From assembly GCA_040377305.1 (NCBI GenBank), contig JBEIPA010000007.1, forward strand, positions 32,001 through 96,000: 64,000 bases of DNA. Reading direction: 5' to 3'. How positions within the stretch are numbered: the stretch's first letter is position 1; every line of letters starts with the position of its first letter. The stretch is from Flavobacteriales bacterium (lineage in GTDB: Bacteria; Bacteroidota; Bacteroidia; Palsa-965). The notes beneath the pieces were generated by a model. That model was not told the DNA's origin, did no database searches, and saw only the letters and a program-made list of their open reading frames with translations. The position numbers and the translations under genes are program-made. Shown piece by piece: positions 1 through 64,000 of the stretch.

Positions 1-1070
1 CTGCATTGATAATCACGTTGCAGCGAAACCGCGAGTGGAAAAATGACGAAACACTTTTCATCGCCGATGTACAGAAACATCCGGAGAGTGCGCTGTGTAA
101 TGGTAATGCCGGTGCTCGTTTTATGGACCGCGGACTGAAATACCTCAACGATTCTACCATGCAGGATTCGGTGAACTATTATGCCGATACCGCGATATTC
201 TATCTCGACAAAGCGGTGAAATTACATCCGCGTTATGCGAACGGCTGGCTGAACCTCGGCTTGTGTTATTACAACAAGAAAGATTACGAGCAGGCAGCCT
301 ACTCGTGGGAGAAAGTGTACGGCATTTTCCCGTCGAACCCGATTCTTCAGAGCTACGCACAGATGCTGATTGCTTCGGCGAATCAGCGCGCGATGGTCAA
401 AGATTATGCAGGCGCTTCCATGTTCTATAATTACGGTTTGCGGGCCTATCCTGCCGACAGTAAAATTTGGGCAGACTACGCAGGCTCAAGCTTCATGGCA
501 CAAAAATTTGATCAGGCGCAACACGCATTCGATCAGGCTTACCAACGCACGACAGATCAGGCGCTGAAAGACAATCTGGCGCAAGGTTATCGTGCGGCAC
601 ATTACAACGACAGTGTGCAACGTTTGTGGCTGAGCGATTCACTGAATCCGAATTACAACATGGCCGTAGTGAGAGGAATCATTGGCACACCCGATTTCTA
701 TGCGCAGGCACATCGCAACCTCGATCGTGTTTTAGCAGTACAACCAGAGAATATCGAAGCGAAACGTTTGCTCGACAGCGTCATCGGGTTGGAGAAAAAA
801 GCTCTGGCCGCAAAGCAGATTGTGGTCGACTCCAGTAAGATTTCCATGGATGCGCCAGTTGTACCGCCCGTAAATAATGTAGATACTGCGGCACTGAGCA
901 AGACGAACCAGGCCAATGCTCCGATAGCAGATCCTGTAGATCTTGAGACCGACAAGACGACGACTTACCTCATTTTCTCTTGTTTCCTGGCACTTCTGCT
1001 TGGCGGAACTATATTCTGGGTGCATTGGCAAGACTCAAAAGATCCGCTGCGAACACTTAGTCTGCAGTAA
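1..1070 (+). CDS. TPR protein, C-terminal part of a TMTC/DUF1736-like membrane glycosyltransferase (5' truncated by window)
   Basis: Begins with TLQRNREWKNDETLF..P.S...N, typical of TMTC-like proteins just before the TPRs; TPR helices (GWLNLGLCYYNKKDYEQAA); hydrophobic C-terminal segment. Confidence 0.65.
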   Translation, partial: ALIITLQRNREWKNDETLFIADVQKHPESALCNGNAGARFMDRGLKYLNDSTMQDSVNYYADTAIFYLDKAVKLHPRYANGWLNLGLCYYNKKDYEQAAYSWEKVYGIFPSNPILQSYAQMLIASANQRAMVKDYAGASMFYNYGLRAYPADSKIWADYAGSSFMAQKFDQAQHAFDQAYQRTTDQALKDNLAQGYRAAHYNDSVQRLWLSDSLNPNYNMAVVRGIIGTPDFYAQAHRNLDRVLAVQPENIEAKRLLDSVIGLEKKALAAKQIVVDSSKISMDAPVVPPVNNVDTAALSKTNQANAPIADPVDLETDKTTTYLIFSCFLALLLGGTIFWVHWQDSKDPLRTLSLQ

Positions 1071-1193
1071 ATAGTGCAGCAGTAAGTGTGTAAACAAGAA
1101 CTATTTCGCAAGTCGATCGGACGCGCACTTCGCTCTGAAATAGACGAATAGGCGCTTTGACTGCCGACTGCGGGACTGCACTACTGCCAACTG
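1059..1193. repeat. CAGTAG/CTACTG short-period repeat element with a degenerate left arm
   Basis: Right arm gactgccgactgcgggactgcactactgccaactg at 1159-1193; left arm overlaps the CAG-TAA end of the upstream gene. Confidence 0.6.
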
Positions 1194-1275
1194 GTAACAA
1201 AGTCGTGTTGAAAATTCCATAACCCCCCGGTAACTTTCAAAAAGGGCATTGCGTTACATTTGTAACAGAATCATT

Positions 1276-1551
1276 ATGGCATTTCGGGAAGATCTTCTCA
1301 AAAAGTACTTTGCTAAGGCAGATATCGGTGGAACACCGAGTATCAATGACCTGCGCGACCGTGAATTTAACGGGGAAGCGCTCTCTGCCGATGAGCAGTT
1401 GGCGTTGAGAACCTTTGACCGATACAGAATCGAACAATTGAACGGAATTTCTGACGATAAAGAATTCCATGAGCGTTACCGCCAATTGCAGGTAATGGCC
1501 AACCTCGGCGACTGGAGAGACTTCCTCAACATCGCGGGCGACAACAACTAA
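1276..1551 (+). CDS. Small hypothetical protein (~91 aa)
   Basis: ATG at 1276, natural amino-acid composition, fills an otherwise empty interval. Confidence 0.75.
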   Translation: MAFREDLLKKYFAKADIGGTPSINDLRDREFNGEALSADEQLALRTFDRYRIEQLNGISDDKEFHERYRQLQVMANLGDWRDFLNIAGDNN

Positions 1552-1610
1552 TTCCCCCTTTCTTTTTTTTCTTTGCCGGGTCTCTATCACGTGTGATAGG
1601 GATTTTATAC

Positions 1611-1753
1611 CAGTAGGCAGTAGGCAGTAGTGCAGTAGGCAGTGAGAACAACGGCGTCTTTTTAGAATGTAACACAAAAAAAAGGATCGCGACTAACGAT
1701 CCTTTTCCTTTATTTTTTTGACTGCCAACTGCACTACTGCCTACTGCCTACTG
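1611..1753. repeat. Inverted-repeat element with 33-bp CAGTAGG-type arms and an internal hairpin
   Basis: 1611-1643 and 1721-1753 are reverse complements with 1 mismatch; internal aaaaggatcg...cgatcctttt hairpin at about 1680-1706. Confidence 0.85.
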
Positions 1754-1754
1754 T

Positions 1755-2273
1755 TTAATGGTGGTGTCCACCCGGTCCATGCACATGTCCGTGATCAAGT
1801 TCTTCTTTAGATGCTTCACGCACCTCAAGTACTTCTCCGGCGAAATGCAGTTCTTTTCCTGCAAGCGGGTGATTGAAATCCATCTTGATATTACTCAAAC
1901 CGATTTCAATTACTTTTCCCCACAAACGGTGTCCTTCGTTGTCGACCATCGGAACATTTTTTCCGAGCGCAATCATTTCTGTGTCGAGCTTTCCTGACTG
2001 ATCAAGAAAATTTTCGATCGGAAGATTTACAATATGATCTTCCTGATATTCGCCGTAACCGCTAGCTGCGTTAACGCGAAAATCAAAAGTATCTCCAGCC
2101 TTTTTGCCTTTCAGGTTTGCTTCGAAATCAGGAAGCAATTGACCTGCGCCAATCAAGAACACAAATGGATCTTCAGTAGAAGTTTTTTCGATGGTGATTT
2201 CTGCTCCCCCGTTTTCTCCGGGAACAGTGAGATGGTAATTCACCGATACCACTTGTTTTTCTGTGATTGTCAT
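1755..2273 (-). CDS. slyD: FKBP-type peptidyl-prolyl isomerase SlyD
   Basis: DFNHPLAGKEL motif, GYGE motif, His-rich tail HGHVHGPGGHHH. Confidence 0.95.
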   Translation of the reverse strand: MTITEKQVVSVNYHLTVPGENGGAEITIEKTSTEDPFVFLIGAGQLLPDFEANLKGKKAGDTFDFRVNAASGYGEYQEDHIVNLPIENFLDQSGKLDTEMIALGKNVPMVDNEGHRLWGKVIEIGLSNIKMDFNHPLAGKELHFAGEVLEVREASKEELDHGHVHGPGGHHH

Positions 2274-2295
2274 GCGACGATTTTTTTATGGTCGA

Positions 2296-2303
2296 CAAAG
2301 TTA
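2296..2303 (-). promoter_or_regulatory. Bacteroidota -7 promoter box (TAACTTTG) for slyD
   Basis: Matches TAnnTTTG consensus about 23 bp upstream of the start. Confidence 0.6.
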
Positions 2304-2370
2304 CGGTTTACCTGCTCACAACGTCACATGGTCTACGTGAAAATGTCGAGATCACTGCTGACCTTAAATA

Positions 2371-2418
2371 ATTCCGTGATTCCGCGATTCCGGATTTCGA
2401 AATCACGGAATTCGGAAT
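2371..2418. repeat. Short-period (ATTCCG) inverted repeat array
   Basis: attccgtgattccgcgattccggatttcgaaatcacggaattcggaat. Confidence 0.5.
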
Positions 2419-2502
2419 GATTTCGGACGTAGTTTAAATGCTTGGTTCAGTGATACTGTGTCCCGATCTCTTTACCTTCGGACTAGTAACACATCAGCAT
2501 TT

Positions 2503-3660
2503 ATGCCCGAATTCAAAGGATCAATCAGCTCCAAACTGCCTCGCGTAGGCACAACCATTTTCACCGTTATGTCTAAAATGGCGGCGGAACACAAGGCTAT
2601 TAATCTCTCACAAGGATTTCCTGACTTTGATTGTCCGCCGAAACTGATTGAGCTCGTGACGAAAGCAATGAAAGCCGGACACAACCAGTATGCTCCAATG
2701 CCGGGCGTGCTCGCGTTGCGCGAAGCAATTGCAGAGAAAACCGAAGCACTGTACGGAACAAAATATGATCCTGAAACGGAAGTTACCGTTACGGCTGGTG
2801 CAACACAGGCAATCTATACTGCAATTGGTGCTGTGATCCGTGAAGGAGATGAAGTGATCATTTTCGAGCCTGCATACGATTGTTACGAACCCGCAGTGGA
2901 ACTGAACGGCGGAACACCTGTTTTCGTTTCATTGAAAGCGCCGAACTATAACATCGATTGGAATGAAGTGAAGAAGCTGATCAATCACCGCACAAAGATG
3001 ATCATCATCAACACGCCGCATAATCCAACTGGTGCAGTAATGAGTGCTGATGATATGAAGCAGCTCGACAAACTCACGAAGAATTCCGACATCATTGTGC
3101 TTTCCGATGAAGTATACGAACACATTCTCTTCGACGGACGAACTCATGAAAGTGTTTCGAAGTATCCGGATCTTGCCGGTAGAAGTTTTATCGTGTCTTC
3201 ATTCGGAAAAACATTTCACACCACCGGGTGGAAGCTCGGTTATTGTGTGGCGCCAAAGCAATTGATGACTGAGTTTCGCAAGGTGCACCAGTTTCTGGTG
3301 TTCTCCTGCAACACGGCAATGCAGGTTGCTTGCGCAGAATTTCTGCAGGACAAAGATCACTACCTCGGTCTCGGACAATTTTATCAGGAGAAGCGCGATT
3401 ACTTTGTAAACCTCGTAAAAGGTTCCCGTTTTTCAATGGTGACTGCTCCGGGAACATACTTTCAACTGCTCCAATACAACAGTATTTCACAGGAGAAAGA
3501 CACAGATTTCGCTGTGCGTGTTCTGAAAGAGAACGGTGTAGCGGCAATTCCGATTTCCGTGTTCTACCACAAACCTGTTTACGATTACATGCTGCGTTTC
3601 TGTTTCGCGAAGAAAAATGAAACGCTTGAAAAAGCTGCAGAAGTGCTTTGTAAAGTTTAA
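2503..3660 (+). CDS. ybdL: PLP-dependent methionine aminotransferase (class I/II, YbdL-like)
   Basis: SKLPRVGTTIFTVMS..AINLSQGFPDF, NTPHNPTG, SDEVY, SFGKTFHTTGWKLGY. Confidence 0.93.
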   Translation: MPEFKGSISSKLPRVGTTIFTVMSKMAAEHKAINLSQGFPDFDCPPKLIELVTKAMKAGHNQYAPMPGVLALREAIAEKTEALYGTKYDPETEVTVTAGATQAIYTAIGAVIREGDEVIIFEPAYDCYEPAVELNGGTPVFVSLKAPNYNIDWNEVKKLINHRTKMIIINTPHNPTGAVMSADDMKQLDKLTKNSDIIVLSDEVYEHILFDGRTHESVSKYPDLAGRSFIVSSFGKTFHTTGWKLGYCVAPKQLMTEFRKVHQFLVFSCNTAMQVACAEFLQDKDHYLGLGQFYQEKRDYFVNLVKGSRFSMVTAPGTYFQLLQYNSISQEKDTDFAVRVLKENGVAAIPISVFYHKPVYDYMLRFCFAKKNETLEKAAEVLCKV

Positions 3661-3731
3661 AACCAGGGTTTAACCGCCGCGTCACATTTTTACGGCGCGC
3701 CGCCGCGATAAAATTTGTTGTACGTTTGATT

Positions 3732-4718
3732 ATGGCTTCTCCTCGCGCATTTTTTCTTTCACTGCTCCTGCTGATTTCCTTTGTAGTGAATTCACAAACT
3801 GATTCGCTCGTAAATGATTCTCTGTCTGCGGATGAGGAAGTCGTGCGAAAAGACACCGTGAAAGTGGGCGTGTACATCACTTCCATTTACTCGCTTGGAT
3901 TTGCAGAGAACGATTTCGGAATTGACTTCTGGGTTTGGTTCGTACATAAAGATCCGAATACTGATCCGAAGGAAACCATGGAAATATTCAATTCGGAAAG
4001 TCAGATTTTCGAATACGGAACCAATGAAGAAAAAGGCGATTACATGTGGTCCGTGCAGAAGTGCCGCGCTATGATCAAAAAGAATTGGGAGATTTCCCGC
4101 TTCCCGCTCGACGATCAAACGCTTGACGTTATTCTCGAAGAAACGGATCGCGATACTTCTGAGCTGGTATATATCGCCGACGTAGAAAATTCCAAGATCG
4201 ATCCTTCGGTTGATCTGAGCGGATGGACCGTAACCGAGTTTGACGTAATTCCCCTGGTAAAATCGTACAACACCACGTACGGCGACCCTACACTCACCGG
4301 CGAAAGTTCGTATGCCCGTCTCCAGTTCACTACAAAAATTACACGCGAAAGCGGACGAATTTTTCTGAAGCTCTTCCTCGGATTATACGTCGCGTTTCTG
4401 ATCGCACTTGCGGTGTTCTTCCTTGATGGTTCTGAAATCGGTGCACGTACATCGCTCGCCGTTGGTGCTTTGTTCGCTGCAGTTGGTAACAAGTACATTG
4501 TCGATTCATCCATGCCCGATCATACTTCGTTCACGGTGGTCGACAAAATTCACAATCTTACTTTCGCTTTGATTTTCATGAGTATTGTGTTCAACGTAAT
4601 TTCGAACGCATCATTCCGAAAAGGGAAAGCACAACTCGGACGACGAATTGACTACGGTGCATTCGTGTTCCTGATGCTTGCATACATCGTCGGCCATTTC
4701 TTCATAGTTTCAGATTAA
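3732..4718 (+). CDS. Pentameric ligand-gated ion channel (GLIC/ELIC-like, Pro-loop family)
   Basis: Signal peptide, beta-rich ectodomain with VKVGVYITSIYSL, Pro-loop RFPLDDQTL, LSGWTV, pre-M1 ITR, then four TM helices. Confidence 0.85.
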   Translation: MASPRAFFLSLLLLISFVVNSQTDSLVNDSLSADEEVVRKDTVKVGVYITSIYSLGFAENDFGIDFWVWFVHKDPNTDPKETMEIFNSESQIFEYGTNEEKGDYMWSVQKCRAMIKKNWEISRFPLDDQTLDVILEETDRDTSELVYIADVENSKIDPSVDLSGWTVTEFDVIPLVKSYNTTYGDPTLTGESSYARLQFTTKITRESGRIFLKLFLGLYVAFLIALAVFFLDGSEIGARTSLAVGALFAAVGNKYIVDSSMPDHTSFTVVDKIHNLTFALIFMSIVFNVISNASFRKGKAQLGRRIDYGAFVFLMLAYIVGHFFIVSD

Positions 4719-4723
4719 TCGCA

Positions 4724-5533
4724 ATGAATCCTGATTATCTCAACGTCGCAGCTATACAAACTTCTCTTCATTGGGAAGACAAAGAAGCTAATCTCCACAT
4801 GCTTGGAGAAAAGATCCGTCCATTTTCAGATCCTGTAGATGTTTTCATTCTGCCGGAGATGTTCACCACAGGTTTCAGTATGCGCGCGGAAAAATTCGCT
4901 GAGCCAATGGATGGTCCCACGCACTCGTGGATGCGCGAACTGGCGAAACTGAAAAACGCTGCGATCACAGGAAGCTTCATTGTGAAAGATGGAAGCAACT
5001 ACTTCAATCGGATGCTTTGGGTGAATCCCGATGGAAGTACGGTTCATTACGACAAGCGTCATCTCTTTCGCATGGGACAGGAAGATCAGCATTACGGAGT
5101 AGGAGAGAAGCGTGTGATTGTCGAGTACAATGGATGGAAAATCTGTCTGCAGGTTTGCTACGATCTTCGTTTTCCGGTGTGGTCAAGAAATCGCTACAGC
5201 CATGAAGAGGGGAAGATGGTAGCAGAATACGATACGCTCATCTACGTTGCGAATTGGCCCGAGCGCCGTTCTCATCCCTGGAAAACTTTGCTGATGGCGC
5301 GCGCAATTGAAAATGCTTGCTATGTGGTTGGTGTCAATCGGGTGGGAAATGATGGCAACTTTATCTATCACTCCGGCGATACTGCGGTATACGATTTCAA
5401 AGGAGCACTGGTAACCGGAGCTATGATTTCTACAGAGGAAATTATCACCGCACGTTTATCGAAACAAGACTTGCGTGATTATCGGAAAGCGTTTCCGGTG
5501 GGGCTTGATGCTGATCACTTCGAAATTCAGTAG
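4724..5533 (+). CDS. Nitrilase-family amidohydrolase, omega-amidase YafV-like
   Basis: LPEMFTTGF, YDKRHLF, VCYDLRFP give the E-K-C triad; ARAIENACY. Confidence 0.92.
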   Translation: MNPDYLNVAAIQTSLHWEDKEANLHMLGEKIRPFSDPVDVFILPEMFTTGFSMRAEKFAEPMDGPTHSWMRELAKLKNAAITGSFIVKDGSNYFNRMLWVNPDGSTVHYDKRHLFRMGQEDQHYGVGEKRVIVEYNGWKICLQVCYDLRFPVWSRNRYSHEEGKMVAEYDTLIYVANWPERRSHPWKTLLMARAIENACYVVGVNRVGNDGNFIYHSGDTAVYDFKGALVTGAMISTEEIITARLSKQDLRDYRKAFPVGLDADHFEIQ

Positions 5534-5734
5534 GCAGTCTGGCAGTAGTGCAGTAGGCAGTCTGGCAGTAGTGCAGTAGGCAGTCTCTAGTTAGTGTAAT
5601 AACGGAAACTATAATCGAAGACGGGATAGTTTATCATGCCGTTCATGGCTGGTTTGAAGGGAATTTGTTGTCGCACGAATTTAGGAAGACCATTTTTTTG
5701 ACTGCCGACTGCACTACTGCCAGACTGCCTACTG
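5528..5734. mobile_element. MITE-like element with 35-bp CAGTAG-type terminal inverted repeats
   Basis: 5528-5562 and 5700-5734 are reverse complements with 1 mismatch; a 23-bp unit is duplicated in the left arm. Confidence 0.65.
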
Positions 5735-7384
5735 TAAGATCCACTCAATATCCATATCCCAGCCCGCTCTCACTTTCACACTCACTGCATAGTAGATCAC
5801 TTTCTCCGGCTGTTTTTTGTTGAGATAATTTCCCGGTGTGAATTTTCCGTTGCCATCTTCATCGCGCACTAAGCGTACCCGATAATTTCCTGCTGCCATC
5901 GTTCCAAACTGAATTTCCGCGGGACCGTTGATCACCGTATCGCGCACCACATTGTCTTTGTCATCTACAACTTCCACGAGATATTTTCCCGCTTCCAGAC
6001 TCGGCATTTTCACCGACAGATTTCCGAAAGAGCGCGAAGCATTCACGGTGAAAGACATTCGCAGCGTATCGTTCTTCTGTCCGAATACGTCTTTAATTGC
6101 TCCCGGAGGAATGTACAAGGAGAACGCGCTGTCTTCCGGAAATGGAATGTTGAATAGAATCGTTCTGGAATATGCCGTGTGCTGAATATTCTTGCGAACT
6201 GTATCGCGACCCATTTTCAGAATGATCTTCGAAGTATCGAGTGTGAAAATCGGATTCGTAGATCTTAGCGTGTATTGCATGCCAGGCAAAAGCTTTCCAA
6301 CCGCGTTCGAAGTAATAACCAATGCACGGGGATCTTGTGCACCCGCACGTGCAGGCTTCTTCGTTACTTTCTGCATGCGCATTGGAATTGTGTCAAGTAC
6401 TTCGTCACCGCTCTTAGTAATGAAAGTCATCGAATCCAGCTCGACCGAGGAAAACCAAATGTTTACACTGTCTTTTCCGACGTTGTATTCTTCGAAGGGC
6501 TTCATCGTTGGTGGAAGCGGATCGAGATAGGTTACTGAGAAATTCTCAACCGGCTGATTATACACAAAACGGAAACGTCCCGCTCCAGGTTGTTCTGCTC
6601 TTGCGAGAAATTGTTTCGGTGATTTCTCACGGAACATCATCAAGCGAACAGAATCGCGATCGGCAGTAAGATTGATCAACGAATCTGTAAATGCAATCCG
6701 TTCGTCCGGCGTGTTGTACAGATAATCTTCGCCCTGATCATCGAGCGCAAATAGTTTGTACGATGATGCAGCAAGATTCGTGATCTCGTAATTTCCGTTG
6801 TCATCTGTGCGCGTGTAGTAGTACGGTTTCTGTTTGTAGATCACAGAATCTTTGGTGTCGCGGTACAACATTACGAGCACATTTTTCTCGCCACGCAATG
6901 TTTGCGCATTCACAACGGTTCCGCTCAGTTTCAGTGAATCAATAAATGGTCCCGTTGAAAACACAAACCGGAAATTATTCAGCGTGTTAGTCTCAGTGAT
7001 ATCACGAATTGCTTTTCCGAAACTGATCGAGTACGTTGTATTCGGCTCCAGCGAATCTTTGAATTCAATGATGAGATCTTTCTTGCGAATACTCACTTCC
7101 GGTTTGCGCTTTACCGACGGAGAAATGATCATTTGCTTGTTCAGTTCATTCAGCGAAATGTATTCATCAAACGTGATGACGATTTTCTTGCCGGTGAAAT
7201 TTGTCGCAGCACTATCCGGAGTGCAGCTCACAACACGTGGTGGCGTAGCATCTTTGGGACCGCCGTCCGGTGTTACAATCTGCGCGCAACCCAGCATCAA
7301 TGCGCAATACGCAATAGCCAATACGTAATAAGGCCACAACCTTTGCGCATTGCGTATTGATGATTGCGCATTGTCAAAGTTCAT
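5729..7384 (-). CDS. Ig-like (Big_5) domain lipoprotein conserved in Bacteroidota
   Basis: Lipobox LGC followed by AQIVTPDGGPKD..PP; ITFDEYI; C-terminal D.DGNGKF..GNY...QPE. Confidence 0.85.
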   Translation of the reverse strand: MNFDNAQSSIRNAQRLWPYYVLAIAYCALMLGCAQIVTPDGGPKDATPPRVVSCTPDSAATNFTGKKIVITFDEYISLNELNKQMIISPSVKRKPEVSIRKKDLIIEFKDSLEPNTTYSISFGKAIRDITETNTLNNFRFVFSTGPFIDSLKLSGTVVNAQTLRGEKNVLVMLYRDTKDSVIYKQKPYYYTRTDDNGNYEITNLAASSYKLFALDDQGEDYLYNTPDERIAFTDSLINLTADRDSVRLMMFREKSPKQFLARAEQPGAGRFRFVYNQPVENFSVTYLDPLPPTMKPFEEYNVGKDSVNIWFSSVELDSMTFITKSGDEVLDTIPMRMQKVTKKPARAGAQDPRALVITSNAVGKLLPGMQYTLRSTNPIFTLDTSKIILKMGRDTVRKNIQHTAYSRTILFNIPFPEDSAFSLYIPPGAIKDVFGQKNDTLRMSFTVNASRSFGNLSVKMPSLEAGKYLVEVVDDKDNVVRDTVINGPAEIQFGTMAAGNYRVRLVRDEDGNGKFTPGNYLNKKQPEKVIYYAVSVKVRAGWDMDIEWILQ

Positions 7385-7871
7385 CGGCGTGATTTAAAGT
7401 CCCAATCCAGGCACAAACTTCTTCGAGATACTTCTGATCTGTCGTATCGAAATCGTTCAGTTTATCACTGTCGACGTCAAGAACCATTGTTACTTCTCCG
7501 GCAGCGTTCAAAACCGGAACAACAATTTCCGATTTGCTATCGGAGCTGCATGCAATATGACCGGGAAAAGCATCAACATCGGGAACAAGAATCGTTTGCT
7601 TCTCTTTCCACGACGTTCCGCACACACCTTTGCCTAATGCAATGCGTGTACAAGCCAGCGGACCCTGAAAAGGACCAAGTACCAGTTCGTTTCCACGTAC
7701 GATGTAAAACCCAACCCAGAAAAATCCGAAGGTCTGACGTAACGCCGCAGCAATGTTCGCAAGATTCGCAACACGGTTTTTCTCGACTTCGCACAAAGCT
7801 TTCAGCTGCGGAATAAGCGCAGTGTACTTTTCAGCTTTTGTTTGACCGGTGATGTTTAAGGTTTCTGCCAC
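7374..7871 (-). CDS. msrC: GAF-domain free methionine-R-sulfoxide reductase
   Basis: WVGFY, LGPFQG..AC, GVCG, PGHIAC, SEIVVP, LDVDS motifs. Confidence 0.85.
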   Translation of the reverse strand: MAETLNITGQTKAEKYTALIPQLKALCEVEKNRVANLANIAAALRQTFGFFWVGFYIVRGNELVLGPFQGPLACTRIALGKGVCGTSWKEKQTILVPDVDAFPGHIACSSDSKSEIVVPVLNAAGEVTMVLDVDSDKLNDFDTTDQKYLEEVCAWIGTLNHADEL

Positions 7872-7906
7872 TGGAAGGCAAAGATACGATTAGCAGCTAG
7901 CAAATG

Positions 7907-8119
7907 GGAACGCGGATTTTGCTAGCCGTTGTTTTCTACGTTATCGCTCGGATGAGTACGGTAAATACAGCGTTTCGTTAACGGATTTTATGAGATAGGA
8001 TTGAATCTAATCTATTAAGATCGCGCCGTTTCGCAATGGGCTTTGGGCATTAACACCTAACACCTCCGTTTCGCCGCGTCGCCGTGTAAAGCGTCGCAGA
8101 CAACCGGAATCCGCGTTCC
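7907..8119. mobile_element. MITE-like element with GGAACGCGGATT terminal inverted repeats, containing an ~87-bp dispersed repeat
   Basis: 12-bp TIR at 7907-7918 and 8108-8119; left part resembles 40389-40490; 8019-8105 matches the repeat at 11704 and 11842. Confidence 0.6.
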
Positions 8120-8130
8120 TTTTTCCGACA

Positions 8131-8841
8131 CTAATCCCGTGCGGCCGCCAACGACACCACACTAATCTTCACACCCTCCACATCCAGCAGTGGCAGCACG
8201 CTCGCCTCAATCGTTGCGCCAGTCGTGATTACATCATCCACAATCAAAATATGCTTCCCCTCGATTTTCTTCTTCGCTGAAACGGCAAATACTTCACCCA
8301 CGTTTTCCCATCGCTCCTCACGACTCTTTCGTGTTTGTGATGTAGTCGCTTTGAGTCGCAACAAAACCTTGTCTGACCACGGCACATTCATCCCTTCCGA
8401 AAGCCCTTGCGCGAAACAAGCGGCCTGGTTGTACCCGCGTTTGTGGAGTTTATCCTCATGCAGCGGCACCGGCAGAATGAGGTCGGCAGTTAAAAATGGT
8501 GAAATAGTCTTAAGGATTGTTCCATAGTAATAACCTGCCGCAACACCCGCATCCTTTCGTCCGTTATACTTCAGGTTATGGACCAACTCCTGAACTTTGC
8601 CCTGCCCGGTGAACACAAAACAGGCAGCCGCGGCTTCCAATGGGAAACGCCCCCAGAACACCCGACTTGCGGGATTCGCAGCCGGATTCAGCTCATCATA
8701 CGTTCTTGGAAGTTCCTGTTCGCACGAAAAACAAAAGCCTTGTTCAGTTTTCAACAGGTGACCGTTACAAACTACACACAGCTTTGGGTACACTAACCCT
8801 ACAAAATCTTCAGCGAGTTGAACTAACTTTCCGGCGTTCAT
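8131..8841 (-). CDS. comF: ComF family phosphoribosyltransferase-like competence protein
   Basis: CxxC...CxxC zinc ribbon, LKY.G, PVPLH, RGYNQA, LIVDDVITTGAT. Confidence 0.92.
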   Translation of the reverse strand: MNAGKLVQLAEDFVGLVYPKLCVVCNGHLLKTEQGFCFSCEQELPRTYDELNPAANPASRVFWGRFPLEAAAACFVFTGQGKVQELVHNLKYNGRKDAGVAAGYYYGTILKTISPFLTADLILPVPLHEDKLHKRGYNQAACFAQGLSEGMNVPWSDKVLLRLKATTSQTRKSREERWENVGEVFAVSAKKKIEGKHILIVDDVITTGATIEASVLPLLDVEGVKISVVSLAAARD

Positions 8842-8915
8842 TATTGTTTACTTTTGTGGCAAATTCGGAATGCAATTTGCTGCAACTAAAATAAAGCATA
8901 ATCGCGCAAAGTACT

Positions 8916-9854
8916 ATGGAAGAAAAGAAGAATAATGACCAAGAGAATAACAAGAAATTGCACCTCGTGTATTTACTGGTGATTTTCCTGTTAGGAGCCG
9001 CGTGTATTTATCTGGTTATGCAGGTTCGCGACCTCAAGGTGCAGGTGGTAGAAACTACAACCAACATCACGAATGTTATTCAGGAACGTGATGACGTAAC
9101 TTCGGATCTCGAAGCATTACGTGGACAGTATGAGCAATTGCAAACAACCGATGCTGCGCTGAACCTCGAACTCGAAGGCAAGAGAGCCTATATCGATTCA
9201 CTTCTTGTGGAAGCTGAAAAGCACAAAGGCGATAAAGCTATCATTGCAAAGCTGAAGAAGGAAACAGAAACGCTTCGTCGCATCATGCAAGGTTATGTGC
9301 GCACAATTGATTCATTGAATACACTCAACAATACGCTTCGCGATGAAAAGCAGCAAGTGCTGAATGAACTCGGTTCTGAAAAGGAAAAGAGCGCGAACAT
9401 CTCGAAGGAAAAAGACGGACTGCAGAGTCGCATCAATCAGGCTGCATTGCTTACAACGCTGAACGTGCGCGCATCCGGTGTGAATTCATCACGCGGCGGC
9501 AAAAAGGAATCGGAAACAAACAAAGCAAGCAAAGCAGACAAACTGAAAGTCTCATTTGATATTGCCGATAACGATCTCACGAAGGCGGGCGCACATACCG
9601 TGTACTTACGCATCATGACTCCGGACGGAAAAGAACTTACGAAGTCAGAAGATCCGGATCACCAGTTTACGTGGGGAGAAAACCGCGGCTTCTTTGCTGC
9701 GAGGAAATCAATCGACTATCAGAATCAGGCAATGACTGTGCTGATGTACGTAGACAAGCCGAATCCGGACAACGAATTCCTTCCGGGATCATACCGTGTC
9801 GAGATTGTATGCGATAACGCGATTATTGGCGAGACATCGTTTACGTTGCAATAG
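8916..9854 (+). CDS. Membrane-anchored coiled-coil protein with a C-terminal beta-sandwich
   Basis: N-terminal TM helix, long heptad region, beta-rich C-terminal domain. Confidence 0.8.
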   Translation: MEEKKNNDQENNKKLHLVYLLVIFLLGAACIYLVMQVRDLKVQVVETTTNITNVIQERDDVTSDLEALRGQYEQLQTTDAALNLELEGKRAYIDSLLVEAEKHKGDKAIIAKLKKETETLRRIMQGYVRTIDSLNTLNNTLRDEKQQVLNELGSEKEKSANISKEKDGLQSRINQAALLTTLNVRASGVNSSRGGKKESETNKASKADKLKVSFDIADNDLTKAGAHTVYLRIMTPDGKELTKSEDPDHQFTWGENRGFFAARKSIDYQNQAMTVLMYVDKPNPDNEFLPGSYRVEIVCDNAIIGETSFTLQ

Positions 9855-9869
9855 AAAATCAGAGCACAA

Positions 9870-9905
9870 AAAAGCGGCGCACTGTTCATTCAGCGCGCCG
9901 CTTTT
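9870..9905. terminator. Bidirectional intrinsic terminator
   Basis: aaaagcggcgc...gcgccgctttt between convergent genes. Confidence 0.8.
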
Positions 9906-9918
9906 CTATTTTGGGCTG

Positions 9919-11604
9919 TTACTCCTTGATAATTTTTAGTGTGCGGGAAGTGTTCGTTCCGCTAACCTTCAGAAAGTAAATTCCTGCAGGACGATCAGCA
10001 AGATCAATGGTGTATGAAAATGCAGTTCCTTCCGGGTTCACCAAACTGCTTTGCATGATGCGACCACCCGCATCCAATAATTCAATGGTATAAGGTTCGT
10101 TGTTGCTATCCTGAAAATTCAGTTGAACAGAGGATGCTGTTGGATTCGGGTAAAAGGAGAAATTGTTTTCCGTAGCATCCTCAATTCCCGTGAATGAATC
10201 AGTAACGATGAACTGCGCCATCATCCCATTGTCTTCGTGAACGAGGTTGTGACAATGATACATGTATGGCATTGTATCGTTTGCGAAGTCCTCAAACTTC
10301 ATGATAACCTGCACCACTTCATTCGGGAGGATATAAAAAACATCTTTCAGTCCTCCTTCATACGCAGGTGGTTGATTGCCGTTTCGCGATAGGATGTAAA
10401 ATGGCACATCGTGTATGTGAATGGGATGCGCAATATTCGTGTTGTTTGTGAATTGCCATACCTCCAGATTGTTCAGTGGAATGGTGTCGTTGATCACCAT
10501 CATGTCGAACGCAAGAAAATTGATTGTGAAATTGGCCATGGTCGCAAACATGCCATTTCCATCCAGAGTTTTGTATCGGAGTGTATTGACATTCGCAATA
10601 TTCCAGGGTGTAACGTTTATCAGCGAGGAGGGAATTGTCGTCACAGGATTTCCCGTAGGAGCAACAACGTTAATCTGCATGATACCAAAATTAGTGGCGT
10701 TCAGAACGCTCGCACCGTTGGGCATTCCGCCACCTCCGGGTTCATTGTTAGCGAACGCAGAAGCGTAACTCATCATCACGAAATTATTTCCCTGGTCATT
10801 GGTGAGATCAAGGAGAATTTCGAATCGCTCACCAGATGCAATTTTCAATCGTGTTACAGGAACAGGTTGGCTCAGCAAACCGCCATCGGATGCAATGACA
10901 TAGAACGTGCGATTATCGCTGAACCCGAGATTGTAGCTTCTCACATTTGATCCGTTCAACACCCGTAAACGAACAACTTGCGCCGGCGCATCGAGATACG
11001 CGTGCATCGTTCCATTCACAACCATGGAATCTGCTAATCCATCAACGATCAAATCACCATTTGCATTGAACGTGCGATCCTGCAACACAACCGGAATATC
11101 ATCTGTTCCATACGTGCGCGGTAAATTCAAAGCGGCTTCAACCGTGTCTTTCACAATAATCATCCCAGCGAGACCCATATAAACCTGAGTGCCGGTGTTC
11201 ATGTGTAAATGCGGATGATACCAGCACGTAGACGCTGCATTGCGGATTCCGAATCCAACTTGCCAGGTTGTACCGGCATTAATTACATTATGCGGACCAC
11301 CATCCATTGTTGCAGGAATATGTAGTCCGTGCCAGTGCATTGTTGTAGTTTGTGTGAGATTATTCACCACAGCGATATTTACCGAATCATCTTTGTTCAC
11401 CACGAGTGTGGGTCCGAGATACGAACCGTTCACGCCATACGTAGCTGTATTATTCGCTCCAAAGAAATGATGTGAAGAATCGGCAACTGTGAGCGTGAAG
11501 TTGTTTCCGGAAATAGCAGCAGGAATTGCCAACGGGTTGTAGTACAACTGGGCATTTAACAGGGTTGTACAGGAAGTCGCGAGGAAGAGAAATAAGATTT
11601 TCAT
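9919..11604 (-). CDS. Multicopper oxidase (CueO/bilirubin oxidase-like) with T9SS type A CTD
   Basis: HWHG, WYHPH, HPIHIH, HCHNLVHEDNGMM copper motifs; YPNP...GIYFLKV...KIIK tail. Confidence 0.93.
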   Translation of the reverse strand: MKILFLFLATSCTTLLNAQLYYNPLAIPAAISGNNFTLTVADSSHHFFGANNTATYGVNGSYLGPTLVVNKDDSVNIAVVNNLTQTTTMHWHGLHIPATMDGGPHNVINAGTTWQVGFGIRNAASTCWYHPHLHMNTGTQVYMGLAGMIIVKDTVEAALNLPRTYGTDDIPVVLQDRTFNANGDLIVDGLADSMVVNGTMHAYLDAPAQVVRLRVLNGSNVRSYNLGFSDNRTFYVIASDGGLLSQPVPVTRLKIASGERFEILLDLTNDQGNNFVMMSYASAFANNEPGGGGMPNGASVLNATNFGIMQINVVAPTGNPVTTIPSSLINVTPWNIANVNTLRYKTLDGNGMFATMANFTINFLAFDMMVINDTIPLNNLEVWQFTNNTNIAHPIHIHDVPFYILSRNGNQPPAYEGGLKDVFYILPNEVVQVIMKFEDFANDTMPYMYHCHNLVHEDNGMMAQFIVTDSFTGIEDATENNFSFYPNPTASSVQLNFQDSNNEPYTIELLDAGGRIMQSSLVNPEGTAFSYTIDLADRPAGIYFLKVSGTNTSRTLKIIKE

Positions 11605-11689
11605 AGCGATCAAAACTAGGAAATGAATGGTGATGATCACATGACGGAAATCAGGTAACGGATGTCACGGTACTATTCGGGTTCCATTC

Positions 11690-11947
11690 TAAATCGCGTC
11701 AGCGATCACGCCGTGTCCAAATGGGCAATGGGCATTAGCACCTAACACCTCCGTTTCACCGCGTCGCCGTGTAAAGCGTCGCAGACAACCACTAATTCGC
11801 AAACACCATACTCTTCCTGTCCACTAGTAAATCGCTTCAGCGATCACGCCGTGTCCAAATGGGCAATGGGCATTAGCACCTAACACCTCCGTTTCACCGC
11901 GTCGCCGTGTAAAGCGTCGCAGACAACCACTAATTCGCAAACACCAT
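11690..11947. repeat. 120-bp tandem direct repeat (period 138) including the last codons of the M28 gene
   Basis: 11690-11809 vs 11828-11947 differ at 1 position; partial third copy at 8019-8105. Confidence 0.9.
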
Positions 11948-13660
11948 CGATTTCGTTTCAACGGTTGTTCCATCAATCACCAGCGAATAGAAGAAAGTTC
12001 CTGTCGCGCCATAACCATGCGTGTACAGCACTTCATTCAATCCCGGTTGTAACGTCAGCGGAATTTCTTCCACGAGTCTTCCCTGCAAATCGGTTATTGT
12101 AAGCGATGCTTTCTTGTACGACGGCATCTGATCAACCTGGAAGAGTATGTACGTTGCTTCGTCAAACGGATTCGGTTGATTCTGCATGAGGGAAACTCCC
12201 GGAATCATCTGTTCGTATTCCTCGATTCCAACCGGAGAAATCTGAATCTCACGCGAAGGAATACTTTCAATTCCATTCGTATCAACCGACATTACGCTCA
12301 CACGATACCATGCTGCTGTGGGAACATCAATGGTGTCTGTCAATGTTCCGGTGAAGGTGTAAACGGAATCCCAATCGTTCGTTAATGTGCGAACACCAAC
12401 ACGATACGTTGCGTATTGCGTTTGTTGTGTGATCGTCACTACGAGATCACTGTCATTCACACCAAGAACAAAATCCGGAATCTTCGGACCGATCGCAGCC
12501 ATCGCAATTGCATTCGCGTTGATCACCGTGTTTCTGGCGAGGTAATTGAAATCGATGTAGAAACTGTCGACGATCTGATCGTTGTTGGTATCGACTCCGA
12601 GTGTATCGCGATAACTGTGCTGCCGATCGCTGTAACCCGGTTGGGATACATCTGCATCGCCGTGTTCATTCGCTGCTGTCAGGCGCATGGCCGTGAATAA
12701 ATTCTGCCGGAACGGAATATGATCACCACCGCGACCGGTTCTGTCTTCCGGCGACTGTATGCGTATATCCGTTTGCACGGCGACGAACGGAGCAATTTCT
12801 TCTTTGTATTCGAGCTTGATAAAACGGCAATAGCCTTTGTGTGGAGAGTTGAAGCTCCCTGCAGAAAACAAACGCACGCCAACACTGTCGATGTGTCCCA
12901 ATCCCGGACAGCTCGGTGCAGAAGAAGTAATTCCACACATGATTCCACCGGTAACATCGTTGTTCTGTACGGCAGCAATCGGAATGTCGAGTTGATTGCA
13001 ATAATCTGCGAATGCTTCTGCACCATACAAACCTTGCTCTTCGCCAATCGTAACGAGAAAGACGATCGTGTGATTGTAACTGTATTTGCTCATCACACGC
13101 GCGAGTTCAATGACCAATGCAGTTCCGGTTGCGTTGTCTTCCACACCTTCTGCCTGGCACAACGAATCGCACAAGCTCTCACAACGCGAATCCATGTGTG
13201 CTTCTACAAAAATCACGCGATGGTCGGCAGTGTCCATTCCCGGAAGCACCGCGAAAATATTCCTGTGTTGCGGTGTTGTGCAAATCAATTGATCAAATTG
13301 CAGATACGAGGGAATCAATCGATTCTCATTCGCCAAACTAAACTCCATGAACTTCTGGTAAACCCAACGTCGCGACGCACCAACACCAAACGTATTCGAC
13401 ACCGTATCAGAACCTGTATTGCGATTCCCGAACGAAGCCAACGTGATGATATAACTCTTCAGCGAATCTGGATTTACTTCCGACATGATTCCTGTGGCAA
13501 TACTATCCGGATGATTGATCACAGTGCTCGCCATAAACTGCGCTGGATCGTAATTTCCGCGCATCACATCTTCTGCGAGTGGAGTGGTGGAGATGATGTT
13601 GGTTTGGGAATAACCGGCGAATGGAATTGCGAAGAATAAAAGGATGTAGATATGTTTCAT
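11930..13660 (-). CDS. M28 family metallopeptidase with T9SS CTD
   Basis: AHMDSR, GVEDNATG, GEEQGLYGA, GDHIPF; QNQPNPF-type CTD. Confidence 0.9.
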   Translation of the reverse strand: MKHIYILLFFAIPFAGYSQTNIISTTPLAEDVMRGNYDPAQFMASTVINHPDSIATGIMSEVNPDSLKSYIITLASFGNRNTGSDTVSNTFGVGASRRWVYQKFMEFSLANENRLIPSYLQFDQLICTTPQHRNIFAVLPGMDTADHRVIFVEAHMDSRCESLCDSLCQAEGVEDNATGTALVIELARVMSKYSYNHTIVFLVTIGEEQGLYGAEAFADYCNQLDIPIAAVQNNDVTGGIMCGITSSAPSCPGLGHIDSVGVRLFSAGSFNSPHKGYCRFIKLEYKEEIAPFVAVQTDIRIQSPEDRTGRGGDHIPFRQNLFTAMRLTAANEHGDADVSQPGYSDRQHSYRDTLGVDTNNDQIVDSFYIDFNYLARNTVINANAIAMAAIGPKIPDFVLGVNDSDLVVTITQQTQYATYRVGVRTLTNDWDSVYTFTGTLTDTIDVPTAAWYRVSVMSVDTNGIESIPSREIQISPVGIEEYEQMIPGVSLMQNQPNPFDEATYILFQVDQMPSYKKASLTITDLQGRLVEEIPLTLQPGLNEVLYTHGYGATGTFFYSLVIDGTTVETKSMVFAN

Positions 13661-13733
13661 GGCAACCACAAGTTACAAATTCCGTCATTGTTTTGAGAAT
13701 CACCTGTTCCAGACTAATTTGCAGACACTTCGT

Positions 13734-14393
13734 ATGCGCTCAAGACTAGCCATTTTCATTTTGCTTTATTCTTCGATGGCTTACGCTCAATCATCGAGTC
13801 CAATCATTTGGGCATTTGGTCTCGGGGGCTCTGCAGGTTACCAGCAACCACGTTACGTCGACACCGACTTTTCCGGAATTGACAACTTCAGTTATCAAAG
13901 CAAATTACAATGGCTTGGAGCAGTAAACGTTCGAATGTATCCGGATGATAGATTCTGTATTCAATTTTCTACAGGAATGCGCGACGCCGGCTGGAGAAAG
14001 GTTAATGATGATCCTTCACTGGAACCACATTGGCTTCGAACAGACTATTCCTTCTTGTATACGTTCATGGATGTTTCAATAGGCACTGGCTTCGGTCGCA
14101 AAAATCCATTGCTGCATCCAACGTTCGGCTTCACACAACAATTTGCGATTTCAAGTCGCGAGAAAACTTATTACGAAGACGGTCACACGGAATCTTCAGA
14201 AGCGCGCCTCGTTCCAAACAAGTATCCGAACTCAATTTACATCGCATTTAATTACACATGGAATGTTGGCGCCCATTCCGACATCGGATTTCAGTATCGC
14301 TGTGAAGTAGGTATCAAGAAGTACCATGATGTTATTGTGCGCAGTCCACAAATTCAGCATAGCGTAGGTGTTAACTACCATTTCTCGTTGTAG
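13734..14393 (+). CDS. Outer membrane beta-barrel protein (hypothetical)
   Basis: Signal peptide, alternating beta-strand pattern, C-terminal VGVNYHF. Confidence 0.65.
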   Translation: MRSRLAIFILLYSSMAYAQSSSPIIWAFGLGGSAGYQQPRYVDTDFSGIDNFSYQSKLQWLGAVNVRMYPDDRFCIQFSTGMRDAGWRKVNDDPSLEPHWLRTDYSFLYTFMDVSIGTGFGRKNPLLHPTFGFTQQFAISSREKTYYEDGHTESSEARLVPNKYPNSIYIAFNYTWNVGAHSDIGFQYRCEVGIKKYHDVIVRSPQIQHSVGVNYHFSL

Positions 14394-14427
14394 ATTTTTC
14401 TCGCCAAAATGTGCACACAGAAAAAAA

Positions 14428-14502
14428 CAGATCAAACGGATTAGCACGGATTTGCCTGTGGTTTTTTGACTGCCTACTGCATGACTGCACTACTGCCTAC
14501 TG
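14428..14502. repeat. Adjacent repeat arms: an ACGGATT-type arm and a CTACTG-type arm
   Basis: acagatcaaacggattagcacggattt, then gactgcctactgcatgactgcactactgcctactg ending 1 bp from the next stop codon. Confidence 0.65.
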
Positions 14503-14503
14503 T

Positions 14504-17500
14504 TTAAAACATCGCCCTCACCTGCGCCGTCCCCGTATGTATCGGCTTATTATCCGGCGTCTTCCTTCCTTCATAGCCCAATGTCAATTGCAATCCACCA
14601 CCCAGCGATTGTTGCCAGCCCGCTTTCCAGGTAAAATTTTCTCCGGGCTTTAGTCCTTCGAGCATTTCGTAGCCTATGGTGGAATTTACGGTGCCGTCAT
14701 AAGCGATTCGGAAGTAATTGAATTCTGCATCAAGCGAACCTTTCGATGCTTTAGTCGCGCGAAACTCAACACCGAATTTCTGAATAGCTGTTTTTTCTCC
14801 ACCGAGATCGGCATCGTTTTTCTTCTCAGAGTAACGGTACAGCAAACTCACCCGGAAAGTTGTTCCCGGTTGGTAACTCAACTTTGGTTCGGCATCGAAA
14901 TAGTTGATGAAGTAATTCCGCGTAGAGAAATATTCGGAAGTGTTGGATTTTTTACCGCGCTTGTATTCGGTGATGAGTGAGAATGCACGGGTTACGTTCC
15001 AGCGTACACGAACCTGGTTGTACTCGTTGCCGCGAGATTCCAATCCATTGGTGAGAAGATTTTTCCCTTTCACACTCTGCCACGTGTGATCAATGCCAAA
15101 CTTGCTCGAAAGCTGATTGAAGAAAACCGTGTTGCGAACTGTTGCGTTCAATGTCACGAGTGCAGTATCACCGGCATCATCGATCTGCGGGAGATACGCG
15201 TGTTCGAACTGTTCACTCTGTGTTTTGCGATCAACGCGATATGCTGCCTGATCAGAAAAGCGTGTGAGGAATTTGCGGAATCCTTTTTTGCTCTGCCAGG
15301 TCTGCGGTGTGCGCAAACGAATGCTCTGTGAAAACTGATTCGTGTACACTTTTACATACTGATTCGTCGGCGTGTAAACGCGGATGTATAGCGCCTGATC
15401 AGAGAACAACGCGATTTCAAATTCGTTGAGCTCTTTCACGCCGTTGCTGTTGTAGTCGGTCCACGCATACGCGCCTTGCCCTGCCGGAACTTCGAGGTAG
15501 AAAAACTCTTTCTTCACTTCGAGGCCCGAGCCAGCTTCGTAGAACGTGTTGAGATCGATGGCTCCTTTGAACAGTTTGATGGAGTATTCGATACGACCGA
15601 CCACCGTATTATCCGGTTGTGATTGCGTGATGAGATAATTCCGGATGTCGAGCTTACGATAACTTGCGGTGATGTTCAGGCGTTGATTCTTCAGCTGATT
15701 AAATCCAACAGTAGCACCGATGTTTTCACCGAACGTAGCCAGATCAAGTTTGGTGTTCATCGGCAACCAATCACTGCGTTGTTTGTAGAATCCGCGAACG
15801 AATGTTTTGGATGAATCACCAATGAGCATGTACGATTCCCATTCGATGTAGCCGAAACTTTGCGCTTGTAGTGTATCGCTGTTGGGACGATGTACATTGC
15901 TGAATTCAATTTCTTCCCAACCGCCAATGGAAATATGCTTCGTCAGCGGAATTGAAATCTGCGCACGCTGGCGACTAAAATCGGTTTTACCATACGCGCC
16001 GGTGGATGTCAGGTAACTCGCATTAAGTGTTGCACGAACACGCTTGTGATTCACGCCCAAAAGAATTCCGTTTTTGATTCCGGTGTACTGCGCGCCTTCG
16101 TTGAACGCAGAAAAATCGTAACCGGTGATGAATTTGCCCTTCGTTGATGCATAACGGAAATTCGAAATCACCATGTGTTGATCTGTACTCGGCTTGCGTG
16201 TCGAATTCCAACCCAGATTCCAGTCGCGTTCGAATTCAACGGGACGATACCGTTCTACAAACGTGAAGTTCTTGCTCATGTACTCGTACTTCACGGCTAG
16301 CGAAAACTCAACTGAATCATTCACCCGGAATTTCTTTCTGTAACCGAACGATCCGGCGTAACCCTGATCGTCTTCACTGTTGATCGGTGAAAAAGTATTC
16401 AGATCGTAATTGCTCAACGCTGCTTCTGCCGTGATGCCACCTGATTTGGTGTTGCGTTCTCCACCGAAAGTCACCATCTGTCGTTTCTTCGGTGTCACGA
16501 TCAAAATCACAGGCTCGTAATCGCCTTGCGGAACTCCATTCACCGGGGCAGTCCACTCAAACACTTTACCGTTCGCGGCAGAAGTAATCTGCCGATAGTT
16601 TCCGTTGTTCGGACCCACATACGAGAATGCAGCACGCCAATGCGCAAGTTCAGAATCGGTCGAGTACACAAACACATTCGGATAAAGAACAGCATTCACT
16701 AACGTATCCACTTGTCGGTATCGTACTTCCGTATCAGAGAATCCAACACTATCAGAACCCGGGATCACCGCCTGATTCAATGTATCACCAACTTCCGAGA
16801 GAATGAGAACGTCATTCGGCGTGAGCGATTGTTGTACCGGTTGGTTCTTGTGATCCTGTTCGGAGTAAACATTGAGTGTAAAGCGAGTGGTTTTCAGCGG
16901 AATGTTTTTGCCATTATCAATTCCGGGCATAGGTGAAGTATTTTGCCAGGTAATTGCGCTATGAATCAGGGAGCGTGAATAATTTCTGTCGCTGTACTGA
17001 AACTCCACAACAATCCGCTTGTCTTTCGTGATGAGCTGCTTCGCGGTGAACGTAACTTCTGCCGTGTTGTAGTCGATGATGTAATCGTTGTCTTGTCCGC
17101 GTACCATCAGCCTTCCATCGACAAAAACTTTCTCCGTTCCCGAAAGCACAATGATGAACAATTCATTCTCTGCACCACGCAGGCGATACGGACCTTGATT
17201 TCCTTCTACGCCCTGAATAACATTTCGCGCAAATTTTCCTTTCGAAAGTGCTGCAGCTCCGGAGACGCGCAGTTTCGTTCCGAGTGAGTCATTTTTAGTT
17301 CCAACAACCGGACGTGCTGGCGATTGTCTTTCGTTCTGTGTGATGGGAACAACTGTGGTGAACGATAAACCTTGTCCGCGCTTGTTGAATTTCATGAAGT
17401 ACGAATTCGGCCGCTCCGTAAAAAAATCTCCTGCAATCAACTTGGTAGTCGGCGATGAAATCTGAATGAAGACGCGATCGAATTCCTGAAGCTGCTGCGT

Positions 17501-18064
17501 TGTTCCGTCGGCTTGTATGGGAAGATTGTCGTCTGTCGCAACCATCATCAGGTCGACATTGTCCGTAAGCCTACCTGAAATCTGCAGATTCAAATTCGAG
17601 TTAACGGAAACATCGCGCGTATTTCCGAATGAAATTCCCCGCGACAAACTTCCGCTCTTGTTCAGTCCGCCCATTGCAAACGGATCTTCGGTTTTCGATT
17701 TCGGATTATACGTAAACGGATTCACACGATTGTCCGGACTCGATGTCATTGCTCCCTGATTCTTGTGCGATCGTTCCTGCACAAACAAAAGCGGAAATAC
17801 ATCATACGAAACGGTGATGCTGTCTGCGCTTGTGTTTTTCAGAATCAGCAATGCAGCGGGAGTATTCAGCGTGTAGTCAACCGAATCAACCAGCGTGCGC
17901 GAACCAATTTTCGCTTTGAATGTTCCCGGAATTACACTGAGCGTGTCGATTTGTATTGTATCGTTAGTCGCCGAAAAAGTTTTTTCGCGTTTAGGAAAAA
18001 ATCCTTGCGACGAAGCGTCAACCGCACAGAACACCAATAACAATACAATGAAGATGCGGATCAT
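14504..18064 (-). CDS. Large conserved Bacteroidota outer membrane protein (hypothetical)
   Basis: Signal peptide; SGSLSRGISFGN, G.TQQLQEFD, GNQGPYRL, DYIIDYNTAE; ends QVRAMF. Confidence 0.85.
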   Translation of the reverse strand: MIRIFIVLLLVFCAVDASSQGFFPKREKTFSATNDTIQIDTLSVIPGTFKAKIGSRTLVDSVDYTLNTPAALLILKNTSADSITVSYDVFPLLFVQERSHKNQGAMTSSPDNRVNPFTYNPKSKTEDPFAMGGLNKSGSLSRGISFGNTRDVSVNSNLNLQISGRLTDNVDLMMVATDDNLPIQADGTTQQLQEFDRVFIQISSPTTKLIAGDFFTERPNSYFMKFNKRGQGLSFTTVVPITQNERQSPARPVVGTKNDSLGTKLRVSGAAALSKGKFARNVIQGVEGNQGPYRLRGAENELFIIVLSGTEKVFVDGRLMVRGQDNDYIIDYNTAEVTFTAKQLITKDKRIVVEFQYSDRNYSRSLIHSAITWQNTSPMPGIDNGKNIPLKTTRFTLNVYSEQDHKNQPVQQSLTPNDVLILSEVGDTLNQAVIPGSDSVGFSDTEVRYRQVDTLVNAVLYPNVFVYSTDSELAHWRAAFSYVGPNNGNYRQITSAANGKVFEWTAPVNGVPQGDYEPVILIVTPKKRQMVTFGGERNTKSGGITAEAALSNYDLNTFSPINSEDDQGYAGSFGYRKKFRVNDSVEFSLAVKYEYMSKNFTFVERYRPVEFERDWNLGWNSTRKPSTDQHMVISNFRYASTKGKFITGYDFSAFNEGAQYTGIKNGILLGVNHKRVRATLNASYLTSTGAYGKTDFSRQRAQISIPLTKHISIGGWEEIEFSNVHRPNSDTLQAQSFGYIEWESYMLIGDSSKTFVRGFYKQRSDWLPMNTKLDLATFGENIGATVGFNQLKNQRLNITASYRKLDIRNYLITQSQPDNTVVGRIEYSIKLFKGAIDLNTFYEAGSGLEVKKEFFYLEVPAGQGAYAWTDYNSNGVKELNEFEIALFSDQALYIRVYTPTNQYVKVYTNQFSQSIRLRTPQTWQSKKGFRKFLTRFSDQAAYRVDRKTQSEQFEHAYLPQIDDAGDTALVTLNATVRNTVFFNQLSSKFGIDHTWQSVKGKNLLTNGLESRGNEYNQVRVRWNVTRAFSLITEYKRGKKSNTSEYFSTRNYFINYFDAEPKLSYQPGTTFRVSLLYRYSEKKNDADLGGEKTAIQKFGVEFRATKASKGSLDAEFNYFRIAYDGTVNSTIGYEMLEGLKPGENFTWKAGWQQSLGGGLQLTLGYEGRKTPDNKPIHTGTAQVRAMF

Positions 18065-18128
18065 TCGTCGTATAAAGTTAAGGCTATTCGCGCTCAGTTT
18101 TGGTTTCATCTGTAATCCGCAATCAGAA

Positions 18129-18174
18129 CTTTGCGGTCCTCTGCGCCTTTGCGCCTCTGCGGTTTGCTGACCAT
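18129..18174. repeat. 46-bp CTCTGCG/CTTTGCG dispersed repeat
   Basis: 43/46 match to the reverse complement of 46863-46908. Confidence 0.8.
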
Positions 18175-18249
18175 GTTAATCTTGGGTCTCACAAAACTGA
18201 GTACCGAGCACGAGGAACATTTACCTTCGGGCTTTTCAAACGCAAAAGC

Positions 18250-19017
18250 ATGACAAAAATTGTCTCCTACAACGTTAACGGCATTCGTGCAGCATTGGGA
18301 AAAGGTTGGATCGAATGGCTGCAGCAGGAAGATCCCGATATCGTGATGCTTCAGGAGATAAAAGCGGAACAGACTCAACTCGATTTATCGGTGTTTGCGA
18401 AAGCAGGATACGAGCACACCTATTGGCATTCGGCAGAGAAAAAAGGCTACAGCGGAGTTGCAATACTCTCGAAGAAAAAGCCCGTTCACGTTGAAGTGGG
18501 TTGCGGCAACAAAATCTACGATTCGGAAGGAAGAATTTTGCGTGCCGATTACAGCGATTTCTCTGTGATGAGTTTGTATTTGCCTTCAGGTACAACCGGA
18601 GAAATACGCCAGCAGTTCAAATACGAATGCATGGACTTTTTCCAGTTGTATATAGACAAGCTTAAGAAGGAAAAACCCAATCTCGTTATTGGTGGCGACT
18701 GGAATATCTGTCACCGTGAAATCGATATTCACAATCCGAAAACCAACGCAAACTCGAGTGGATTTTTACCTGAAGAACGCGCATGGATTGGTCGTTTCAT
18801 TGACAGTGGCTTCATCGACACGTTCCGTCATTTCAACAAGGAACCGCACAACTATACATGGTGGACCTTCCGTGCAAACGCCAGGGCCAAGAATCTTGGG
18901 TGGCGTATCGATTATCATATGGCCACAGAAGGAATGCAGAAGGAACTGACTGCTGCAGCGATCTTATCAGACGTGAAACACTCGGATCATTGTCCGATTT
19001 CACTGACAATCAGGTAA
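18250..19017 (+). CDS. xth: Exodeoxyribonuclease III
   Basis: SYNVNGIRA, LQEIK, GYSGVA, GDWN, GWRIDY, SDHCP. Confidence 0.96.
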   Translation: MTKIVSYNVNGIRAALGKGWIEWLQQEDPDIVMLQEIKAEQTQLDLSVFAKAGYEHTYWHSAEKKGYSGVAILSKKKPVHVEVGCGNKIYDSEGRILRADYSDFSVMSLYLPSGTTGEIRQQFKYECMDFFQLYIDKLKKEKPNLVIGGDWNICHREIDIHNPKTNANSSGFLPEERAWIGRFIDSGFIDTFRHFNKEPHNYTWWTFRANARAKNLGWRIDYHMATEGMQKELTAAAILSDVKHSDHCPISLTIR

Positions 19018-19120
19018 GTACCACTCTTTTCATAAAAATAGGCTCCGCTTGTCATTGAGGACCCCGCTCTATGCGTTTTTTGCCTATTTTTAGCGCTGAA
19101 AACGCCAGAACCCATTTATT

Positions 19121-20911
19121 ATGAAAAGATTGGCCGGTGCTCTTGCTATTACCCTCACATTTGGAGCGGTAAGTTTGGTAAATAAGAGCTGCTCTCCAGG
19201 TCCAGACGGTCCCATTTCCACTCGCACGGCTCAAGGGCCTGTGAAGTACGGAGGTGTGTTCCGCATGAACGAGATTGAAGATTTCCGTACACTCTATCCG
19301 CTGAATATCGTTGAGGTAGTTGGTCACCACATTGGGACGCAGGTGTACGAAGGACTAGTGAAGTTTAACCAGAAAGATCTTTCTGTTATTCCTGCGCTCG
19401 CTACGCGTTGGGAAGCACTCGACAGCAATACGCGTTACGTGTTTCACCTTCGCGACGGAGTGTTGTTTCACGATGACGAATGCTTTACAGCTACACAAGG
19501 AAAAGGTCGCGAGGTTACTGCAGCTGATGTGAAGTTCACATTCGACAGGCTTTGCACTTCTTCACCGAACAACCAACAGTTTACTTACACTTTCAAAGAC
19601 CGTGTAGTTGGCGCGAATGAATATTTCGCAGCAACAGAAAAAGGACAAAATCCTGCTGGTGGTGTTTCCGGTGTTACGGTTCTTGATGACTCTACACTCG
19701 AAGTGAAATTGCTTCTTCCAATGCCGGGCTTCCTTCAGATTCTTGCAACGCAAGGTGGATGGGTTTACCCGCAGGAAGCTTTTGATAAATACGGCGACGA
19801 CATGCGCACCCACTGCGTAGGAACCGGCCCGTTCAAAGTGAAAAGCATCACAGAAGGCGAATCAGTAATTCTCGATTACAACCCGAACTACTGGATGTTC
19901 GACGAGCATGGTAATCGTTTGCCTTACCTCGATATCGTGCAATTCCGTTTCATCAAGGATAAACGTTCAGAAATCATCGCGTTCCGTAACAAAGAGCTCG
20001 ACATGGTTTTCCGTTTGCCTGTTGAAATGGCGAAAGACATTCTCGGTGAGCTTGATGAAGCAAAAGTGCATGGAACAGATTTCATTATGCAAACTGCTCC
20101 CGCAATGAGTTTGACATACTACGGATTCCAGCATAAGCTTGCTCCGTTCGATAACCAGAAAGTTCGTCTTGCATTCAACTACGCAATAAACCGCGAAGAA
20201 ATTGCAGACAAGAAACTCATGGGTGATGCAATCCCGGGAACTCACGGTATTGTGCCTGCGAGCATTCCTGGTTATGATACGGATAGCATTAAAGGATATT
20301 CTTACGATCCGGATCTTGCACGCAAGTATTTAGCTGAGGCTGGATATCCTGGCGGAAAAGGATTCCCTGAAATCACATTGCGCATCAACAGCGGCGGTGG
20401 CGACCGTAACACAATCACTGCTGATTATGTAGCGCACCAACTCAACGAAGTTCTCGGTATCTCTGTGAAAGTGGAAACCATTCCATTCGCACAACACCTT
20501 GAGTCAATCGAGACCGGGAAATCCCTCTTCTGGCGTACAGGCTGGATCGCTGACTATCCGGATCCGGAAACATTCCTGACTACATTGTACAGCGCACACA
20601 TTCCTTCTGACATGAATGCGCGTTCGTCAACAAACTCAGTTCGTTACTCGAACCCACGTTTCGATTCATTGTATAATGCGGCAGTTCACGAAGCTGATCC
20701 GAAGAAACGTGCTGATCTTTTCCTCGCAGCAGATCGCGTGCAGGTTGAAGACGCAGCAATCATGCCGATCTACTACGAATTGAATGACCGTCTCGTACAG
20801 CGCAACGTTCGCAACTTCGATATCAACCCAATGGAATTCCGCGACATGACACGCGTATGGCTCGATGTTGAAGAGCCTGCAGCAGGTGCGGATACAGCGG
20901 CGAAGAAATAG
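19121..20911 (+). CDS. ABC-type peptide/nickel substrate-binding protein (family 5)
   Basis: VYEGLV, PALATRWE, VGTGPF, VRLAFNYAINR, WIADYPDPE. Confidence 0.92.
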   Translation: MKRLAGALAITLTFGAVSLVNKSCSPGPDGPISTRTAQGPVKYGGVFRMNEIEDFRTLYPLNIVEVVGHHIGTQVYEGLVKFNQKDLSVIPALATRWEALDSNTRYVFHLRDGVLFHDDECFTATQGKGREVTAADVKFTFDRLCTSSPNNQQFTYTFKDRVVGANEYFAATEKGQNPAGGVSGVTVLDDSTLEVKLLLPMPGFLQILATQGGWVYPQEAFDKYGDDMRTHCVGTGPFKVKSITEGESVILDYNPNYWMFDEHGNRLPYLDIVQFRFIKDKRSEIIAFRNKELDMVFRLPVEMAKDILGELDEAKVHGTDFIMQTAPAMSLTYYGFQHKLAPFDNQKVRLAFNYAINREEIADKKLMGDAIPGTHGIVPASIPGYDTDSIKGYSYDPDLARKYLAEAGYPGGKGFPEITLRINSGGGDRNTITADYVAHQLNEVLGISVKVETIPFAQHLESIETGKSLFWRTGWIADYPDPETFLTTLYSAHIPSDMNARSSTNSVRYSNPRFDSLYNAAVHEADPKKRADLFLAADRVQVEDAAIMPIYYELNDRLVQRNVRNFDINPMEFRDMTRVWLDVEEPAAGADTAAKK

Positions 20912-20922
20912 AACTATCCATC

Positions 20923-20966
20923 AAAGAAAAATCCCTGACAGCAAAACTGATCAGGGATTTTTCTTT
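20923..20966. terminator. Bidirectional intrinsic terminator
   Basis: aaagaaaaatccctga...tcagggatttttcttt. Confidence 0.8.
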
Positions 20967-20983
20967 TAGACAATGTGATAGAT

Positions 20984-21019
20984 ACTGCCTACTGACCTAC
21001 AGCATTACTGCCTACTGAC
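20984..21019. repeat. CTACTG-type repeat arm overlapping a gene 3' end
   Basis: actgcctactgacctacagcattactgcctactgac encodes the VSRQ* end of the minus-strand gene. Confidence 0.6.
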
Positions 21020-21736
21020 CGAGATTTCTCTCAGTAACATCCTCTTCGCAATCGGCAGAAACGTGGGCTCTAAAGGAATGTCTTTTCCGCTGACCGCAAC
21101 ATATACTGCGGGATTCGGCAGCGCTTGATTAGTTCGAATGAGTTCAGCCTTGATCGACTCAAATGTGTTGGTGAACGTGCGCTTCCACGATGCGATGTAT
21201 GTTGTACGTAACGATCTCCATCCAGACTCCGGATTGTCATAGATCGTCATTTCGTAATTGTATACGCGTGTGTCACCTGCATTCTGACTCAACAACAAAT
21301 ATCCTTCCGACGTATGCAGTGGAACAATTCCTACAGGAGATAATTCAATTCCGCTTTCAATGAACTCATAGATCGCGCGACCTTCTTTCATCCATTCTTC
21401 AAATTTCGGAATGGAGAAGGTGAGCAGGCGTTCAATGGCAATCATGCTTTCGTCGTCCTGCATGAGTGCCTGAAATTCGAGTTGCAATCCGTCTTTTTCT
21501 ATGCCCGTAATTTTACGCGGGAATTGCGAAGCCAGATCGGTCTTGTTCTGACTGAGAATGGTCGCGTTTCGGTAATGGGAGATCAGCTCGCTCAAAGCCG
21601 GGTAGAGTCGAATCGTTCGGAAATCGTTTTCGACACTCTGGAGCCAGGCCAGCAGGAGGTACTTCTTGTATTCGAAATCGAGCGTCTTTTCGGTAATCCA
21701 GTTTTCGCTAAGTGGGTTCATGGCCAGTTGAGGCAT
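21005..21736 (-). CDS. Conserved Bacteroidota hypothetical protein
   Basis: LSENWITE..LDFEYKKY.LLA, PVGIVP, T.LPIAKR; clean ORF. Confidence 0.85.
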   Translation of the reverse strand: MPQLAMNPLSENWITEKTLDFEYKKYLLLAWLQSVENDFRTIRLYPALSELISHYRNATILSQNKTDLASQFPRKITGIEKDGLQLEFQALMQDDESMIAIERLLTFSIPKFEEWMKEGRAIYEFIESGIELSPVGIVPLHTSEGYLLLSQNAGDTRVYNYEMTIYDNPESGWRSLRTTYIASWKRTFTNTFESIKAELIRTNQALPNPAVYVAVSGKDIPLEPTFLPIAKRMLLREISVSRQ

Positions 21737-21877
21737 AGTTTATGCTCTATAAACGCAGAAAACCGCCCTTGTGTTTCACGCTGTATTCACATTCCGCAGG
21801 TTAATAACTTGATTTAACACCGAATTCCAGCGCAACTCAACTTTCTATCTTTGTCGGATAGTTTCAAACCCTTTTCT

Positions 21878-22885
21878 ATGACAGGCAGAATTCTCGCTTT
21901 CACAATTACAACTTTATTTCTGATCGGCGCGTGCGTCCCTGCACGTAAGTTCGAAGAAGAAAAAGTAAAACGCGTTGCAGCAGAAAAAGCGCTCGACAGT
22001 ATGAAAACTGTTTGTGCCGATTACGATGCAAAGCAAGCTGAACTAAGCAAACAATTCAAAGAGTGCGACGAAGAGCGTGCTAAGCTGAAAGCAGACACAA
22101 TGGGTTGCGGTATGCGTTACCGTATTCTCACCATGCAGTACAATCAGCTTACTGCGAACTACGAGTTGCTGCTTAAGCAGAACAAGGATCTAATGGCTCG
22201 TCAGTCGTCAGAGAACTCAAATCTCGTAGGACAACTCAACGTGACTCAGGAGCAGCTGTTCCGTAAAGAAGATTCATTGAAGAAGCTCGACATAAGCCTC
22301 AAGCAACAGAGAAAATCACTGGATTCTTTGAATGCGCTCTTGCTGAAACGTGAAGTGCGTGTTCGCGAATTGGAGCGCGCTCTTGCAGCGAAAGATTCTG
22401 CAGTGCTCGCGCTTCAGACGAAAGTGAAGAATGCGCTCGTTGGCTTCGAAGGAAAAGGACTAACCATCACACAGAAGAACGGTAAAGTATACGTGTCTAT
22501 GGACGAGAAACTCATGTTCTCTACCGGAAGCACATCCGTGCAGAAGGGTGGGGTGGATGCGCTTGTTGCATTGGCGAAAGTCCTCGTATCGAATCCGGAC
22601 ATCAACATCATGGTTGAAGGTCATACAGACGATGTGCCGATGAAGGGCAGTGGTGAAATAAAAGACAACTGGGATCTTTCCGTGATGCGTGCAACCTCGG
22701 TGACGAAAATCTTAATACTGAACGGAGTTCCGGCAACACGACTTACAGCAGCAGGTCGCGGGGAGCATTTCCCTGTTGTACCAAACACATCTGCAGAGAA
22801 CCGTGCGAAGAATCGTCGTACAGAAATTATCCTCATTCCTAACCTGGATGATCTGTTCAAAGTGCTCGAGCCAACGAACAAGTAA
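21878..22885 (+). CDS. OmpA/MotB-family peptidoglycan-binding lipoprotein with coiled coil
   Basis: Lipobox IGAC; VEGHTD, NWDLSVMRA, NRRTEI. Confidence 0.92.
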   Translation: MTGRILAFTITTLFLIGACVPARKFEEEKVKRVAAEKALDSMKTVCADYDAKQAELSKQFKECDEERAKLKADTMGCGMRYRILTMQYNQLTANYELLLKQNKDLMARQSSENSNLVGQLNVTQEQLFRKEDSLKKLDISLKQQRKSLDSLNALLLKREVRVRELERALAAKDSAVLALQTKVKNALVGFEGKGLTITQKNGKVYVSMDEKLMFSTGSTSVQKGGVDALVALAKVLVSNPDINIMVEGHTDDVPMKGSGEIKDNWDLSVMRATSVTKILILNGVPATRLTAAGRGEHFPVVPNTSAENRAKNRRTEIILIPNLDDLFKVLEPTNK

Positions 22886-22907
22886 AGATTGCCACATACC
22901 AGTGTAT

Positions 22908-22938
22908 AAAGAGCCGGATGTTAAATGCCGGCTTTTTT
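22908..22938 (+). terminator. Intrinsic terminator
   Basis: agccgg...ccggct followed by a T run. Confidence 0.7.
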
Positions 22939-23022
22939 ATGCATTCTCCGGGTTAACTTTCGCTTAAAGGCAAGGTAATGTGGAAACTTCCGTTTAATGC
23001 GTCGTACTGTAAAGCCCTACTT

Positions 23023-26000
23023 ATGCAGCGCACATTATTCATCCTGGTTTTCCTCCTGCCTTTTCTGCTTCCTGCTCAGCATGAGAAGTCGCTGTCTCCA
23101 TACTTTATTGTAAATGTCGATAGCGGAGAATCAGTTCCGGATTTTCCTTTGCACGCTACTTCGGCAGATGTAATTATCAGCGGGGTGATTGCAGACGTTA
23201 CAATTACACAAGTCTACACGAATCATTCTACGCGGGCACTCGAAGCAATTTATGTTTTTCCGGGATCAACAAATGCTGCCGTGTACGCCATGGAAATGCA
23301 GATCGGCAGACGTACGATTGAAGCTCAGATCATGGAAAAGAACGCAGCGCGACTGACGTATGAGAATGCAAAAGAAGAAGGAAGAACAACGTCTCTGCTG
23401 GAGCAGGATCGTCCGAATGTATTCTCCATGAACGTGGCGAATGTTATGCCGGGAGATTCTATCGTTGTGCGGATTTCATATACCGAACGACTCATTCCAA
23501 CAGATGGTGTGTATGAATTTGTTTATCCAACAGTAGTTGCGCCGAGATACACCGGCGCAGGAGCTCCAATCGCAAGTATCGACCCACTAACAGGAATTGC
23601 AGAAGGTAAAACTCCGTACACCGAAAAAGGAATCAAGCCATCGTATGATTTTGGCATGAACGTGAGTATTGCTTCAGGTATTCCATTCGAGTTTATCAGA
23701 AGTACGACGCACAAAACAATGTTGTCTTTCGAATCTGCGAATGCTGCAACTATACTGTTAGATAAATCGGAAACCGAAGGAGGCAATCGCGATTTCATTC
23801 TGCAGTATCGTTTTGCAGGAGGAAAAATCGAAACCGGCCTCATGTTGTACGAAGGAAAAGACGAAAACTTTTTCATGCTCATGATGGAGCCTCCGAAACG
23901 CGTCCCGCTCGACAGCATTCCACCGCGCGAATACATTTTCATTATGGACGTTTCCGGTTCAATGGGAGGTTACCCGATTGAAACGTCGAAACAACTGCTG
24001 CGTAATCTCGTCGGAGGATTACGTCTTACTGATAAGTTTAATGTCATTCAGTTTGCAGGCGGTGGAGCTCAGTTCACACCTGAATCAGTTAATGCAACCG
24101 CACAGAACATCGATTCAGCAATTGCATTTATTAATCGCGTGCAACCCGGTGGCGGAACTGAACTCAACAACGCAATGCGCATGGCCATGTTTATTCCGCA
24201 ACAGGAAGGATATTCGCGTTCCATTGTAATTGTTACCGACGGATTAATTTCCGCAGAGTCGACGGTGTTACGATCCATGCGCAACCATCTTGATTCTGCG
24301 AATGTATTTGCATTCGGAATTGGTAGCAGCTGCAATCGCTACTTGATAGAAGCCATGGCATTTTGCGGGAGCGGAGAACCGACAGTTGTTACGAAAGCAA
24401 CCGAAGCGGATTCTGCGGCAGAACGTTTCCGACAATACATTTCTTCACCGGTGCTTTCAGACATCCAGATTCGCTACGAAGGATTTGAGACTTACGATGT
24501 AGAACCGGTTGCTGTGCCCGATCTTTTCGCTTCACGTCCGCTGATCATCACGGGAAAGTATAAAGGCAAAGCAACGGGAAAAATAGCGGTTAGCGGAACA
24601 ACAGGCGCTGGTGCATATCGCAAAGAAATTTCTGTTGATTCTGTGAAGCCGCGCAAAAAGAATAGAGCAATCAGTTTATTGTGGGCGCGCGACCGTATAA
24701 AATATCTGACTTATCTCGATGATCCTCGCGGACAATATTATTATCGCACCGGAAATGATTCGGCCGTGAAAACTGAAATCACACAGTTAGGGATGCGCTA
24801 CGGACTACTCACGAACTACACTTCATTTGTCGCAGTGGATAAGCGTGTTCGCAATAAAAATCCTGAAGCAGATTCTGCGGTAACTCAACCTTTGCCACTT
24901 CCGGCCGGAATGGACAATTCGGCAATCGGAATGCATGGCACACTACAGGAGGTTTCCATTACTTCATACAAAGTCGTACTCGATCATTCCTTTGGTTGTA
25001 TTGCTTCTGTGTCATATTGCATGGTAGTGCCTTCGCGACCGACCTTTGCAGCAGGCCCGTCGGGTATGCAAGAGCCGCCAACGGTAGGAGATTTCAACCG
25101 TTTTTACAATGGAGGACTCCTATTGCCTGTGATTACAAATTACGAAACACCATTTTTCACTGCGGGAGCTTCCGGTCGAATGCTGAACTTATTCAGTGGG
25201 GATATGCTTGGTACATATACATCGGGCAGGCATGGAGTTGATGGATCACCAATGTCATCTCCATTCAATAACGGAAACTTTGCATTTAATACCTGGCTTC
25301 CTGGCAGAAATCTGTTAAACGTATCTGCTACACATTACGGAACACAGAATCTCTACTATGGCAATGAATGGTCTATAAATGATAGACTGAATTCACTTCT
25401 GGAAATCGGCGAACAATGGAAAGGCGTAAGCACTGACCGTAACGGAGATGGCTACGAAGACTTGTCGAACGGAACAAGTCTTTCTCTCCATCATCGTTTA
25501 ACATACGATTATCAGACGAAGGACTATCTGCGCTCACACTATTTTACAAATGATATTTTCATGCATTCATCGTGGCTGAAAGGTGGACAAATTTCAGCTC
25601 CGGTTTATGTAACTCACGACCGAACAATGGGATTCTATATGTCGCCGCGAGCGTTCCTTGAAGTTTCCGACGGCAATTATGTCGACGTAAAAGCATCCGT
25701 AGCTGTTGCTTCGATGAATGACGGATGGGGCATTGATCGTTTCAATCTCAACACTACGCAAATTACAGCACAAGCTTCGTACAATTGGACGCATGGTGCA
25801 ATGTCTTATGAGACCGGACTCGATGGTTGGATTTCGTTCGGAGAAGAACGTTGGAATGATTCTCGTTTTAATGCGGAACATCAATCGGCTGGTGCATATG
25901 CGGGAGCCAATTACAGAAGAAGTGACTGGCTTGTGAATGGTGCGGTTCGTGCAGAATACAATGATGTAGGAGGAATTGCTGTGCTACCAGCGGTGAATAT

Positions 26001-26736
26001 CTCACGCTCGTGGAACAGCATGTATTTCAGCGTAGCTGGAAATCGTTACCGCGATGTGCCGTTTGGTGTTGGACAATTGCTTCCCTTGTTTTATAGTTCA
26101 CGTACGTTACAGATTGCTTCGGATGTCGGACTAAATCAGGGGTGGGACTTCGAAGTAAATATTGGTCTCGATAAATTGTTTAAACGCGATTTGTATCTCG
26201 GGTTCACATACGGAGCAACTCTTCCGGAACATACCGTGATTGTGGATGTCGATTCAGACGCATCGAAAACTTCAGTCTATGGAGTAAACGGTGGAGCTCT
26301 AATTCATCGTGCAATCACAAAATTCAACATTGACTTGCAACGTTGGAAACTGGAAGCCTATTACATGTTTACATACGTACCATACACGTTTGGAGAAACG
26401 ATAAAGCAGCAACCGTTGTTACCGATGCATCGTGGGTATGGCTCAATAACCTGGCGTAGCAGAACCGATCAGATTCACACGCGCATGCAGATTTGTTATA
26501 CAGGTGAACAACGCATTCCGCAAGCAGGCTGGTCTTCTGATTATGCAACAATCAATCTGCAGATGAAATATAAATTTAGTGGAGGTCGTTTCACAGTTTC
26601 TGCAAATGTGTTCAACTTGCTTGACTATCGACAGAAGCAATTCCTGATGACCACCAACGATCAGTTTGATGGATGGAAACTCTGGGCGCCAATAACCGGA
26701 AGGACTTTCCAGGCCGGATTGAGCATGCAGTTTTAG
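23023..26736 (+). CDS. VIT + von Willebrand A domain protein fused to a TonB-dependent-receptor-like beta-barrel
   Basis: VIT (EAIYVFP, LLEQDRPNVF), MIDAS DVSGS, VTDG; C-terminal ~500 aa of amphipathic strands ending GRTFQAGLSMQF. Confidence 0.8.
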   Translation: MQRTLFILVFLLPFLLPAQHEKSLSPYFIVNVDSGESVPDFPLHATSADVIISGVIADVTITQVYTNHSTRALEAIYVFPGSTNAAVYAMEMQIGRRTIEAQIMEKNAARLTYENAKEEGRTTSLLEQDRPNVFSMNVANVMPGDSIVVRISYTERLIPTDGVYEFVYPTVVAPRYTGAGAPIASIDPLTGIAEGKTPYTEKGIKPSYDFGMNVSIASGIPFEFIRSTTHKTMLSFESANAATILLDKSETEGGNRDFILQYRFAGGKIETGLMLYEGKDENFFMLMMEPPKRVPLDSIPPREYIFIMDVSGSMGGYPIETSKQLLRNLVGGLRLTDKFNVIQFAGGGAQFTPESVNATAQNIDSAIAFINRVQPGGGTELNNAMRMAMFIPQQEGYSRSIVIVTDGLISAESTVLRSMRNHLDSANVFAFGIGSSCNRYLIEAMAFCGSGEPTVVTKATEADSAAERFRQYISSPVLSDIQIRYEGFETYDVEPVAVPDLFASRPLIITGKYKGKATGKIAVSGTTGAGAYRKEISVDSVKPRKKNRAISLLWARDRIKYLTYLDDPRGQYYYRTGNDSAVKTEITQLGMRYGLLTNYTSFVAVDKRVRNKNPEADSAVTQPLPLPAGMDNSAIGMHGTLQEVSITSYKVVLDHSFGCIASVSYCMVVPSRPTFAAGPSGMQEPPTVGDFNRFYNGGLLLPVITNYETPFFTAGASGRMLNLFSGDMLGTYTSGRHGVDGSPMSSPFNNGNFAFNTWLPGRNLLNVSATHYGTQNLYYGNEWSINDRLNSLLEIGEQWKGVSTDRNGDGYEDLSNGTSLSLHHRLTYDYQTKDYLRSHYFTNDIFMHSSWLKGGQISAPVYVTHDRTMGFYMSPRAFLEVSDGNYVDVKASVAVASMNDGWGIDRFNLNTTQITAQASYNWTHGAMSYETGLDGWISFGEERWNDSRFNAEHQSAGAYAGANYRRSDWLVNGAVRAEYNDVGGIAVLPAVNISRSWNSMYFSVAGNRYRDVPFGVGQLLPLFYSSRTLQIASDVGLNQGWDFEVNIGLDKLFKRDLYLGFTYGATLPEHTVIVDVDSDASKTSVYGVNGGALIHRAITKFNIDLQRWKLEAYYMFTYVPYTFGETIKQQPLLPMHRGYGSITWRSRTDQIHTRMQICYTGEQRIPQAGWSSDYATINLQMKYKFSGGRFTVSANVFNLLDYRQKQFLMTTNDQFDGWKLWAPITGRTFQAGLSMQF

Positions 26737-26760
26737 GAATTTACGTTTTCTTGACTCTTT

Positions 26761-26895
26761 CCAGCGGCTGAAGCCACCGGTTATCATTTTCATCGTGTAG
26801 TGTGGGTGCAAAAAAATGGATCGCAGAGCGATCCATTTTTTTGCCATTACTAGTAAGGTGACGAGAAATGATAACCGTCTGGCTTCAGCCGACGG
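26761..26895. repeat. ~135-bp REPIN-like palindrome, copy 1
   Basis: ggctgaagcc..ggttatcat / atgataacc..ggcttcagcc arms; central hairpin at 26808-26844. Confidence 0.85.
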
Positions 26896-26989
26896 TGCAG
26901 ACTCTGCTGCACAAAAATCTATTTCGAGCCAACACCGCCGGAGAGAACCCGGAAAACGTAACTATGTCCGGTATGAAGTATATTCGTGC

Positions 26990-28021
26990 ATGGAACGCCG
27001 TAAATTCATTCGTAATATTTCACTTGGTGCCGGACTGCTTGCCGGAGGAAGCTTATTTTCACGCGAGAGTCAAGAGAGTAACCTGTTAGTCGGAAGTTCC
27101 ATGCCGGATACGATATTGCCACCTAAGCTCAATCGTGGTGATACCGTTGCATTAATGGCTCCAGCCGGCGCAATCTTCAACGACGAAACAACTCCAAAAG
27201 CGAAAGCAGCATTAGAAGCAATGGGTTTTCGTGTGATAGTCGGAGAGACTGCAAGCAAACGTTTTGGTTATCTCGCTGGCGATGATCAGTTTCGAGCGAG
27301 TGAATTCACGAAGTTTCTCCTCGACAAGAACGTGAAAGCCATTGTCGCACTACGCGGTGGGTGGGGATGTGCGCGCATGTTACCGTACATCGACATGACG
27401 TTGATTCCGGAAAATCCGAAAATCATTTGCGGGTTCAGCGACATTACAACACTGCTGCTTGCGATCACGAAACAAATAGGACTCGTAACGTTTCACGGAC
27501 CGGTTGGAAATTCTACCTGGGAAGGAATGACGACTGAGAATTTTCTGGATGTTGTACAGGCAAGAAAATCATCGATCGTGATGAAGAGTCCGGATACAAA
27601 AGTGATTCGCGATGGTGTTGCAAGCGGACGATTGCTGGGAGGAAATCTCTCTATCATCTGCAGTCTCATCGGAACTCCACATATACCCGATTTCACGAGC
27701 AGCATTCTCTTCCTCGAAGAAACAGAAGAGGAACCGTATCGTATCGATCGTTTGCTTACGCAATTGCAGCAGGCGGGAATTCTGGATAAGCTCAGCGGAG
27801 TTGTGTTCGGAACCTGTGCGAAATGTGAACCGGAAGAACCGGAGAAATCATTCACACTCGATGAAGTACTTGACTTTCATTTCAAGAACAGAAAGTATCC
27901 GGTTATCAAAGGATTTGCAATCGGTCACATCAAAGATAAATTCACAATACCGGTTGGTATGCCGGCTACGTTGGATGCAGGGAAGTTGACGTTGACTCTT
28001 ACAGAAGCTGCAGTGAAGTAG
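26990..28021 (+). CDS. LD-carboxypeptidase (S66 family) with Tat-like signal
   Basis: MERRKF; RGGWG, GFSDIT, HGP, GGNL, LFLEE, GH. Confidence 0.93.
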   Translation: MERRKFIRNISLGAGLLAGGSLFSRESQESNLLVGSSMPDTILPPKLNRGDTVALMAPAGAIFNDETTPKAKAALEAMGFRVIVGETASKRFGYLAGDDQFRASEFTKFLLDKNVKAIVALRGGWGCARMLPYIDMTLIPENPKIICGFSDITTLLLAITKQIGLVTFHGPVGNSTWEGMTTENFLDVVQARKSSIVMKSPDTKVIRDGVASGRLLGGNLSIICSLIGTPHIPDFTSSILFLEETEEEPYRIDRLLTQLQQAGILDKLSGVVFGTCAKCEPEEPEKSFTLDEVLDFHFKNRKYPVIKGFAIGHIKDKFTIPVGMPATLDAGKLTLTLTEAAVK

Positions 28022-28031
28022 AGTTCTGTCG

Positions 28032-28168
28032 CCGGCGGCTGAAGCCGCGCGGTTATCATGTGCTATCTTTTGGGAAGTTTGCAATGAGAAAAAATGGCAG
28101 AGCCATTTTTTCTCATTGCAAAACAATAGATAAAGTACAACATGATAACCGCGGGCTTCAGCCCGTGG
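28032..28168. repeat. ~137-bp REPIN-like palindrome, copy 2
   Basis: Same arms as 26761-26895; central hairpin at 28078-28122 with the same gc-AGA-gc apex. Confidence 0.85.
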
Positions 28169-28185
28169 AAATTGAGAGACGCTTT

Positions 28186-28779
28186 CTATATCTCAAATCC
28201 AATTCCCACATTCACCATAACATTCCTCTGCTGTTCACGCTCACTCGTGTGCTGAATAACATCGGTTAATCCGTGATAATAGCCTGCGTCAAAGTTCAAC
28301 CAGGTGTTATCGTGAATTCTGTAATTGAATCCACCCGCCGCAGTAATTCCGAAATCGAATTTATCTTCTGATGTGTACGTGGGTCCTGTTTGTTTCACAA
28401 GGAATCCCATGGAAGGACCCGCCATCACTTTCGGTCGCAGATCATTGCCCCAGCCTCCGAAGAAGTAAATCGCGCGGATAGGAACACGGAGATAATCGTA
28501 TTGCGTATTCGTCTTTCCGCTTTCAGGAAGAAACTTGTGCGATCCTTCAATGGAATAGCGCACATCCATACCAATACCCCAGTGTTCAATGGGAGAATAA
28601 ATTGCAAATCCGCCGGCACTGTAAGCAGGATGATATTCCGAATTCGCTACCGGCGACATCCACGCGTGGCCGAAACCAATTACCGGCCCAACCGAGAATT
28701 CCTTACGTGCCGGTTCTTTTTGGGCATTGGCTGCAACTGCAAAGAACAATGCAAACGGCAATATGAGGATGCGTTTCAT
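28186..28779 (-). CDS. Porin-family / outer membrane beta-barrel protein
   Basis: Signal peptide, YS.EG, DYLRVP, GPSMGFL, YYHGLTD. Confidence 0.85.
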   Translation of the reverse strand: MKRILILPFALFFAVAANAQKEPARKEFSVGPVIGFGHAWMSPVANSEYHPAYSAGGFAIYSPIEHWGIGMDVRYSIEGSHKFLPESGKTNTQYDYLRVPIRAIYFFGGWGNDLRPKVMAGPSMGFLVKQTGPTYTSEDKFDFGITAAGGFNYRIHDNTWLNFDAGYYHGLTDVIQHTSEREQQRNVMVNVGIGFEI

Positions 28780-28980
28780 GACGACACGAGATGGTTTGAA
28801 TCATTAAACCAGTCAAAAACATGCCACTGGTAATTCTGGCATTTTACCGCGAAATCGTCGTTTTAACAGTTCGTACAACTGTTCCCATTGGGGAAGAACG
28901 TGTAAGAAATTCCACGAGGCATATTGCAGTTGGATCGATGTCTGCTTAAATTGGTACTTTCAATTCAATCAAATAACGAC

Positions 28981-29619
28981 ATGAAAAAGTTCTTCTTTGT
29001 TCTCTTTTCAGCGATGACAATGGGTGCATTTGCACAACCGGTTGCAAACTGTTCGATGATGTGTGTGCTCAACATCACGTTGGATACTGCAAATAATGAA
29101 ATGGAAGTCACGCTCTTCAGTGGCGATACGAATCACATCAACTATCCAACCATTCAGGTGATTGATATGAATGGAGACACGGTTGGAAATCCTGCAGGCA
29201 CATTTTATTTCTTCGCACAGTTGCAGGGCACAATGACACATGAGATTCCAACTACACTTACCACACTTCCTCAGCCATTCAACTGTACGGTTCTTGTAAC
29301 GGATCAGGTGTGGGATACAACCTGCTACTTCACATATCCGATGAGTTGCCCAATGAACATCATCAACCCGGATGAGCGCAACGCTTTTGAAGTGTATCCG
29401 AATCCAGCAACGGATGTGTTGACGATCATGTTGCCGGGAAATTATTCAGGTAAAGCAAAAGTCGGCATCTCCAATATGCTTGGCGAAGTGTTCACAGGAT
29501 CCATGGTTGCACACAACGGCAAAATTGATCTCGACGTTAACGATCTGGCCAGCGGAGTTTACTTCGTAAGCGTTATGGTTGACGATAAGCAGTATATGCA
29601 GCGGTTTATCCGGAAGTAG
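28981..29619 (+). CDS. Small secreted protein with T9SS type A CTD
   Basis: Signal peptide; VYPNPA...LASGVYFV...RFIRK. Confidence 0.88.
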   Translation: MKKFFFVLFSAMTMGAFAQPVANCSMMCVLNITLDTANNEMEVTLFSGDTNHINYPTIQVIDMNGDTVGNPAGTFYFFAQLQGTMTHEIPTTLTTLPQPFNCTVLVTDQVWDTTCYFTYPMSCPMNIINPDERNAFEVYPNPATDVLTIMLPGNYSGKAKVGISNMLGEVFTGSMVAHNGKIDLDVNDLASGVYFVSVMVDDKQYMQRFIRK

Positions 29620-29679
29620 CACGGCCCACCCTCAGGATATAGTGCAGATTTGTTACTTGTTAGCAGCTAACACCTACAG

Positions 29680-29713
29680 CATTTGCACATCTGCACATTT
29701 ACACATTTGCAAA
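29680..29713. repeat. 8-bp period array (CATTTGCA-like x4)
   Basis: catttgca catctgca catttaca catttgca, just downstream of the deacetylase stop. Confidence 0.65.
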
Positions 29714-29726
29714 TAAGGCAGAAGTT

Positions 29727-30338
29727 CTAGAGTGTTCCAAAGCTAAACCCACGCACCTTCATCTCTTCAATATAACGAGGCAACGCATACAGCATGCGCT
29801 CCTTCGCTTTTTCGCTGTCGTGGAAAACAACAATTGATCCGGCGCGTGAATACATCAACGCCAGCTCGAGGCAATGTTCCTTCGCGTATGTTTTATCGAA
29901 ATCATACGTGAGCACATCCCACATAATGACTTTGCAACGGCGGGAAAGTGTGGAGAACTGCGAACGACGCATGTGTCCGTAAGGTGGACGAAATAATGTG
30001 GTCTGGAACAACGCACTGCATTCTTTCACATCGCGCATGTAATCGAACCAGGGAAGTTTCCATCCGTCAACGTGATGCATGGTGTGATTGCCAACAGAAT
30101 GTCCGTCGGAAATAATCTGCTGAAAAATTTCCGGATGCTTCTGTACGTTTTCTCCTACGCAGAAGAACGTTGCTTTCACATCGTACTTCTTTAAAACAGA
30201 CAGTGCCTCGGTAGTGATACCGGGCACTGGTCCATCATCAAACGTGATGTAAATTTTCTTTTCTTTCTTAGACATTCTCCACGTCGCTCCCGGATAAACC
30301 TGGCGAAACAGTTGTGGAGGACGAACCATGAGAGGCAT
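29727..30338 (-). CDS. Polysaccharide deacetylase (CE4/NodB)
   Basis: TFDDGP, ATFF, GNHTMHH, FRPPYG, VFHD. Confidence 0.95.
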   Translation of the reverse strand: MPLMVRPPQLFRQVYPGATWRMSKKEKKIYITFDDGPVPGITTEALSVLKKYDVKATFFCVGENVQKHPEIFQQIISDGHSVGNHTMHHVDGWKLPWFDYMRDVKECSALFQTTLFRPPYGHMRRSQFSTLSRRCKVIMWDVLTYDFDKTYAKEHCLELALMYSRAGSIVVFHDSEKAKERMLYALPRYIEEMKVRGFSFGTL

Positions 30339-30340
30339 AA

Positions 30341-33300
30341 CTACTGGTCCGGTTTTTTATTCGGATTCGTAGAGTCACTCATGTTCTGCATGGCCTCCAT
30401 GAGCGAATCCATATTGATTCCACCTGTTGGCATTTGCGGTTGTCCCATTGGTGCAGGCGGTGGTGGAATCGGAAGACCCATTGCCTGGTAACGTGTTTCG
30501 TACTTCGCACGCATTTCCGTTTGACCGTATTGTGCGGAGAAATTCGTCAACATGTCGAGTGCGGAATTCAATCGTCCGATATCACCTTCATACGATTTGC
30601 TGTCGCGCGATTTCTGTGCAACACCTGAGAAGAACAGATATTCTTCCGCACACACATCGAACAAAGCATCCGAAAGTTTTTTGGCTTTATCCGTTGCACC
30701 GGCTTTGTAGTAATTCTCTACGGCGTAAACCATCGCAGGTTCGAGTGGAATAATGCTTTGCGGCATTACTGTCTGCATGTAATCAAGTACTTCAATCGCC
30801 TTGTCAGATTTTCCTTCGTCATTCAACATTTTCGCGAGCGACATCATCTGTAAACGCTGGTTCGTTGTGAAGCGAAGGTTGTTTTCATCCATGTAGATTT
30901 GCGCACCCGGAACTTCGAGACCGCCCCACTTGAATTTCTTCATAATGTTCTCGTACATGATGTCGGTGTTACAACCAACAACTTCGTTGAACAGTCCGCG
31001 CTTGTCGCCTTTGATTGGCACAAGACGATATGCAAGTCCTTCAAGACGGAACCAATCATCTAAGTTCAAATAGCTGTCGCCACCTGCAGTTACCGCGAAG
31101 TAAACAGGACGCTCCCAGTCAAATGTTGCAAGAAGATCGAGGATCATCAGATCGGCTTTCAACAAGTATGATTTGTTGATTGTCCAGCTGAGTGTATCGG
31201 CGATGAGGCTATCAGGTGTACCCGGAAGCACAGCGCCGTTTCTGCGGCATGCTTCTTTGTTCACTGTGATGTACACTTTGTTTGTAGGCAACATGTACAT
31301 AGTATCTGTATACGGCTCATCGTTGTCGTCTTTGCGGTAACGAAGCTGTGTTACGCTCTTGTCGCCTTTGATGATAAGATCAATCAACTGACGGGCGCTC
31401 ATTGGTTTCGCAGTAGCCATTTTCTGACGATCGAAGAATACCTGATCGCAAGAACCTGAACGGTATTTCGCGCGCGGCAATGAGAACGGAACAGCATCTG
31501 AATCGTATGCTTTACGTGAAGCCTGATCGATGTACCAATCTGTATTGAGGAGACTCAGGTTGAGTACGCGCATGTCTGTGCGGTAGCCTTCCACTTCCTG
31601 TTCGTACCACAGCGGGAACGTATCGTTATCTCCGTTGGTAAACAGCACGGCGTTTGGTGCGCAAGTGGCCAGGTAGTTTCCTGCAAAGTCTCTCGCCGTG
31701 TATCGGTTTGAACGATTGTGATCATCCCAACCTTCACTCGCCATCAGAATAGGAACGCCAATACAAACTACCAACGCTGCAAATCCAGGAGCCATTGCTG
31801 AACCGCCGGTTGATGGTTCAAGCGGATTACGACTACCACGCATCGCAAAGCGAATCACGTGTGCAATTGCAAACACACCAAGTCCAATCCAGATCGCATA
31901 CGCATAGAATGAGCCGGTGTATGCATAGTCACGCTCTCGTGGTTGCAACGGATACTGGTTCAGATAAACTACAATTGCTAATCCGGTGAAGAGGAACATG
32001 AGCATTACAACCAACGCATTTCTCCAATCGCGGTAGAAGTGGAAGAACATACCTATTACGCCCAACAGGAAAGGAAGCATGTAGAAATTATTGTTTGCAG
32101 CATGATCCCGCAAACGTGGTGGAGCTTTGTCCAGATCAACTCCGTACGCATCACCAATACCGCTCTGCCAGTTTCCGTCGGTTGCATTTCCGTGTCCTTG
32201 AATGTCATTTTGTTTGCCACCAAAGTTCCACATGAAATAACGCCAATACATATGCTGTACCTGATAGTTCCAGAAATACGTAAGGTTCGCGCCCATTGTA
32301 GGACGCTTATACGTTTTCGTTTCGCCGGTTTGCGGATCCAGGAGTTGGATCTTCGTGTGGTTCTTTTCAATTTTTCCCCACGCTTCGTATGGTGCAACGT
32401 GACTGCTTTGATTCATCTCCCACATACGCGGGAACACAGTCGACATTTCTTTCGCGAATTTGTAATTGCTCTGCTTGCGTGCATCAACGATTACGTATTC
32501 ACCTGAGTTTTCATCCAACTCATAAACCGGATTGCCGTCATCAGCATAGTCATCATCAGCACGTAAAGGCGCGTTGAAATATGGACCGTATGCAATTGGC
32601 CAGTCGCCATATTGTTCACGATTCAAATACGAAAGCAATGAAATAGCGTTCTCCGGATTGTTTTCATCCATTGGTGTATTCGCCTGTGAACGAATAACGA
32701 GAATCATGAATGAAGAATAGCCGATGAGCAACACGGTGAACGAAAGAAGAACGGTGTTCAGTACTGCGCGATTTGTTCTCAGCTTGTAACCGAAGTAAGC
32801 TACGAGTGCAATAGTAACGAGTGTCATCAATGGCTTTCCGAATACTGCAGCGCCGATTAATGCGAAGAGGAAGAATGTACCACCTACAATCATGAATCGC
32901 TGGAACAATTGCTGTCCACCACGTGATGTGTACATCAATCCGGTGACAATCATTCCAATGAGTAACACGGCGTAAATAATGGTTCCGAAATTCACAGGAA
33001 GCCCGAACGAATTCACGAACAATAATTCGTAGTTCGCAGCTGCACTTACAATTCCAGGGATAATTCCGTTCTGAACTGCAACGAGCAGACCCAATGCAGC
33101 AATGCCGGCAATAATTAATCCTTTACGTGTTGGAACGTTGCGCTTGAAGTAAACGATCATTACAATCGCCGGAATAGCAAGGAGGTTCAATAAGTGAACG
33201 CCGATAGATAGTCCCATCATGTATGCGATGAATACAATCCACTTGTCGGCTTTACCGGAATCATCTGCATCCCATTTCAGGATTGCCCAGAAAACGAGTG

Positions 33301-33778
33301 CAGTGAAGAAAGAGGACATTGCATAAACTTCGCCTTCAACAGCGGAGAACCAGAATGAATCGGAGAAAGTGTAAGCGAGTGATCCAACAATTGCAGCTGC
33401 AAAAATGGTCCACATGCTTGTTTCTGAAAGGTTACCACCTTCTTCCGGGTAACACGCTTTTGCAAGTTTGCGTCCCAACATGGTGAGCGTCCAGTACATG
33501 AATAGTATGGTAAACGCACTGGCCAATGCCGACATGACGTTTATCATCATAGCCACGTGAGCCGTGTCGCTCGCGAATAAAGTGAAGAAACGACCCAAAA
33601 GGAGGAAGAAAGGTGCCCCAGGAGGGTGTCCGACCTCTAATTTGTAGCTGCAGGCAATATATTCTCCACAGTCCCAAAAACTAGTTGTTGGTTCGATTGT
33701 TGAGCAGTAAGTGAATGCCGCAATTCCGAAGATAATCCAGCCTAAAACGTTGTTAAGCAGTTTGTAGCGTGATGCCAT
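30341..33778 (-). CDS. DUF2723 membrane protein (TMEM260/GT117-like glycosyltransferase)
   Basis: SFWDCGEY, EVGHPPGAP, WFSAVEGEVY, PRERDY, FTNGDNDTFPLWY.QEVEG.R.D. Confidence 0.9.
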   Translation of the reverse strand: MASRYKLLNNVLGWIIFGIAAFTYCSTIEPTTSFWDCGEYIACSYKLEVGHPPGAPFFLLLGRFFTLFASDTAHVAMMINVMSALASAFTILFMYWTLTMLGRKLAKACYPEEGGNLSETSMWTIFAAAIVGSLAYTFSDSFWFSAVEGEVYAMSSFFTALVFWAILKWDADDSGKADKWIVFIAYMMGLSIGVHLLNLLAIPAIVMIVYFKRNVPTRKGLIIAGIAALGLLVAVQNGIIPGIVSAAANYELLFVNSFGLPVNFGTIIYAVLLIGMIVTGLMYTSRGGQQLFQRFMIVGGTFFLFALIGAAVFGKPLMTLVTIALVAYFGYKLRTNRAVLNTVLLSFTVLLIGYSSFMILVIRSQANTPMDENNPENAISLLSYLNREQYGDWPIAYGPYFNAPLRADDDYADDGNPVYELDENSGEYVIVDARKQSNYKFAKEMSTVFPRMWEMNQSSHVAPYEAWGKIEKNHTKIQLLDPQTGETKTYKRPTMGANLTYFWNYQVQHMYWRYFMWNFGGKQNDIQGHGNATDGNWQSGIGDAYGVDLDKAPPRLRDHAANNNFYMLPFLLGVIGMFFHFYRDWRNALVVMLMFLFTGLAIVVYLNQYPLQPRERDYAYTGSFYAYAIWIGLGVFAIAHVIRFAMRGSRNPLEPSTGGSAMAPGFAALVVCIGVPILMASEGWDDHNRSNRYTARDFAGNYLATCAPNAVLFTNGDNDTFPLWYEQEVEGYRTDMRVLNLSLLNTDWYIDQASRKAYDSDAVPFSLPRAKYRSGSCDQVFFDRQKMATAKPMSARQLIDLIIKGDKSVTQLRYRKDDNDEPYTDTMYMLPTNKVYITVNKEACRRNGAVLPGTPDSLIADTLSWTINKSYLLKADLMILDLLATFDWERPVYFAVTAGGDSYLNLDDWFRLEGLAYRLVPIKGDKRGLFNEVVGCNTDIMYENIMKKFKWGGLEVPGAQIYMDENNLRFTTNQRLQMMSLAKMLNDEGKSDKAIEVLDYMQTVMPQSIIPLEPAMVYAVENYYKAGATDKAKKLSDALFDVCAEEYLFFSGVAQKSRDSKSYEGDIGRLNSALDMLTNFSAQYGQTEMRAKYETRYQAMGLPIPPPPAPMGQPQMPTGGINMDSLMEAMQNMSDSTNPNKKPDQ

Positions 33779-33868
33779 GAGGGTCCTAAAATTTCAATGC
33801 GTTTGCCGGCGAAGATAGGGAATCTCGACCTTTAAGAACCGTTAAAAAGGGTTTCTAATGCTCAAAAT

Positions 33869-33899
33869 TTTGTGAAAAATAGGAATTATTCTATTTTTG
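33869..33899 (+). promoter_or_regulatory. Bacteroidota promoter (-33 TTTG, -7 TATTTTTG) for tRNA-Gln
   Basis: TTTG at 33869-33872 and TATTTTTG at 33892-33899, 19-bp spacing. Confidence 0.7.
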
Positions 33900-33920
33900 C
33901 ATCCCCGTTAAAAGGGACAG

Positions 33921-33991
33921 TGCCCGATCGTCTAATGGCAGGACTTCAGATTTTGGTTCTGACTGTGTAGGTTCGAATCCTGCTCGGGCAA
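33921..33991 (+). tRNA. tRNA-Gln (TTG anticodon), CCA not encoded
   Basis: tgcccga/tcgggca acceptor stem, tcaga-ttTTGgt-tctga anticodon arm, GGTTCGAATCC T arm. Confidence 0.96.
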
Positions 33992-34174
33992 CATTACAAA
34001 CACTAATCCGCTCCCTATGGGGCGGATTTTTTATTTGCGAGTGGAACACGAGCTCGCTCGATGTTTCGCTTGCAAATAAAAAATCCGAGCGAGCGCTTTT
34101 CGCGCGAGTAGCGGATTAGTGTTTGTGATGTTGTGCCCCTCGTGAGCTTATAGGATCACGCGAGTAATCCTGCT
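33986..34174. repeat. tRNA-linked nested inverted-repeat element with a duplicated T-arm 9-mer
   Basis: 33986-34012 pairs with 34110-34138; inner stem 34023-34087; aatcctgct at 33976 and 34166. Confidence 0.75.
34005..34032 (+). terminator. Intrinsic terminator after the tRNA
   Basis: aatccgc...gcggatt followed by a T run. Confidence 0.65.
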
Positions 34175-34176
34175 GG

Positions 34177-34337
34177 TTATCATTCCTCGGTACAACAATT
34201 ATTTTTTCACAAGCTGCTCCGCAGACGTTTGCGTTTACTCGGACTGACAATTCACGACGGACCTTGTCAGACCGAGTAAGCGAACAGAAACGCGGAGCGA
34301 CTTGCCTAATGATTGCAGCTGTACCGAGGAATGACAA
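34177..34337. repeat. ~160-bp imperfect palindrome (REPIN/MITE-like)
   Basis: tcattcctcggtaca / tgtaccgaggaatga ends; inner stems gctccgc, ttactcgg, ctgacaa each have a partner. Confidence 0.8.
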
Positions 34338-34481
34338 GAAGCTTCATGAGCTTTCCGGATCATGCAAATATATCCTGTTCGTATTTCTTTTACCGCGAGA
34401 TGACCCCACGCGGCAAAAGAAAGAATGTGAATCAAGTTGCGGAGCAATTCCGTGTGTCGATTTGCAGATTGCAAGTATGCG

Positions 34482-36224
34482 CTACTGCTTCACAAACTGA
34501 AATACAGATCGAAATCCGTTTTCATCAATGAGTTCGCCAACATAAACTCCCGGAGCAAAATTTGAAACATCAATTTGTGCACTGCTGTTTTGAATCAGAG
34601 TACTGTAGACAATTTCGCCGAGCATTGAATGCACGGTTAGTTTTTCGCCGGCATGATCGCCCGTAATGTTTAATACTGTGCTCACCGGATTTGGATAAAT
34701 ATTAATCTGTCCAGAATCTGGATCATCAATTCCGGTCGCATGTGTTACATAGCGAACCAGAAACATGTTGTCGTTGCCTGACACTGGCAGCGTATGCGTT
34801 GCTGAAGACGGATCGAAGTCCAACGTGATATCGTAATAGCCTGACAAATACAGCTCTCCGGTGCTAGTTGCGTCAAGATGTGTTGCAAACGAATTTCCGT
34901 TGCCACTATTGGTGATTTCAATCCAACTATGAAAAATTCCGGCTGATGTGTATCGTGACACGTACATGCCAAGGGTAAATGCCGGACTTACAACTGCCGG
35001 TCCCGGATCTAAATCAGGCGTTGCAGTTTGGGTGATTGTGATGCGACCACATAGATAAACATCACCAAAGTTGTCAGCGACCAGACTTCCGACCGTTGTG
35101 TTTTCAACCTGGAAACTCCAGAGGTAGGCCCCAGTATTGGCCACATACTTAACGAGACACGTAGCACCATCACTGCTACCAGAGTAGTAAGGTACAACTG
35201 GTCCTCCGGGGTCCACATCATCAACAGGTCCTCCGAAGTTGAATGCAAAATACACACTACCTGAGTTGTCGCTTGATACCCGGCGTCCGATCACGCCTCC
35301 CCCTCCGGTAACCGAATTGACCCAACCAAAATTGCCATTGGGATAGTACCGCGCAACAAAAGCAGTCGTGTTATTAATTGTATTCACATTATACACCGCA
35401 GCTGATGGATCAAAATCAACAGTAGAAGGATTGGTAGCAGGGATACTTCCTGCAATATAAATCGAGCCAATGTTATCCGTGCTGACATCGTAGATTTGCG
35501 GTTGAGCAGAACCAGTTCCCTCTATTGTATTAGCCCGTACAAAATTTCCACCGGTGTTATACCATGCAATAAATCCATAGAAGCCGTAATTACTATTGGT
35601 GCCAGATGACGCGGGACCGGGATCGAAATCAAATGTATTCCCGTTAGGCACATAATAACCAACGACCACGATTTCTCCAGCTGGAGTAACAGTTAATGCA
35701 TGCGCTCGTCCCGCTTGTGGAGCAGCGCCCAACATAAAAGCCCAACGATAATTTCCCAGATTGTCGTAACTGGCGAGATAAATGTAATCCGATGCATTTG
35801 GGAATGATGAAAGCAAAGCAGTTCCCGGACCCGGATCAAAATCTACATTCGTAACGTTGGAGAGAAAGCCTGTGATGTAAATATTTCCTGCAGGATCAGA
35901 TGCAATATCATTCAGGTAAACGCCTGTACCGTTTCCATCGAGTTCAAAAGCCCAAAGGTAATTTCCATGATAGTCATAACTTGCAACGAAGGCACCGTTA
36001 GCACTGTTATTCGTGAGCACCTGGCTGCCGCTTCCCGGGTCAAAATCTCCGGATGCAAAGCCGACCATATGTCCTGCAATCACACTTTGATTGTTCGGCA
36101 GATGTGTGGAGCTCTGTGCATAAATCCAATTTGAAGTATTGGTGGTGCTGATTGCCCAATCGTAAATCTGGGCGTTCATATTTATCGAGCAAGCAAGTAT
36201 TGCACCGGCAAAAATCGTTTTCAT
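34482..36224 (-). CDS. Secreted beta-propeller (SBBP-like, DFDP repeats) protein with T9SS type A CTD
   Basis: Seven D[FVL]DP[GS] repeats, D..GN.Y.TG blades, IYPNPV CTD. Confidence 0.85.
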   Translation of the reverse strand: MKTIFAGAILACSINMNAQIYDWAISTTNTSNWIYAQSSTHLPNNQSVIAGHMVGFASGDFDPGSGSQVLTNNSANGAFVASYDYHGNYLWAFELDGNGTGVYLNDIASDPAGNIYITGFLSNVTNVDFDPGPGTALLSSFPNASDYIYLASYDNLGNYRWAFMLGAAPQAGRAHALTVTPAGEIVVVGYYVPNGNTFDFDPGPASSGTNSNYGFYGFIAWYNTGGNFVRANTIEGTGSAQPQIYDVSTDNIGSIYIAGSIPATNPSTVDFDPSAAVYNVNTINNTTAFVARYYPNGNFGWVNSVTGGGGVIGRRVSSDNSGSVYFAFNFGGPVDDVDPGGPVVPYYSGSSDGATCLVKYVANTGAYLWSFQVENTTVGSLVADNFGDVYLCGRITITQTATPDLDPGPAVVSPAFTLGMYVSRYTSAGIFHSWIEITNSGNGNSFATHLDATSTGELYLSGYYDITLDFDPSSATHTLPVSGNDNMFLVRYVTHATGIDDPDSGQINIYPNPVSTVLNITGDHAGEKLTVHSMLGEIVYSTLIQNSSAQIDVSNFAPGVYVGELIDENGFRSVFQFVKQ

Positions 36225-36289
36225 GGGTCAAGCGAATTGATGAAGCAATTTACAACATCAAGACGATTGACCCATGATTCGGTTGCCTC

Positions 36290-37615
36290 TTATTTCATCT
36301 CCCTCAACATCTTCACACTCATCCAACCTAAAATCAGAACAACCACGATAATCGCTCCCCAGATTGCGGCTTTGTTTTCGAGAATGGAAGTGGATTCAAC
36401 TTGCGCAATTGGTGCAGGTGCATTCGGTTGAGCATGCGGAGAAGTAGGAGGAGAGCCTGGCACAAATAATACTTCACGCGCTCCGGTTCCAATGATGGAA
36501 AGACGACTCACTGCAAGCTGATCGGCTTTGTAACGCACATCGTAACGAGGAAATGCAACACTGTCGTGACCATACTTGATGTAGTAGCTCTTTCCTTTTT
36601 CGAGATACGCGATGAGGTATTGCCGGATCTGAATCGGACGAATTGCATTTACAGTGAGTGGCTGATCATCTTCGTTCTCAATGTGCAGACACAAATGTTT
36701 GACGCGATGTCCGTAAAGAGCAAATTCGTTAAGTGAACCTTGCGATAAGATTGTTGACGACGTATGATTCGTTAGTGAACCATCACACGTGTGGGTTGAA
36801 TCAACTTCATACAAACGCGCACCACGGTGAAATGTTCCCGGAGCAATTGGTGACGACAAATCAAAACGGATGTAATCGATATACTGCAATTGAGCAAACT
36901 GAATATCGACCGCAGTGGTTTTTCCGAATTGCTTTGATGAGTAAGTCACTCCGGGAATTTCCATTTTCTGATTGGGAACGGATGCTGGATTTACATCGAC
37001 TAAACATCCGGCACGAACAATGTAAACGGGCGCTTCGTAGTAATCGTAATCGTCCCACCAATGCGACCACTCATCAAAAACGAATCGGTAGTAGCGGTAG
37101 TTGCTCAACGGAAAATCGAAGCGAACAATGTTTGTTGTCTTTGCTGCTCCTTGCTCGAACGATTCATAGAACGATGATGTGAATTCGTCTTTGATCGCGA
37201 ACCATTTCACGTTGTCGTAACTGCCGGAGAGAATCATATCGCGACTCACTTCGGTGTTGTTGACTTCAAGACAGAGGTGATCCAGATTTTCCGTTTTGTA
37301 CAATGGATTCTCGATAGTAATCCATGAGTTGTTCGGATGATCACGTTTACCGACTACGGGATATTCTACGAATCGCGTCGTTCCCTGAACAATCTGATCG
37401 CGACCTATGATATATGGAATTTCCTTGTCGTCCTGATCGTACAAACGCACATCGGGATAATCGTTGCGCATTTCTCCCGTTACTTCGGGCTGCAAAAGCA
37501 CGCGCACGTAACCGGAAGTATCGTGCACATTCACTGGCGACTTCCAACGGAAGTACTGTGCGTCCGCACTCGCTACGAGCGCGGACACACAGATTACACT
37601 AAGCAGTTTCTTCAT
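36290..37615 (-). CDS. DUF3999-like exported protein with C-terminal TM anchor
   Basis: DVRLYD....EIPY, L.GS.D...W, Y.I.YG.....P.YD, C-terminal TM; overlaps the DUF2339 stop. Confidence 0.7.
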   Translation of the reverse strand: MKKLLSVICVSALVASADAQYFRWKSPVNVHDTSGYVRVLLQPEVTGEMRNDYPDVRLYDQDDKEIPYIIGRDQIVQGTTRFVEYPVVGKRDHPNNSWITIENPLYKTENLDHLCLEVNNTEVSRDMILSGSYDNVKWFAIKDEFTSSFYESFEQGAAKTTNIVRFDFPLSNYRYYRFVFDEWSHWWDDYDYYEAPVYIVRAGCLVDVNPASVPNQKMEIPGVTYSSKQFGKTTAVDIQFAQLQYIDYIRFDLSSPIAPGTFHRGARLYEVDSTHTCDGSLTNHTSSTILSQGSLNEFALYGHRVKHLCLHIENEDDQPLTVNAIRPIQIRQYLIAYLEKGKSYYIKYGHDSVAFPRYDVRYKADQLAVSRLSIIGTGAREVLFVPGSPPTSPHAQPNAPAPIAQVESTSILENKAAIWGAIIVVVLILGWMSVKMLREMK

Positions 37616-40046
37616 TGATCGCTTCAGGATTGGTTTTTGAATCATCCATGAGAATCTTACGCAGCTTCTGATACATAAACGAAACTGTAAGCAAGATCAC
37701 GCCGCACAATACGAAGGCAACAATTTTTCCGCTTTGCGATTCGCCGAAGAATCCGAGCAGTGCAAGCTTCACAACAACTCCGCCCATGAGCACGAGTGAA
37801 ATGATTCGCACCTGGCGATTTTTGTTTTTCATGCCAATGATCATCAGCAAGAATGATGAAAGACCCCAGATAATCGGGAATCCGACTTTGTGGCTCATTG
37901 AAGTTGCGTTGTCGATATTAAACGGCACGTCATTGATTCTCCACGAAGGATTTTCCGGATTCAAACAATATGACATCACCATCGTGTGATCTAGTTCTGC
38001 ACTCAGAATGAAAATTGCAACGGCGCTGATGAACCACAAATACAATCGGCCGCTCTCACCAGTAGCCTTCACATTCTTATAGTAATCGATCAGCAACCAG
38101 GCTCCAAGCGCAATGATTCCTGCGATGTACACGTAGTGCATCATGAACGGACTGAATGCATTCGGCATTCCCAACAACCACTTGTCGCGCGCTGCAACCG
38201 TGGAGATATGCGGGAAGATTACAGTACTCGCAAGCATGATGATAGATGCGAACTTCAGCGTCCACGAGAAATACTCCAGCTTGAGGTAGTTCATGGACAA
38301 GCGCAGAGCTACGATAAATCCAACTACGTATGTTGCCCAGTAAACCGGCATCACTTTGAAGCTGTAGCCCGGCATAAGTTGGTGCGACATTTCAAAAAGA
38401 CCACCGAAGAACAGAATCACAACTGCGAATGAACTCAACAGCTTTCTGTAGTCATCGCGCGTTAAATTGCCAGCGATGAATTCGTCCTTATTTCTGCTAA
38501 GAAGCATTGAAGAAACTGCCAATGAAATCACCGCACCGATTGTCGTGATGAAACCTTTGTTCACGATGATACTCGAGTCTGCACCTGTAGCGTAAACAAT
38601 CGCCCAGTTGTAGAATGTGCTGAACACAAGTACGAGGTTCAGGATCATAGAGAACACTTTCACCACTTTCAGATTGCTGCGGTAGTAGAACCACAACAAC
38701 AATGCAGCTTCAGCAGCCCAGAAGAGCGTGATGTGATTTCCTTCGAGTTGTACCGGACCTGCAAGTGAAACGAATGTGATCACAAGTCCTACAAGGAAGT
38801 AAATCAGGTTTCGGTCAACTTCCTGTCGACGGAACAGCATGAACGCGAAGATGCAATTGAATGCAGCCACGAGCAGGGTGAACAGTCCTTTCATGGAATG
38901 CAACTCCATGTGGTGAAGCAAAAAGAAGCCTGCTCCATAGTACAAACCTGTGTTCGACAGCAAGCTGAGAATCTCAAACGCTTCGAACTTACGTTTCGCT
39001 TTCACGTTATTGATGATGTTCATCGTGAAGAACGTGAGGTAGAATAAGGTTGCAAACAGAAACGCTTCATGATCGTGCGCATGTGCATTCACCGACAAAT
39101 CTTTCGTTAACGCTGCTGCATAGAACAGAATCGTAAACAGAAACGAAAGAACCGTGATAACATTCCACTTCTTGAAATACGCGAGCAGCAACATGCCGAT
39201 GTCGAGTACAAGCATGTAGATACAAAGCACCACGAAGTTTCCTTCGCCGGTTCTTACCATGAGAGGAGATGCGAATCCGCCGATGATTGCGAGTATCGCC
39301 AGTTCTTTTCTATCGTACGCGACAGAAAGAAGAACGGTGAATAGCGTAATGACGACAAGAATTCCCAGCGCAACAGGTTGTTCGAATAGATGATATACCT
39401 GGAACGCATACGTGATTGTGAAATACAAAGCAGCGATACCACCACCCGCGAGTACAGAACTGAATGTGGTGTAGGATTTGCGCAAACGGTGTGCAACAGC
39501 AATCAGGATACCACCGGAAAGAATTCCGATTGCAGTTCTTCCGATTTCGTTAATCCATTCTTTATCGATTGCATATTTCACAAAGAATGCAATACCGATT
39601 ACGAGAATGGCGATACCGATGAACGTAATTAGTCGCTCACCAATGAATTTCTCGAGATCAGGATTCTTTTCGAAGAAACCTTTGGACTCTTGTTCCACAC
39701 GCGGTTTTGACTGAGGAATGTATTGCGACTTCAATTGCGATTGCTCGAATTGTTTCTTTTGTTCCTCGGACATAACGGGTTTAGCAGGTTGTTTAACCGA
39801 TTCTTGTGGTGGTGGTGGCGGTGTGTGTACTTGTTGTACCGTTGGCGGCGCAACCGGTGGATTGTACTGTGGTTGCACAACGGGAGGCACATAAGAGGGT
39901 GTTGGTGCGTTGTACGCCGGCTTCGGATTAAAGAAGCCGTTACTGCTTAGCATGTGATGAATTTCAATCAGGTTGTGTCGGATGTTTTCCGTTTGACTGT
40001 AAAGCTCATCCAGCTTCTTCTTCACATCACTGGGACGATCGGGCAT
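37599..40046 (-). CDS. DUF2339 multi-pass membrane protein
   Basis: Pro-rich linker, LEKFIGERL..IG..ILVIG.AFFVKYAI, ITLFWAAEA, many TM helices. Confidence 0.88.
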   Translation of the reverse strand: MPDRPSDVKKKLDELYSQTENIRHNLIEIHHMLSSNGFFNPKPAYNAPTPSYVPPVVQPQYNPPVAPPTVQQVHTPPPPPQESVKQPAKPVMSEEQKKQFEQSQLKSQYIPQSKPRVEQESKGFFEKNPDLEKFIGERLITFIGIAILVIGIAFFVKYAIDKEWINEIGRTAIGILSGGILIAVAHRLRKSYTTFSSVLAGGGIAALYFTITYAFQVYHLFEQPVALGILVVITLFTVLLSVAYDRKELAILAIIGGFASPLMVRTGEGNFVVLCIYMLVLDIGMLLLAYFKKWNVITVLSFLFTILFYAAALTKDLSVNAHAHDHEAFLFATLFYLTFFTMNIINNVKAKRKFEAFEILSLLSNTGLYYGAGFFLLHHMELHSMKGLFTLLVAAFNCIFAFMLFRRQEVDRNLIYFLVGLVITFVSLAGPVQLEGNHITLFWAAEAALLLWFYYRSNLKVVKVFSMILNLVLVFSTFYNWAIVYATGADSSIIVNKGFITTIGAVISLAVSSMLLSRNKDEFIAGNLTRDDYRKLLSSFAVVILFFGGLFEMSHQLMPGYSFKVMPVYWATYVVGFIVALRLSMNYLKLEYFSWTLKFASIIMLASTVIFPHISTVAARDKWLLGMPNAFSPFMMHYVYIAGIIALGAWLLIDYYKNVKATGESGRLYLWFISAVAIFILSAELDHTMVMSYCLNPENPSWRINDVPFNIDNATSMSHKVGFPIIWGLSSFLLMIIGMKNKNRQVRIISLVLMGGVVVKLALLGFFGESQSGKIVAFVLCGVILLTVSFMYQKLRKILMDDSKTNPEAINEETA

Positions 40047-40082
40047 ATTGCGTGTTGTTGGTTCCTGGTTGGTTCACTTTAA

Positions 40083-40120
40083 TAAGACCTTAAAGGTTTT
40101 CGAAAACCTTTAAGGTCTTA
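40083..40120. repeat. Perfect 38-bp palindrome (REP-like)
   Basis: taagaccttaaaggttttcgaaaacctttaaggtctta equals its own reverse complement. Confidence 0.9.
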
Positions 40121-40396
40121 CTGTGTGAACGATTCTACGGTCAACGTTACGCAAGGTTTTCGTGAAAAAAACCCAACCACCATTTCGTGTGATGGCGAAA
40201 ACGATTGAAATTTCACCTACCGATTTCCGATATGGTGCTGATAATTAAGCAAGTGTTTAGTGTTCGGAAAATATATTATGCATGCATAGTTTTAATACAT
40301 TTTAACTAGCGGAGGCCTCACTGACAAATTCGCGACATTTTGCGCGACGCGATAAATACTAAAGTGTGTTCTTGCTTTATTGTTTATCGCAAATTG

Positions 40397-40587
40397 GAAC
40401 GCGGATTTTTATGCCCATTGTTTTCCAGTACTTCTCGCGGATCATTCATGTGTATACTTCGACTAAAAATTTGATCTAATGAGATACGTTTAAGTTTATC
40501 TCATAGTATCCAATACCGGACACGATCTATCAACCGCACTGATCCGAGTGCACCGCTAGCACCAAAAGCACGTCAAAATCCGCGTTC
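40397..40587. mobile_element. MITE-like element with 13-bp TIR GAACGCGGATTTT
   Basis: Perfect TIR at 40397-40409 and 40575-40587; central atgagata/tatctcat; homologous to the 7907 element. Confidence 0.65.
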
Positions 40588-40606
40588 TATGGGGAAAGGA
40601 AATCGT

Positions 40607-40614
40607 TAACTTTG
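40607..40614 (+). promoter_or_regulatory. -7 box TAACTTTG of the panD operon
   Basis: TAnnTTTG consensus just upstream of the ATG. Confidence 0.6.
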
Positions 40615-40622
40615 TCGCCGCT

Positions 40623-40979
40623 ATGATTATCCAAGTGATGAAGTCCAAAATTCACCGTGTTCGGGTTACCGAAGCGGATCTGAATTATATCGGAAGTATT
40701 ACCATTGACGAAAACCTGATGGACGCTGCTAATCTCATCGAGAATGAGCAGGTACACGTGTTGAATTACAGAAACGGTGAGCGCATCATCACGTATGTGA
40801 TCAGAGGTGAACGCGGCTCCGGAGTTATTTGCCTGAACGGTCCTGCAGCTTTGAAATTCTCTCCGGGAGATGACTGTATTGTGATTTCTTACTGCGACAT
40901 GGAATTTGAGACGGCGAAGAAATTCAATCCGTCTGTGATTTTTCCGGATGTCAACAAGAGCAACCAGCTTAACAAGTAA
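40623..40979 (+). CDS. panD: Aspartate 1-decarboxylase
   Basis: KSKIHR, Y.GSITID cleavage site, TYVI, ICLNGPAA. Confidence 0.97.
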   Translation: MIIQVMKSKIHRVRVTEADLNYIGSITIDENLMDAANLIENEQVHVLNYRNGERIITYVIRGERGSGVICLNGPAALKFSPGDDCIVISYCDMEFETAKKFNPSVIFPDVNKSNQLNK

Positions 40980-40982
40980 GCA

Positions 40983-41978
40983 GTGAAGAAGAAATCCGTT
41001 CAGATACTCCAGTTCATTATTTTCTTCGGACTCGGAGGTGGACTGATGTACTGGCAGTTCAGCGGATTTACTGACGAAGAACGTGAAGCTTTCTATAAAG
41101 GCCTTCGCAATGCAAATTATTATTGGTTTGCCATTGCTGTACTGATTGGAATGCTTGCGCACCTGTTGCGTGCCATACGGTGGCAGATGTTGCTTACGCC
41201 TCTCGGCCACAAAGCTGGATTAGGCACACGCTTTTACGCTGTGCTGCTCGGCTATCTCGCAAACTATGCTTTTCCGCGATTGGGTGAAGTTGTTCGTCCA
41301 AGTGTATTGACAGTAAGCGATAATGTTCCGCTATCAGAATCTTTTGGGACTGTTGTTGTAGAACGCATTGTGGATATGCTTTGCCTCGGTGTGATTTTTC
41401 TGTTTGTGCTGGTGTTACAGTTTGCGGAGCTCCAGGGAATTTTCTTTGAGTACGTTTGGGATCCTGCAATGATCAAGCTTGACGGCTTGAGCGAAAGTCC
41501 ATTGAAGATCGGTTTGCTTGCGTTTACCGTTGCTGTACTCATCGGAGGCTTCTTGTTTATTCGCCACAGAGTAAAAGGAAAGGCGAAGGCATTTTTCGTA
41601 GGACTGAAAGACGGAATTCTTTCTGTGCGCAAAGTGAAGAACCCGGTTTTGTTCATTACACAATCGTTGCTGATTTGGTTCTGCTATTATCTCGCATTGT
41701 ATGTTGTGTTTTTCTGTTTCCCGGAAACATCTTCGCTCACGATGAACAATGCATTGATCCTGGTTCTGTTCGGAACATTCGGTGTTGCATTCACGCCGGG
41801 TGGAATAGGAGCATACCAGATTATCATCACCGCCATTCTGATTGATATTGCACCCGAATCTACACCAGCAGCAGCGTCATTCGCATGGCTTTCCTGGGGT
41901 GCGCAAGTAGCAACCGTTCTTATATTTACCGGACTAGCATTTGCGTTACGTCCTGTACTTAACAAGCTGTCCAAATGA
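40983..41978 (+). CDS. Lysylphosphatidylglycerol synthase TM / flippase-like domain protein
   Basis: RAIRW..LL, PRLGEVVR, GTVVVER..D, TPGGIGAY. Confidence 0.9.
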   Translation: MKKKSVQILQFIIFFGLGGGLMYWQFSGFTDEEREAFYKGLRNANYYWFAIAVLIGMLAHLLRAIRWQMLLTPLGHKAGLGTRFYAVLLGYLANYAFPRLGEVVRPSVLTVSDNVPLSESFGTVVVERIVDMLCLGVIFLFVLVLQFAELQGIFFEYVWDPAMIKLDGLSESPLKIGLLAFTVAVLIGGFLFIRHRVKGKAKAFFVGLKDGILSVRKVKNPVLFITQSLLIWFCYYLALYVVFFCFPETSSLTMNNALILVLFGTFGVAFTPGGIGAYQIIITAILIDIAPESTPAAASFAWLSWGAQVATVLIFTGLAFALRPVLNKLSK

Positions 41979-42466
41979 GTGCACTCGATCACGTGAAAGC
42001 AAAAATTCAGACGAAGGAAACACTTCGTTACTTTTTGAATTCACAGCAATTCTTCGGAAGAAAGATTGTGTTCACAAATGGTGTTTTCGATCTCATGCAT
42101 TTGGGTCACGCCGATTACCTGAGCAAAGCAAAAGATTGCGGACACATTCTCGTTGTAGGAATGAACAGCGATGCGTCTGTGAAAATGCTCAACAAAGGTG
42201 ATTCACGTCCACTTCAGGATCAGACATCGCGCTCTACAGTTCTTGCCTCATTACAGTTTGTAGATTACGTCGTGATCTTCGATGACGAGACACCTTACGA
42301 GCTCATAAAATTTCTGCAACCCGATGTTTTGGTGAAAGGCGCCGATTACAAAGTAGAACAAATCGCCGGTCACGACATCGTGCTGGCACGAGGAGGAGAA
42401 GTGAAGCTGATTGAATTGGTGCAGGGATATTCGACTACTGCGATTGAGAAAAAAATCAAAGGCTGA
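41975..42466 (+). CDS. rfaE2: D-glycero-beta-D-manno-heptose 1-phosphate adenylyltransferase
   Basis: VFTNGVFDLMHLGH, G.NSDASV..L.KG..RP, PDVLVKG.DY, GYSTT. Confidence 0.92.
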   Translation: MSALDHVKAKIQTKETLRYFLNSQQFFGRKIVFTNGVFDLMHLGHADYLSKAKDCGHILVVGMNSDASVKMLNKGDSRPLQDQTSRSTVLASLQFVDYVVIFDDETPYELIKFLQPDVLVKGADYKVEQIAGHDIVLARGGEVKLIELVQGYSTTAIEKKIKG

Positions 42467-42750
42467 TGCACCACGTCTTCAACATCGGCGTAACCGAAAT
42501 TCACCAGGTCGACATTCGCTTCGATCAGTTCTGGGGCAAGTTCCAGATTTTGGTTGATGGAATTGTTGCCATTGATCGTCTATTCATTTTCGATTTCAGC
42601 GTTTCCCGCGATTTTGATTTGTGGGTTGGCATTCACGAAAAGCATCACGTGCGCATCAACAAAACACGTCCGGTCTTCTTCGCCGGATTTCAGCCGCATA
42701 CTTATGCTATTCACATTGATGGGGTGGTAGTGAATAAGTTTGATGCGTAA
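42466..42750 (+). CDS. Small beta-rich hypothetical protein
   Basis: Translationally coupled to rfaE2 (TGATG overlap). Confidence 0.75.
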   Translation: MHHVFNIGVTEIHQVDIRFDQFWGKFQILVDGIVAIDRLFIFDFSVSRDFDLWVGIHEKHHVRINKTRPVFFAGFQPHTYAIHIDGVVVNKFDA

Positions 42751-42761
42751 ATCGAGGCTTC

Positions 42762-43287
42762 AAAAAGGGAACACGGGAAAAAACGGAAACGGCTGAAAAA
42801 ACACTGATTAAAGTGTTGATTCAACCGGCTTCAAATTTCGATTATGTTTTCGGTCATTTGTGAAAAGTATTCTTCTGAATTGAGGTTTCTCCCCGAAGTT
42901 TAAAACATAACCCAGTTCAATATCGGTTGCTCGTAAGTAGTTAAACAATTGAGTTTCGAATTCCGTTACAATACATGAAGCTGCTTTGAGTTCCAGGATT
43001 ATGGATTCTGCGACAATTATATCTGCATAATAGTCACCCACCTTTTCTGCTTCATAGTAAACTGATATCTGTTTCTGTTTTTCGCAATGCAATCCTAGTT
43101 TTCGAAATTCGATCAATAACGAGTTCTCATATACTTTCTCGGAGAATCCGTAACCCATTTTGTTATAAACGTTGTAAAATCCCTTCAAAATTTTATCTGT
43201 CGTGTCTTTGTGTAAGAGTTCCATGATCATTCATATTAAAATCCGTAATTAATCTGTCGTTTCCGTTTTTTTCAGTGTTCCATTTTT
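42762..43287. mobile_element. TIR-flanked GxxExxY cassette
   Basis: 42762-42796 vs reverse complement of 43253-43287 match 30/35; right arm overlaps the radA stop. Confidence 0.6.
42808..43230 (-). CDS. GxxExxY protein (PD-(D/E)XK nuclease-like)
   Basis: GYGFSEKVY, YADIIV...IILELKA, QLFNYLRAT....G..LNFG. Confidence 0.93.
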   Translation of the reverse strand: MIMELLHKDTTDKILKGFYNVYNKMGYGFSEKVYENSLLIEFRKLGLHCEKQKQISVYYEAEKVGDYYADIIVAESIILELKAASCIVTEFETQLFNYLRATDIELGYVLNFGEKPQFRRILFTNDRKHNRNLKPVESTL

Positions 43288-44656
43288 AACCAAAGAGCCC
43301 ACTAAACACCTCCTCGATCTTCCCGCACATCTTCAATCTTATAGCATAAGCATCCTGCTTCAATCCTTTGTGAAATTTGGAGATGTAAATTTCTTTGAAG
43401 CCCAATTTTTCTGCTTCTGAAATTCGTTGTTCGATTCTTGTAACCGGACGAATTTCTCCACTCAAACCAACTTCAGCAGCAAAGCAAATTCCATGTGATA
43501 TGGGAATATCAGCATTCGAAGAAAGTACCGCACAAACCACAGCGAGATCAATTCCGGGGTCTTCTACTTTCAGCCCTCCAGCGATATTTAAGAAAACATC
43601 TTTTGCACCGAGGCGAAATCCGCAACGCTTTTCCAGTACTGCCAACAACATTCCCAATCGACGCAGATCAAATCCGGTTGAAGAACGTTGTGGTGTTCCG
43701 TACGCTGCAGAACTTACGAGTGCCTGTGTTTCAATCAGCATGGGACGCATTCCTTCCATCAGCACTGCAATCGAAACTCCGCTTACCGGTTCTTCCCTCG
43801 ATGTAACGAGAATTTCCGAAGGATTACTCACTTCACGCAAACCGCTTCCTTGCATTTCGTAAATGCCGAGTTCATTCGTAGAGCCAAAACGATTTTTCGT
43901 TGTGCGCAACAAACGATACACGTGATTTCGGTCTCCTTCGAACTGCAATACGGTATCAACCATGTGCTCCAGCACTTTCGGTCCGGCTATGGAACCGTCT
44001 TTCGTAATGTGACCGATCAGAAACACCGGTACATTATTTTCTTTAGCGTAACGCAACATTTCTCCTGCACACTCCCGCACTTGTGAAACACTTCCTGGTG
44101 ACGATTCAACACTCGCCGTATGCAAGGTCTGAATCGAATCAATGATCATCAACTGCGGTTGTATTGCAGCAGCCTGCTGAAAAATATTAGTCGTGTTGGT
44201 CTCGGTGAGTATGAAGCAGTCGGTGTTCTTGATTCCGATTCGCTCTGCCCGCATTCTGATCTGCTGTTCGCTCTCTTCACCGGATACATACAGCACACGC
44301 ATTTTAACCTGCGTCGCAATCTGCAACATGAGTGTTGACTTTCCAATGCCCGGTTCACCACCGAACAGCACCAGCGATCCTGGAACAAGTCCACCACCGA
44401 GTACGCGCGTTAGTTCTTTATCGTAGAGAGGAACGCGATGTTCTTCACCCGCAGTGATTTCATCGAGCTTTAGTGGTTTTACAGAACGTCCGTTTGAACG
44501 GGAAAACGGAGAAGATCGTGGATCATCATTCTTCTTAACGATTTCCTCGACGTAGGTATTCCACTCATTACAGGAATTACATTTCCCCACCCATTTTGGA
44601 GAGCTCGATCCGCAGTTCTGACAGAAATATTGAGTTTTGATTTTTGCAACAGCCAT
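43286..44656 (-). CDS. radA: DNA repair protein RadA/Sms
   Basis: C4 zinc finger, GEPGIGKST, DSIQT, KNRFG, Lon-like C-terminus. Confidence 0.98.
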   Translation of the reverse strand: MAVAKIKTQYFCQNCGSSSPKWVGKCNSCNEWNTYVEEIVKKNDDPRSSPFSRSNGRSVKPLKLDEITAGEEHRVPLYDKELTRVLGGGLVPGSLVLFGGEPGIGKSTLMLQIATQVKMRVLYVSGEESEQQIRMRAERIGIKNTDCFILTETNTTNIFQQAAAIQPQLMIIDSIQTLHTASVESSPGSVSQVRECAGEMLRYAKENNVPVFLIGHITKDGSIAGPKVLEHMVDTVLQFEGDRNHVYRLLRTTKNRFGSTNELGIYEMQGSGLREVSNPSEILVTSREEPVSGVSIAVLMEGMRPMLIETQALVSSAAYGTPQRSSTGFDLRRLGMLLAVLEKRCGFRLGAKDVFLNIAGGLKVEDPGIDLAVVCAVLSSNADIPISHGICFAAEVGLSGEIRPVTRIEQRISEAEKLGFKEIYISKFHKGLKQDAYAIRLKMCGKIEEVFSGLFG

Positions 44657-44768
44657 AACATCACAATTATTGATGTTACAAAGCTATGGTGCGAAAAACT
44701 AGCGTGCTTGGAAAACTAAAAAATTTAGCCAGCCGTCGCTTGAGAATAGTAATAGTCTGATTAGCAGA

Positions 44769-46166
44769 CTACGCAATAACCGGCATCTCCTTCGGAAACT
44801 CCATTCCCTCCAACACTCTCCATCCACCTCTCACATTCACAAGGTTCGTGTAGCCTTGCTGCTTGAGAATTGAAATTGCGATTACGGAACGGTACCCACC
44901 TGCGCAGTGAACGTAGTGCGGTTCGTTCTTGTCGACTTGAGCTGCAGCTTTCTCCGGATTATTGAACTGGCTCAGGCAAAGATGTTGTGCACCGTGCGCG
45001 TGACCGTTGTCCCATTCGCCGGGGCGACGAACATCAATAACGTGATCGTGTTTTGATTTGTTCATCTCCGCAACAAAAACTTCCGGATCTACTGAAGTCA
45101 TGGTGTCAGTTGGTAAACCTGCTTTCGTCCACGAATCAATTCCACCTTCGAGATAGCCCAGTACATTTTCGTAACCAACACGTGCGAGACGAAGAATTGC
45201 TTCTTCTTCACGACCTGCAGTTGCAACAATCACAAGTTTCACATTGATGTCGATGAGTGTTCCCACCCACACGGCGTATGTTCCGTCGAGACCAATGAAC
45301 GTTGATCCCGGAATAAATCCTTTTTCAAATTCTCCGGCAGTACGCGTATCGAGAACAAGTGCGCCCGCTTCGATTGCTGATTTTACTTTCAGCGCGTCAA
45401 GACCAACTACATTGCGCGCAAGAACGTTGTCGATATTTTCATATCCGTTCTTATTGATCATCGCGTCTTTGAAAAAATATTGCGGAGGTGCAGATAAGCC
45501 AGCAGTTACGGTAGCAATGAATTCATTACGATCTGTAATTTTCATTGCGTAATTCTGTTCTTTCTGTTGTCCGATAGTTGACCACGTTTCTTTGCCGATA
45601 TTTTTGCCGCACGAAGAACCAGGACCGTGAGCAGGATACATCAACACATCATCACCAAGCTTTTTGAGTTTGTTGTTGAGTGAATCAAATAACATTCCTG
45701 CAAGTTCTTCTTTGCTCATCTTTCCGTCGAGCAAATCAGGGCGACCAACATCACCAACGAAAAGTGTATCGCCGGTAAATACCGCGTGCTCTTTTCCGTT
45801 TTCATCAATGAGCAAATAGCAAGCTGATTCCGGTGTATGTCCCGGAGTGTGAAGAACACGAATCGTGATTTTTCCAACTTTGAATTCCTGTCCGTCTTTC
45901 GCATTAATCACAGCGTACTTTGTATCGGCACCAGGTCCGTAAATAATATCGGCACCTGTAGCTTTCGACAGATCGATGTGACCTGAAACGAAGTCGGCGT
46001 GGAAATGCGTTTCGAAAATATATTTGATTGTTACACCGCGCTCAGCTGCTTTCGCAATGTAAGGCGTTGTTTCACGAATGGGATCAATCACCACTGCTTC
46101 ACCTTCTGACTCCACCCAATATGCTGCCTCGGCAAGACAATTGGTATACATCTGTTCTACGTACAT
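44769..46166 (-). CDS. MBL-fold hydrolase / persulfide dioxygenase-like with tandem rhodanese domains
   Basis: THFHADFVSGH, HTPGHT, TGDTLFVGDVGRPDL, PAHG, HCAGGYRS. Confidence 0.93.
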   Translation of the reverse strand: MYVEQMYTNCLAEAAYWVESEGEAVVIDPIRETTPYIAKAAERGVTIKYIFETHFHADFVSGHIDLSKATGADIIYGPGADTKYAVINAKDGQEFKVGKITIRVLHTPGHTPESACYLLIDENGKEHAVFTGDTLFVGDVGRPDLLDGKMSKEELAGMLFDSLNNKLKKLGDDVLMYPAHGPGSSCGKNIGKETWSTIGQQKEQNYAMKITDRNEFIATVTAGLSAPPQYFFKDAMINKNGYENIDNVLARNVVGLDALKVKSAIEAGALVLDTRTAGEFEKGFIPGSTFIGLDGTYAVWVGTLIDINVKLVIVATAGREEEAILRLARVGYENVLGYLEGGIDSWTKAGLPTDTMTSVDPEVFVAEMNKSKHDHVIDVRRPGEWDNGHAHGAQHLCLSQFNNPEKAAAQVDKNEPHYVHCAGGYRSVIAISILKQQGYTNLVNVRGGWRVLEGMEFPKEMPVIA

Positions 46167-46381
46167 ACTGCTCTCGGTTATCTCGTTGACGGAGTAGATT
46201 TGTTCTCCCGCGCCGATTCAATTTCGACGCGTCTCCGTGACCACAAAGATACGGAGTTGGGTTGTGATGGTGCCGGACAGGAGCATGACACGGATTAGCC
46301 AAAAATGACTAACTCTACGCGGTTTTTAGCCTGAATCGCGACTATTTCGCGAAAAACGGGTTAGTATTTACATTTGACGAT

Positions 46382-46810
46382 ATGAAATTGACTGTGCATC
46401 GTTGCCTGAAGAAGCCCGGATTGATCATTCGCGCGAAGACTTATTTTCTGGAATTGAATTCGCGTGGACTCTACATCATTGCGCTTGGAAATGCAGCGAT
46501 GATGCCACCACCACGTAGTGTTGTGCACGAAGTGGTTGGTAAAGCAGCATACAATCATTTCGATAAAAAGTACGAAGCTGAAATTCTTGCGAATGAACAG
46601 AAAATTCAACTTGGACAACTTGATGATCTTGCGTCGGCAAAATATTCCTACTTCTTAAGAAAAGAAGAAGTACAGGAGTTCAAAGTGAGTTCATTTCACG
46701 ATGCGGTTCGTATGGATATCAAAGGCGGGAAGGTGAAGATTACTTTGTTTGCACATCCGGAATATGGAAACGTAGTTACAGAAATAGCAAAGATTCTTGG
46801 TAAGATTTAG
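46382..46810 (+). CDS. Hypothetical protein
   Basis: Clean 142-aa ORF filling the interval. Confidence 0.7.
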   Translation: MKLTVHRCLKKPGLIIRAKTYFLELNSRGLYIIALGNAAMMPPPRSVVHEVVGKAAYNHFDKKYEAEILANEQKIQLGQLDDLASAKYSYFLRKEEVQEFKVSSFHDAVRMDIKGGKVKITLFAHPEYGNVVTEIAKILGKI

Positions 46811-46862
46811 GCTAAAGTCGTGAGACCGAGATTGTGGCTTTTTTCTGAGGCCCACGATCACG

Positions 46863-46908
46863 ATGGTCAGAAAACCGCAGAGACGCAAAGTCGCAGAGGA
46901 CCGCAAAG
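46863..46908. repeat. 46-bp dispersed repeat (copy of 18129-18174), 2 bp after the YeiH stop
   Basis: 43/46 identity, inverted relative to the 18129 copy. Confidence 0.8.
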
Positions 46909-46910
46909 AA

Positions 46911-47870
46911 CTACATCGCCAGTTTGGTGATAGCGATAAAGGAAAGTACGCTGATGAACATCCACAGCAGTACACCGAGTGCAAGCGGACGCCATCCAAC
47001 AGCTTTGATTTCGGCCATTGATAATCCGGCGCCAATGAGGAAGAGCGTAACCGACAATCCGATTTTGGAAATATGGAATAGGGTGGTGCTGTGTTCCTGA
47101 ATGAAAGGGACTAATGTGTTCAACACCATGGCAACCACGAACAAGAGAATGAACCACGGCATTTTCATTTTCTGTTTTCCTCCGGTTTCACGCCTGAAGA
47201 AATACGAAATGATAATTGTCAGTGGAATAATCCAGAGTGCGCGTGCAAGTTTTACTGTTGTAGCAATATGTAGTGTGTCTTCGCCTCCGTACGCACTTGC
47301 AGCACCAACAACAGAACTCGTATCGTGAATGGCGATGGCTGCCCACAAACCAAATTCTTTTGTGGTGAGATCAAAATAATGTCCGATTGGCGGGAAGATG
47401 ACGAGTGCGAGTGAGTTCAGCAGGAAAATTGTTCCCAACGACACCGACATTTCTTTATCGTTTGCACCAACCACCGGACCGATTGCTGCAATTGCACTTC
47501 CACCACAAATTGCCGTGCCTGATGAAATGAGCGTAGTAGTTTTTTTCTCGATGCCGAGCAATTTACCAATGATCACACCGAGAACAATGGTGAGTCCGAT
47601 TGAGCCGATTGTGAGGAGAATTCCGCTCTTGCCGGCGTCCATCGCCTGGTGAATGTTCATCCCGAAACCCAAACCGACTACGGAAACTTTCAGAAGCAGT
47701 CCGGTCGATTTACTGTTGAGATGAACGAATGGATGTCCGATGAACTGAGCGAAGATCAAGCCAAGGAGTAGTGCAATCGGTGGACTGGAAATCGGCGTGG
47801 TACACACGATGATTGCAATCACGAATAATACCGTGCGGACTGTTGGATGCTTGTCGAAAAGAGATTTCAT
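46911..47870 (-). CDS. YeiH family putative sulfate exporter
   Basis: VVGLGFG, GTAICGGSAIAA, IHDTSSVVGA, TVKLARALWI. Confidence 0.92.
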   Translation of the reverse strand: MKSLFDKHPTVRTVLFVIAIIVCTTPISSPPIALLLGLIFAQFIGHPFVHLNSKSTGLLLKVSVVGLGFGMNIHQAMDAGKSGILLTIGSIGLTIVLGVIIGKLLGIEKKTTTLISSGTAICGGSAIAAIGPVVGANDKEMSVSLGTIFLLNSLALVIFPPIGHYFDLTTKEFGLWAAIAIHDTSSVVGAASAYGGEDTLHIATTVKLARALWIIPLTIIISYFFRRETGGKQKMKMPWFILLFVVAMVLNTLVPFIQEHSTTLFHISKIGLSVTLFLIGAGLSMAEIKAVGWRPLALGVLLWMFISVLSFIAITKLAM

Positions 47871-47931
47871 AGTTGTGTGCTCAACACAAGCTCCGGGGAA
47901 ATGGAGTACTCAAAGATAATAAAACTCTGAA

Positions 47932-48022
47932 GGGGAATAGGGTATTGGGGGAATGAGGGATTAAGGCCAAACTCAAGTGTTCACCACTAATAGCCTGAAT
48001 TCCCTAATTCCCCATTCCCCAA
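47932..48022. repeat. GGGAAT-type short-period inverted arms
   Basis: ggggaatagggtattgggggaatgagggatt ... aattccctaattccccattccccaa. Confidence 0.55.
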
Positions 48023-48046
48023 ATCGCGATTCCCTATATTCGCAAC

Positions 48047-48592
48047 GTGTCTAACTCGCCAACTTTTCCTCTTCATTTTCCCGAGCTAAAAACTGATCGC
48101 ACAAATCTCGTGTGGCTTTCTTCGAAGGATCGTGCATTCATTCACCGGTTGTTCTCTGATAAGCAAGTGCAGGAATTTCGCGGAGCGACGCCTTTCAACA
48201 CGATGGAAGAAGCGGAACACCAGCTTTGGGATTGGAGAAAAAAGTTTGCATCGCAGGAAGGAATTCGCTGGGGAATTTTACACCGCGAAGGACAAACGCT
48301 TATCGGCACTGTTGGATTGAAACACATCGACTACTTACACAAGCGTGCGGAAATCAGTTACGAATTAATTCCTGGCTGGTGGAATCGCGGCATCATGACT
48401 GAAGTGCTCACGAAGATATGTTCGTATGCAATCAACGACTTGCAGTTGCACTCACTCGAAGCCAACATTGATCCGCGACACAATGCATCACGCCGCGTGC
48501 TGGAGAAGCTCGACTTCAAAAACGAAGCGCATTTTCGGGAGAACTGGTTTCACGAAGGCTGGTGGGATTCGAGTATTTGGGTGAAGAGATGA
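48047..48592 (+). CDS. GNAT acetyltransferase, RimJ/RimL family
   Basis: AEISYEL...WNRGIMTE, N.ASRRVLEKL.F. Confidence 0.9.
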   Translation: MSNSPTFPLHFPELKTDRTNLVWLSSKDRAFIHRLFSDKQVQEFRGATPFNTMEEAEHQLWDWRKKFASQEGIRWGILHREGQTLIGTVGLKHIDYLHKRAEISYELIPGWWNRGIMTEVLTKICSYAINDLQLHSLEANIDPRHNASRRVLEKLDFKNEAHFRENWFHEGWWDSSIWVKR

Positions 48593-48658
48593 TTCGATGA
48601 GTCAGTGATCCGATGATTCGATCGGGCAACCATTCAGTTTAGTCCGCGTCTTTTGTGT

Positions 48659-49453
48659 ATGATGCGGTATTCTGCGAAAATACTTTTTGGTGTAATCCTA
48701 TTCATTGGTACAATCGAAGAAAATACTATAAGCGCACAAGTATTCACAACCGGATTGAATGCTACATGGTTGCGACCCACGTTCTCAACATTCCATGGTC
48801 AAATCGACGAAGATGCGTATGCACTTGTTACCAGGTCGCAGTCCATCGACGTTTATGGTGAGTATAGATTTGAGAATGGGTTCGTGATGTCGGCTGATTT
48901 GGGTTGGCAAGAAGAAGGTGTTCTGGTGGGAGTGCAGACGCCATTTACTAGCGGGTTTAACGGCAAGCACTTTCAATCGTATTTCTGTGGAGCACGTGGT
49001 GGTTATAGTTATCATTTCGCTCAATCTCGGTTCTTCGCATTCTTAAATCTTGGTCTCGGATTTGGTTTTAAGAATCAACCTAACGCGACAAAAGAACACG
49101 AGGTGAATATTATACAGAATTGGTATGATCCTCAGTCGGGAAACATGGTGAGTGACACCATGCATTTCGTCACAATCATAATTGATTACGACCAACCTAA
49201 TGTTGACGTTCAATGGCGGGCCTCATTGGGAGCAGAGTACAGGAAGAAACATTTGTATGCACGCGTATACATGGATTTCCGTGGATGGTTTCACAAAATT
49301 GCTGAGATGCAATTTGTTTACGATAGGATTTACAATTTCCAGGAGGATACTCATGTCCCGCCGTTTCATCAGCACTCAACGGGTCACATTATTGCACGTG
49401 CTGCATATTCCGGCTTTGGAGTGGGGTTGGGATGGTATTTTTCGAAAGCTTAG
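48659..49453 (+). CDS. Outer membrane beta-barrel-like hypothetical protein
   Basis: Aromatic alternating strands; ends GVGLGWYF. Confidence 0.65.
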   Translation: MMRYSAKILFGVILFIGTIEENTISAQVFTTGLNATWLRPTFSTFHGQIDEDAYALVTRSQSIDVYGEYRFENGFVMSADLGWQEEGVLVGVQTPFTSGFNGKHFQSYFCGARGGYSYHFAQSRFFAFLNLGLGFGFKNQPNATKEHEVNIIQNWYDPQSGNMVSDTMHFVTIIIDYDQPNVDVQWRASLGAEYRKKHLYARVYMDFRGWFHKIAEMQFVYDRIYNFQEDTHVPPFHQHSTGHIIARAAYSGFGVGLGWYFSKA

Positions 49454-49465
49454 TTAAACTTCGCT

Positions 49466-49873
49466 TCACTTCCCGACTACTCCACTTTCATCTGTCGACG
49501 TGTGAAAATCTTTGATCGCCCAATTGAAATGCAAATAAACCACTCCTGCGCTAAGAGGCAACCACGATCCACCGACTACGCCTATGCAACCTACTGCAAT
49601 TAACAGCAGCGCGCATACAAACGCAACTCCACGGAGTAGAATTAAATTCATTGCAGGGTTTCTCTTATTTCTGATTACACCGAGAAATGGTTTAACGGCA
49701 AGGGCACCACATAGCACCACTGGAAAAACAAACACAAGTACAAACACTCCCACAAACGCATAAGGACTACTGTAGGGGGTTCGGTCGTTAAGTATTGCTA
49801 TCCCGAAGTAAAGACCGATCAGAGATGCTGCAATAACTATGGTGCCGGATATGGCCGCCCCGATTCTTTTCAT
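49466..49873 (-). CDS. Small membrane protein (~4 TM)
   Basis: Hydrophobic segments; follows the PorP/SprF gene on the same strand. Confidence 0.6.
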   Translation of the reverse strand: MKRIGAAISGTIVIAASLIGLYFGIAILNDRTPYSSPYAFVGVFVLVFVFPVVLCGALAVKPFLGVIRNKRNPAMNLILLRGVAFVCALLLIAVGCIGVVGGSWLPLSAGVVYLHFNWAIKDFHTSTDESGVVGK

Positions 49874-49889
49874 CGTCAACGGATGATGT

Positions 49890-50807
49890 TCAAAATAGAG
49901 ACTTTGAACCTTCTTTCTTCAACCCATTTGCATTGAATCGCACAGCAATGATCAACTCGTGCGTTCCGGTTGAGTAGTTACCAAGATTTGTCGTTGTGAA
50001 ATCGTACGCGTAGCTCAGTTGCATATCTCTCCAGAGAAAACCAAGGTTCATGGAAATTGCATCGAGGTGACGATAACCTCCGCCAACCCACACTTTGTCT
50101 TTGTAGAATGCACGAACACCAAGATCAAACTGGAACGGAACCGGAGAAACCAATTTACCGAGTGCAGATGCTTCGAGTTTGAAGTCTTCACCAATTGGCT
50201 GACGATACCCCGCCATGAAATAATAGTGACGATTCATCACACTGGTTGTACTCGCTGAGTAATCGAAGAACTTCAGTTTGTTCTGCTGAATCTGAAGGCA
50301 TGATCCTCCAACCCAGAAACGATCGTTGTACAAATAGAATCCTGCAGAGAAATCGGGAACAAGAACAGATTGCAATGCATTCACCAATGTTAAGTCTCCC
50401 GGATCATGCAACGTAATTTTTTGTCCGTCGATCATGAATTGAAGAATTCCTGCATTCACACCCATTGATAAAGTGAGATTCTCTTTCAATGGCGCATGAT
50501 ACGCATACGACATGTAAAATCCGGTTCTGCGTGTTGGACCAACAATGTCAGTGAACAATTGCCCTCCAACACCCATGTGATCCCATTTCAACGGACCATG
50601 CACACTGAGATTATAGGTACGCGGTGCATCTGTAATTCCGCCCCACTGGTAACGATTGGCCGACATGCCCAGGAAGTAAGCTTCTTTTCCTCCAATAGCA
50701 GGATTCATCACATAATCATTCACCATGTATTGACTGAAATGCGGAGTCTGCTGAGCTGATAGAGCCAGAGAACATACGCCTGCAAAAAGTGCGAGTAGTT
50801 TTTTCAT
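49890..50807 (-). CDS. Type IX secretion system membrane protein, PorP/SprF family
   Basis: P.FSQYM.N...NPA..G, RYQW.G...AP, YAYDFTT..L....GTHE. Confidence 0.95.
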   Translation of the reverse strand: MKKLLALFAGVCSLALSAQQTPHFSQYMVNDYVMNPAIGGKEAYFLGMSANRYQWGGITDAPRTYNLSVHGPLKWDHMGVGGQLFTDIVGPTRRTGFYMSYAYHAPLKENLTLSMGVNAGILQFMIDGQKITLHDPGDLTLVNALQSVLVPDFSAGFYLYNDRFWVGGSCLQIQQNKLKFFDYSASTTSVMNRHYYFMAGYRQPIGEDFKLEASALGKLVSPVPFQFDLGVRAFYKDKVWVGGGYRHLDAISMNLGFLWRDMQLSYAYDFTTTNLGNYSTGTHELIIAVRFNANGLKKEGSKSLF

Positions 50808-50819
50808 GTCTCTGTCTCC

Positions 50820-53800
50820 TTATCTCATTATGGTTAAAGGTCCGGTGAATACTTCCGGGAACATCGGATCATTCAACTTGATAATGTAGTAGTAAGTTCC
50901 TACCGGCAAATCTTTTCCGTTGTATTGTCCGTCGAATGGCGTGTTGTATCCAACTGAACGGAACAACATGATTCCCCAGCGATCATACACTTCAATTTCG
51001 CATTCAGGGAAGAGGAAGATATTGTCGATTTCCCAAATATCATTCGTTCCATCACCGTTCGGAGTGAATCCGTCAGGGAACCAGATCGACGGAACAATGT
51101 CAAGCACCATGGTATCACTTGCTGTACATCCTGTGCTGTCTGTAACAACGAGAATGTAAGTTGTTGATGTCATTGGTCCAGCGACAGGATTTCCGGTTGA
51201 AGGATCACCAAGTCCTGTTGAAGGTCCCCATGCGAATGTTGCACCACCCGGTCCGGCAGGAGTGCCACCAATTGTTGTGGTAGTTCCCTGCAGGATTGAT
51301 TGATCAGGACCTGCATCTGCGAGCGGTTGAGGTAATGATGTAACAAGAACGGTGTCTGTATCGGTACATCCGTTGTTGTTTACAGTGAGAATGTACGTGT
51401 TCACACCTGTTGTTGGAGCAACAGTTGTGGTTACGGAAGAACCTACAATGTTACCTGCAAGATCTGTCCACGTGTAGGTGAGTGCATTCGCGCTGAGACT
51501 GCCGTCAAGAAGAATTTGTCCTGCTACACAAGCAGAAGTGTCGTTACCCGCATCCGCAAAGATTGTTGTTTGCGCACCCACAACAATAGTGTCGAGCGTT
51601 GAACAACCATTTGCATCCGTGATCAACACGGTGTAAGAACCGGAAATAACTCCTGTTACATCTTCCGTTGCTGCGGTGAATGGTGCAGGGCCAGTCCATA
51701 CAAACGTGTATGGTGTTGCTCCACCAGAAACAGTGATGTCAATTGATCCGTCAGGAGAATTGTTACACAATGCGTCGACTACAACCGGTGCTCCGAGTAC
51801 GAGTACATTCGGAGATACAATTGAATCGCTGGTTGTAGTTGTACAACCGTTTGCATCTGTGATCGTGCACGTGTAACCCATGCTGCACAAGTTGATCGCA
51901 GTCTGAGTTGTTTGTGCCGTTGGATTCCATACATACGTGTAAGGCAATGTTCCTCCTGATGCAAGAGCCATGATTGATCCATCGCAAGCACCTGTACACA
52001 TTTCTGCTGTTGTGAATGGGAATGATGTTGCAAGTTGTGATGGCTGACCAATATTTACTGCGCCAGTGCTTATACATCCATTCACGTCAGTGACCTGAAT
52101 GAAATATGTTCCCGGACATAATCCGTTTGCGGTATCAATGGTTGCTCCCGTGCTCCAGTTGTATGTGAATGGACCTGCACCACCGGTTACAGTTACATAA
52201 CCTTGTCCGTTACAATCGCCGAAGCAAACAACATTCGAAGCGGATGTGTTCATTACGACACTGGAATTCACATTGCTGATCGGAATCACAACGTTGCGCG
52301 TGCATCCGGTAGCATCAGTAATTGTCACGGTGTAGAGTCCTGCACACAATCCTGTGATCGTAGAAGTAGTTTGTCCACCAGGAGCCCACAGATAGGTGTA
52401 AGGACCTGTGCCGCCCGACGGATTCAACGAGATTTGTCCTAAACAGAATCCGCAATCCGTATTTATGATTGTCTGGTTTGCGATGATTTGCGTTGGAGAA
52501 GAAATCACTGCGCTGTCGGTGAACACGCATCCTGCAGAATCCATAATCTGCACATAATACGTTCCGGCAGCTAATCCATTCACAGTTGAAGTTGTTTGTG
52601 CTCCCGGAACCCAGAGGTACGTGTAAGGTGGAATACCTCCAACAGGATTTACAATTGCAGTTCCATCATTCGCTCCAAAGCAAGTAACGTCTGTCGTAAC
52701 TAATCCGGAAGAAGTAACACCACCTGAAGAAGGAACTGCGATGGAGAATGTATTTGTGCATCCGGTTCCATCTGTAATCACAACAGAGTAAACACCCGCA
52801 CACAATCCACCTGGACTCGAACTGGTCGATCCGTTACTCCACAAATACGTGTAAGGAGGAACACCACCGCTTGCATTAAGTGTAATGTTTCCGTTGCATT
52901 GGCCACACGTGGTAGGAATCACCGCTGGGTTTATAACAATTGCACTCGGTTGTGAGATAGTAACTGTTGATGTTGCCGAACATCCTGCAGCATCACTCAC
53001 CATAACCTGATAAGTACCGATGCACAATCCTGTTGCAGTTGAAGAATTTTGTCCGAGCGGATCGTTCCACTGATAAGTGAACGGAGCCATGCCCGATGAA
53101 ATGTTCACCGTTGCCCATCCGTCGCATACGGCATTGCACGTTGGACCAGAAGCGAGTGTAGACGCGGTGAGTGTATTCCATGCACCAATGGAGATTGTAT
53201 CAATCTGGGTACAACCTGAAGCGTCTGTTATAGTGAGTGTATATGAACCAACCGCTTGTCCTACAATAGTAGCAGTAGTTTGTCCGCCCGGCATCCACAA
53301 GTAACTGTAAGGGCCGGTTCCTCCGCTAGGATTTGCAGTTGCACTTCCATCGGAAACTCCGTTGCAGGATGCATTCGACACAAACACATTAGCCAGAATT
53401 TGCGGAGGACTTGTAATTGTTACGGGAGCAAAACGAATACATGCGTTCGAGTCAGTCATCTGAAGGAAGTAGTTTCCACCACACATACCTGCAAGAATGT
53501 TTGTTGTCTGTCCTCCCGGATTCCAGAGGTAAGTGTAAGGAGAAGTTCCACCGACAGGAGTTACGTTCGCGGTACCGTCACAAATATTCGGACACGAAGT
53601 TCCTGTGGTGATTACGTTTTCACCTGTTGGTCCACCGCTGTTGTTCATCGCAATTACAAATGTGTCCTGACAACCGAGAGCATCCGTTACCGTTACTGTG
53701 TAAAGTCCGGCACAAACATTCACCTGGTTAGCTACCGGAGGCAATCCCCCTGTCCACGCGTACGTGTAAGGCGCAGCGCCACCACTCGGTGAAACGTTCA

Positions 53801-56800
53801 TCGTTCCATTGCACACTCCACAATTTGCAGGAGCACTTGCAACACTGAGCGAAAATGAAGCAGCAGGGGTTACAGTTACGACCTGAACGTCGGTACAACC
53901 ATTCGCATCACGAACCGTTACGGTATACGTGCCTGAAGAAATTCCGGAAATCGTTGACGTTGTTTGTCCACCAGGAGCCCACAGGTACTGATAAGGACCG
54001 GTACCACCAACAGGAGTAGCGGTTGCTGTTCCGTCTGCGCCACCTCCGCAAGACGGCGATGTGAATGACGTATTCGCCTGCAATAAACTCGGTGAAGTTA
54101 TTGTTGCGGTGTTCGTTTGAATACAACCGTTGTTGTCTGTAACTGTTACTGTGTATCCACCCGAACATAAACCAGTTGCTGTGATTGCAGTTCCGCCAGA
54201 TGGAGACCAGTTGTATGTGTAACCCGGAGCACCACCTGATGGATTCACAGATGCAAATCCATCACAAGAACCAAAGCAGCTTACCGGAGCAGCACCCATA
54301 CTCAATACCATGGATGTTGGTTGCAGAATTGTAACTGAATTTACAATCTGACATCCGTTCGAATCTGTTGAAGTAATACTATACGCACCCGCACACAATC
54401 CGTTTACAGCTGGTGTTGTTTGTCCGCCGGGGGACCACATGTACAAGTAACCCGGTACACCGCCAGTTACTGTTGTTCCTGCAGTTCCGTCGCAGTTTCC
54501 ATTGCACAATGCATCTGTGGAAGAAACGCTTTGCTGCAACGCTGGTGGTTCTGTAATTGTAACTGAATCAACATTGGTACAACCGTTGATGTCGCTTACG
54601 TTTAACGTGTAGGTGCCCGGACACAAATTCACGATCGAAGAAACAATCGGACCTGCTGACCAGATGTAAGAGAACGGTGCCGAACCACCCGTGATCGTTG
54701 ATATTGCTGTTCCGTTACACTGTGCATTACACACAATGTTGGTTGAAGTAATGTTCAGCAACATCGGTGCGGGTTCAGTAATTGTCACCGTAATTGTTTC
54801 TGTGCAACCGTTGGCATCCGTAACAGTAACCGTATATGATCCGGCGCACTGTGCAGAAATTGTCTGTGTTGTTTGTCCACCTGGCATCCAGAGGAATGTA
54901 TATCCTGCTGTTCCGCCGGTTACAGTTACTGTTGCAGATCCGTCGCAAACCGCATTACAACTACACCCTGTTGGAAATCCTACAACTTGAATTGCCGGAG
55001 GATCAGTAATAATAATCTGATCGAATGTGATACAACCTACTGCATCTGTGACCTGAACAAAAATTGTATCAGCGCAAATTCCGGTTACCGCTGGAGTTCC
55101 ATCACCTGTTGGATTTCCCGGTAGCCAATCGTAACTGAATGGTCCAGCTCCGCCCGTAACAACTGTTGTTGCTGTTCCGTCGCAGGTGCTGTCGCAAGTT
55201 GCATTCGTACTCGATGAACTCAGAGTTGGTCCGTTAATGTTGCTGACTGCGAATTGGGTGTTTGTTGCGCAACCGGTTGAGTCCGTAATTGTAACCGTAT
55301 AAATTCCCGGACACAAGTTGGTGATGCCCGACGTTGTTGCTGCACTCGGACTCCATGAATAGGTGAGAGGTCCTGATCCTCCCGACGCGGTAGTAGAAAT
55401 TGTTCCGTCGCACAATGTACAATTCGCATCGGTAACACTTCCGTTTGCGGTAATCAGTGTGGGTTCTGTTATCGTTACAATGATTGTTGTATCACACGAA
55501 AGCGAATCGTTGATAGTACACGTGTAAGAGCCCGCACATTGGTTTGTGATTGTTTGTGTAGTTTGTCCACCCGGCAGCCAGAGATACGTGTACGAACCTG
55601 TTCCGCCAATTGCACTTGCGCTTGCGGTTCCGTCACACAATGAATTACAGCTCACGTTAGTTGTAGCACCGGTCACAACAAGTTGCGGTGGATTGTTGAA
55701 TGTAATTTGTGTTGTGCTGAAACATCCGTTGGCATCAGTTGCAGTTACTGTCCAGGTTCCCGCACAAAGACCAGTGATGTTTTGTGTTGTGAAGTTTCCA
55801 GGCTGCCACAAATAGGTATATGGATTTGCTCCGCCTGAAGCATTCGCGCTTGCTACTGCATCACAAACGCCGAAACAACTTGGTGTGCTTCCCGAACTGG
55901 TAATTGTAATATTTACAACCTGAGTAATTGTGACAGAAGCTGTAGTTGTACAACCTTGCGCATCGGTGACTGTACACGTGTACGTTCCTAAACACAAATT
56001 TGTTGCTGTTGGATTTGTTCCACCAGCAGGCGACCAGAAATAGGCATACGGAGAAGTTCCGCCCGCCACATTTACAGATGCGGAACCTGTACACAATCCG
56101 CAGCTCGATGAAGTTGCAGTTACAGCTGCAGAAAGTGGCTGTGGTTGTGTAATGCTTATGATGCTTTGTTGTGTACAGCCATTAGCGTCGGTCACGGTGA
56201 GCGTATAGGATCCTGCACACAATCCGGAAACGTTTTGTGTGGTGAGAGAGCCCGGCATCCACAAATAGCTGTAAGGACCTGTTCCGCCCGCAGGGTTTGC
56301 ATTCGCAGTTCCGTTACAAACTCCGGAACAACTTGCGTTCACCGATGTAACGTTGTTAGCAATCGCCTGTGGTTCGGTGATGGTGATGGTAACACTTCCT
56401 GTACAGCCGAGTGCGTCTGTAATCAAACACGTGTACGTTCCCGCACATTGGTTCGTAATTCCTGGTGTGGTTTGTCCACCCGGCGACCACACGTATGTGT
56501 AAGCAGGTGTTCCGCCCGATGCAGATACAGAAGCCGCACCGTTGCACAAACCATTACACGTTACATCAGTAACTGATTGTTGAATGGTAAGCGCTGTTGG
56601 TTGAGTGATCGTAACGTTTGCCTGCGCGGTACATCCGTTTGCATCTGTTACGGTTACTGTGTAAGAGCCTGCACATTGATTGGTAATTGCTGCTGTTGTT
56701 TGGTTGCCTGGATTCCATAAGTATGTATACGCAGCCGTACCACCGGAAACGTTTGCAGAAAGTGTCGCGTTACATACGCTGTTACACGTCAGGTTGCTTG

Positions 56801-59135
56801 CGTTGAGTGTTACTGCAAGTACGTTCGGTTCTGTGATTACCACCGTTGAGTTGCGCGTACATCCGTTCGCATCTGTAACTGTTAGCGTGTATGAACCGGC
56901 ACACAATCCGGTGATCGAGGAAGTAGTTTGTCCACCGGGCATCCATAGGTAAGTGTAACCCGGAGTTCCTCCAGTAGGACTTGAGTTTGCTGTTCCATTG
57001 CATTGTCCAAAACACAAAACGTCTGTACTCGTTACACCCGTTTGCAGTTGTTGCGGTTGTGTGATGATGGCGGTGCCTGTTGCAGTACAACCATTGAGGT
57101 CAGTAACTGTGACTGTATAATTACCCGGGCAAAGCGGAGTAGTAGTGGAACCTGTTCCACCTGACGCTGCCCATGAATAAGTATATCCTGGAGTTCCACC
57201 TGATGGTGTACTTGTTCCTGTTCCGTTACATGCACCAAAACAGGTTACATCAATATCAGTTACGTTAGCAAGAAGTACTGGCGGCTCGGTAATTAATACT
57301 TGTCCCTGCACAGTGCATCCGTTGTTGTCTGTTACAACTACCGTGTAAGTTCCCGGACATAAATTGGAAGCAGTTGGACCTGTTCCACCCACAGGTGACC
57401 ATAGATAGGTGTACGGCGCGCTTCCGCCAGAAGCATTTGCTGCTGCAGTTCCGTTACATGCACCGTTGCACGTAATGTTTGTTCCGGTAGGAGTTACGTT
57501 GAGCGGAAAAGGTTCGCTTACTACTACAGTTCGTGTCGCAGTACAACCATTCGCATCAGTAACCGTTAATGTGTATGAACCTGCGCACAAACCGGAGATG
57601 TTCGGCGTAGTTTGCAATCCGGGTAACCAGAGATAGGTGTAGCCTGGAGTTCCACCTGATGCAGCGGTTGTAATTGATCCATCGCATACACCGAAACATG
57701 AAGCATTGATCACTGTATTTTGAGCAGTGAGCAGTGGGGGTTCGGTGATCTGAACGGAATACGTTGCTGTACAACCATTGTTATCCGTCACGGTGCAGGT
57801 GTGTGTACTCGGACAAAGGTTGATAATGGAGTTAGCTGTTGATCCGCTTGGTGACCACGAGAAAGTATAGCCCGGAGTTGCACCTGATGGAGCAACACTT
57901 GCAGTGCCGTCGCAAGCACCAAAGCAAGTAACCATTGATGCACTTCCATTTGGTTGCAATGCACTAGGTTGAACAATTACAGAGTTCTGCGTTCGCGTAC
58001 AACCGTTGATATCGGTAACCATGAGTGTGTACGTTCCCGCACACTGAGCAGTAATTGCCGGAGTGGTTTGGTTACCTGGCGACCAGAGATAGGTATATCC
58101 GGGAGTTCCGCCTGCTACTGAAGCAGAACTGGAACCATCACAAAACCCGTTACACGTTGGTTGCGTATTCGAGAAGAAAATTACAAGCGGAGGAGGATCT
58201 GTTACAATTGCGAATGCAGGAACCTGTGATCCATCCGACATGTCCGTAACAACAACAAGATATGTTCCTGCACAAAGACCAGTTGCCGTTGGACCTGTTT
58301 GAACAGGAACAGTACTCCACTGGTAAGTGAATGGACCCACACCACCTGTTACAACCGCAGTTGCTGTTGCGAAACAATCGCCATTGCATGCATTGGGAAC
58401 AACAACAGTGGTTACCGTGTGAGCAAGTACAGTTTGATTGTTTCCTCCAATGCGTTGCGCGTCGAGATCTGCATTCGCTGTGATGAAGGATGAATTTGGT
58501 GAGTACACAACATCCGGGTAAGCGGTTTTGTTGGAACTGACAGAAGCAACTTTTGCATTTTCACTGAGGTATAAAGTTGCGCGATCACTAATTTCAATTG
58601 TATTGTTCACATACAATGAATGTGAAACCATGTAACTGTTCACGTTCTGGTTCTTTGCGTGTCCACCAATAACCACTTTGCCCGAGAACACGTGGCCGTT
58701 GGTATTTATCAGAGGCAGTCGGCTGTCATATGCAATGGAATTTTCATTGTAGAAATACCATGTGCCCGTGAACAAATCAGGAAAACGGTTTCCACACGTT
58801 AAGTCGCCATGGATGTTAATGGTACCAATGCCTTTTAATGCAAGAGGGCTGACGGATGCACCACCTGCGTTAGGAGCTTCCACGTTGAGTGAAAGATTGT
58901 TGCAATCGACCTCCGTGTTGATGAAAATGGTATCAGGAGTGCGTGTATAGATTTGCTGACCGATGAAGACATTATCTTCTAAACCCGGAATCCCAACACC
59001 ACCCGTTCCGTTTTTTTCAAGGGACCAATTCGCTGCATCATTCCAGTTACCGGAGTTGCCAACCCAGTAAAAATCTCTGCCGTACGCAAATACAGACAAG
59101 CCAAGCAGCAGAAAGAAAAGTAAACGCTGTTTCAA
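50820..59135 (-). CDS. Giant SprB-repeat surface protein (~2770 aa) with gliding-motility (type B) T9SS CTD
   Basis: Roughly 30 Cys-containing ~78-aa repeats (C.G.C.G..GG.PPYTY.W..TVTD.NGC); FTPNGDG.ND..GTYYY CTD; probable TTG start at 59135 before the signal peptide. Confidence 0.92.
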   Translation of the reverse strand: MKQRLLFFLLLGLSVFAYGRDFYWVGNSGNWNDAANWSLEKNGTGGVGIPGLEDNVFIGQQIYTRTPDTIFINTEVDCNNLSLNVEAPNAGGASVSPLALKGIGTINIHGDLTCGNRFPDLFTGTWYFYNENSIAYDSRLPLINTNGHVFSGKVVIGGHAKNQNVNSYMVSHSLYVNNTIEISDRATLYLSENAKVASVSSNKTAYPDVVYSPNSSFITANADLDAQRIGGNNQTVLAHTVTTVVVPNACNGDCFATATAVVTGGVGPFTYQWSTVPVQTGPTATGLCAGTYLVVVTDMSDGSQVPAFAIVTDPPPLVIFFSNTQPTCNGFCDGSSSASVAGGTPGYTYLWSPGNQTTPAITAQCAGTYTLMVTDINGCTRTQNSVIVQPSALQPNGSASMVTCFGACDGTASVAPSGATPGYTFSWSPSGSTANSIINLCPSTHTCTVTDNNGCTATYSVQITEPPLLTAQNTVINASCFGVCDGSITTAASGGTPGYTYLWLPGLQTTPNISGLCAGSYTLTVTDANGCTATRTVVVSEPFPLNVTPTGTNITCNGACNGTAAANASGGSAPYTYLWSPVGGTGPTASNLCPGTYTVVVTDNNGCTVQGQVLITEPPVLLANVTDIDVTCFGACNGTGTSTPSGGTPGYTYSWAASGGTGSTTTPLCPGNYTVTVTDLNGCTATGTAIITQPQQLQTGVTSTDVLCFGQCNGTANSSPTGGTPGYTYLWMPGGQTTSSITGLCAGSYTLTVTDANGCTRNSTVVITEPNVLAVTLNASNLTCNSVCNATLSANVSGGTAAYTYLWNPGNQTTAAITNQCAGSYTVTVTDANGCTAQANVTITQPTALTIQQSVTDVTCNGLCNGAASVSASGGTPAYTYVWSPGGQTTPGITNQCAGTYTCLITDALGCTGSVTITITEPQAIANNVTSVNASCSGVCNGTANANPAGGTGPYSYLWMPGSLTTQNVSGLCAGSYTLTVTDANGCTQQSIISITQPQPLSAAVTATSSSCGLCTGSASVNVAGGTSPYAYFWSPAGGTNPTATNLCLGTYTCTVTDAQGCTTTASVTITQVVNITITSSGSTPSCFGVCDAVASANASGGANPYTYLWQPGNFTTQNITGLCAGTWTVTATDANGCFSTTQITFNNPPQLVVTGATTNVSCNSLCDGTASASAIGGTGSYTYLWLPGGQTTQTITNQCAGSYTCTINDSLSCDTTIIVTITEPTLITANGSVTDANCTLCDGTISTTASGGSGPLTYSWSPSAATTSGITNLCPGIYTVTITDSTGCATNTQFAVSNINGPTLSSSSTNATCDSTCDGTATTVVTGGAGPFSYDWLPGNPTGDGTPAVTGICADTIFVQVTDAVGCITFDQIIITDPPAIQVVGFPTGCSCNAVCDGSATVTVTGGTAGYTFLWMPGGQTTQTISAQCAGSYTVTVTDANGCTETITVTITEPAPMLLNITSTNIVCNAQCNGTAISTITGGSAPFSYIWSAGPIVSSIVNLCPGTYTLNVSDINGCTNVDSVTITEPPALQQSVSSTDALCNGNCDGTAGTTVTGGVPGYLYMWSPGGQTTPAVNGLCAGAYSITSTDSNGCQIVNSVTILQPTSMVLSMGAAPVSCFGSCDGFASVNPSGGAPGYTYNWSPSGGTAITATGLCSGGYTVTVTDNNGCIQTNTATITSPSLLQANTSFTSPSCGGGADGTATATPVGGTGPYQYLWAPGGQTTSTISGISSGTYTVTVRDANGCTDVQVVTVTPAASFSLSVASAPANCGVCNGTMNVSPSGGAAPYTYAWTGGLPPVANQVNVCAGLYTVTVTDALGCQDTFVIAMNNSGGPTGENVITTGTSCPNICDGTANVTPVGGTSPYTYLWNPGGQTTNILAGMCGGNYFLQMTDSNACIRFAPVTITSPPQILANVFVSNASCNGVSDGSATANPSGGTGPYSYLWMPGGQTTATIVGQAVGSYTLTITDASGCTQIDTISIGAWNTLTASTLASGPTCNAVCDGWATVNISSGMAPFTYQWNDPLGQNSSTATGLCIGTYQVMVSDAAGCSATSTVTISQPSAIVINPAVIPTTCGQCNGNITLNASGGVPPYTYLWSNGSTSSSPGGLCAGVYSVVITDGTGCTNTFSIAVPSSGGVTSSGLVTTDVTCFGANDGTAIVNPVGGIPPYTYLWVPGAQTTSTVNGLAAGTYYVQIMDSAGCVFTDSAVISSPTQIIANQTIINTDCGFCLGQISLNPSGGTGPYTYLWAPGGQTTSTITGLCAGLYTVTITDATGCTRNVVIPISNVNSSVVMNTSASNVVCFGDCNGQGYVTVTGGAGPFTYNWSTGATIDTANGLCPGTYFIQVTDVNGCISTGAVNIGQPSQLATSFPFTTAEMCTGACDGSIMALASGGTLPYTYVWNPTAQTTQTAINLCSMGYTCTITDANGCTTTTSDSIVSPNVLVLGAPVVVDALCNNSPDGSIDITVSGGATPYTFVWTGPAPFTAATEDVTGVISGSYTVLITDANGCSTLDTIVVGAQTTIFADAGNDTSACVAGQILLDGSLSANALTYTWTDLAGNIVGSSVTTTVAPTTGVNTYILTVNNNGCTDTDTVLVTSLPQPLADAGPDQSILQGTTTTIGGTPAGPGGATFAWGPSTGLGDPSTGNPVAGPMTSTTYILVVTDSTGCTASDTMVLDIVPSIWFPDGFTPNGDGTNDIWEIDNIFLFPECEIEVYDRWGIMLFRSVGYNTPFDGQYNGKDLPVGTYYYIIKLNDPMFPEVFTGPLTIMR

Positions 59136-59315
59136 ATGTATTTCGATATGAGGTGTGTGCCGTTTGCCGTAAAGTTCGGATAATGTGGTTCCACCAAAAG
59201 AAGATTCGCGGTTAAACTTTAACAGCGAAATGTGGAAAGTGCTCCAAAGGAGCTCCTTCGTAGCGGGGGTTACCTTTCTTAGCCTAACTTTGTACTCGAA
59301 ATATAGCCAATCTCC

Positions 59316-59522
59316 TTGACAAATCACAGCGAAAACCCAGCGAAAACGTCAGAAATCCGCGTTCTGATCAACATAGACTCACATTTTCTGGACGAGAAGG
59401 AGATCCGTTCTGCTGCACGCTTCGGAAAAGGGACGAAGATATTCCTGAATAACGGGGAAGAAATCGTTGTGAATGTGTCTTATGATCGGGTTGCGGACAT
59501 CCTGAGCAATCTTTCGAAGTAA
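59316..59522 (+). CDS. Small protein resembling FlbD or a LytTR half-domain
   Basis: TAACTTTG box at 59285-59292; TKIFLNNGEEIVVNVSYDRV motif. Confidence 0.55.
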   Translation: MTNHSENPAKTSEIRVLINIDSHFLDEKEIRSAARFGKGTKIFLNNGEEIVVNVSYDRVADILSNLSK

Positions 59523-59611
59523 GATTTTCAGCTTTAGACGAATACATTCGTTCTACGTTCCGGTCATTTCCTAAATTGCTGTCAAGCTCCGAAGGAGTCA
59601 CATGACAAATA

Positions 59612-60970
59612 ATGACTATGAACAAACTGATACTTTTTTTCTCAGCGATTTTCTTTTCGGTTGTTGCATCTGCACAATCACCGGCTTGCAATGGCGCGGT
59701 TGACCTTAATTCCACCAACGCATTTCAGGGCGCAGCCCAGTCGCCGGATCCGGTTGTAGACTATGGTTGCATTAATACCAACGGACAGTACGTTTGGTAT
59801 GGATACTTTACCGTGTGTTCTCCGGGGAATGTTACTATTTCAACATCAACCGGAAACTCTTCGATTGACGTTGACCTGGTTGTTTGGGGTCCATTTGTGA
59901 CAACGGGAATTTTGTGTTCTCAACTTACAGCGGGAACTGTTGCGGCCTGCGATACCATGGGTGGTAATGGCGAGTCAGTGACATTCAGTGCGCCCATTCA
60001 GGGACTGACGTACATGGTGGCGGTAGTGGCAGACTCCAATCTGTGGGTTCCGTTGTATAACACAGCAGGATCGACTGCGATATTTAACACGCCGTGTTCA
60101 ACCTGGACGAATTGTTTTCCAAATGCCGGATACGAAAGTTTGTGTTATGTAACTGTCGATTCCGCTACACAAGAGTATAAAATGATCTGGAATGAATTGG
60201 CTGGTAATCCCGCTTCACACTTCGGAATTCTCAAAGCAGATTACCTCGGTATTTTCCAGGAGATTGATACAGTTCATGTGACTTCAATGAGTGAATACAT
60301 TGACGTGAGTGCCGACCCCAATGTGCACACGGAGCAATATGCAATTATGACTTACGATACGTGCGGAACATTCTGGCAAGCGAGCGGAACTTATATCCAA
60401 CCTGTATTCTGTCAATCTTCGCTCAGTACGCAGGGAACAGTGAATGTTGCCTGGAGCGGATACTTCGACGGTAACATGAATGGGCCGGCGTATTACGTTG
60501 TGTATCGTGGTGCAACTCCTGCGACTATGGTCTCGATTGATACCGTGGCGAATTTCGTGAATTATTACACCGATGTGAATCCACTGATCGGTACGAGCTA
60601 TTACAAAATCGGTGTGGCCTTGTACGCCGCTTGTGTACCGATGCGATTACAACAAAGCGCACAAACAAATTACTTCGTGCAATCGTTCTCGAATGCTGCT
60701 CCAATCACTGTTGTTGGCATCGGAGAAAATTCTCTGCAGGAAGTTTCTCTGTTCCCGAATCCATCGGATGGAAATATTACTGTGAAAAATCTAAATTCTG
60801 TTTCTACCATGAGAGTTTACGATCTCACAGGAAGAGTGGTTGTTCAGCAACAGCTTCATGCGAATGGAACGCAGCAAGTTTCATTGGAGAATCTTGAGTC
60901 GGGAATGTATTCGTTCACGATTGAGAGCGAGACTGGATTCTTCCGTGAAGAGGTTGTAATACGTCGTTAG
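59612..60970 (+). CDS. Cys-rich secreted protein with T9SS type A CTD
   Basis: Signal peptide, D.DLVVWGPF motif, LCYVTVD, FPNPSDG...SGMY CTD. Confidence 0.88.
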   Translation: MTMNKLILFFSAIFFSVVASAQSPACNGAVDLNSTNAFQGAAQSPDPVVDYGCINTNGQYVWYGYFTVCSPGNVTISTSTGNSSIDVDLVVWGPFVTTGILCSQLTAGTVAACDTMGGNGESVTFSAPIQGLTYMVAVVADSNLWVPLYNTAGSTAIFNTPCSTWTNCFPNAGYESLCYVTVDSATQEYKMIWNELAGNPASHFGILKADYLGIFQEIDTVHVTSMSEYIDVSADPNVHTEQYAIMTYDTCGTFWQASGTYIQPVFCQSSLSTQGTVNVAWSGYFDGNMNGPAYYVVYRGATPATMVSIDTVANFVNYYTDVNPLIGTSYYKIGVALYAACVPMRLQQSAQTNYFVQSFSNAAPITVVGIGENSLQEVSLFPNPSDGNITVKNLNSVSTMRVYDLTGRVVVQQQLHANGTQQVSLENLESGMYSFTIESETGFFREEVVIRR

Positions 60971-61584
60971 GCCACCGCGAGGAACGCAAAAATAAATTCA
61001 ACCGTAAATCCGAGTACAAAGCCCACGAGAATTTGCAGTGGTGTATGCGCGTTGAGAATAAGGCGTGCTGTTCCGAGGAGGCCGGCAAGTATAAACCACG
61101 AACACAACCAGACCGGATCGCCTTCCTGCATGAAGTAATAAACTGCAGTGAGCGCGCCACACAATCCGCCCATGCCAATCATGTGCAGGCTGATTTTCCA
61201 TTTGAGATTAATCACCAATGCAAGAATCATTGCTCCCGCTGCTCCAAGTACGAAAACGGAGATGAACATCGGCACGCGTGGGTGGTTCAGTATGAAGTAG
61301 TACGTGAAGAGATAGATTGCTGCCGCCATCAGCAACGGCCAGCTGCGTTCGCGTTTTTCCTCAATGAAAACAGTGGAGACTTTTCCCATGCGCATCATCA
61401 CGAGCACGCTCATGAGCGGAATGAAAAGTGTGAACAGCAAAACGCGCAAAAAAATCTGCATGAACAAACTCGTGTCGCTGAACTGCGCAATGGTCGGGAA
61501 GAGCGAGTAGTAGCACAGTAATCCGAATGTCGGCATCACTAACGGATGCAACACAACAGAAATGACCTGTGATGCTAGACGCAT
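60967..61584 (-). CDS. PAP2-like membrane protein downstream of rpoN
   Basis: HPLVMP, ER..P, WKISLH..G.GG, ARL.L.AHT..Q...G. Confidence 0.85.
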   Translation of the reverse strand: MRLASQVISVVLHPLVMPTFGLLCYYSLFPTIAQFSDTSLFMQIFLRVLLFTLFIPLMSVLVMMRMGKVSTVFIEEKRERSWPLLMAAAIYLFTYYFILNHPRVPMFISVFVLGAAGAMILALVINLKWKISLHMIGMGGLCGALTAVYYFMQEGDPVWLCSWFILAGLLGTARLILNAHTPLQILVGFVLGFTVEFIFAFLAVA

Positions 61585-61594
61585 TCGTACGTCT

Positions 61595-63088
61595 CTATAT
61601 TTCTTTGCGTAGGCGTGCAACCGGAATTTCCAGCTGTTCACGGTATTTCGCAACCGTACGACGCGCGATGTTGTATCCTTTGTCTTTCAGGATTTTGGCA
61701 AGTGCATCGTCGGTCAGCGGGCGACGTTTATTCTCGGCACCAATGCAATCAGACAGAATTTTCTTCACCTCACGGGTTGAAACTTCTTCACCTGAATCAG
61801 TTGACAGCGATTCCGAGAAGAACGTTTTCAGAAGGAAAGTGCCAAATTGCGTTTGCACATATTTACTGTTTGCAACACGTGAAACAGTAGAAATATCGAG
61901 ACCAATCCGGTCGGCGATATCTTTCAGAATCATTGGGCGCAAATGCGTTTCATCGCCATCCAGGAAATACTCATACTGGTATTCCATAATGCACTGCATC
62001 GTCAGCAACAAAGTCTGCTGGCGTTGTTTCAATGCATCGATGAACCACTTTGCTGAATCAATTTTCTGTCGGATAAATGTTACCGCCTCTTTGCTGCTCT
62101 TGTCTTTACTGCGCGCGTATTCACCCAGCATCTGTCCGTACATTCCGCTTACGCGAAGTTCCGGCATGTTGCGTTCGTTGAGTGCGAGCTCCAGTTTTCC
62201 ATCGGTATTGTAAATGATGAAATCCGGAATTACATCCTGCACGGCACGTTGTGTGTCGCTTGCTGCTCCACCCGGACGCGGATTAAGCGTGATAATTTCT
62301 TTGATAATCTGCTTCAGTGATTCTTCTTCCACACCCAGTCGACGTGCAATTTTGTCGTAGTGTTTCTTGGAGAACTCTTCCATGTGTTCTTTGATGACAC
62401 GCATGGCCAGAATGATTTCAGCAGATTTCGGATTCTTTCTCTGCAACTGAAGCAACAAGCATTCCTGTAAGTCCCGTGCACCAACTCCCGGAGGATCGAA
62501 GGTTTGAATCACTTGTAACACTTCAAGCAATTCTTCTTCGTTGGTTGAGATGTTCAGAGAGAAAGCGATATCGTCGACAATTGCCGCAAGCTCGCGACGC
62601 ATGTAACCATCTTCGTCAATGTTACCAATGAGATATGTTCCAACCTGATAGTGATGATCATCTAGTGGCTGCAAACCTAGTTGCGAAACCAATTGTTCGG
62701 TGAAGCCCGGGCCTTGTGCTAATGGCGCTTCTTTTCGCTCTTCGTCTGGACCGGAATTGTTCGTCTGCTCTTTATAAGAGTAGGCCTCATCCTCGTCCAT
62801 GTAATCGTCGATGTCGAACTTATCTTCTTCAGTTGGTGCTTCTTTTTCTTCGGAGGTCTCGCTATCGCTATCGTTGTCCTCGTCCGCGAGTCCATCTTCA
62901 TCCTCTTCGTTGTTGTCGAGCTCTTCCTCCTCGTTTTCTTCTCCTTCTTCAAGAGCAGGATTAATTTCCATCTCTTCCTTGATTCGTTGCTCAAGAGCAA
63001 CCGTTGGAAGCTGCAGCATTTTCATGAGCTGAATCTGCTGCGGGGATAGCTTCTGAAGTAATTTTTGCTGTAGGCTTTGACGTAACAT
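61595..63088 (-). CDS. rpoN: RNA polymerase sigma-54 factor
   Basis: Q/L-rich region I, DPPGVGAR.L.ECL, STVSR, RpoN box ARRTVAKYRE. Confidence 0.98.
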   Translation of the reverse strand: MLRQSLQQKLLQKLSPQQIQLMKMLQLPTVALEQRIKEEMEINPALEEGEENEEEELDNNEEDEDGLADEDNDSDSETSEEKEAPTEEDKFDIDDYMDEDEAYSYKEQTNNSGPDEERKEAPLAQGPGFTEQLVSQLGLQPLDDHHYQVGTYLIGNIDEDGYMRRELAAIVDDIAFSLNISTNEEELLEVLQVIQTFDPPGVGARDLQECLLLQLQRKNPKSAEIILAMRVIKEHMEEFSKKHYDKIARRLGVEEESLKQIIKEIITLNPRPGGAASDTQRAVQDVIPDFIIYNTDGKLELALNERNMPELRVSGMYGQMLGEYARSKDKSSKEAVTFIRQKIDSAKWFIDALKQRQQTLLLTMQCIMEYQYEYFLDGDETHLRPMILKDIADRIGLDISTVSRVANSKYVQTQFGTFLLKTFFSESLSTDSGEEVSTREVKKILSDCIGAENKRRPLTDDALAKILKDKGYNIARRTVAKYREQLEIPVARLRKEI

Positions 63089-63170
63089 AGGCAGGTATTA
63101 TTAGCCAAATTACGAAAATCAGGCACAAATGTTCCGTTTGGAACGATTTTTGTAGGATATAATAACAATT

Positions 63171-63209
63171 AAACAAGCCATCCTGCTGAAAAGCATGGAT
63201 GGCTTGTTT
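63171..63209. terminator. Intrinsic terminator hairpin
   Basis: aaacaagccatcc...ggatggcttgttt. Confidence 0.7.
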
Positions 63210-63284
63210 GTTTTGGGCGATAGATTGACGGAAAAAAGTTTTGAACGGGAGTGAAACTTTGATCCTGATCGTGCAGCTTAGTCG

Positions 63285-63725
63285 TTACTTTTTCGGCACT
63301 ATCCCGAAGACGAACGTCCGTTCAGCCGACTTTAATTTGCCTGTCTTTAAGTCATTGAAATAAACGTTTACCGACATTTCCTTACCGTTGAAACAGTTAA
63401 TTGCAAAGCAGCCATTCTCCATCGGATTAATTTCAAAGAAAATTCTGTTGCGATACAAATAGTAAGAACCACTGTAGGAGGAGCCGTCTGATTTTTCAAA
63501 TGTGACGGAAGTTGAATCGAACGTGACCCATTGATAGGGGCTTCCCGGAACTTCGTATTTCTTCCTGGTGAAAATAATGGTATCGAGCCTAAACTTGTTG
63601 CTCGACAGATTCGCGATGGCAACAGAATCAAGACACGAATCATTATCTACGTGTTGAGCATGCAGGAAGTGACCTGTGAAAAGGACACACACGACAACAA
63701 AGAAGAACCTAACAAATATTTTCAT
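63285..63725 (-). CDS. Exported hypothetical protein
   Basis: Signal peptide MKIFVRFFFVVVC...; beta-rich. Confidence 0.65.
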   Translation of the reverse strand: MKIFVRFFFVVVCVLFTGHFLHAQHVDNDSCLDSVAIANLSSNKFRLDTIIFTRKKYEVPGSPYQWVTFDSTSVTFEKSDGSSYSGSYYLYRNRIFFEINPMENGCFAINCFNGKEMSVNVYFNDLKTGKLKSAERTFVFGIVPKK

Positions 63726-63787
63726 GATTGTCTTCGAAGTATACTGTGGCATTAACAGACATTGGTTTCAGATTAATTTCACAATAC

Positions 63788-64000
63788 TTACTTACCCGTT
63801 TTGTCGGCAGCCTTGATTCGATCCGGGTGTTGTACGAGGTATTCCGCATTCAGTTCTTTTACGCATTCATCCGTTACATCCAAATGTTGATTTGCATAAA
63901 TAATTGGCATGCCGGTACCATACATTAATACGTAATCGACATTGTGCGTTTCTGCGTATTTCCGGAAGTAGAGTGCCACAATTTCGGAAATGGAATCATT
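63788..64000 (-). CDS. OmpH/Skp-family protein, C-terminal part (truncated by window)
   Basis: Y.....DYVL......I.YAN..LDVTD.....LN pattern. Confidence 0.7.
   Translation of the reverse strand, partial: NDSISEIVALYFRKYAETHNVDYVLMYGTGMPIIYANQHLDVTDECVKELNAEYLVQHPDRIKAADKTGK

Follow-up and report, generated by a model that had tools for sequence, protein, structure and literature searches.

The window, the whole 64,000-nucleotide stretch of DNA that was analyzed, carries near its start an open reading frame on the plus strand that runs without an internal stop from an ATG at position 3732 to a TAA ending at position 4718 (328 amino acids). Based on sequence and a fold search, this gene (3732..4718) encodes a stand-alone pLGIC (pentameric ligand-gated ion channel) subunit of the Cys-less type. 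It lies between two enzyme genes on the same strand, one for a methionine aminotransferase (2458..3660; PRK09082, above cut-off) that ends 71 bp before it and one for a carbon-nitrogen hydrolase (4724..5533; PRK10438 amidohydrolase, above cut-off) that starts 5 bp after its stop. We take these enzymes to be YbdL and YafV, respectively, the hydrolase presumably being a YafV/omega-amidase. The earlier note on this DNA had placed the host in the Bacteroidota, and the presence of type IX secretion system genes in the window bears this out, as do the labels of related loci (74 of the 77 locus rows in the tree are labeled Bacteroidota).

The protein begins with a predicted signal peptide of about 21 residues (3732..3794), which contains a hydrophobic helix at residues 4 to 15; it was called from hydropathy and the structural model, with the cleavage site placed by eye. 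The AlphaFold2 model (pLDDT 86.4, pTM 0.72; 53-sequence alignment) continues with a low-confidence linker up to residue 37, followed by strands at residues 41 to 205 and four helices. The strands form the predicted periplasmic beta-sandwich domain (3852..4346), which includes the Pro-loop signature F124-P125-L126-D127 (4101..4112). We presume that standard beta-strand numbering carries over to the model. The first transmembrane helix, M1 (residues 208 to 230; 4353..4421), has Gly217 at its kink position. M2 (residues 236 to 260; 4437..4511), numbered with R239 as 0', presents G-2', A-1', R0', S2', G6', F9', G13', N14', K15', Y16', and D19'. M3 (residues 269 to 296; 4536..4619) contains the invariant residues D271 and H274, and M4 (residues 300 to 327; 4629..4712) is preceded by a very short, basic M3-M4 loop. 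All of these features are on the plus strand; the helix boundaries come from the model, supplemented by alignment for M1 to M3.

Sequence matches in the PDB, Foldseek, and a wide fold search all agree with the pLGIC identity first proposed from the sequence. The best PDB sequence matches are GLIC chimeras and GLIC itself, with an E value of 9e-10 for the single protein and 1e-28 for a 97-sequence family profile, and the four segments originally picked out as GLIC-like (residues 45 to 55, 123 to 131, 160 to 170, and 195 to 205) all align to GLIC. Foldseek matched the model to GLIC, glycine receptors, and GABA-A receptors (E value, 4e-21). Among the 48,161 chains covered by the wide fold search, ranks 1 to 34 were occupied by pLGICs or their domains, and the first unrelated chain had a Z score of 9.9. 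The top scores, for GluCl (24.5; rmsd 3.2 over 281 aligned residues), GABA-A (23.9), and GLIC (23.6), are tied within 1, followed by the bacterial channels DeCLIC (22.4), sTeLIC (21.9), and ELIC (20.9). A fold other than a beta-sandwich plus four transmembrane helices had been named in advance as the result that would overturn the identification; the predicted fold, at the scope of a single subunit, does consist of such a sandwich and four such helices. Assembly into a five-subunit pore is likely.

The channel has every sequence and fold feature of the Pro-loop superfamily that was tested. The motif that defines this superfamily (PMC4795631), [F/Y]PxD in the loop between beta6 and beta7, occurs as F124-P125-L126-D127, and the pre-M1 arginine (R205), the beta9 tryptophan (W165), and the M2-M3 proline (P262) are all present. 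Strictly speaking, it does not count as a Cys-loop receptor, a type in which two cysteines close the beta6-beta7 loop; there is only one cysteine, Cys111. The search with the Neur_chan_LBD model that the earlier note had proposed does return a match, but at 16.5 bits it falls below the cut-off of 26, and the scores against the NCBIfam model LGIC_1 (NF033918; 63.3 bits versus a cut-off of 500) and TIGR00860 (38.5 bits versus 280.2) fall below theirs as well. Such below-cut-off scores account for the "hypothetical protein" labels on its relatives.

Among characterized channels, GLIC of Gloeobacter violaceus (3EAM and 4HFI) is the best match to the channel in both sequence and Foldseek searches. 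Like the channel, it is stand-alone and Cys-less, combines a beta-sandwich with four transmembrane helices, and has the Pro-loop, the Asp-Arg pair, and a short M3-M4 loop. The two share only 16 to 18% identity, and the channel differs in being 18 residues shorter before loop A and lacking the WxD/WxP tryptophans, in its longer loop C, in having acids and aromatics in place of the pocket arginines, in the glycine in M1, in an M1-M2 linker that is two residues longer, and in having no Glu-2' and Phe instead of Ile at 9'. For the membrane part alone, sTeLIC and DeCLIC are the best, if weak, matches (E value, 0.005); they share Gly 6' and the M3 Thr/Asp residues with the channel but have an acid at 2', the M1 proline, and a shorter M1-M2 linker, and DeCLIC has additional N-terminal domains. 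sTeLIC is cation selective. The anion-selective Cys-loop receptors GluCl, GABA-A, and glycine receptor resemble the channel in their top fold scores, in A-1'/R0', and in M1-M2 linker length, whereas the channel, at 12 to 16% identity to them, has no Cys-loop disulfide, Pro-2', or tryptophan pair.

Several points that the earlier note listed as unusual are all real in the sequence, but most are family traits, common to the majority of 150 distant representatives. These are the best 150 of the representatives clustered at 50% identity, with a median identity of 31% to the query; at an E value of 1e-30 or lower, the subfamily comprises 907 such clusters. Gly217 indeed occupies the M1 proline column, 12 residues after the pre-M1 Arg205, and glycine is found there in 109 of 149 representatives. 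This position is proline in 77% and glycine in 5% of the 561 pLGICs of a published set (PMC4795631), and a 2005 survey gave the residue that bends M1 as P, G, or S (PMC549065), so that Gly217 counts as a helix-bending residue. M2 does start with G237-A238-R239 (-2', -1', and 0'), with no Glu-1', and F248 is 9'; Phe 9' occurs in 142/149 representatives, compared with 13% of the published set, in which Leu 9' accounts for 75% (PMC4795631). The loop-A WxP segment is missing, as claimed (WxP occurs in 4/149), but the ligand residue of loop A is retained as Glu84, which shares its column with GLIC Arg77. The missing stretch before this residue includes both tryptophans of the WxD/WxPD pair, and the beta2-beta4 link of GLIC is 18 residues longer than that of the family profile. 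In the channel the corresponding slots are H72 and P79, 7 residues apart, compared with a separation of 25 residues for the tryptophans of GABA-A subunits (PMC11432007); none of 147 distant representatives has tryptophan in the second slot. Of the coupling residues, the best 150 representatives have F/Y124 in 150, P125 in 150, D127 in 148, W165 in 136, and R205 in 147.

This compact subfamily has already been inventoried. Our list of its features, which is our own compilation and not a published definition, consists of WxW in beta2, a short beta2-beta4 link without WxP, a GDP motif in loop C, the M1 glycine, Phe 9', and GNKY in M2, and the channel has all of them. Compared by eye with the channel, the S1 Dataset alignment of PMC4795631 contains at least three subfamily members, Q11U47 of Cytophaga hutchinsonii and G8APG3 and D3P3G1 of Azospirillum. 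All three share with the channel the WxW in beta2, the lack of WxP, the short beta2-beta4 link, and the GDP loop-C motif, and Q11U47 and D3P3G1 also share the M1 glycine and the GNKY motif. Immediately before M2, Q11U47 has E-S-R and G8APG3 has D-P-R, with an acid at -2', in contrast to G-A-R in the channel, whereas D3P3G1 has G-S-R; acid-free members are thus already among those inventoried. The three are listed there as "uncharacterized proteins," and the sections of that text available to us do not describe the subfamily. No functional study of it turned up in a literature search with limited access to subscription papers; as a sign that none exists, this result is weak. Cultured relatives are encoded on Azospirillum and Streptomyces replicons at 26 to 36% identity to the channel, and G8APG3 is approximately identical to one Azospirillum match in the plasmid collection (L116). 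Judged from sequence comparison, the M1 glycine, Phe 9', and the loss of WxP are marks of a large, already inventoried subfamily, and this gene, which comes from an uncultured genome, is an unexceptional member of it. What we add to the published inventory is a conserved ELIC-like pocket and a branch with G-A-R set apart from acid-bearing relatives.

The putative ligand pocket is formed by Y48, W67, W69, E84, W106, E136, Y179, Y183, and Y194. The median column conservation of the ectodomain is 0.36, and apart from the coupling core, its best-conserved columns map to the orthosteric site. Distant representatives retain an acid at position 84 (134/149) and at position 136 (142/150) and aromatics at positions 67 (146/149), 69 (149/149), 106 (135/149), 179 (144/150), 183 (149/150), and 194 (146/150). 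All seven pocket slots tested are filled in 109 of 149 representatives and at least six in 141, and among 186 closer homologues they are filled with a single exception. These homologues are a nonredundant set drawn from 121 proteins plus open reading frames from related loci.

The arrangement of this pocket resembles that of ELIC from Dickeya/Erwinia; the two proteins share 13% identity. In the family profile, E84 aligns with GLIC Arg77, a loop-A residue (bioRxiv 2023.03.03.530963), with the position number of ELIC E77. The spacings P125-E136 and Y194-R205 are both 11, as are P120-E131 and F188-R199 in ELIC, and the alignment pairs Y48 with position 23 and W67 with position 42 of GLIC, which correspond to ELIC F19 and Y38 by the published F19=Y23 offset. 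The ELIC slots E77, E131, Y38, F19, Y175, and F188 thus correspond to E84, E136, W67, Y48, Y179, and Y194, in a register set by spacing and published numbering instead of residue-level superposition and off by one for Y179-Y175. The ELIC-like combination of two principal-side glutamates with loop C and loop D aromatics is present in E84, E136, Y179, Y194, and W67, with Y179 in approximate register. The channel differs from ELIC in its loop-B threonine, in the additional tryptophans at 69 and 106, and in having no acid at the start of M2. ELIC itself has Glu-1'. We take position 106 of the channel to correspond to AChBP L112. The slot of the loop-B aromatic, which is needed in ELIC (F133; PMC3119659), is T138 in the channel and aromatic in only 4/149 representatives. 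A loop-B aromatic and a beta6 aromatic have been described as mutually exclusive (PMC549065), and the tryptophan at 106 together with the missing loop-B aromatic fits this trade-off; W106 on beta6 may therefore substitute for the loop-B aromatic. In ELIC, a primary-amine-gated channel described as cation selective (PMC12637682), the amine is bound beside E77 and E131, and mutating these residues abolishes activation (PMC3119659). From the conserved pairing of acids and aromatics, we infer, as the best reading of the subfamily pocket, that it points to a small amine or other cationic organic ligand.

Taken as a whole, the locus is best explained by a homopentameric, amine-gated pLGIC that serves as an accessory chemical sensor, an explanation to which we assign roughly an even chance. 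The signal peptide would export the protein and place the beta-sandwich in the periplasm, where five identical subunits would assemble. The subunits would be identical because the genome has no second copy: a profile search over all six frames of the genome found the channel in single copy, and a heteropentamer partner was rejected on this basis. The ligand would bind to E84, E136, and aromatics of both faces, much as primary amines do in ELIC. The Pro-loop, the Asp-Arg pair, and the M2-M3 proline are elements that couple binding to the pore in pLGICs, and in this channel the Pro-loop, D127-R205, and Pro262 would act in this way. A ring of Phe 9' would form the gate. The G-A-R branch has no acid between -3' and 13', which would make it less selective for cations than its relatives. 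The likely role would be that of an accessory sensor of chemicals that changes membrane potential or ion content.

The pore of this branch raises the possibility that the same gating serves an anion channel, in which replacement of the acidic -2' ring would allow chloride to pass as in glycine and GABA-A receptor pores. Among 52 homologues at 56% identity or more, G-A-R occurs in 51 and Gly-2' in all 52, whereas 132 of the 134 next relatives have Asp or Glu at -2' (D-P-R in 114). The G-A-R sequences form one clade on a long stem (FastTree support, 1.0; SH-aLRT, 100 in a quick tree), and the branch is genus level. The start of M2, including Ala-1', Arg0', and a residue at -2' and without Glu-1', aligns ungapped with GABA-A alpha1 and glycine receptor alpha1, with an M1-M2 linker of the same length as theirs and two residues longer than that of GLIC. 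Ala-1' and Pro-2' are stated anion determinants (PMC13335744), and the acid-free stretch of the channel contrasts with Glu-2' of GLIC (PMC3590989) and with the acid that sTeLIC and DeCLIC align at 2'; the M3-M4 loop has a net charge of +4. However, Pro-2' is replaced by Gly237, so the full P-A-R signature is absent; Glu-4', Asp-7', and Asp19' are invariant in the branch; and the periplasmic domain has a net charge of -15. The -2' site also drifts freely in the family, as 69 of 149 distant representatives have no acid at -2', -1', 1', or 2'. M3 Thr29'/Asp26', considered as a further anion mark, was rejected because both residues also occur in sTeLIC and DeCLIC. The earlier note had drawn a hint of anion selectivity from the start of M2. 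G-A-R is there, but an anion-type motif is generally insufficient to predict selectivity in prokaryotes (PMC4795631), so that the hint stands as one candidate reading; such motifs had been noted in six bacterial sequences in 2005 (PMC549065). For the G-A-R branch we tentatively favor a preference for cations, short of an even chance, and hold poor selectivity and a preference for anions to be somewhat less probable each. An anion-selective version of the channel is accordingly a doubtful one. The fuller proposal of an anion-selective, amine-gated branch, whose glycine/GABA-receptor-like filter would have been reached independently through a change from D-P-R to G-A-R in an ectodomain without the tryptophan pair, is a degree less probable still.

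The pore has further peculiarities. Gly 6', Gly 13', Lys 15', and Tyr 16' make for an atypical pore, and across residues 251 to 257 (4482-4502, plus strand) and 271 to 274 (4542-4553, plus strand), G13' is found in 182 of 186 closer homologues and N14', K15', Y16', Asp271, and His274 in all 186. An intramembrane lysine beside a histidine and an aspartate suggests a polar network within the membrane.

GLIC, sTeLIC, and DeCLIC share the fold of the channel but are opened by changes in pH or calcium (for GLIC, see bioRxiv 10.1101/2023.03.03.530963), and thus a conserved pocket need not be the physiological trigger. If the channel were likewise gated by pH or metal ions, as three of the four characterized bacterial pLGICs are, the pocket would be structural or bind only a modulator. 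The closest solved sequences (GLIC over the whole chain and, weakly, DeCLIC and sTeLIC for the membrane part) are consistent with such gating, as is the acidic ectodomain (36 D+E versus 17 K+R), and the buried, invariant Lys254, His274, and Asp271 could titrate. However, the GLIC pocket has arginines at 77 and 133 and a single principal-side aromatic, whereas the subfamily retains two acids and many aromatics at approximately 30% identity, which argues for a bound organic ligand. We consider pH or metal gating unlikely.

The genomic setting of the channel gene fits an old, dispensable component. Of the genomes searched, 10 of the 27 in the genus carry the channel, as do none of 8 others in the family and 2 of 26 others in the class; across the genus, it is dispensable. 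All 10 carriers in the genus have the methionine aminotransferase gene just upstream, and at 10 of the 14 loci in the genus that lack the channel, the aminotransferase and amidase genes directly adjoin. Carriers and noncarriers are interleaved on the aminotransferase tree, which is consistent with repeated loss. Recent horizontal arrival is disfavored, as the GC and GC3 contents of the channel gene match those of its neighbors and the channel and aminotransferase trees have their main split in common. Old acquisition followed by repeated loss seems to fit better. The gene is under purifying selection: in the four measurable pairs of nine, dN of 0.105 to 0.30 against dS of 1.5 to 2.4 gives a dN/dS of approximately 0.05 to 0.13 (four other pairs had saturated dS, and one was left out because of an in-frame stop). 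That stop is a TGA in the channel match of one genus member (G019; L086, G019:C115:464-1414/L005), possibly marking a pseudogene or an assembly error. Given that only 5 bp lie between the channel stop and the next start, the channel is probably cotranscribed with the downstream gene; a scan for promoters and terminators returned counts at chance level.

These neighbors invite the idea of a sensor tied to the aminotransferase/amidase operon and gated by an amino acid, amide, or ammonium that the enzymes handle. The shared strand and short gaps, the aminotransferase gene within approximately 1 kb upstream in every carrier of the genus, the position of an Azospirillum sp. B510 relative between substrate-binding-protein genes and alanine racemase, and the fusion of one relative to a periplasmic binding domain all lend it some weight. 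However, the enzyme genes commonly adjoin without the channel, unrelated genes (for an acyltransferase and a 181-amino-acid protein) also enter the interval, and neither enzyme gene was found in any of 72 more distant loci, within fetched flanks that were in some cases short. In GABA and glycine receptors, a loop-D arginine binds the ligand carboxylate; this slot is Trp69 in the channel. Beyond the genus, no recurrent partner gene was found among 80 related loci, no neighbor family occurred in more than 8 of the 72 distant loci, and the neighbors that do recur are housekeeping genes of kin. Thus, the gene context gives no clue to the ligand. We retain a functional tie between the channel and the enzyme genes beside it only as a lesser alternative and judge it quite improbable; the channel gene looks instead like an accessory passenger in the aminotransferase-amidase interval. 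Least probable of all, and very unlikely in our estimation, is a nonconducting or decaying protein with a pLGIC fold, for although the tryptophan pair thought to stabilize the Cys-loop receptor ectodomain (PMC11432007) is lost, the distribution is patchy, and one copy has a stop, the reading frame is intact and under purifying selection, the coupling residues are all retained, the upper M2 is nearly invariant in the 186 homologues, and the same losses are common to hundreds of clusters.

Other genes around the channel were also recorded. In several genus loci (L003 to L007), the channel is followed by a gene for an acyltransferase-family membrane protein (HGSNAT_cat/Acyl_transf_3), which was not found in the genome of the window. 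The 181-amino-acid protein that moves in and out of the aminotransferase-amidase interval has no Pfam match. A 100-amino-acid open reading frame at 1249-1551 (plus strand), with no Pfam or NCBIfam match, is in place in many genus members at 62 to 85% identity. On the minus strand of the window, 9919-11640 encodes a multicopper oxidase that bears a type IX secretion tail, 11930-13669 encodes an M28 peptidase, and 14504-18109 encodes a 1,201-amino-acid protein with a signal-like N terminus, a C-terminal phenylalanine, and no Pfam match at 1e-8 that resembles a large outer membrane protein. A 2,835-amino-acid SprB-repeat adhesin with a CHU_C signal (49890-59327, minus strand), followed by a PorP/SprF gene, forms an ordinary type IX secretion cargo pair.

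Among distant relatives, the member on plasmid pAB510b of Azospirillum sp. B510 (L115:2480-12508) lies in a same-strand run with genes for a peptide ABC substrate-binding protein, a TPR protein, and alanine racemase; the run continues with a second substrate-binding protein, an MFS transporter, and GNAT genes, and the record holds two matches. This neighborhood echoes those described in PMC549065, and the strain, being cultured, would be well suited to a ligand screen. In Azospirillum brasilense Sp7 (L116:19-6864), the member directly follows type VI secretion genes (IcmF, ImpA, and Hcp) and a UPF0114 gene, which is probably incidental. Rare fusions join a member to a periplasmic binding protein domain (P0271, 749 amino acids) or to TPR repeats (P0270, 640 amino acids); only these 2 were found among 7,995 long candidates scored, which is weak evidence.

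Bacterial pLGIC models are few (GLIC, ELIC, sTeLIC, and DeCLIC), and those whose selectivity could be checked are cation channels. As of PMC4795631, none of the microbial pLGICs had a known biological role. The subfamily described here is large and lies below annotation cut-offs, its strongly conserved pocket focuses the search for a ligand on small cations, and it has cultured hosts, including Cytophaga hutchinsonii and Azospirillum. Together with its relatives that bear an acid, the G-A-R branch forms a natural pair, with which the 2005 question of anion-selective bacterial pLGICs becomes directly testable. If the branch should prove to be both anion selective and amine gated, inhibitory receptors would gain a small bacterial model, and the branch would form, with its relatives, a pair for studying how charge selectivity flips.
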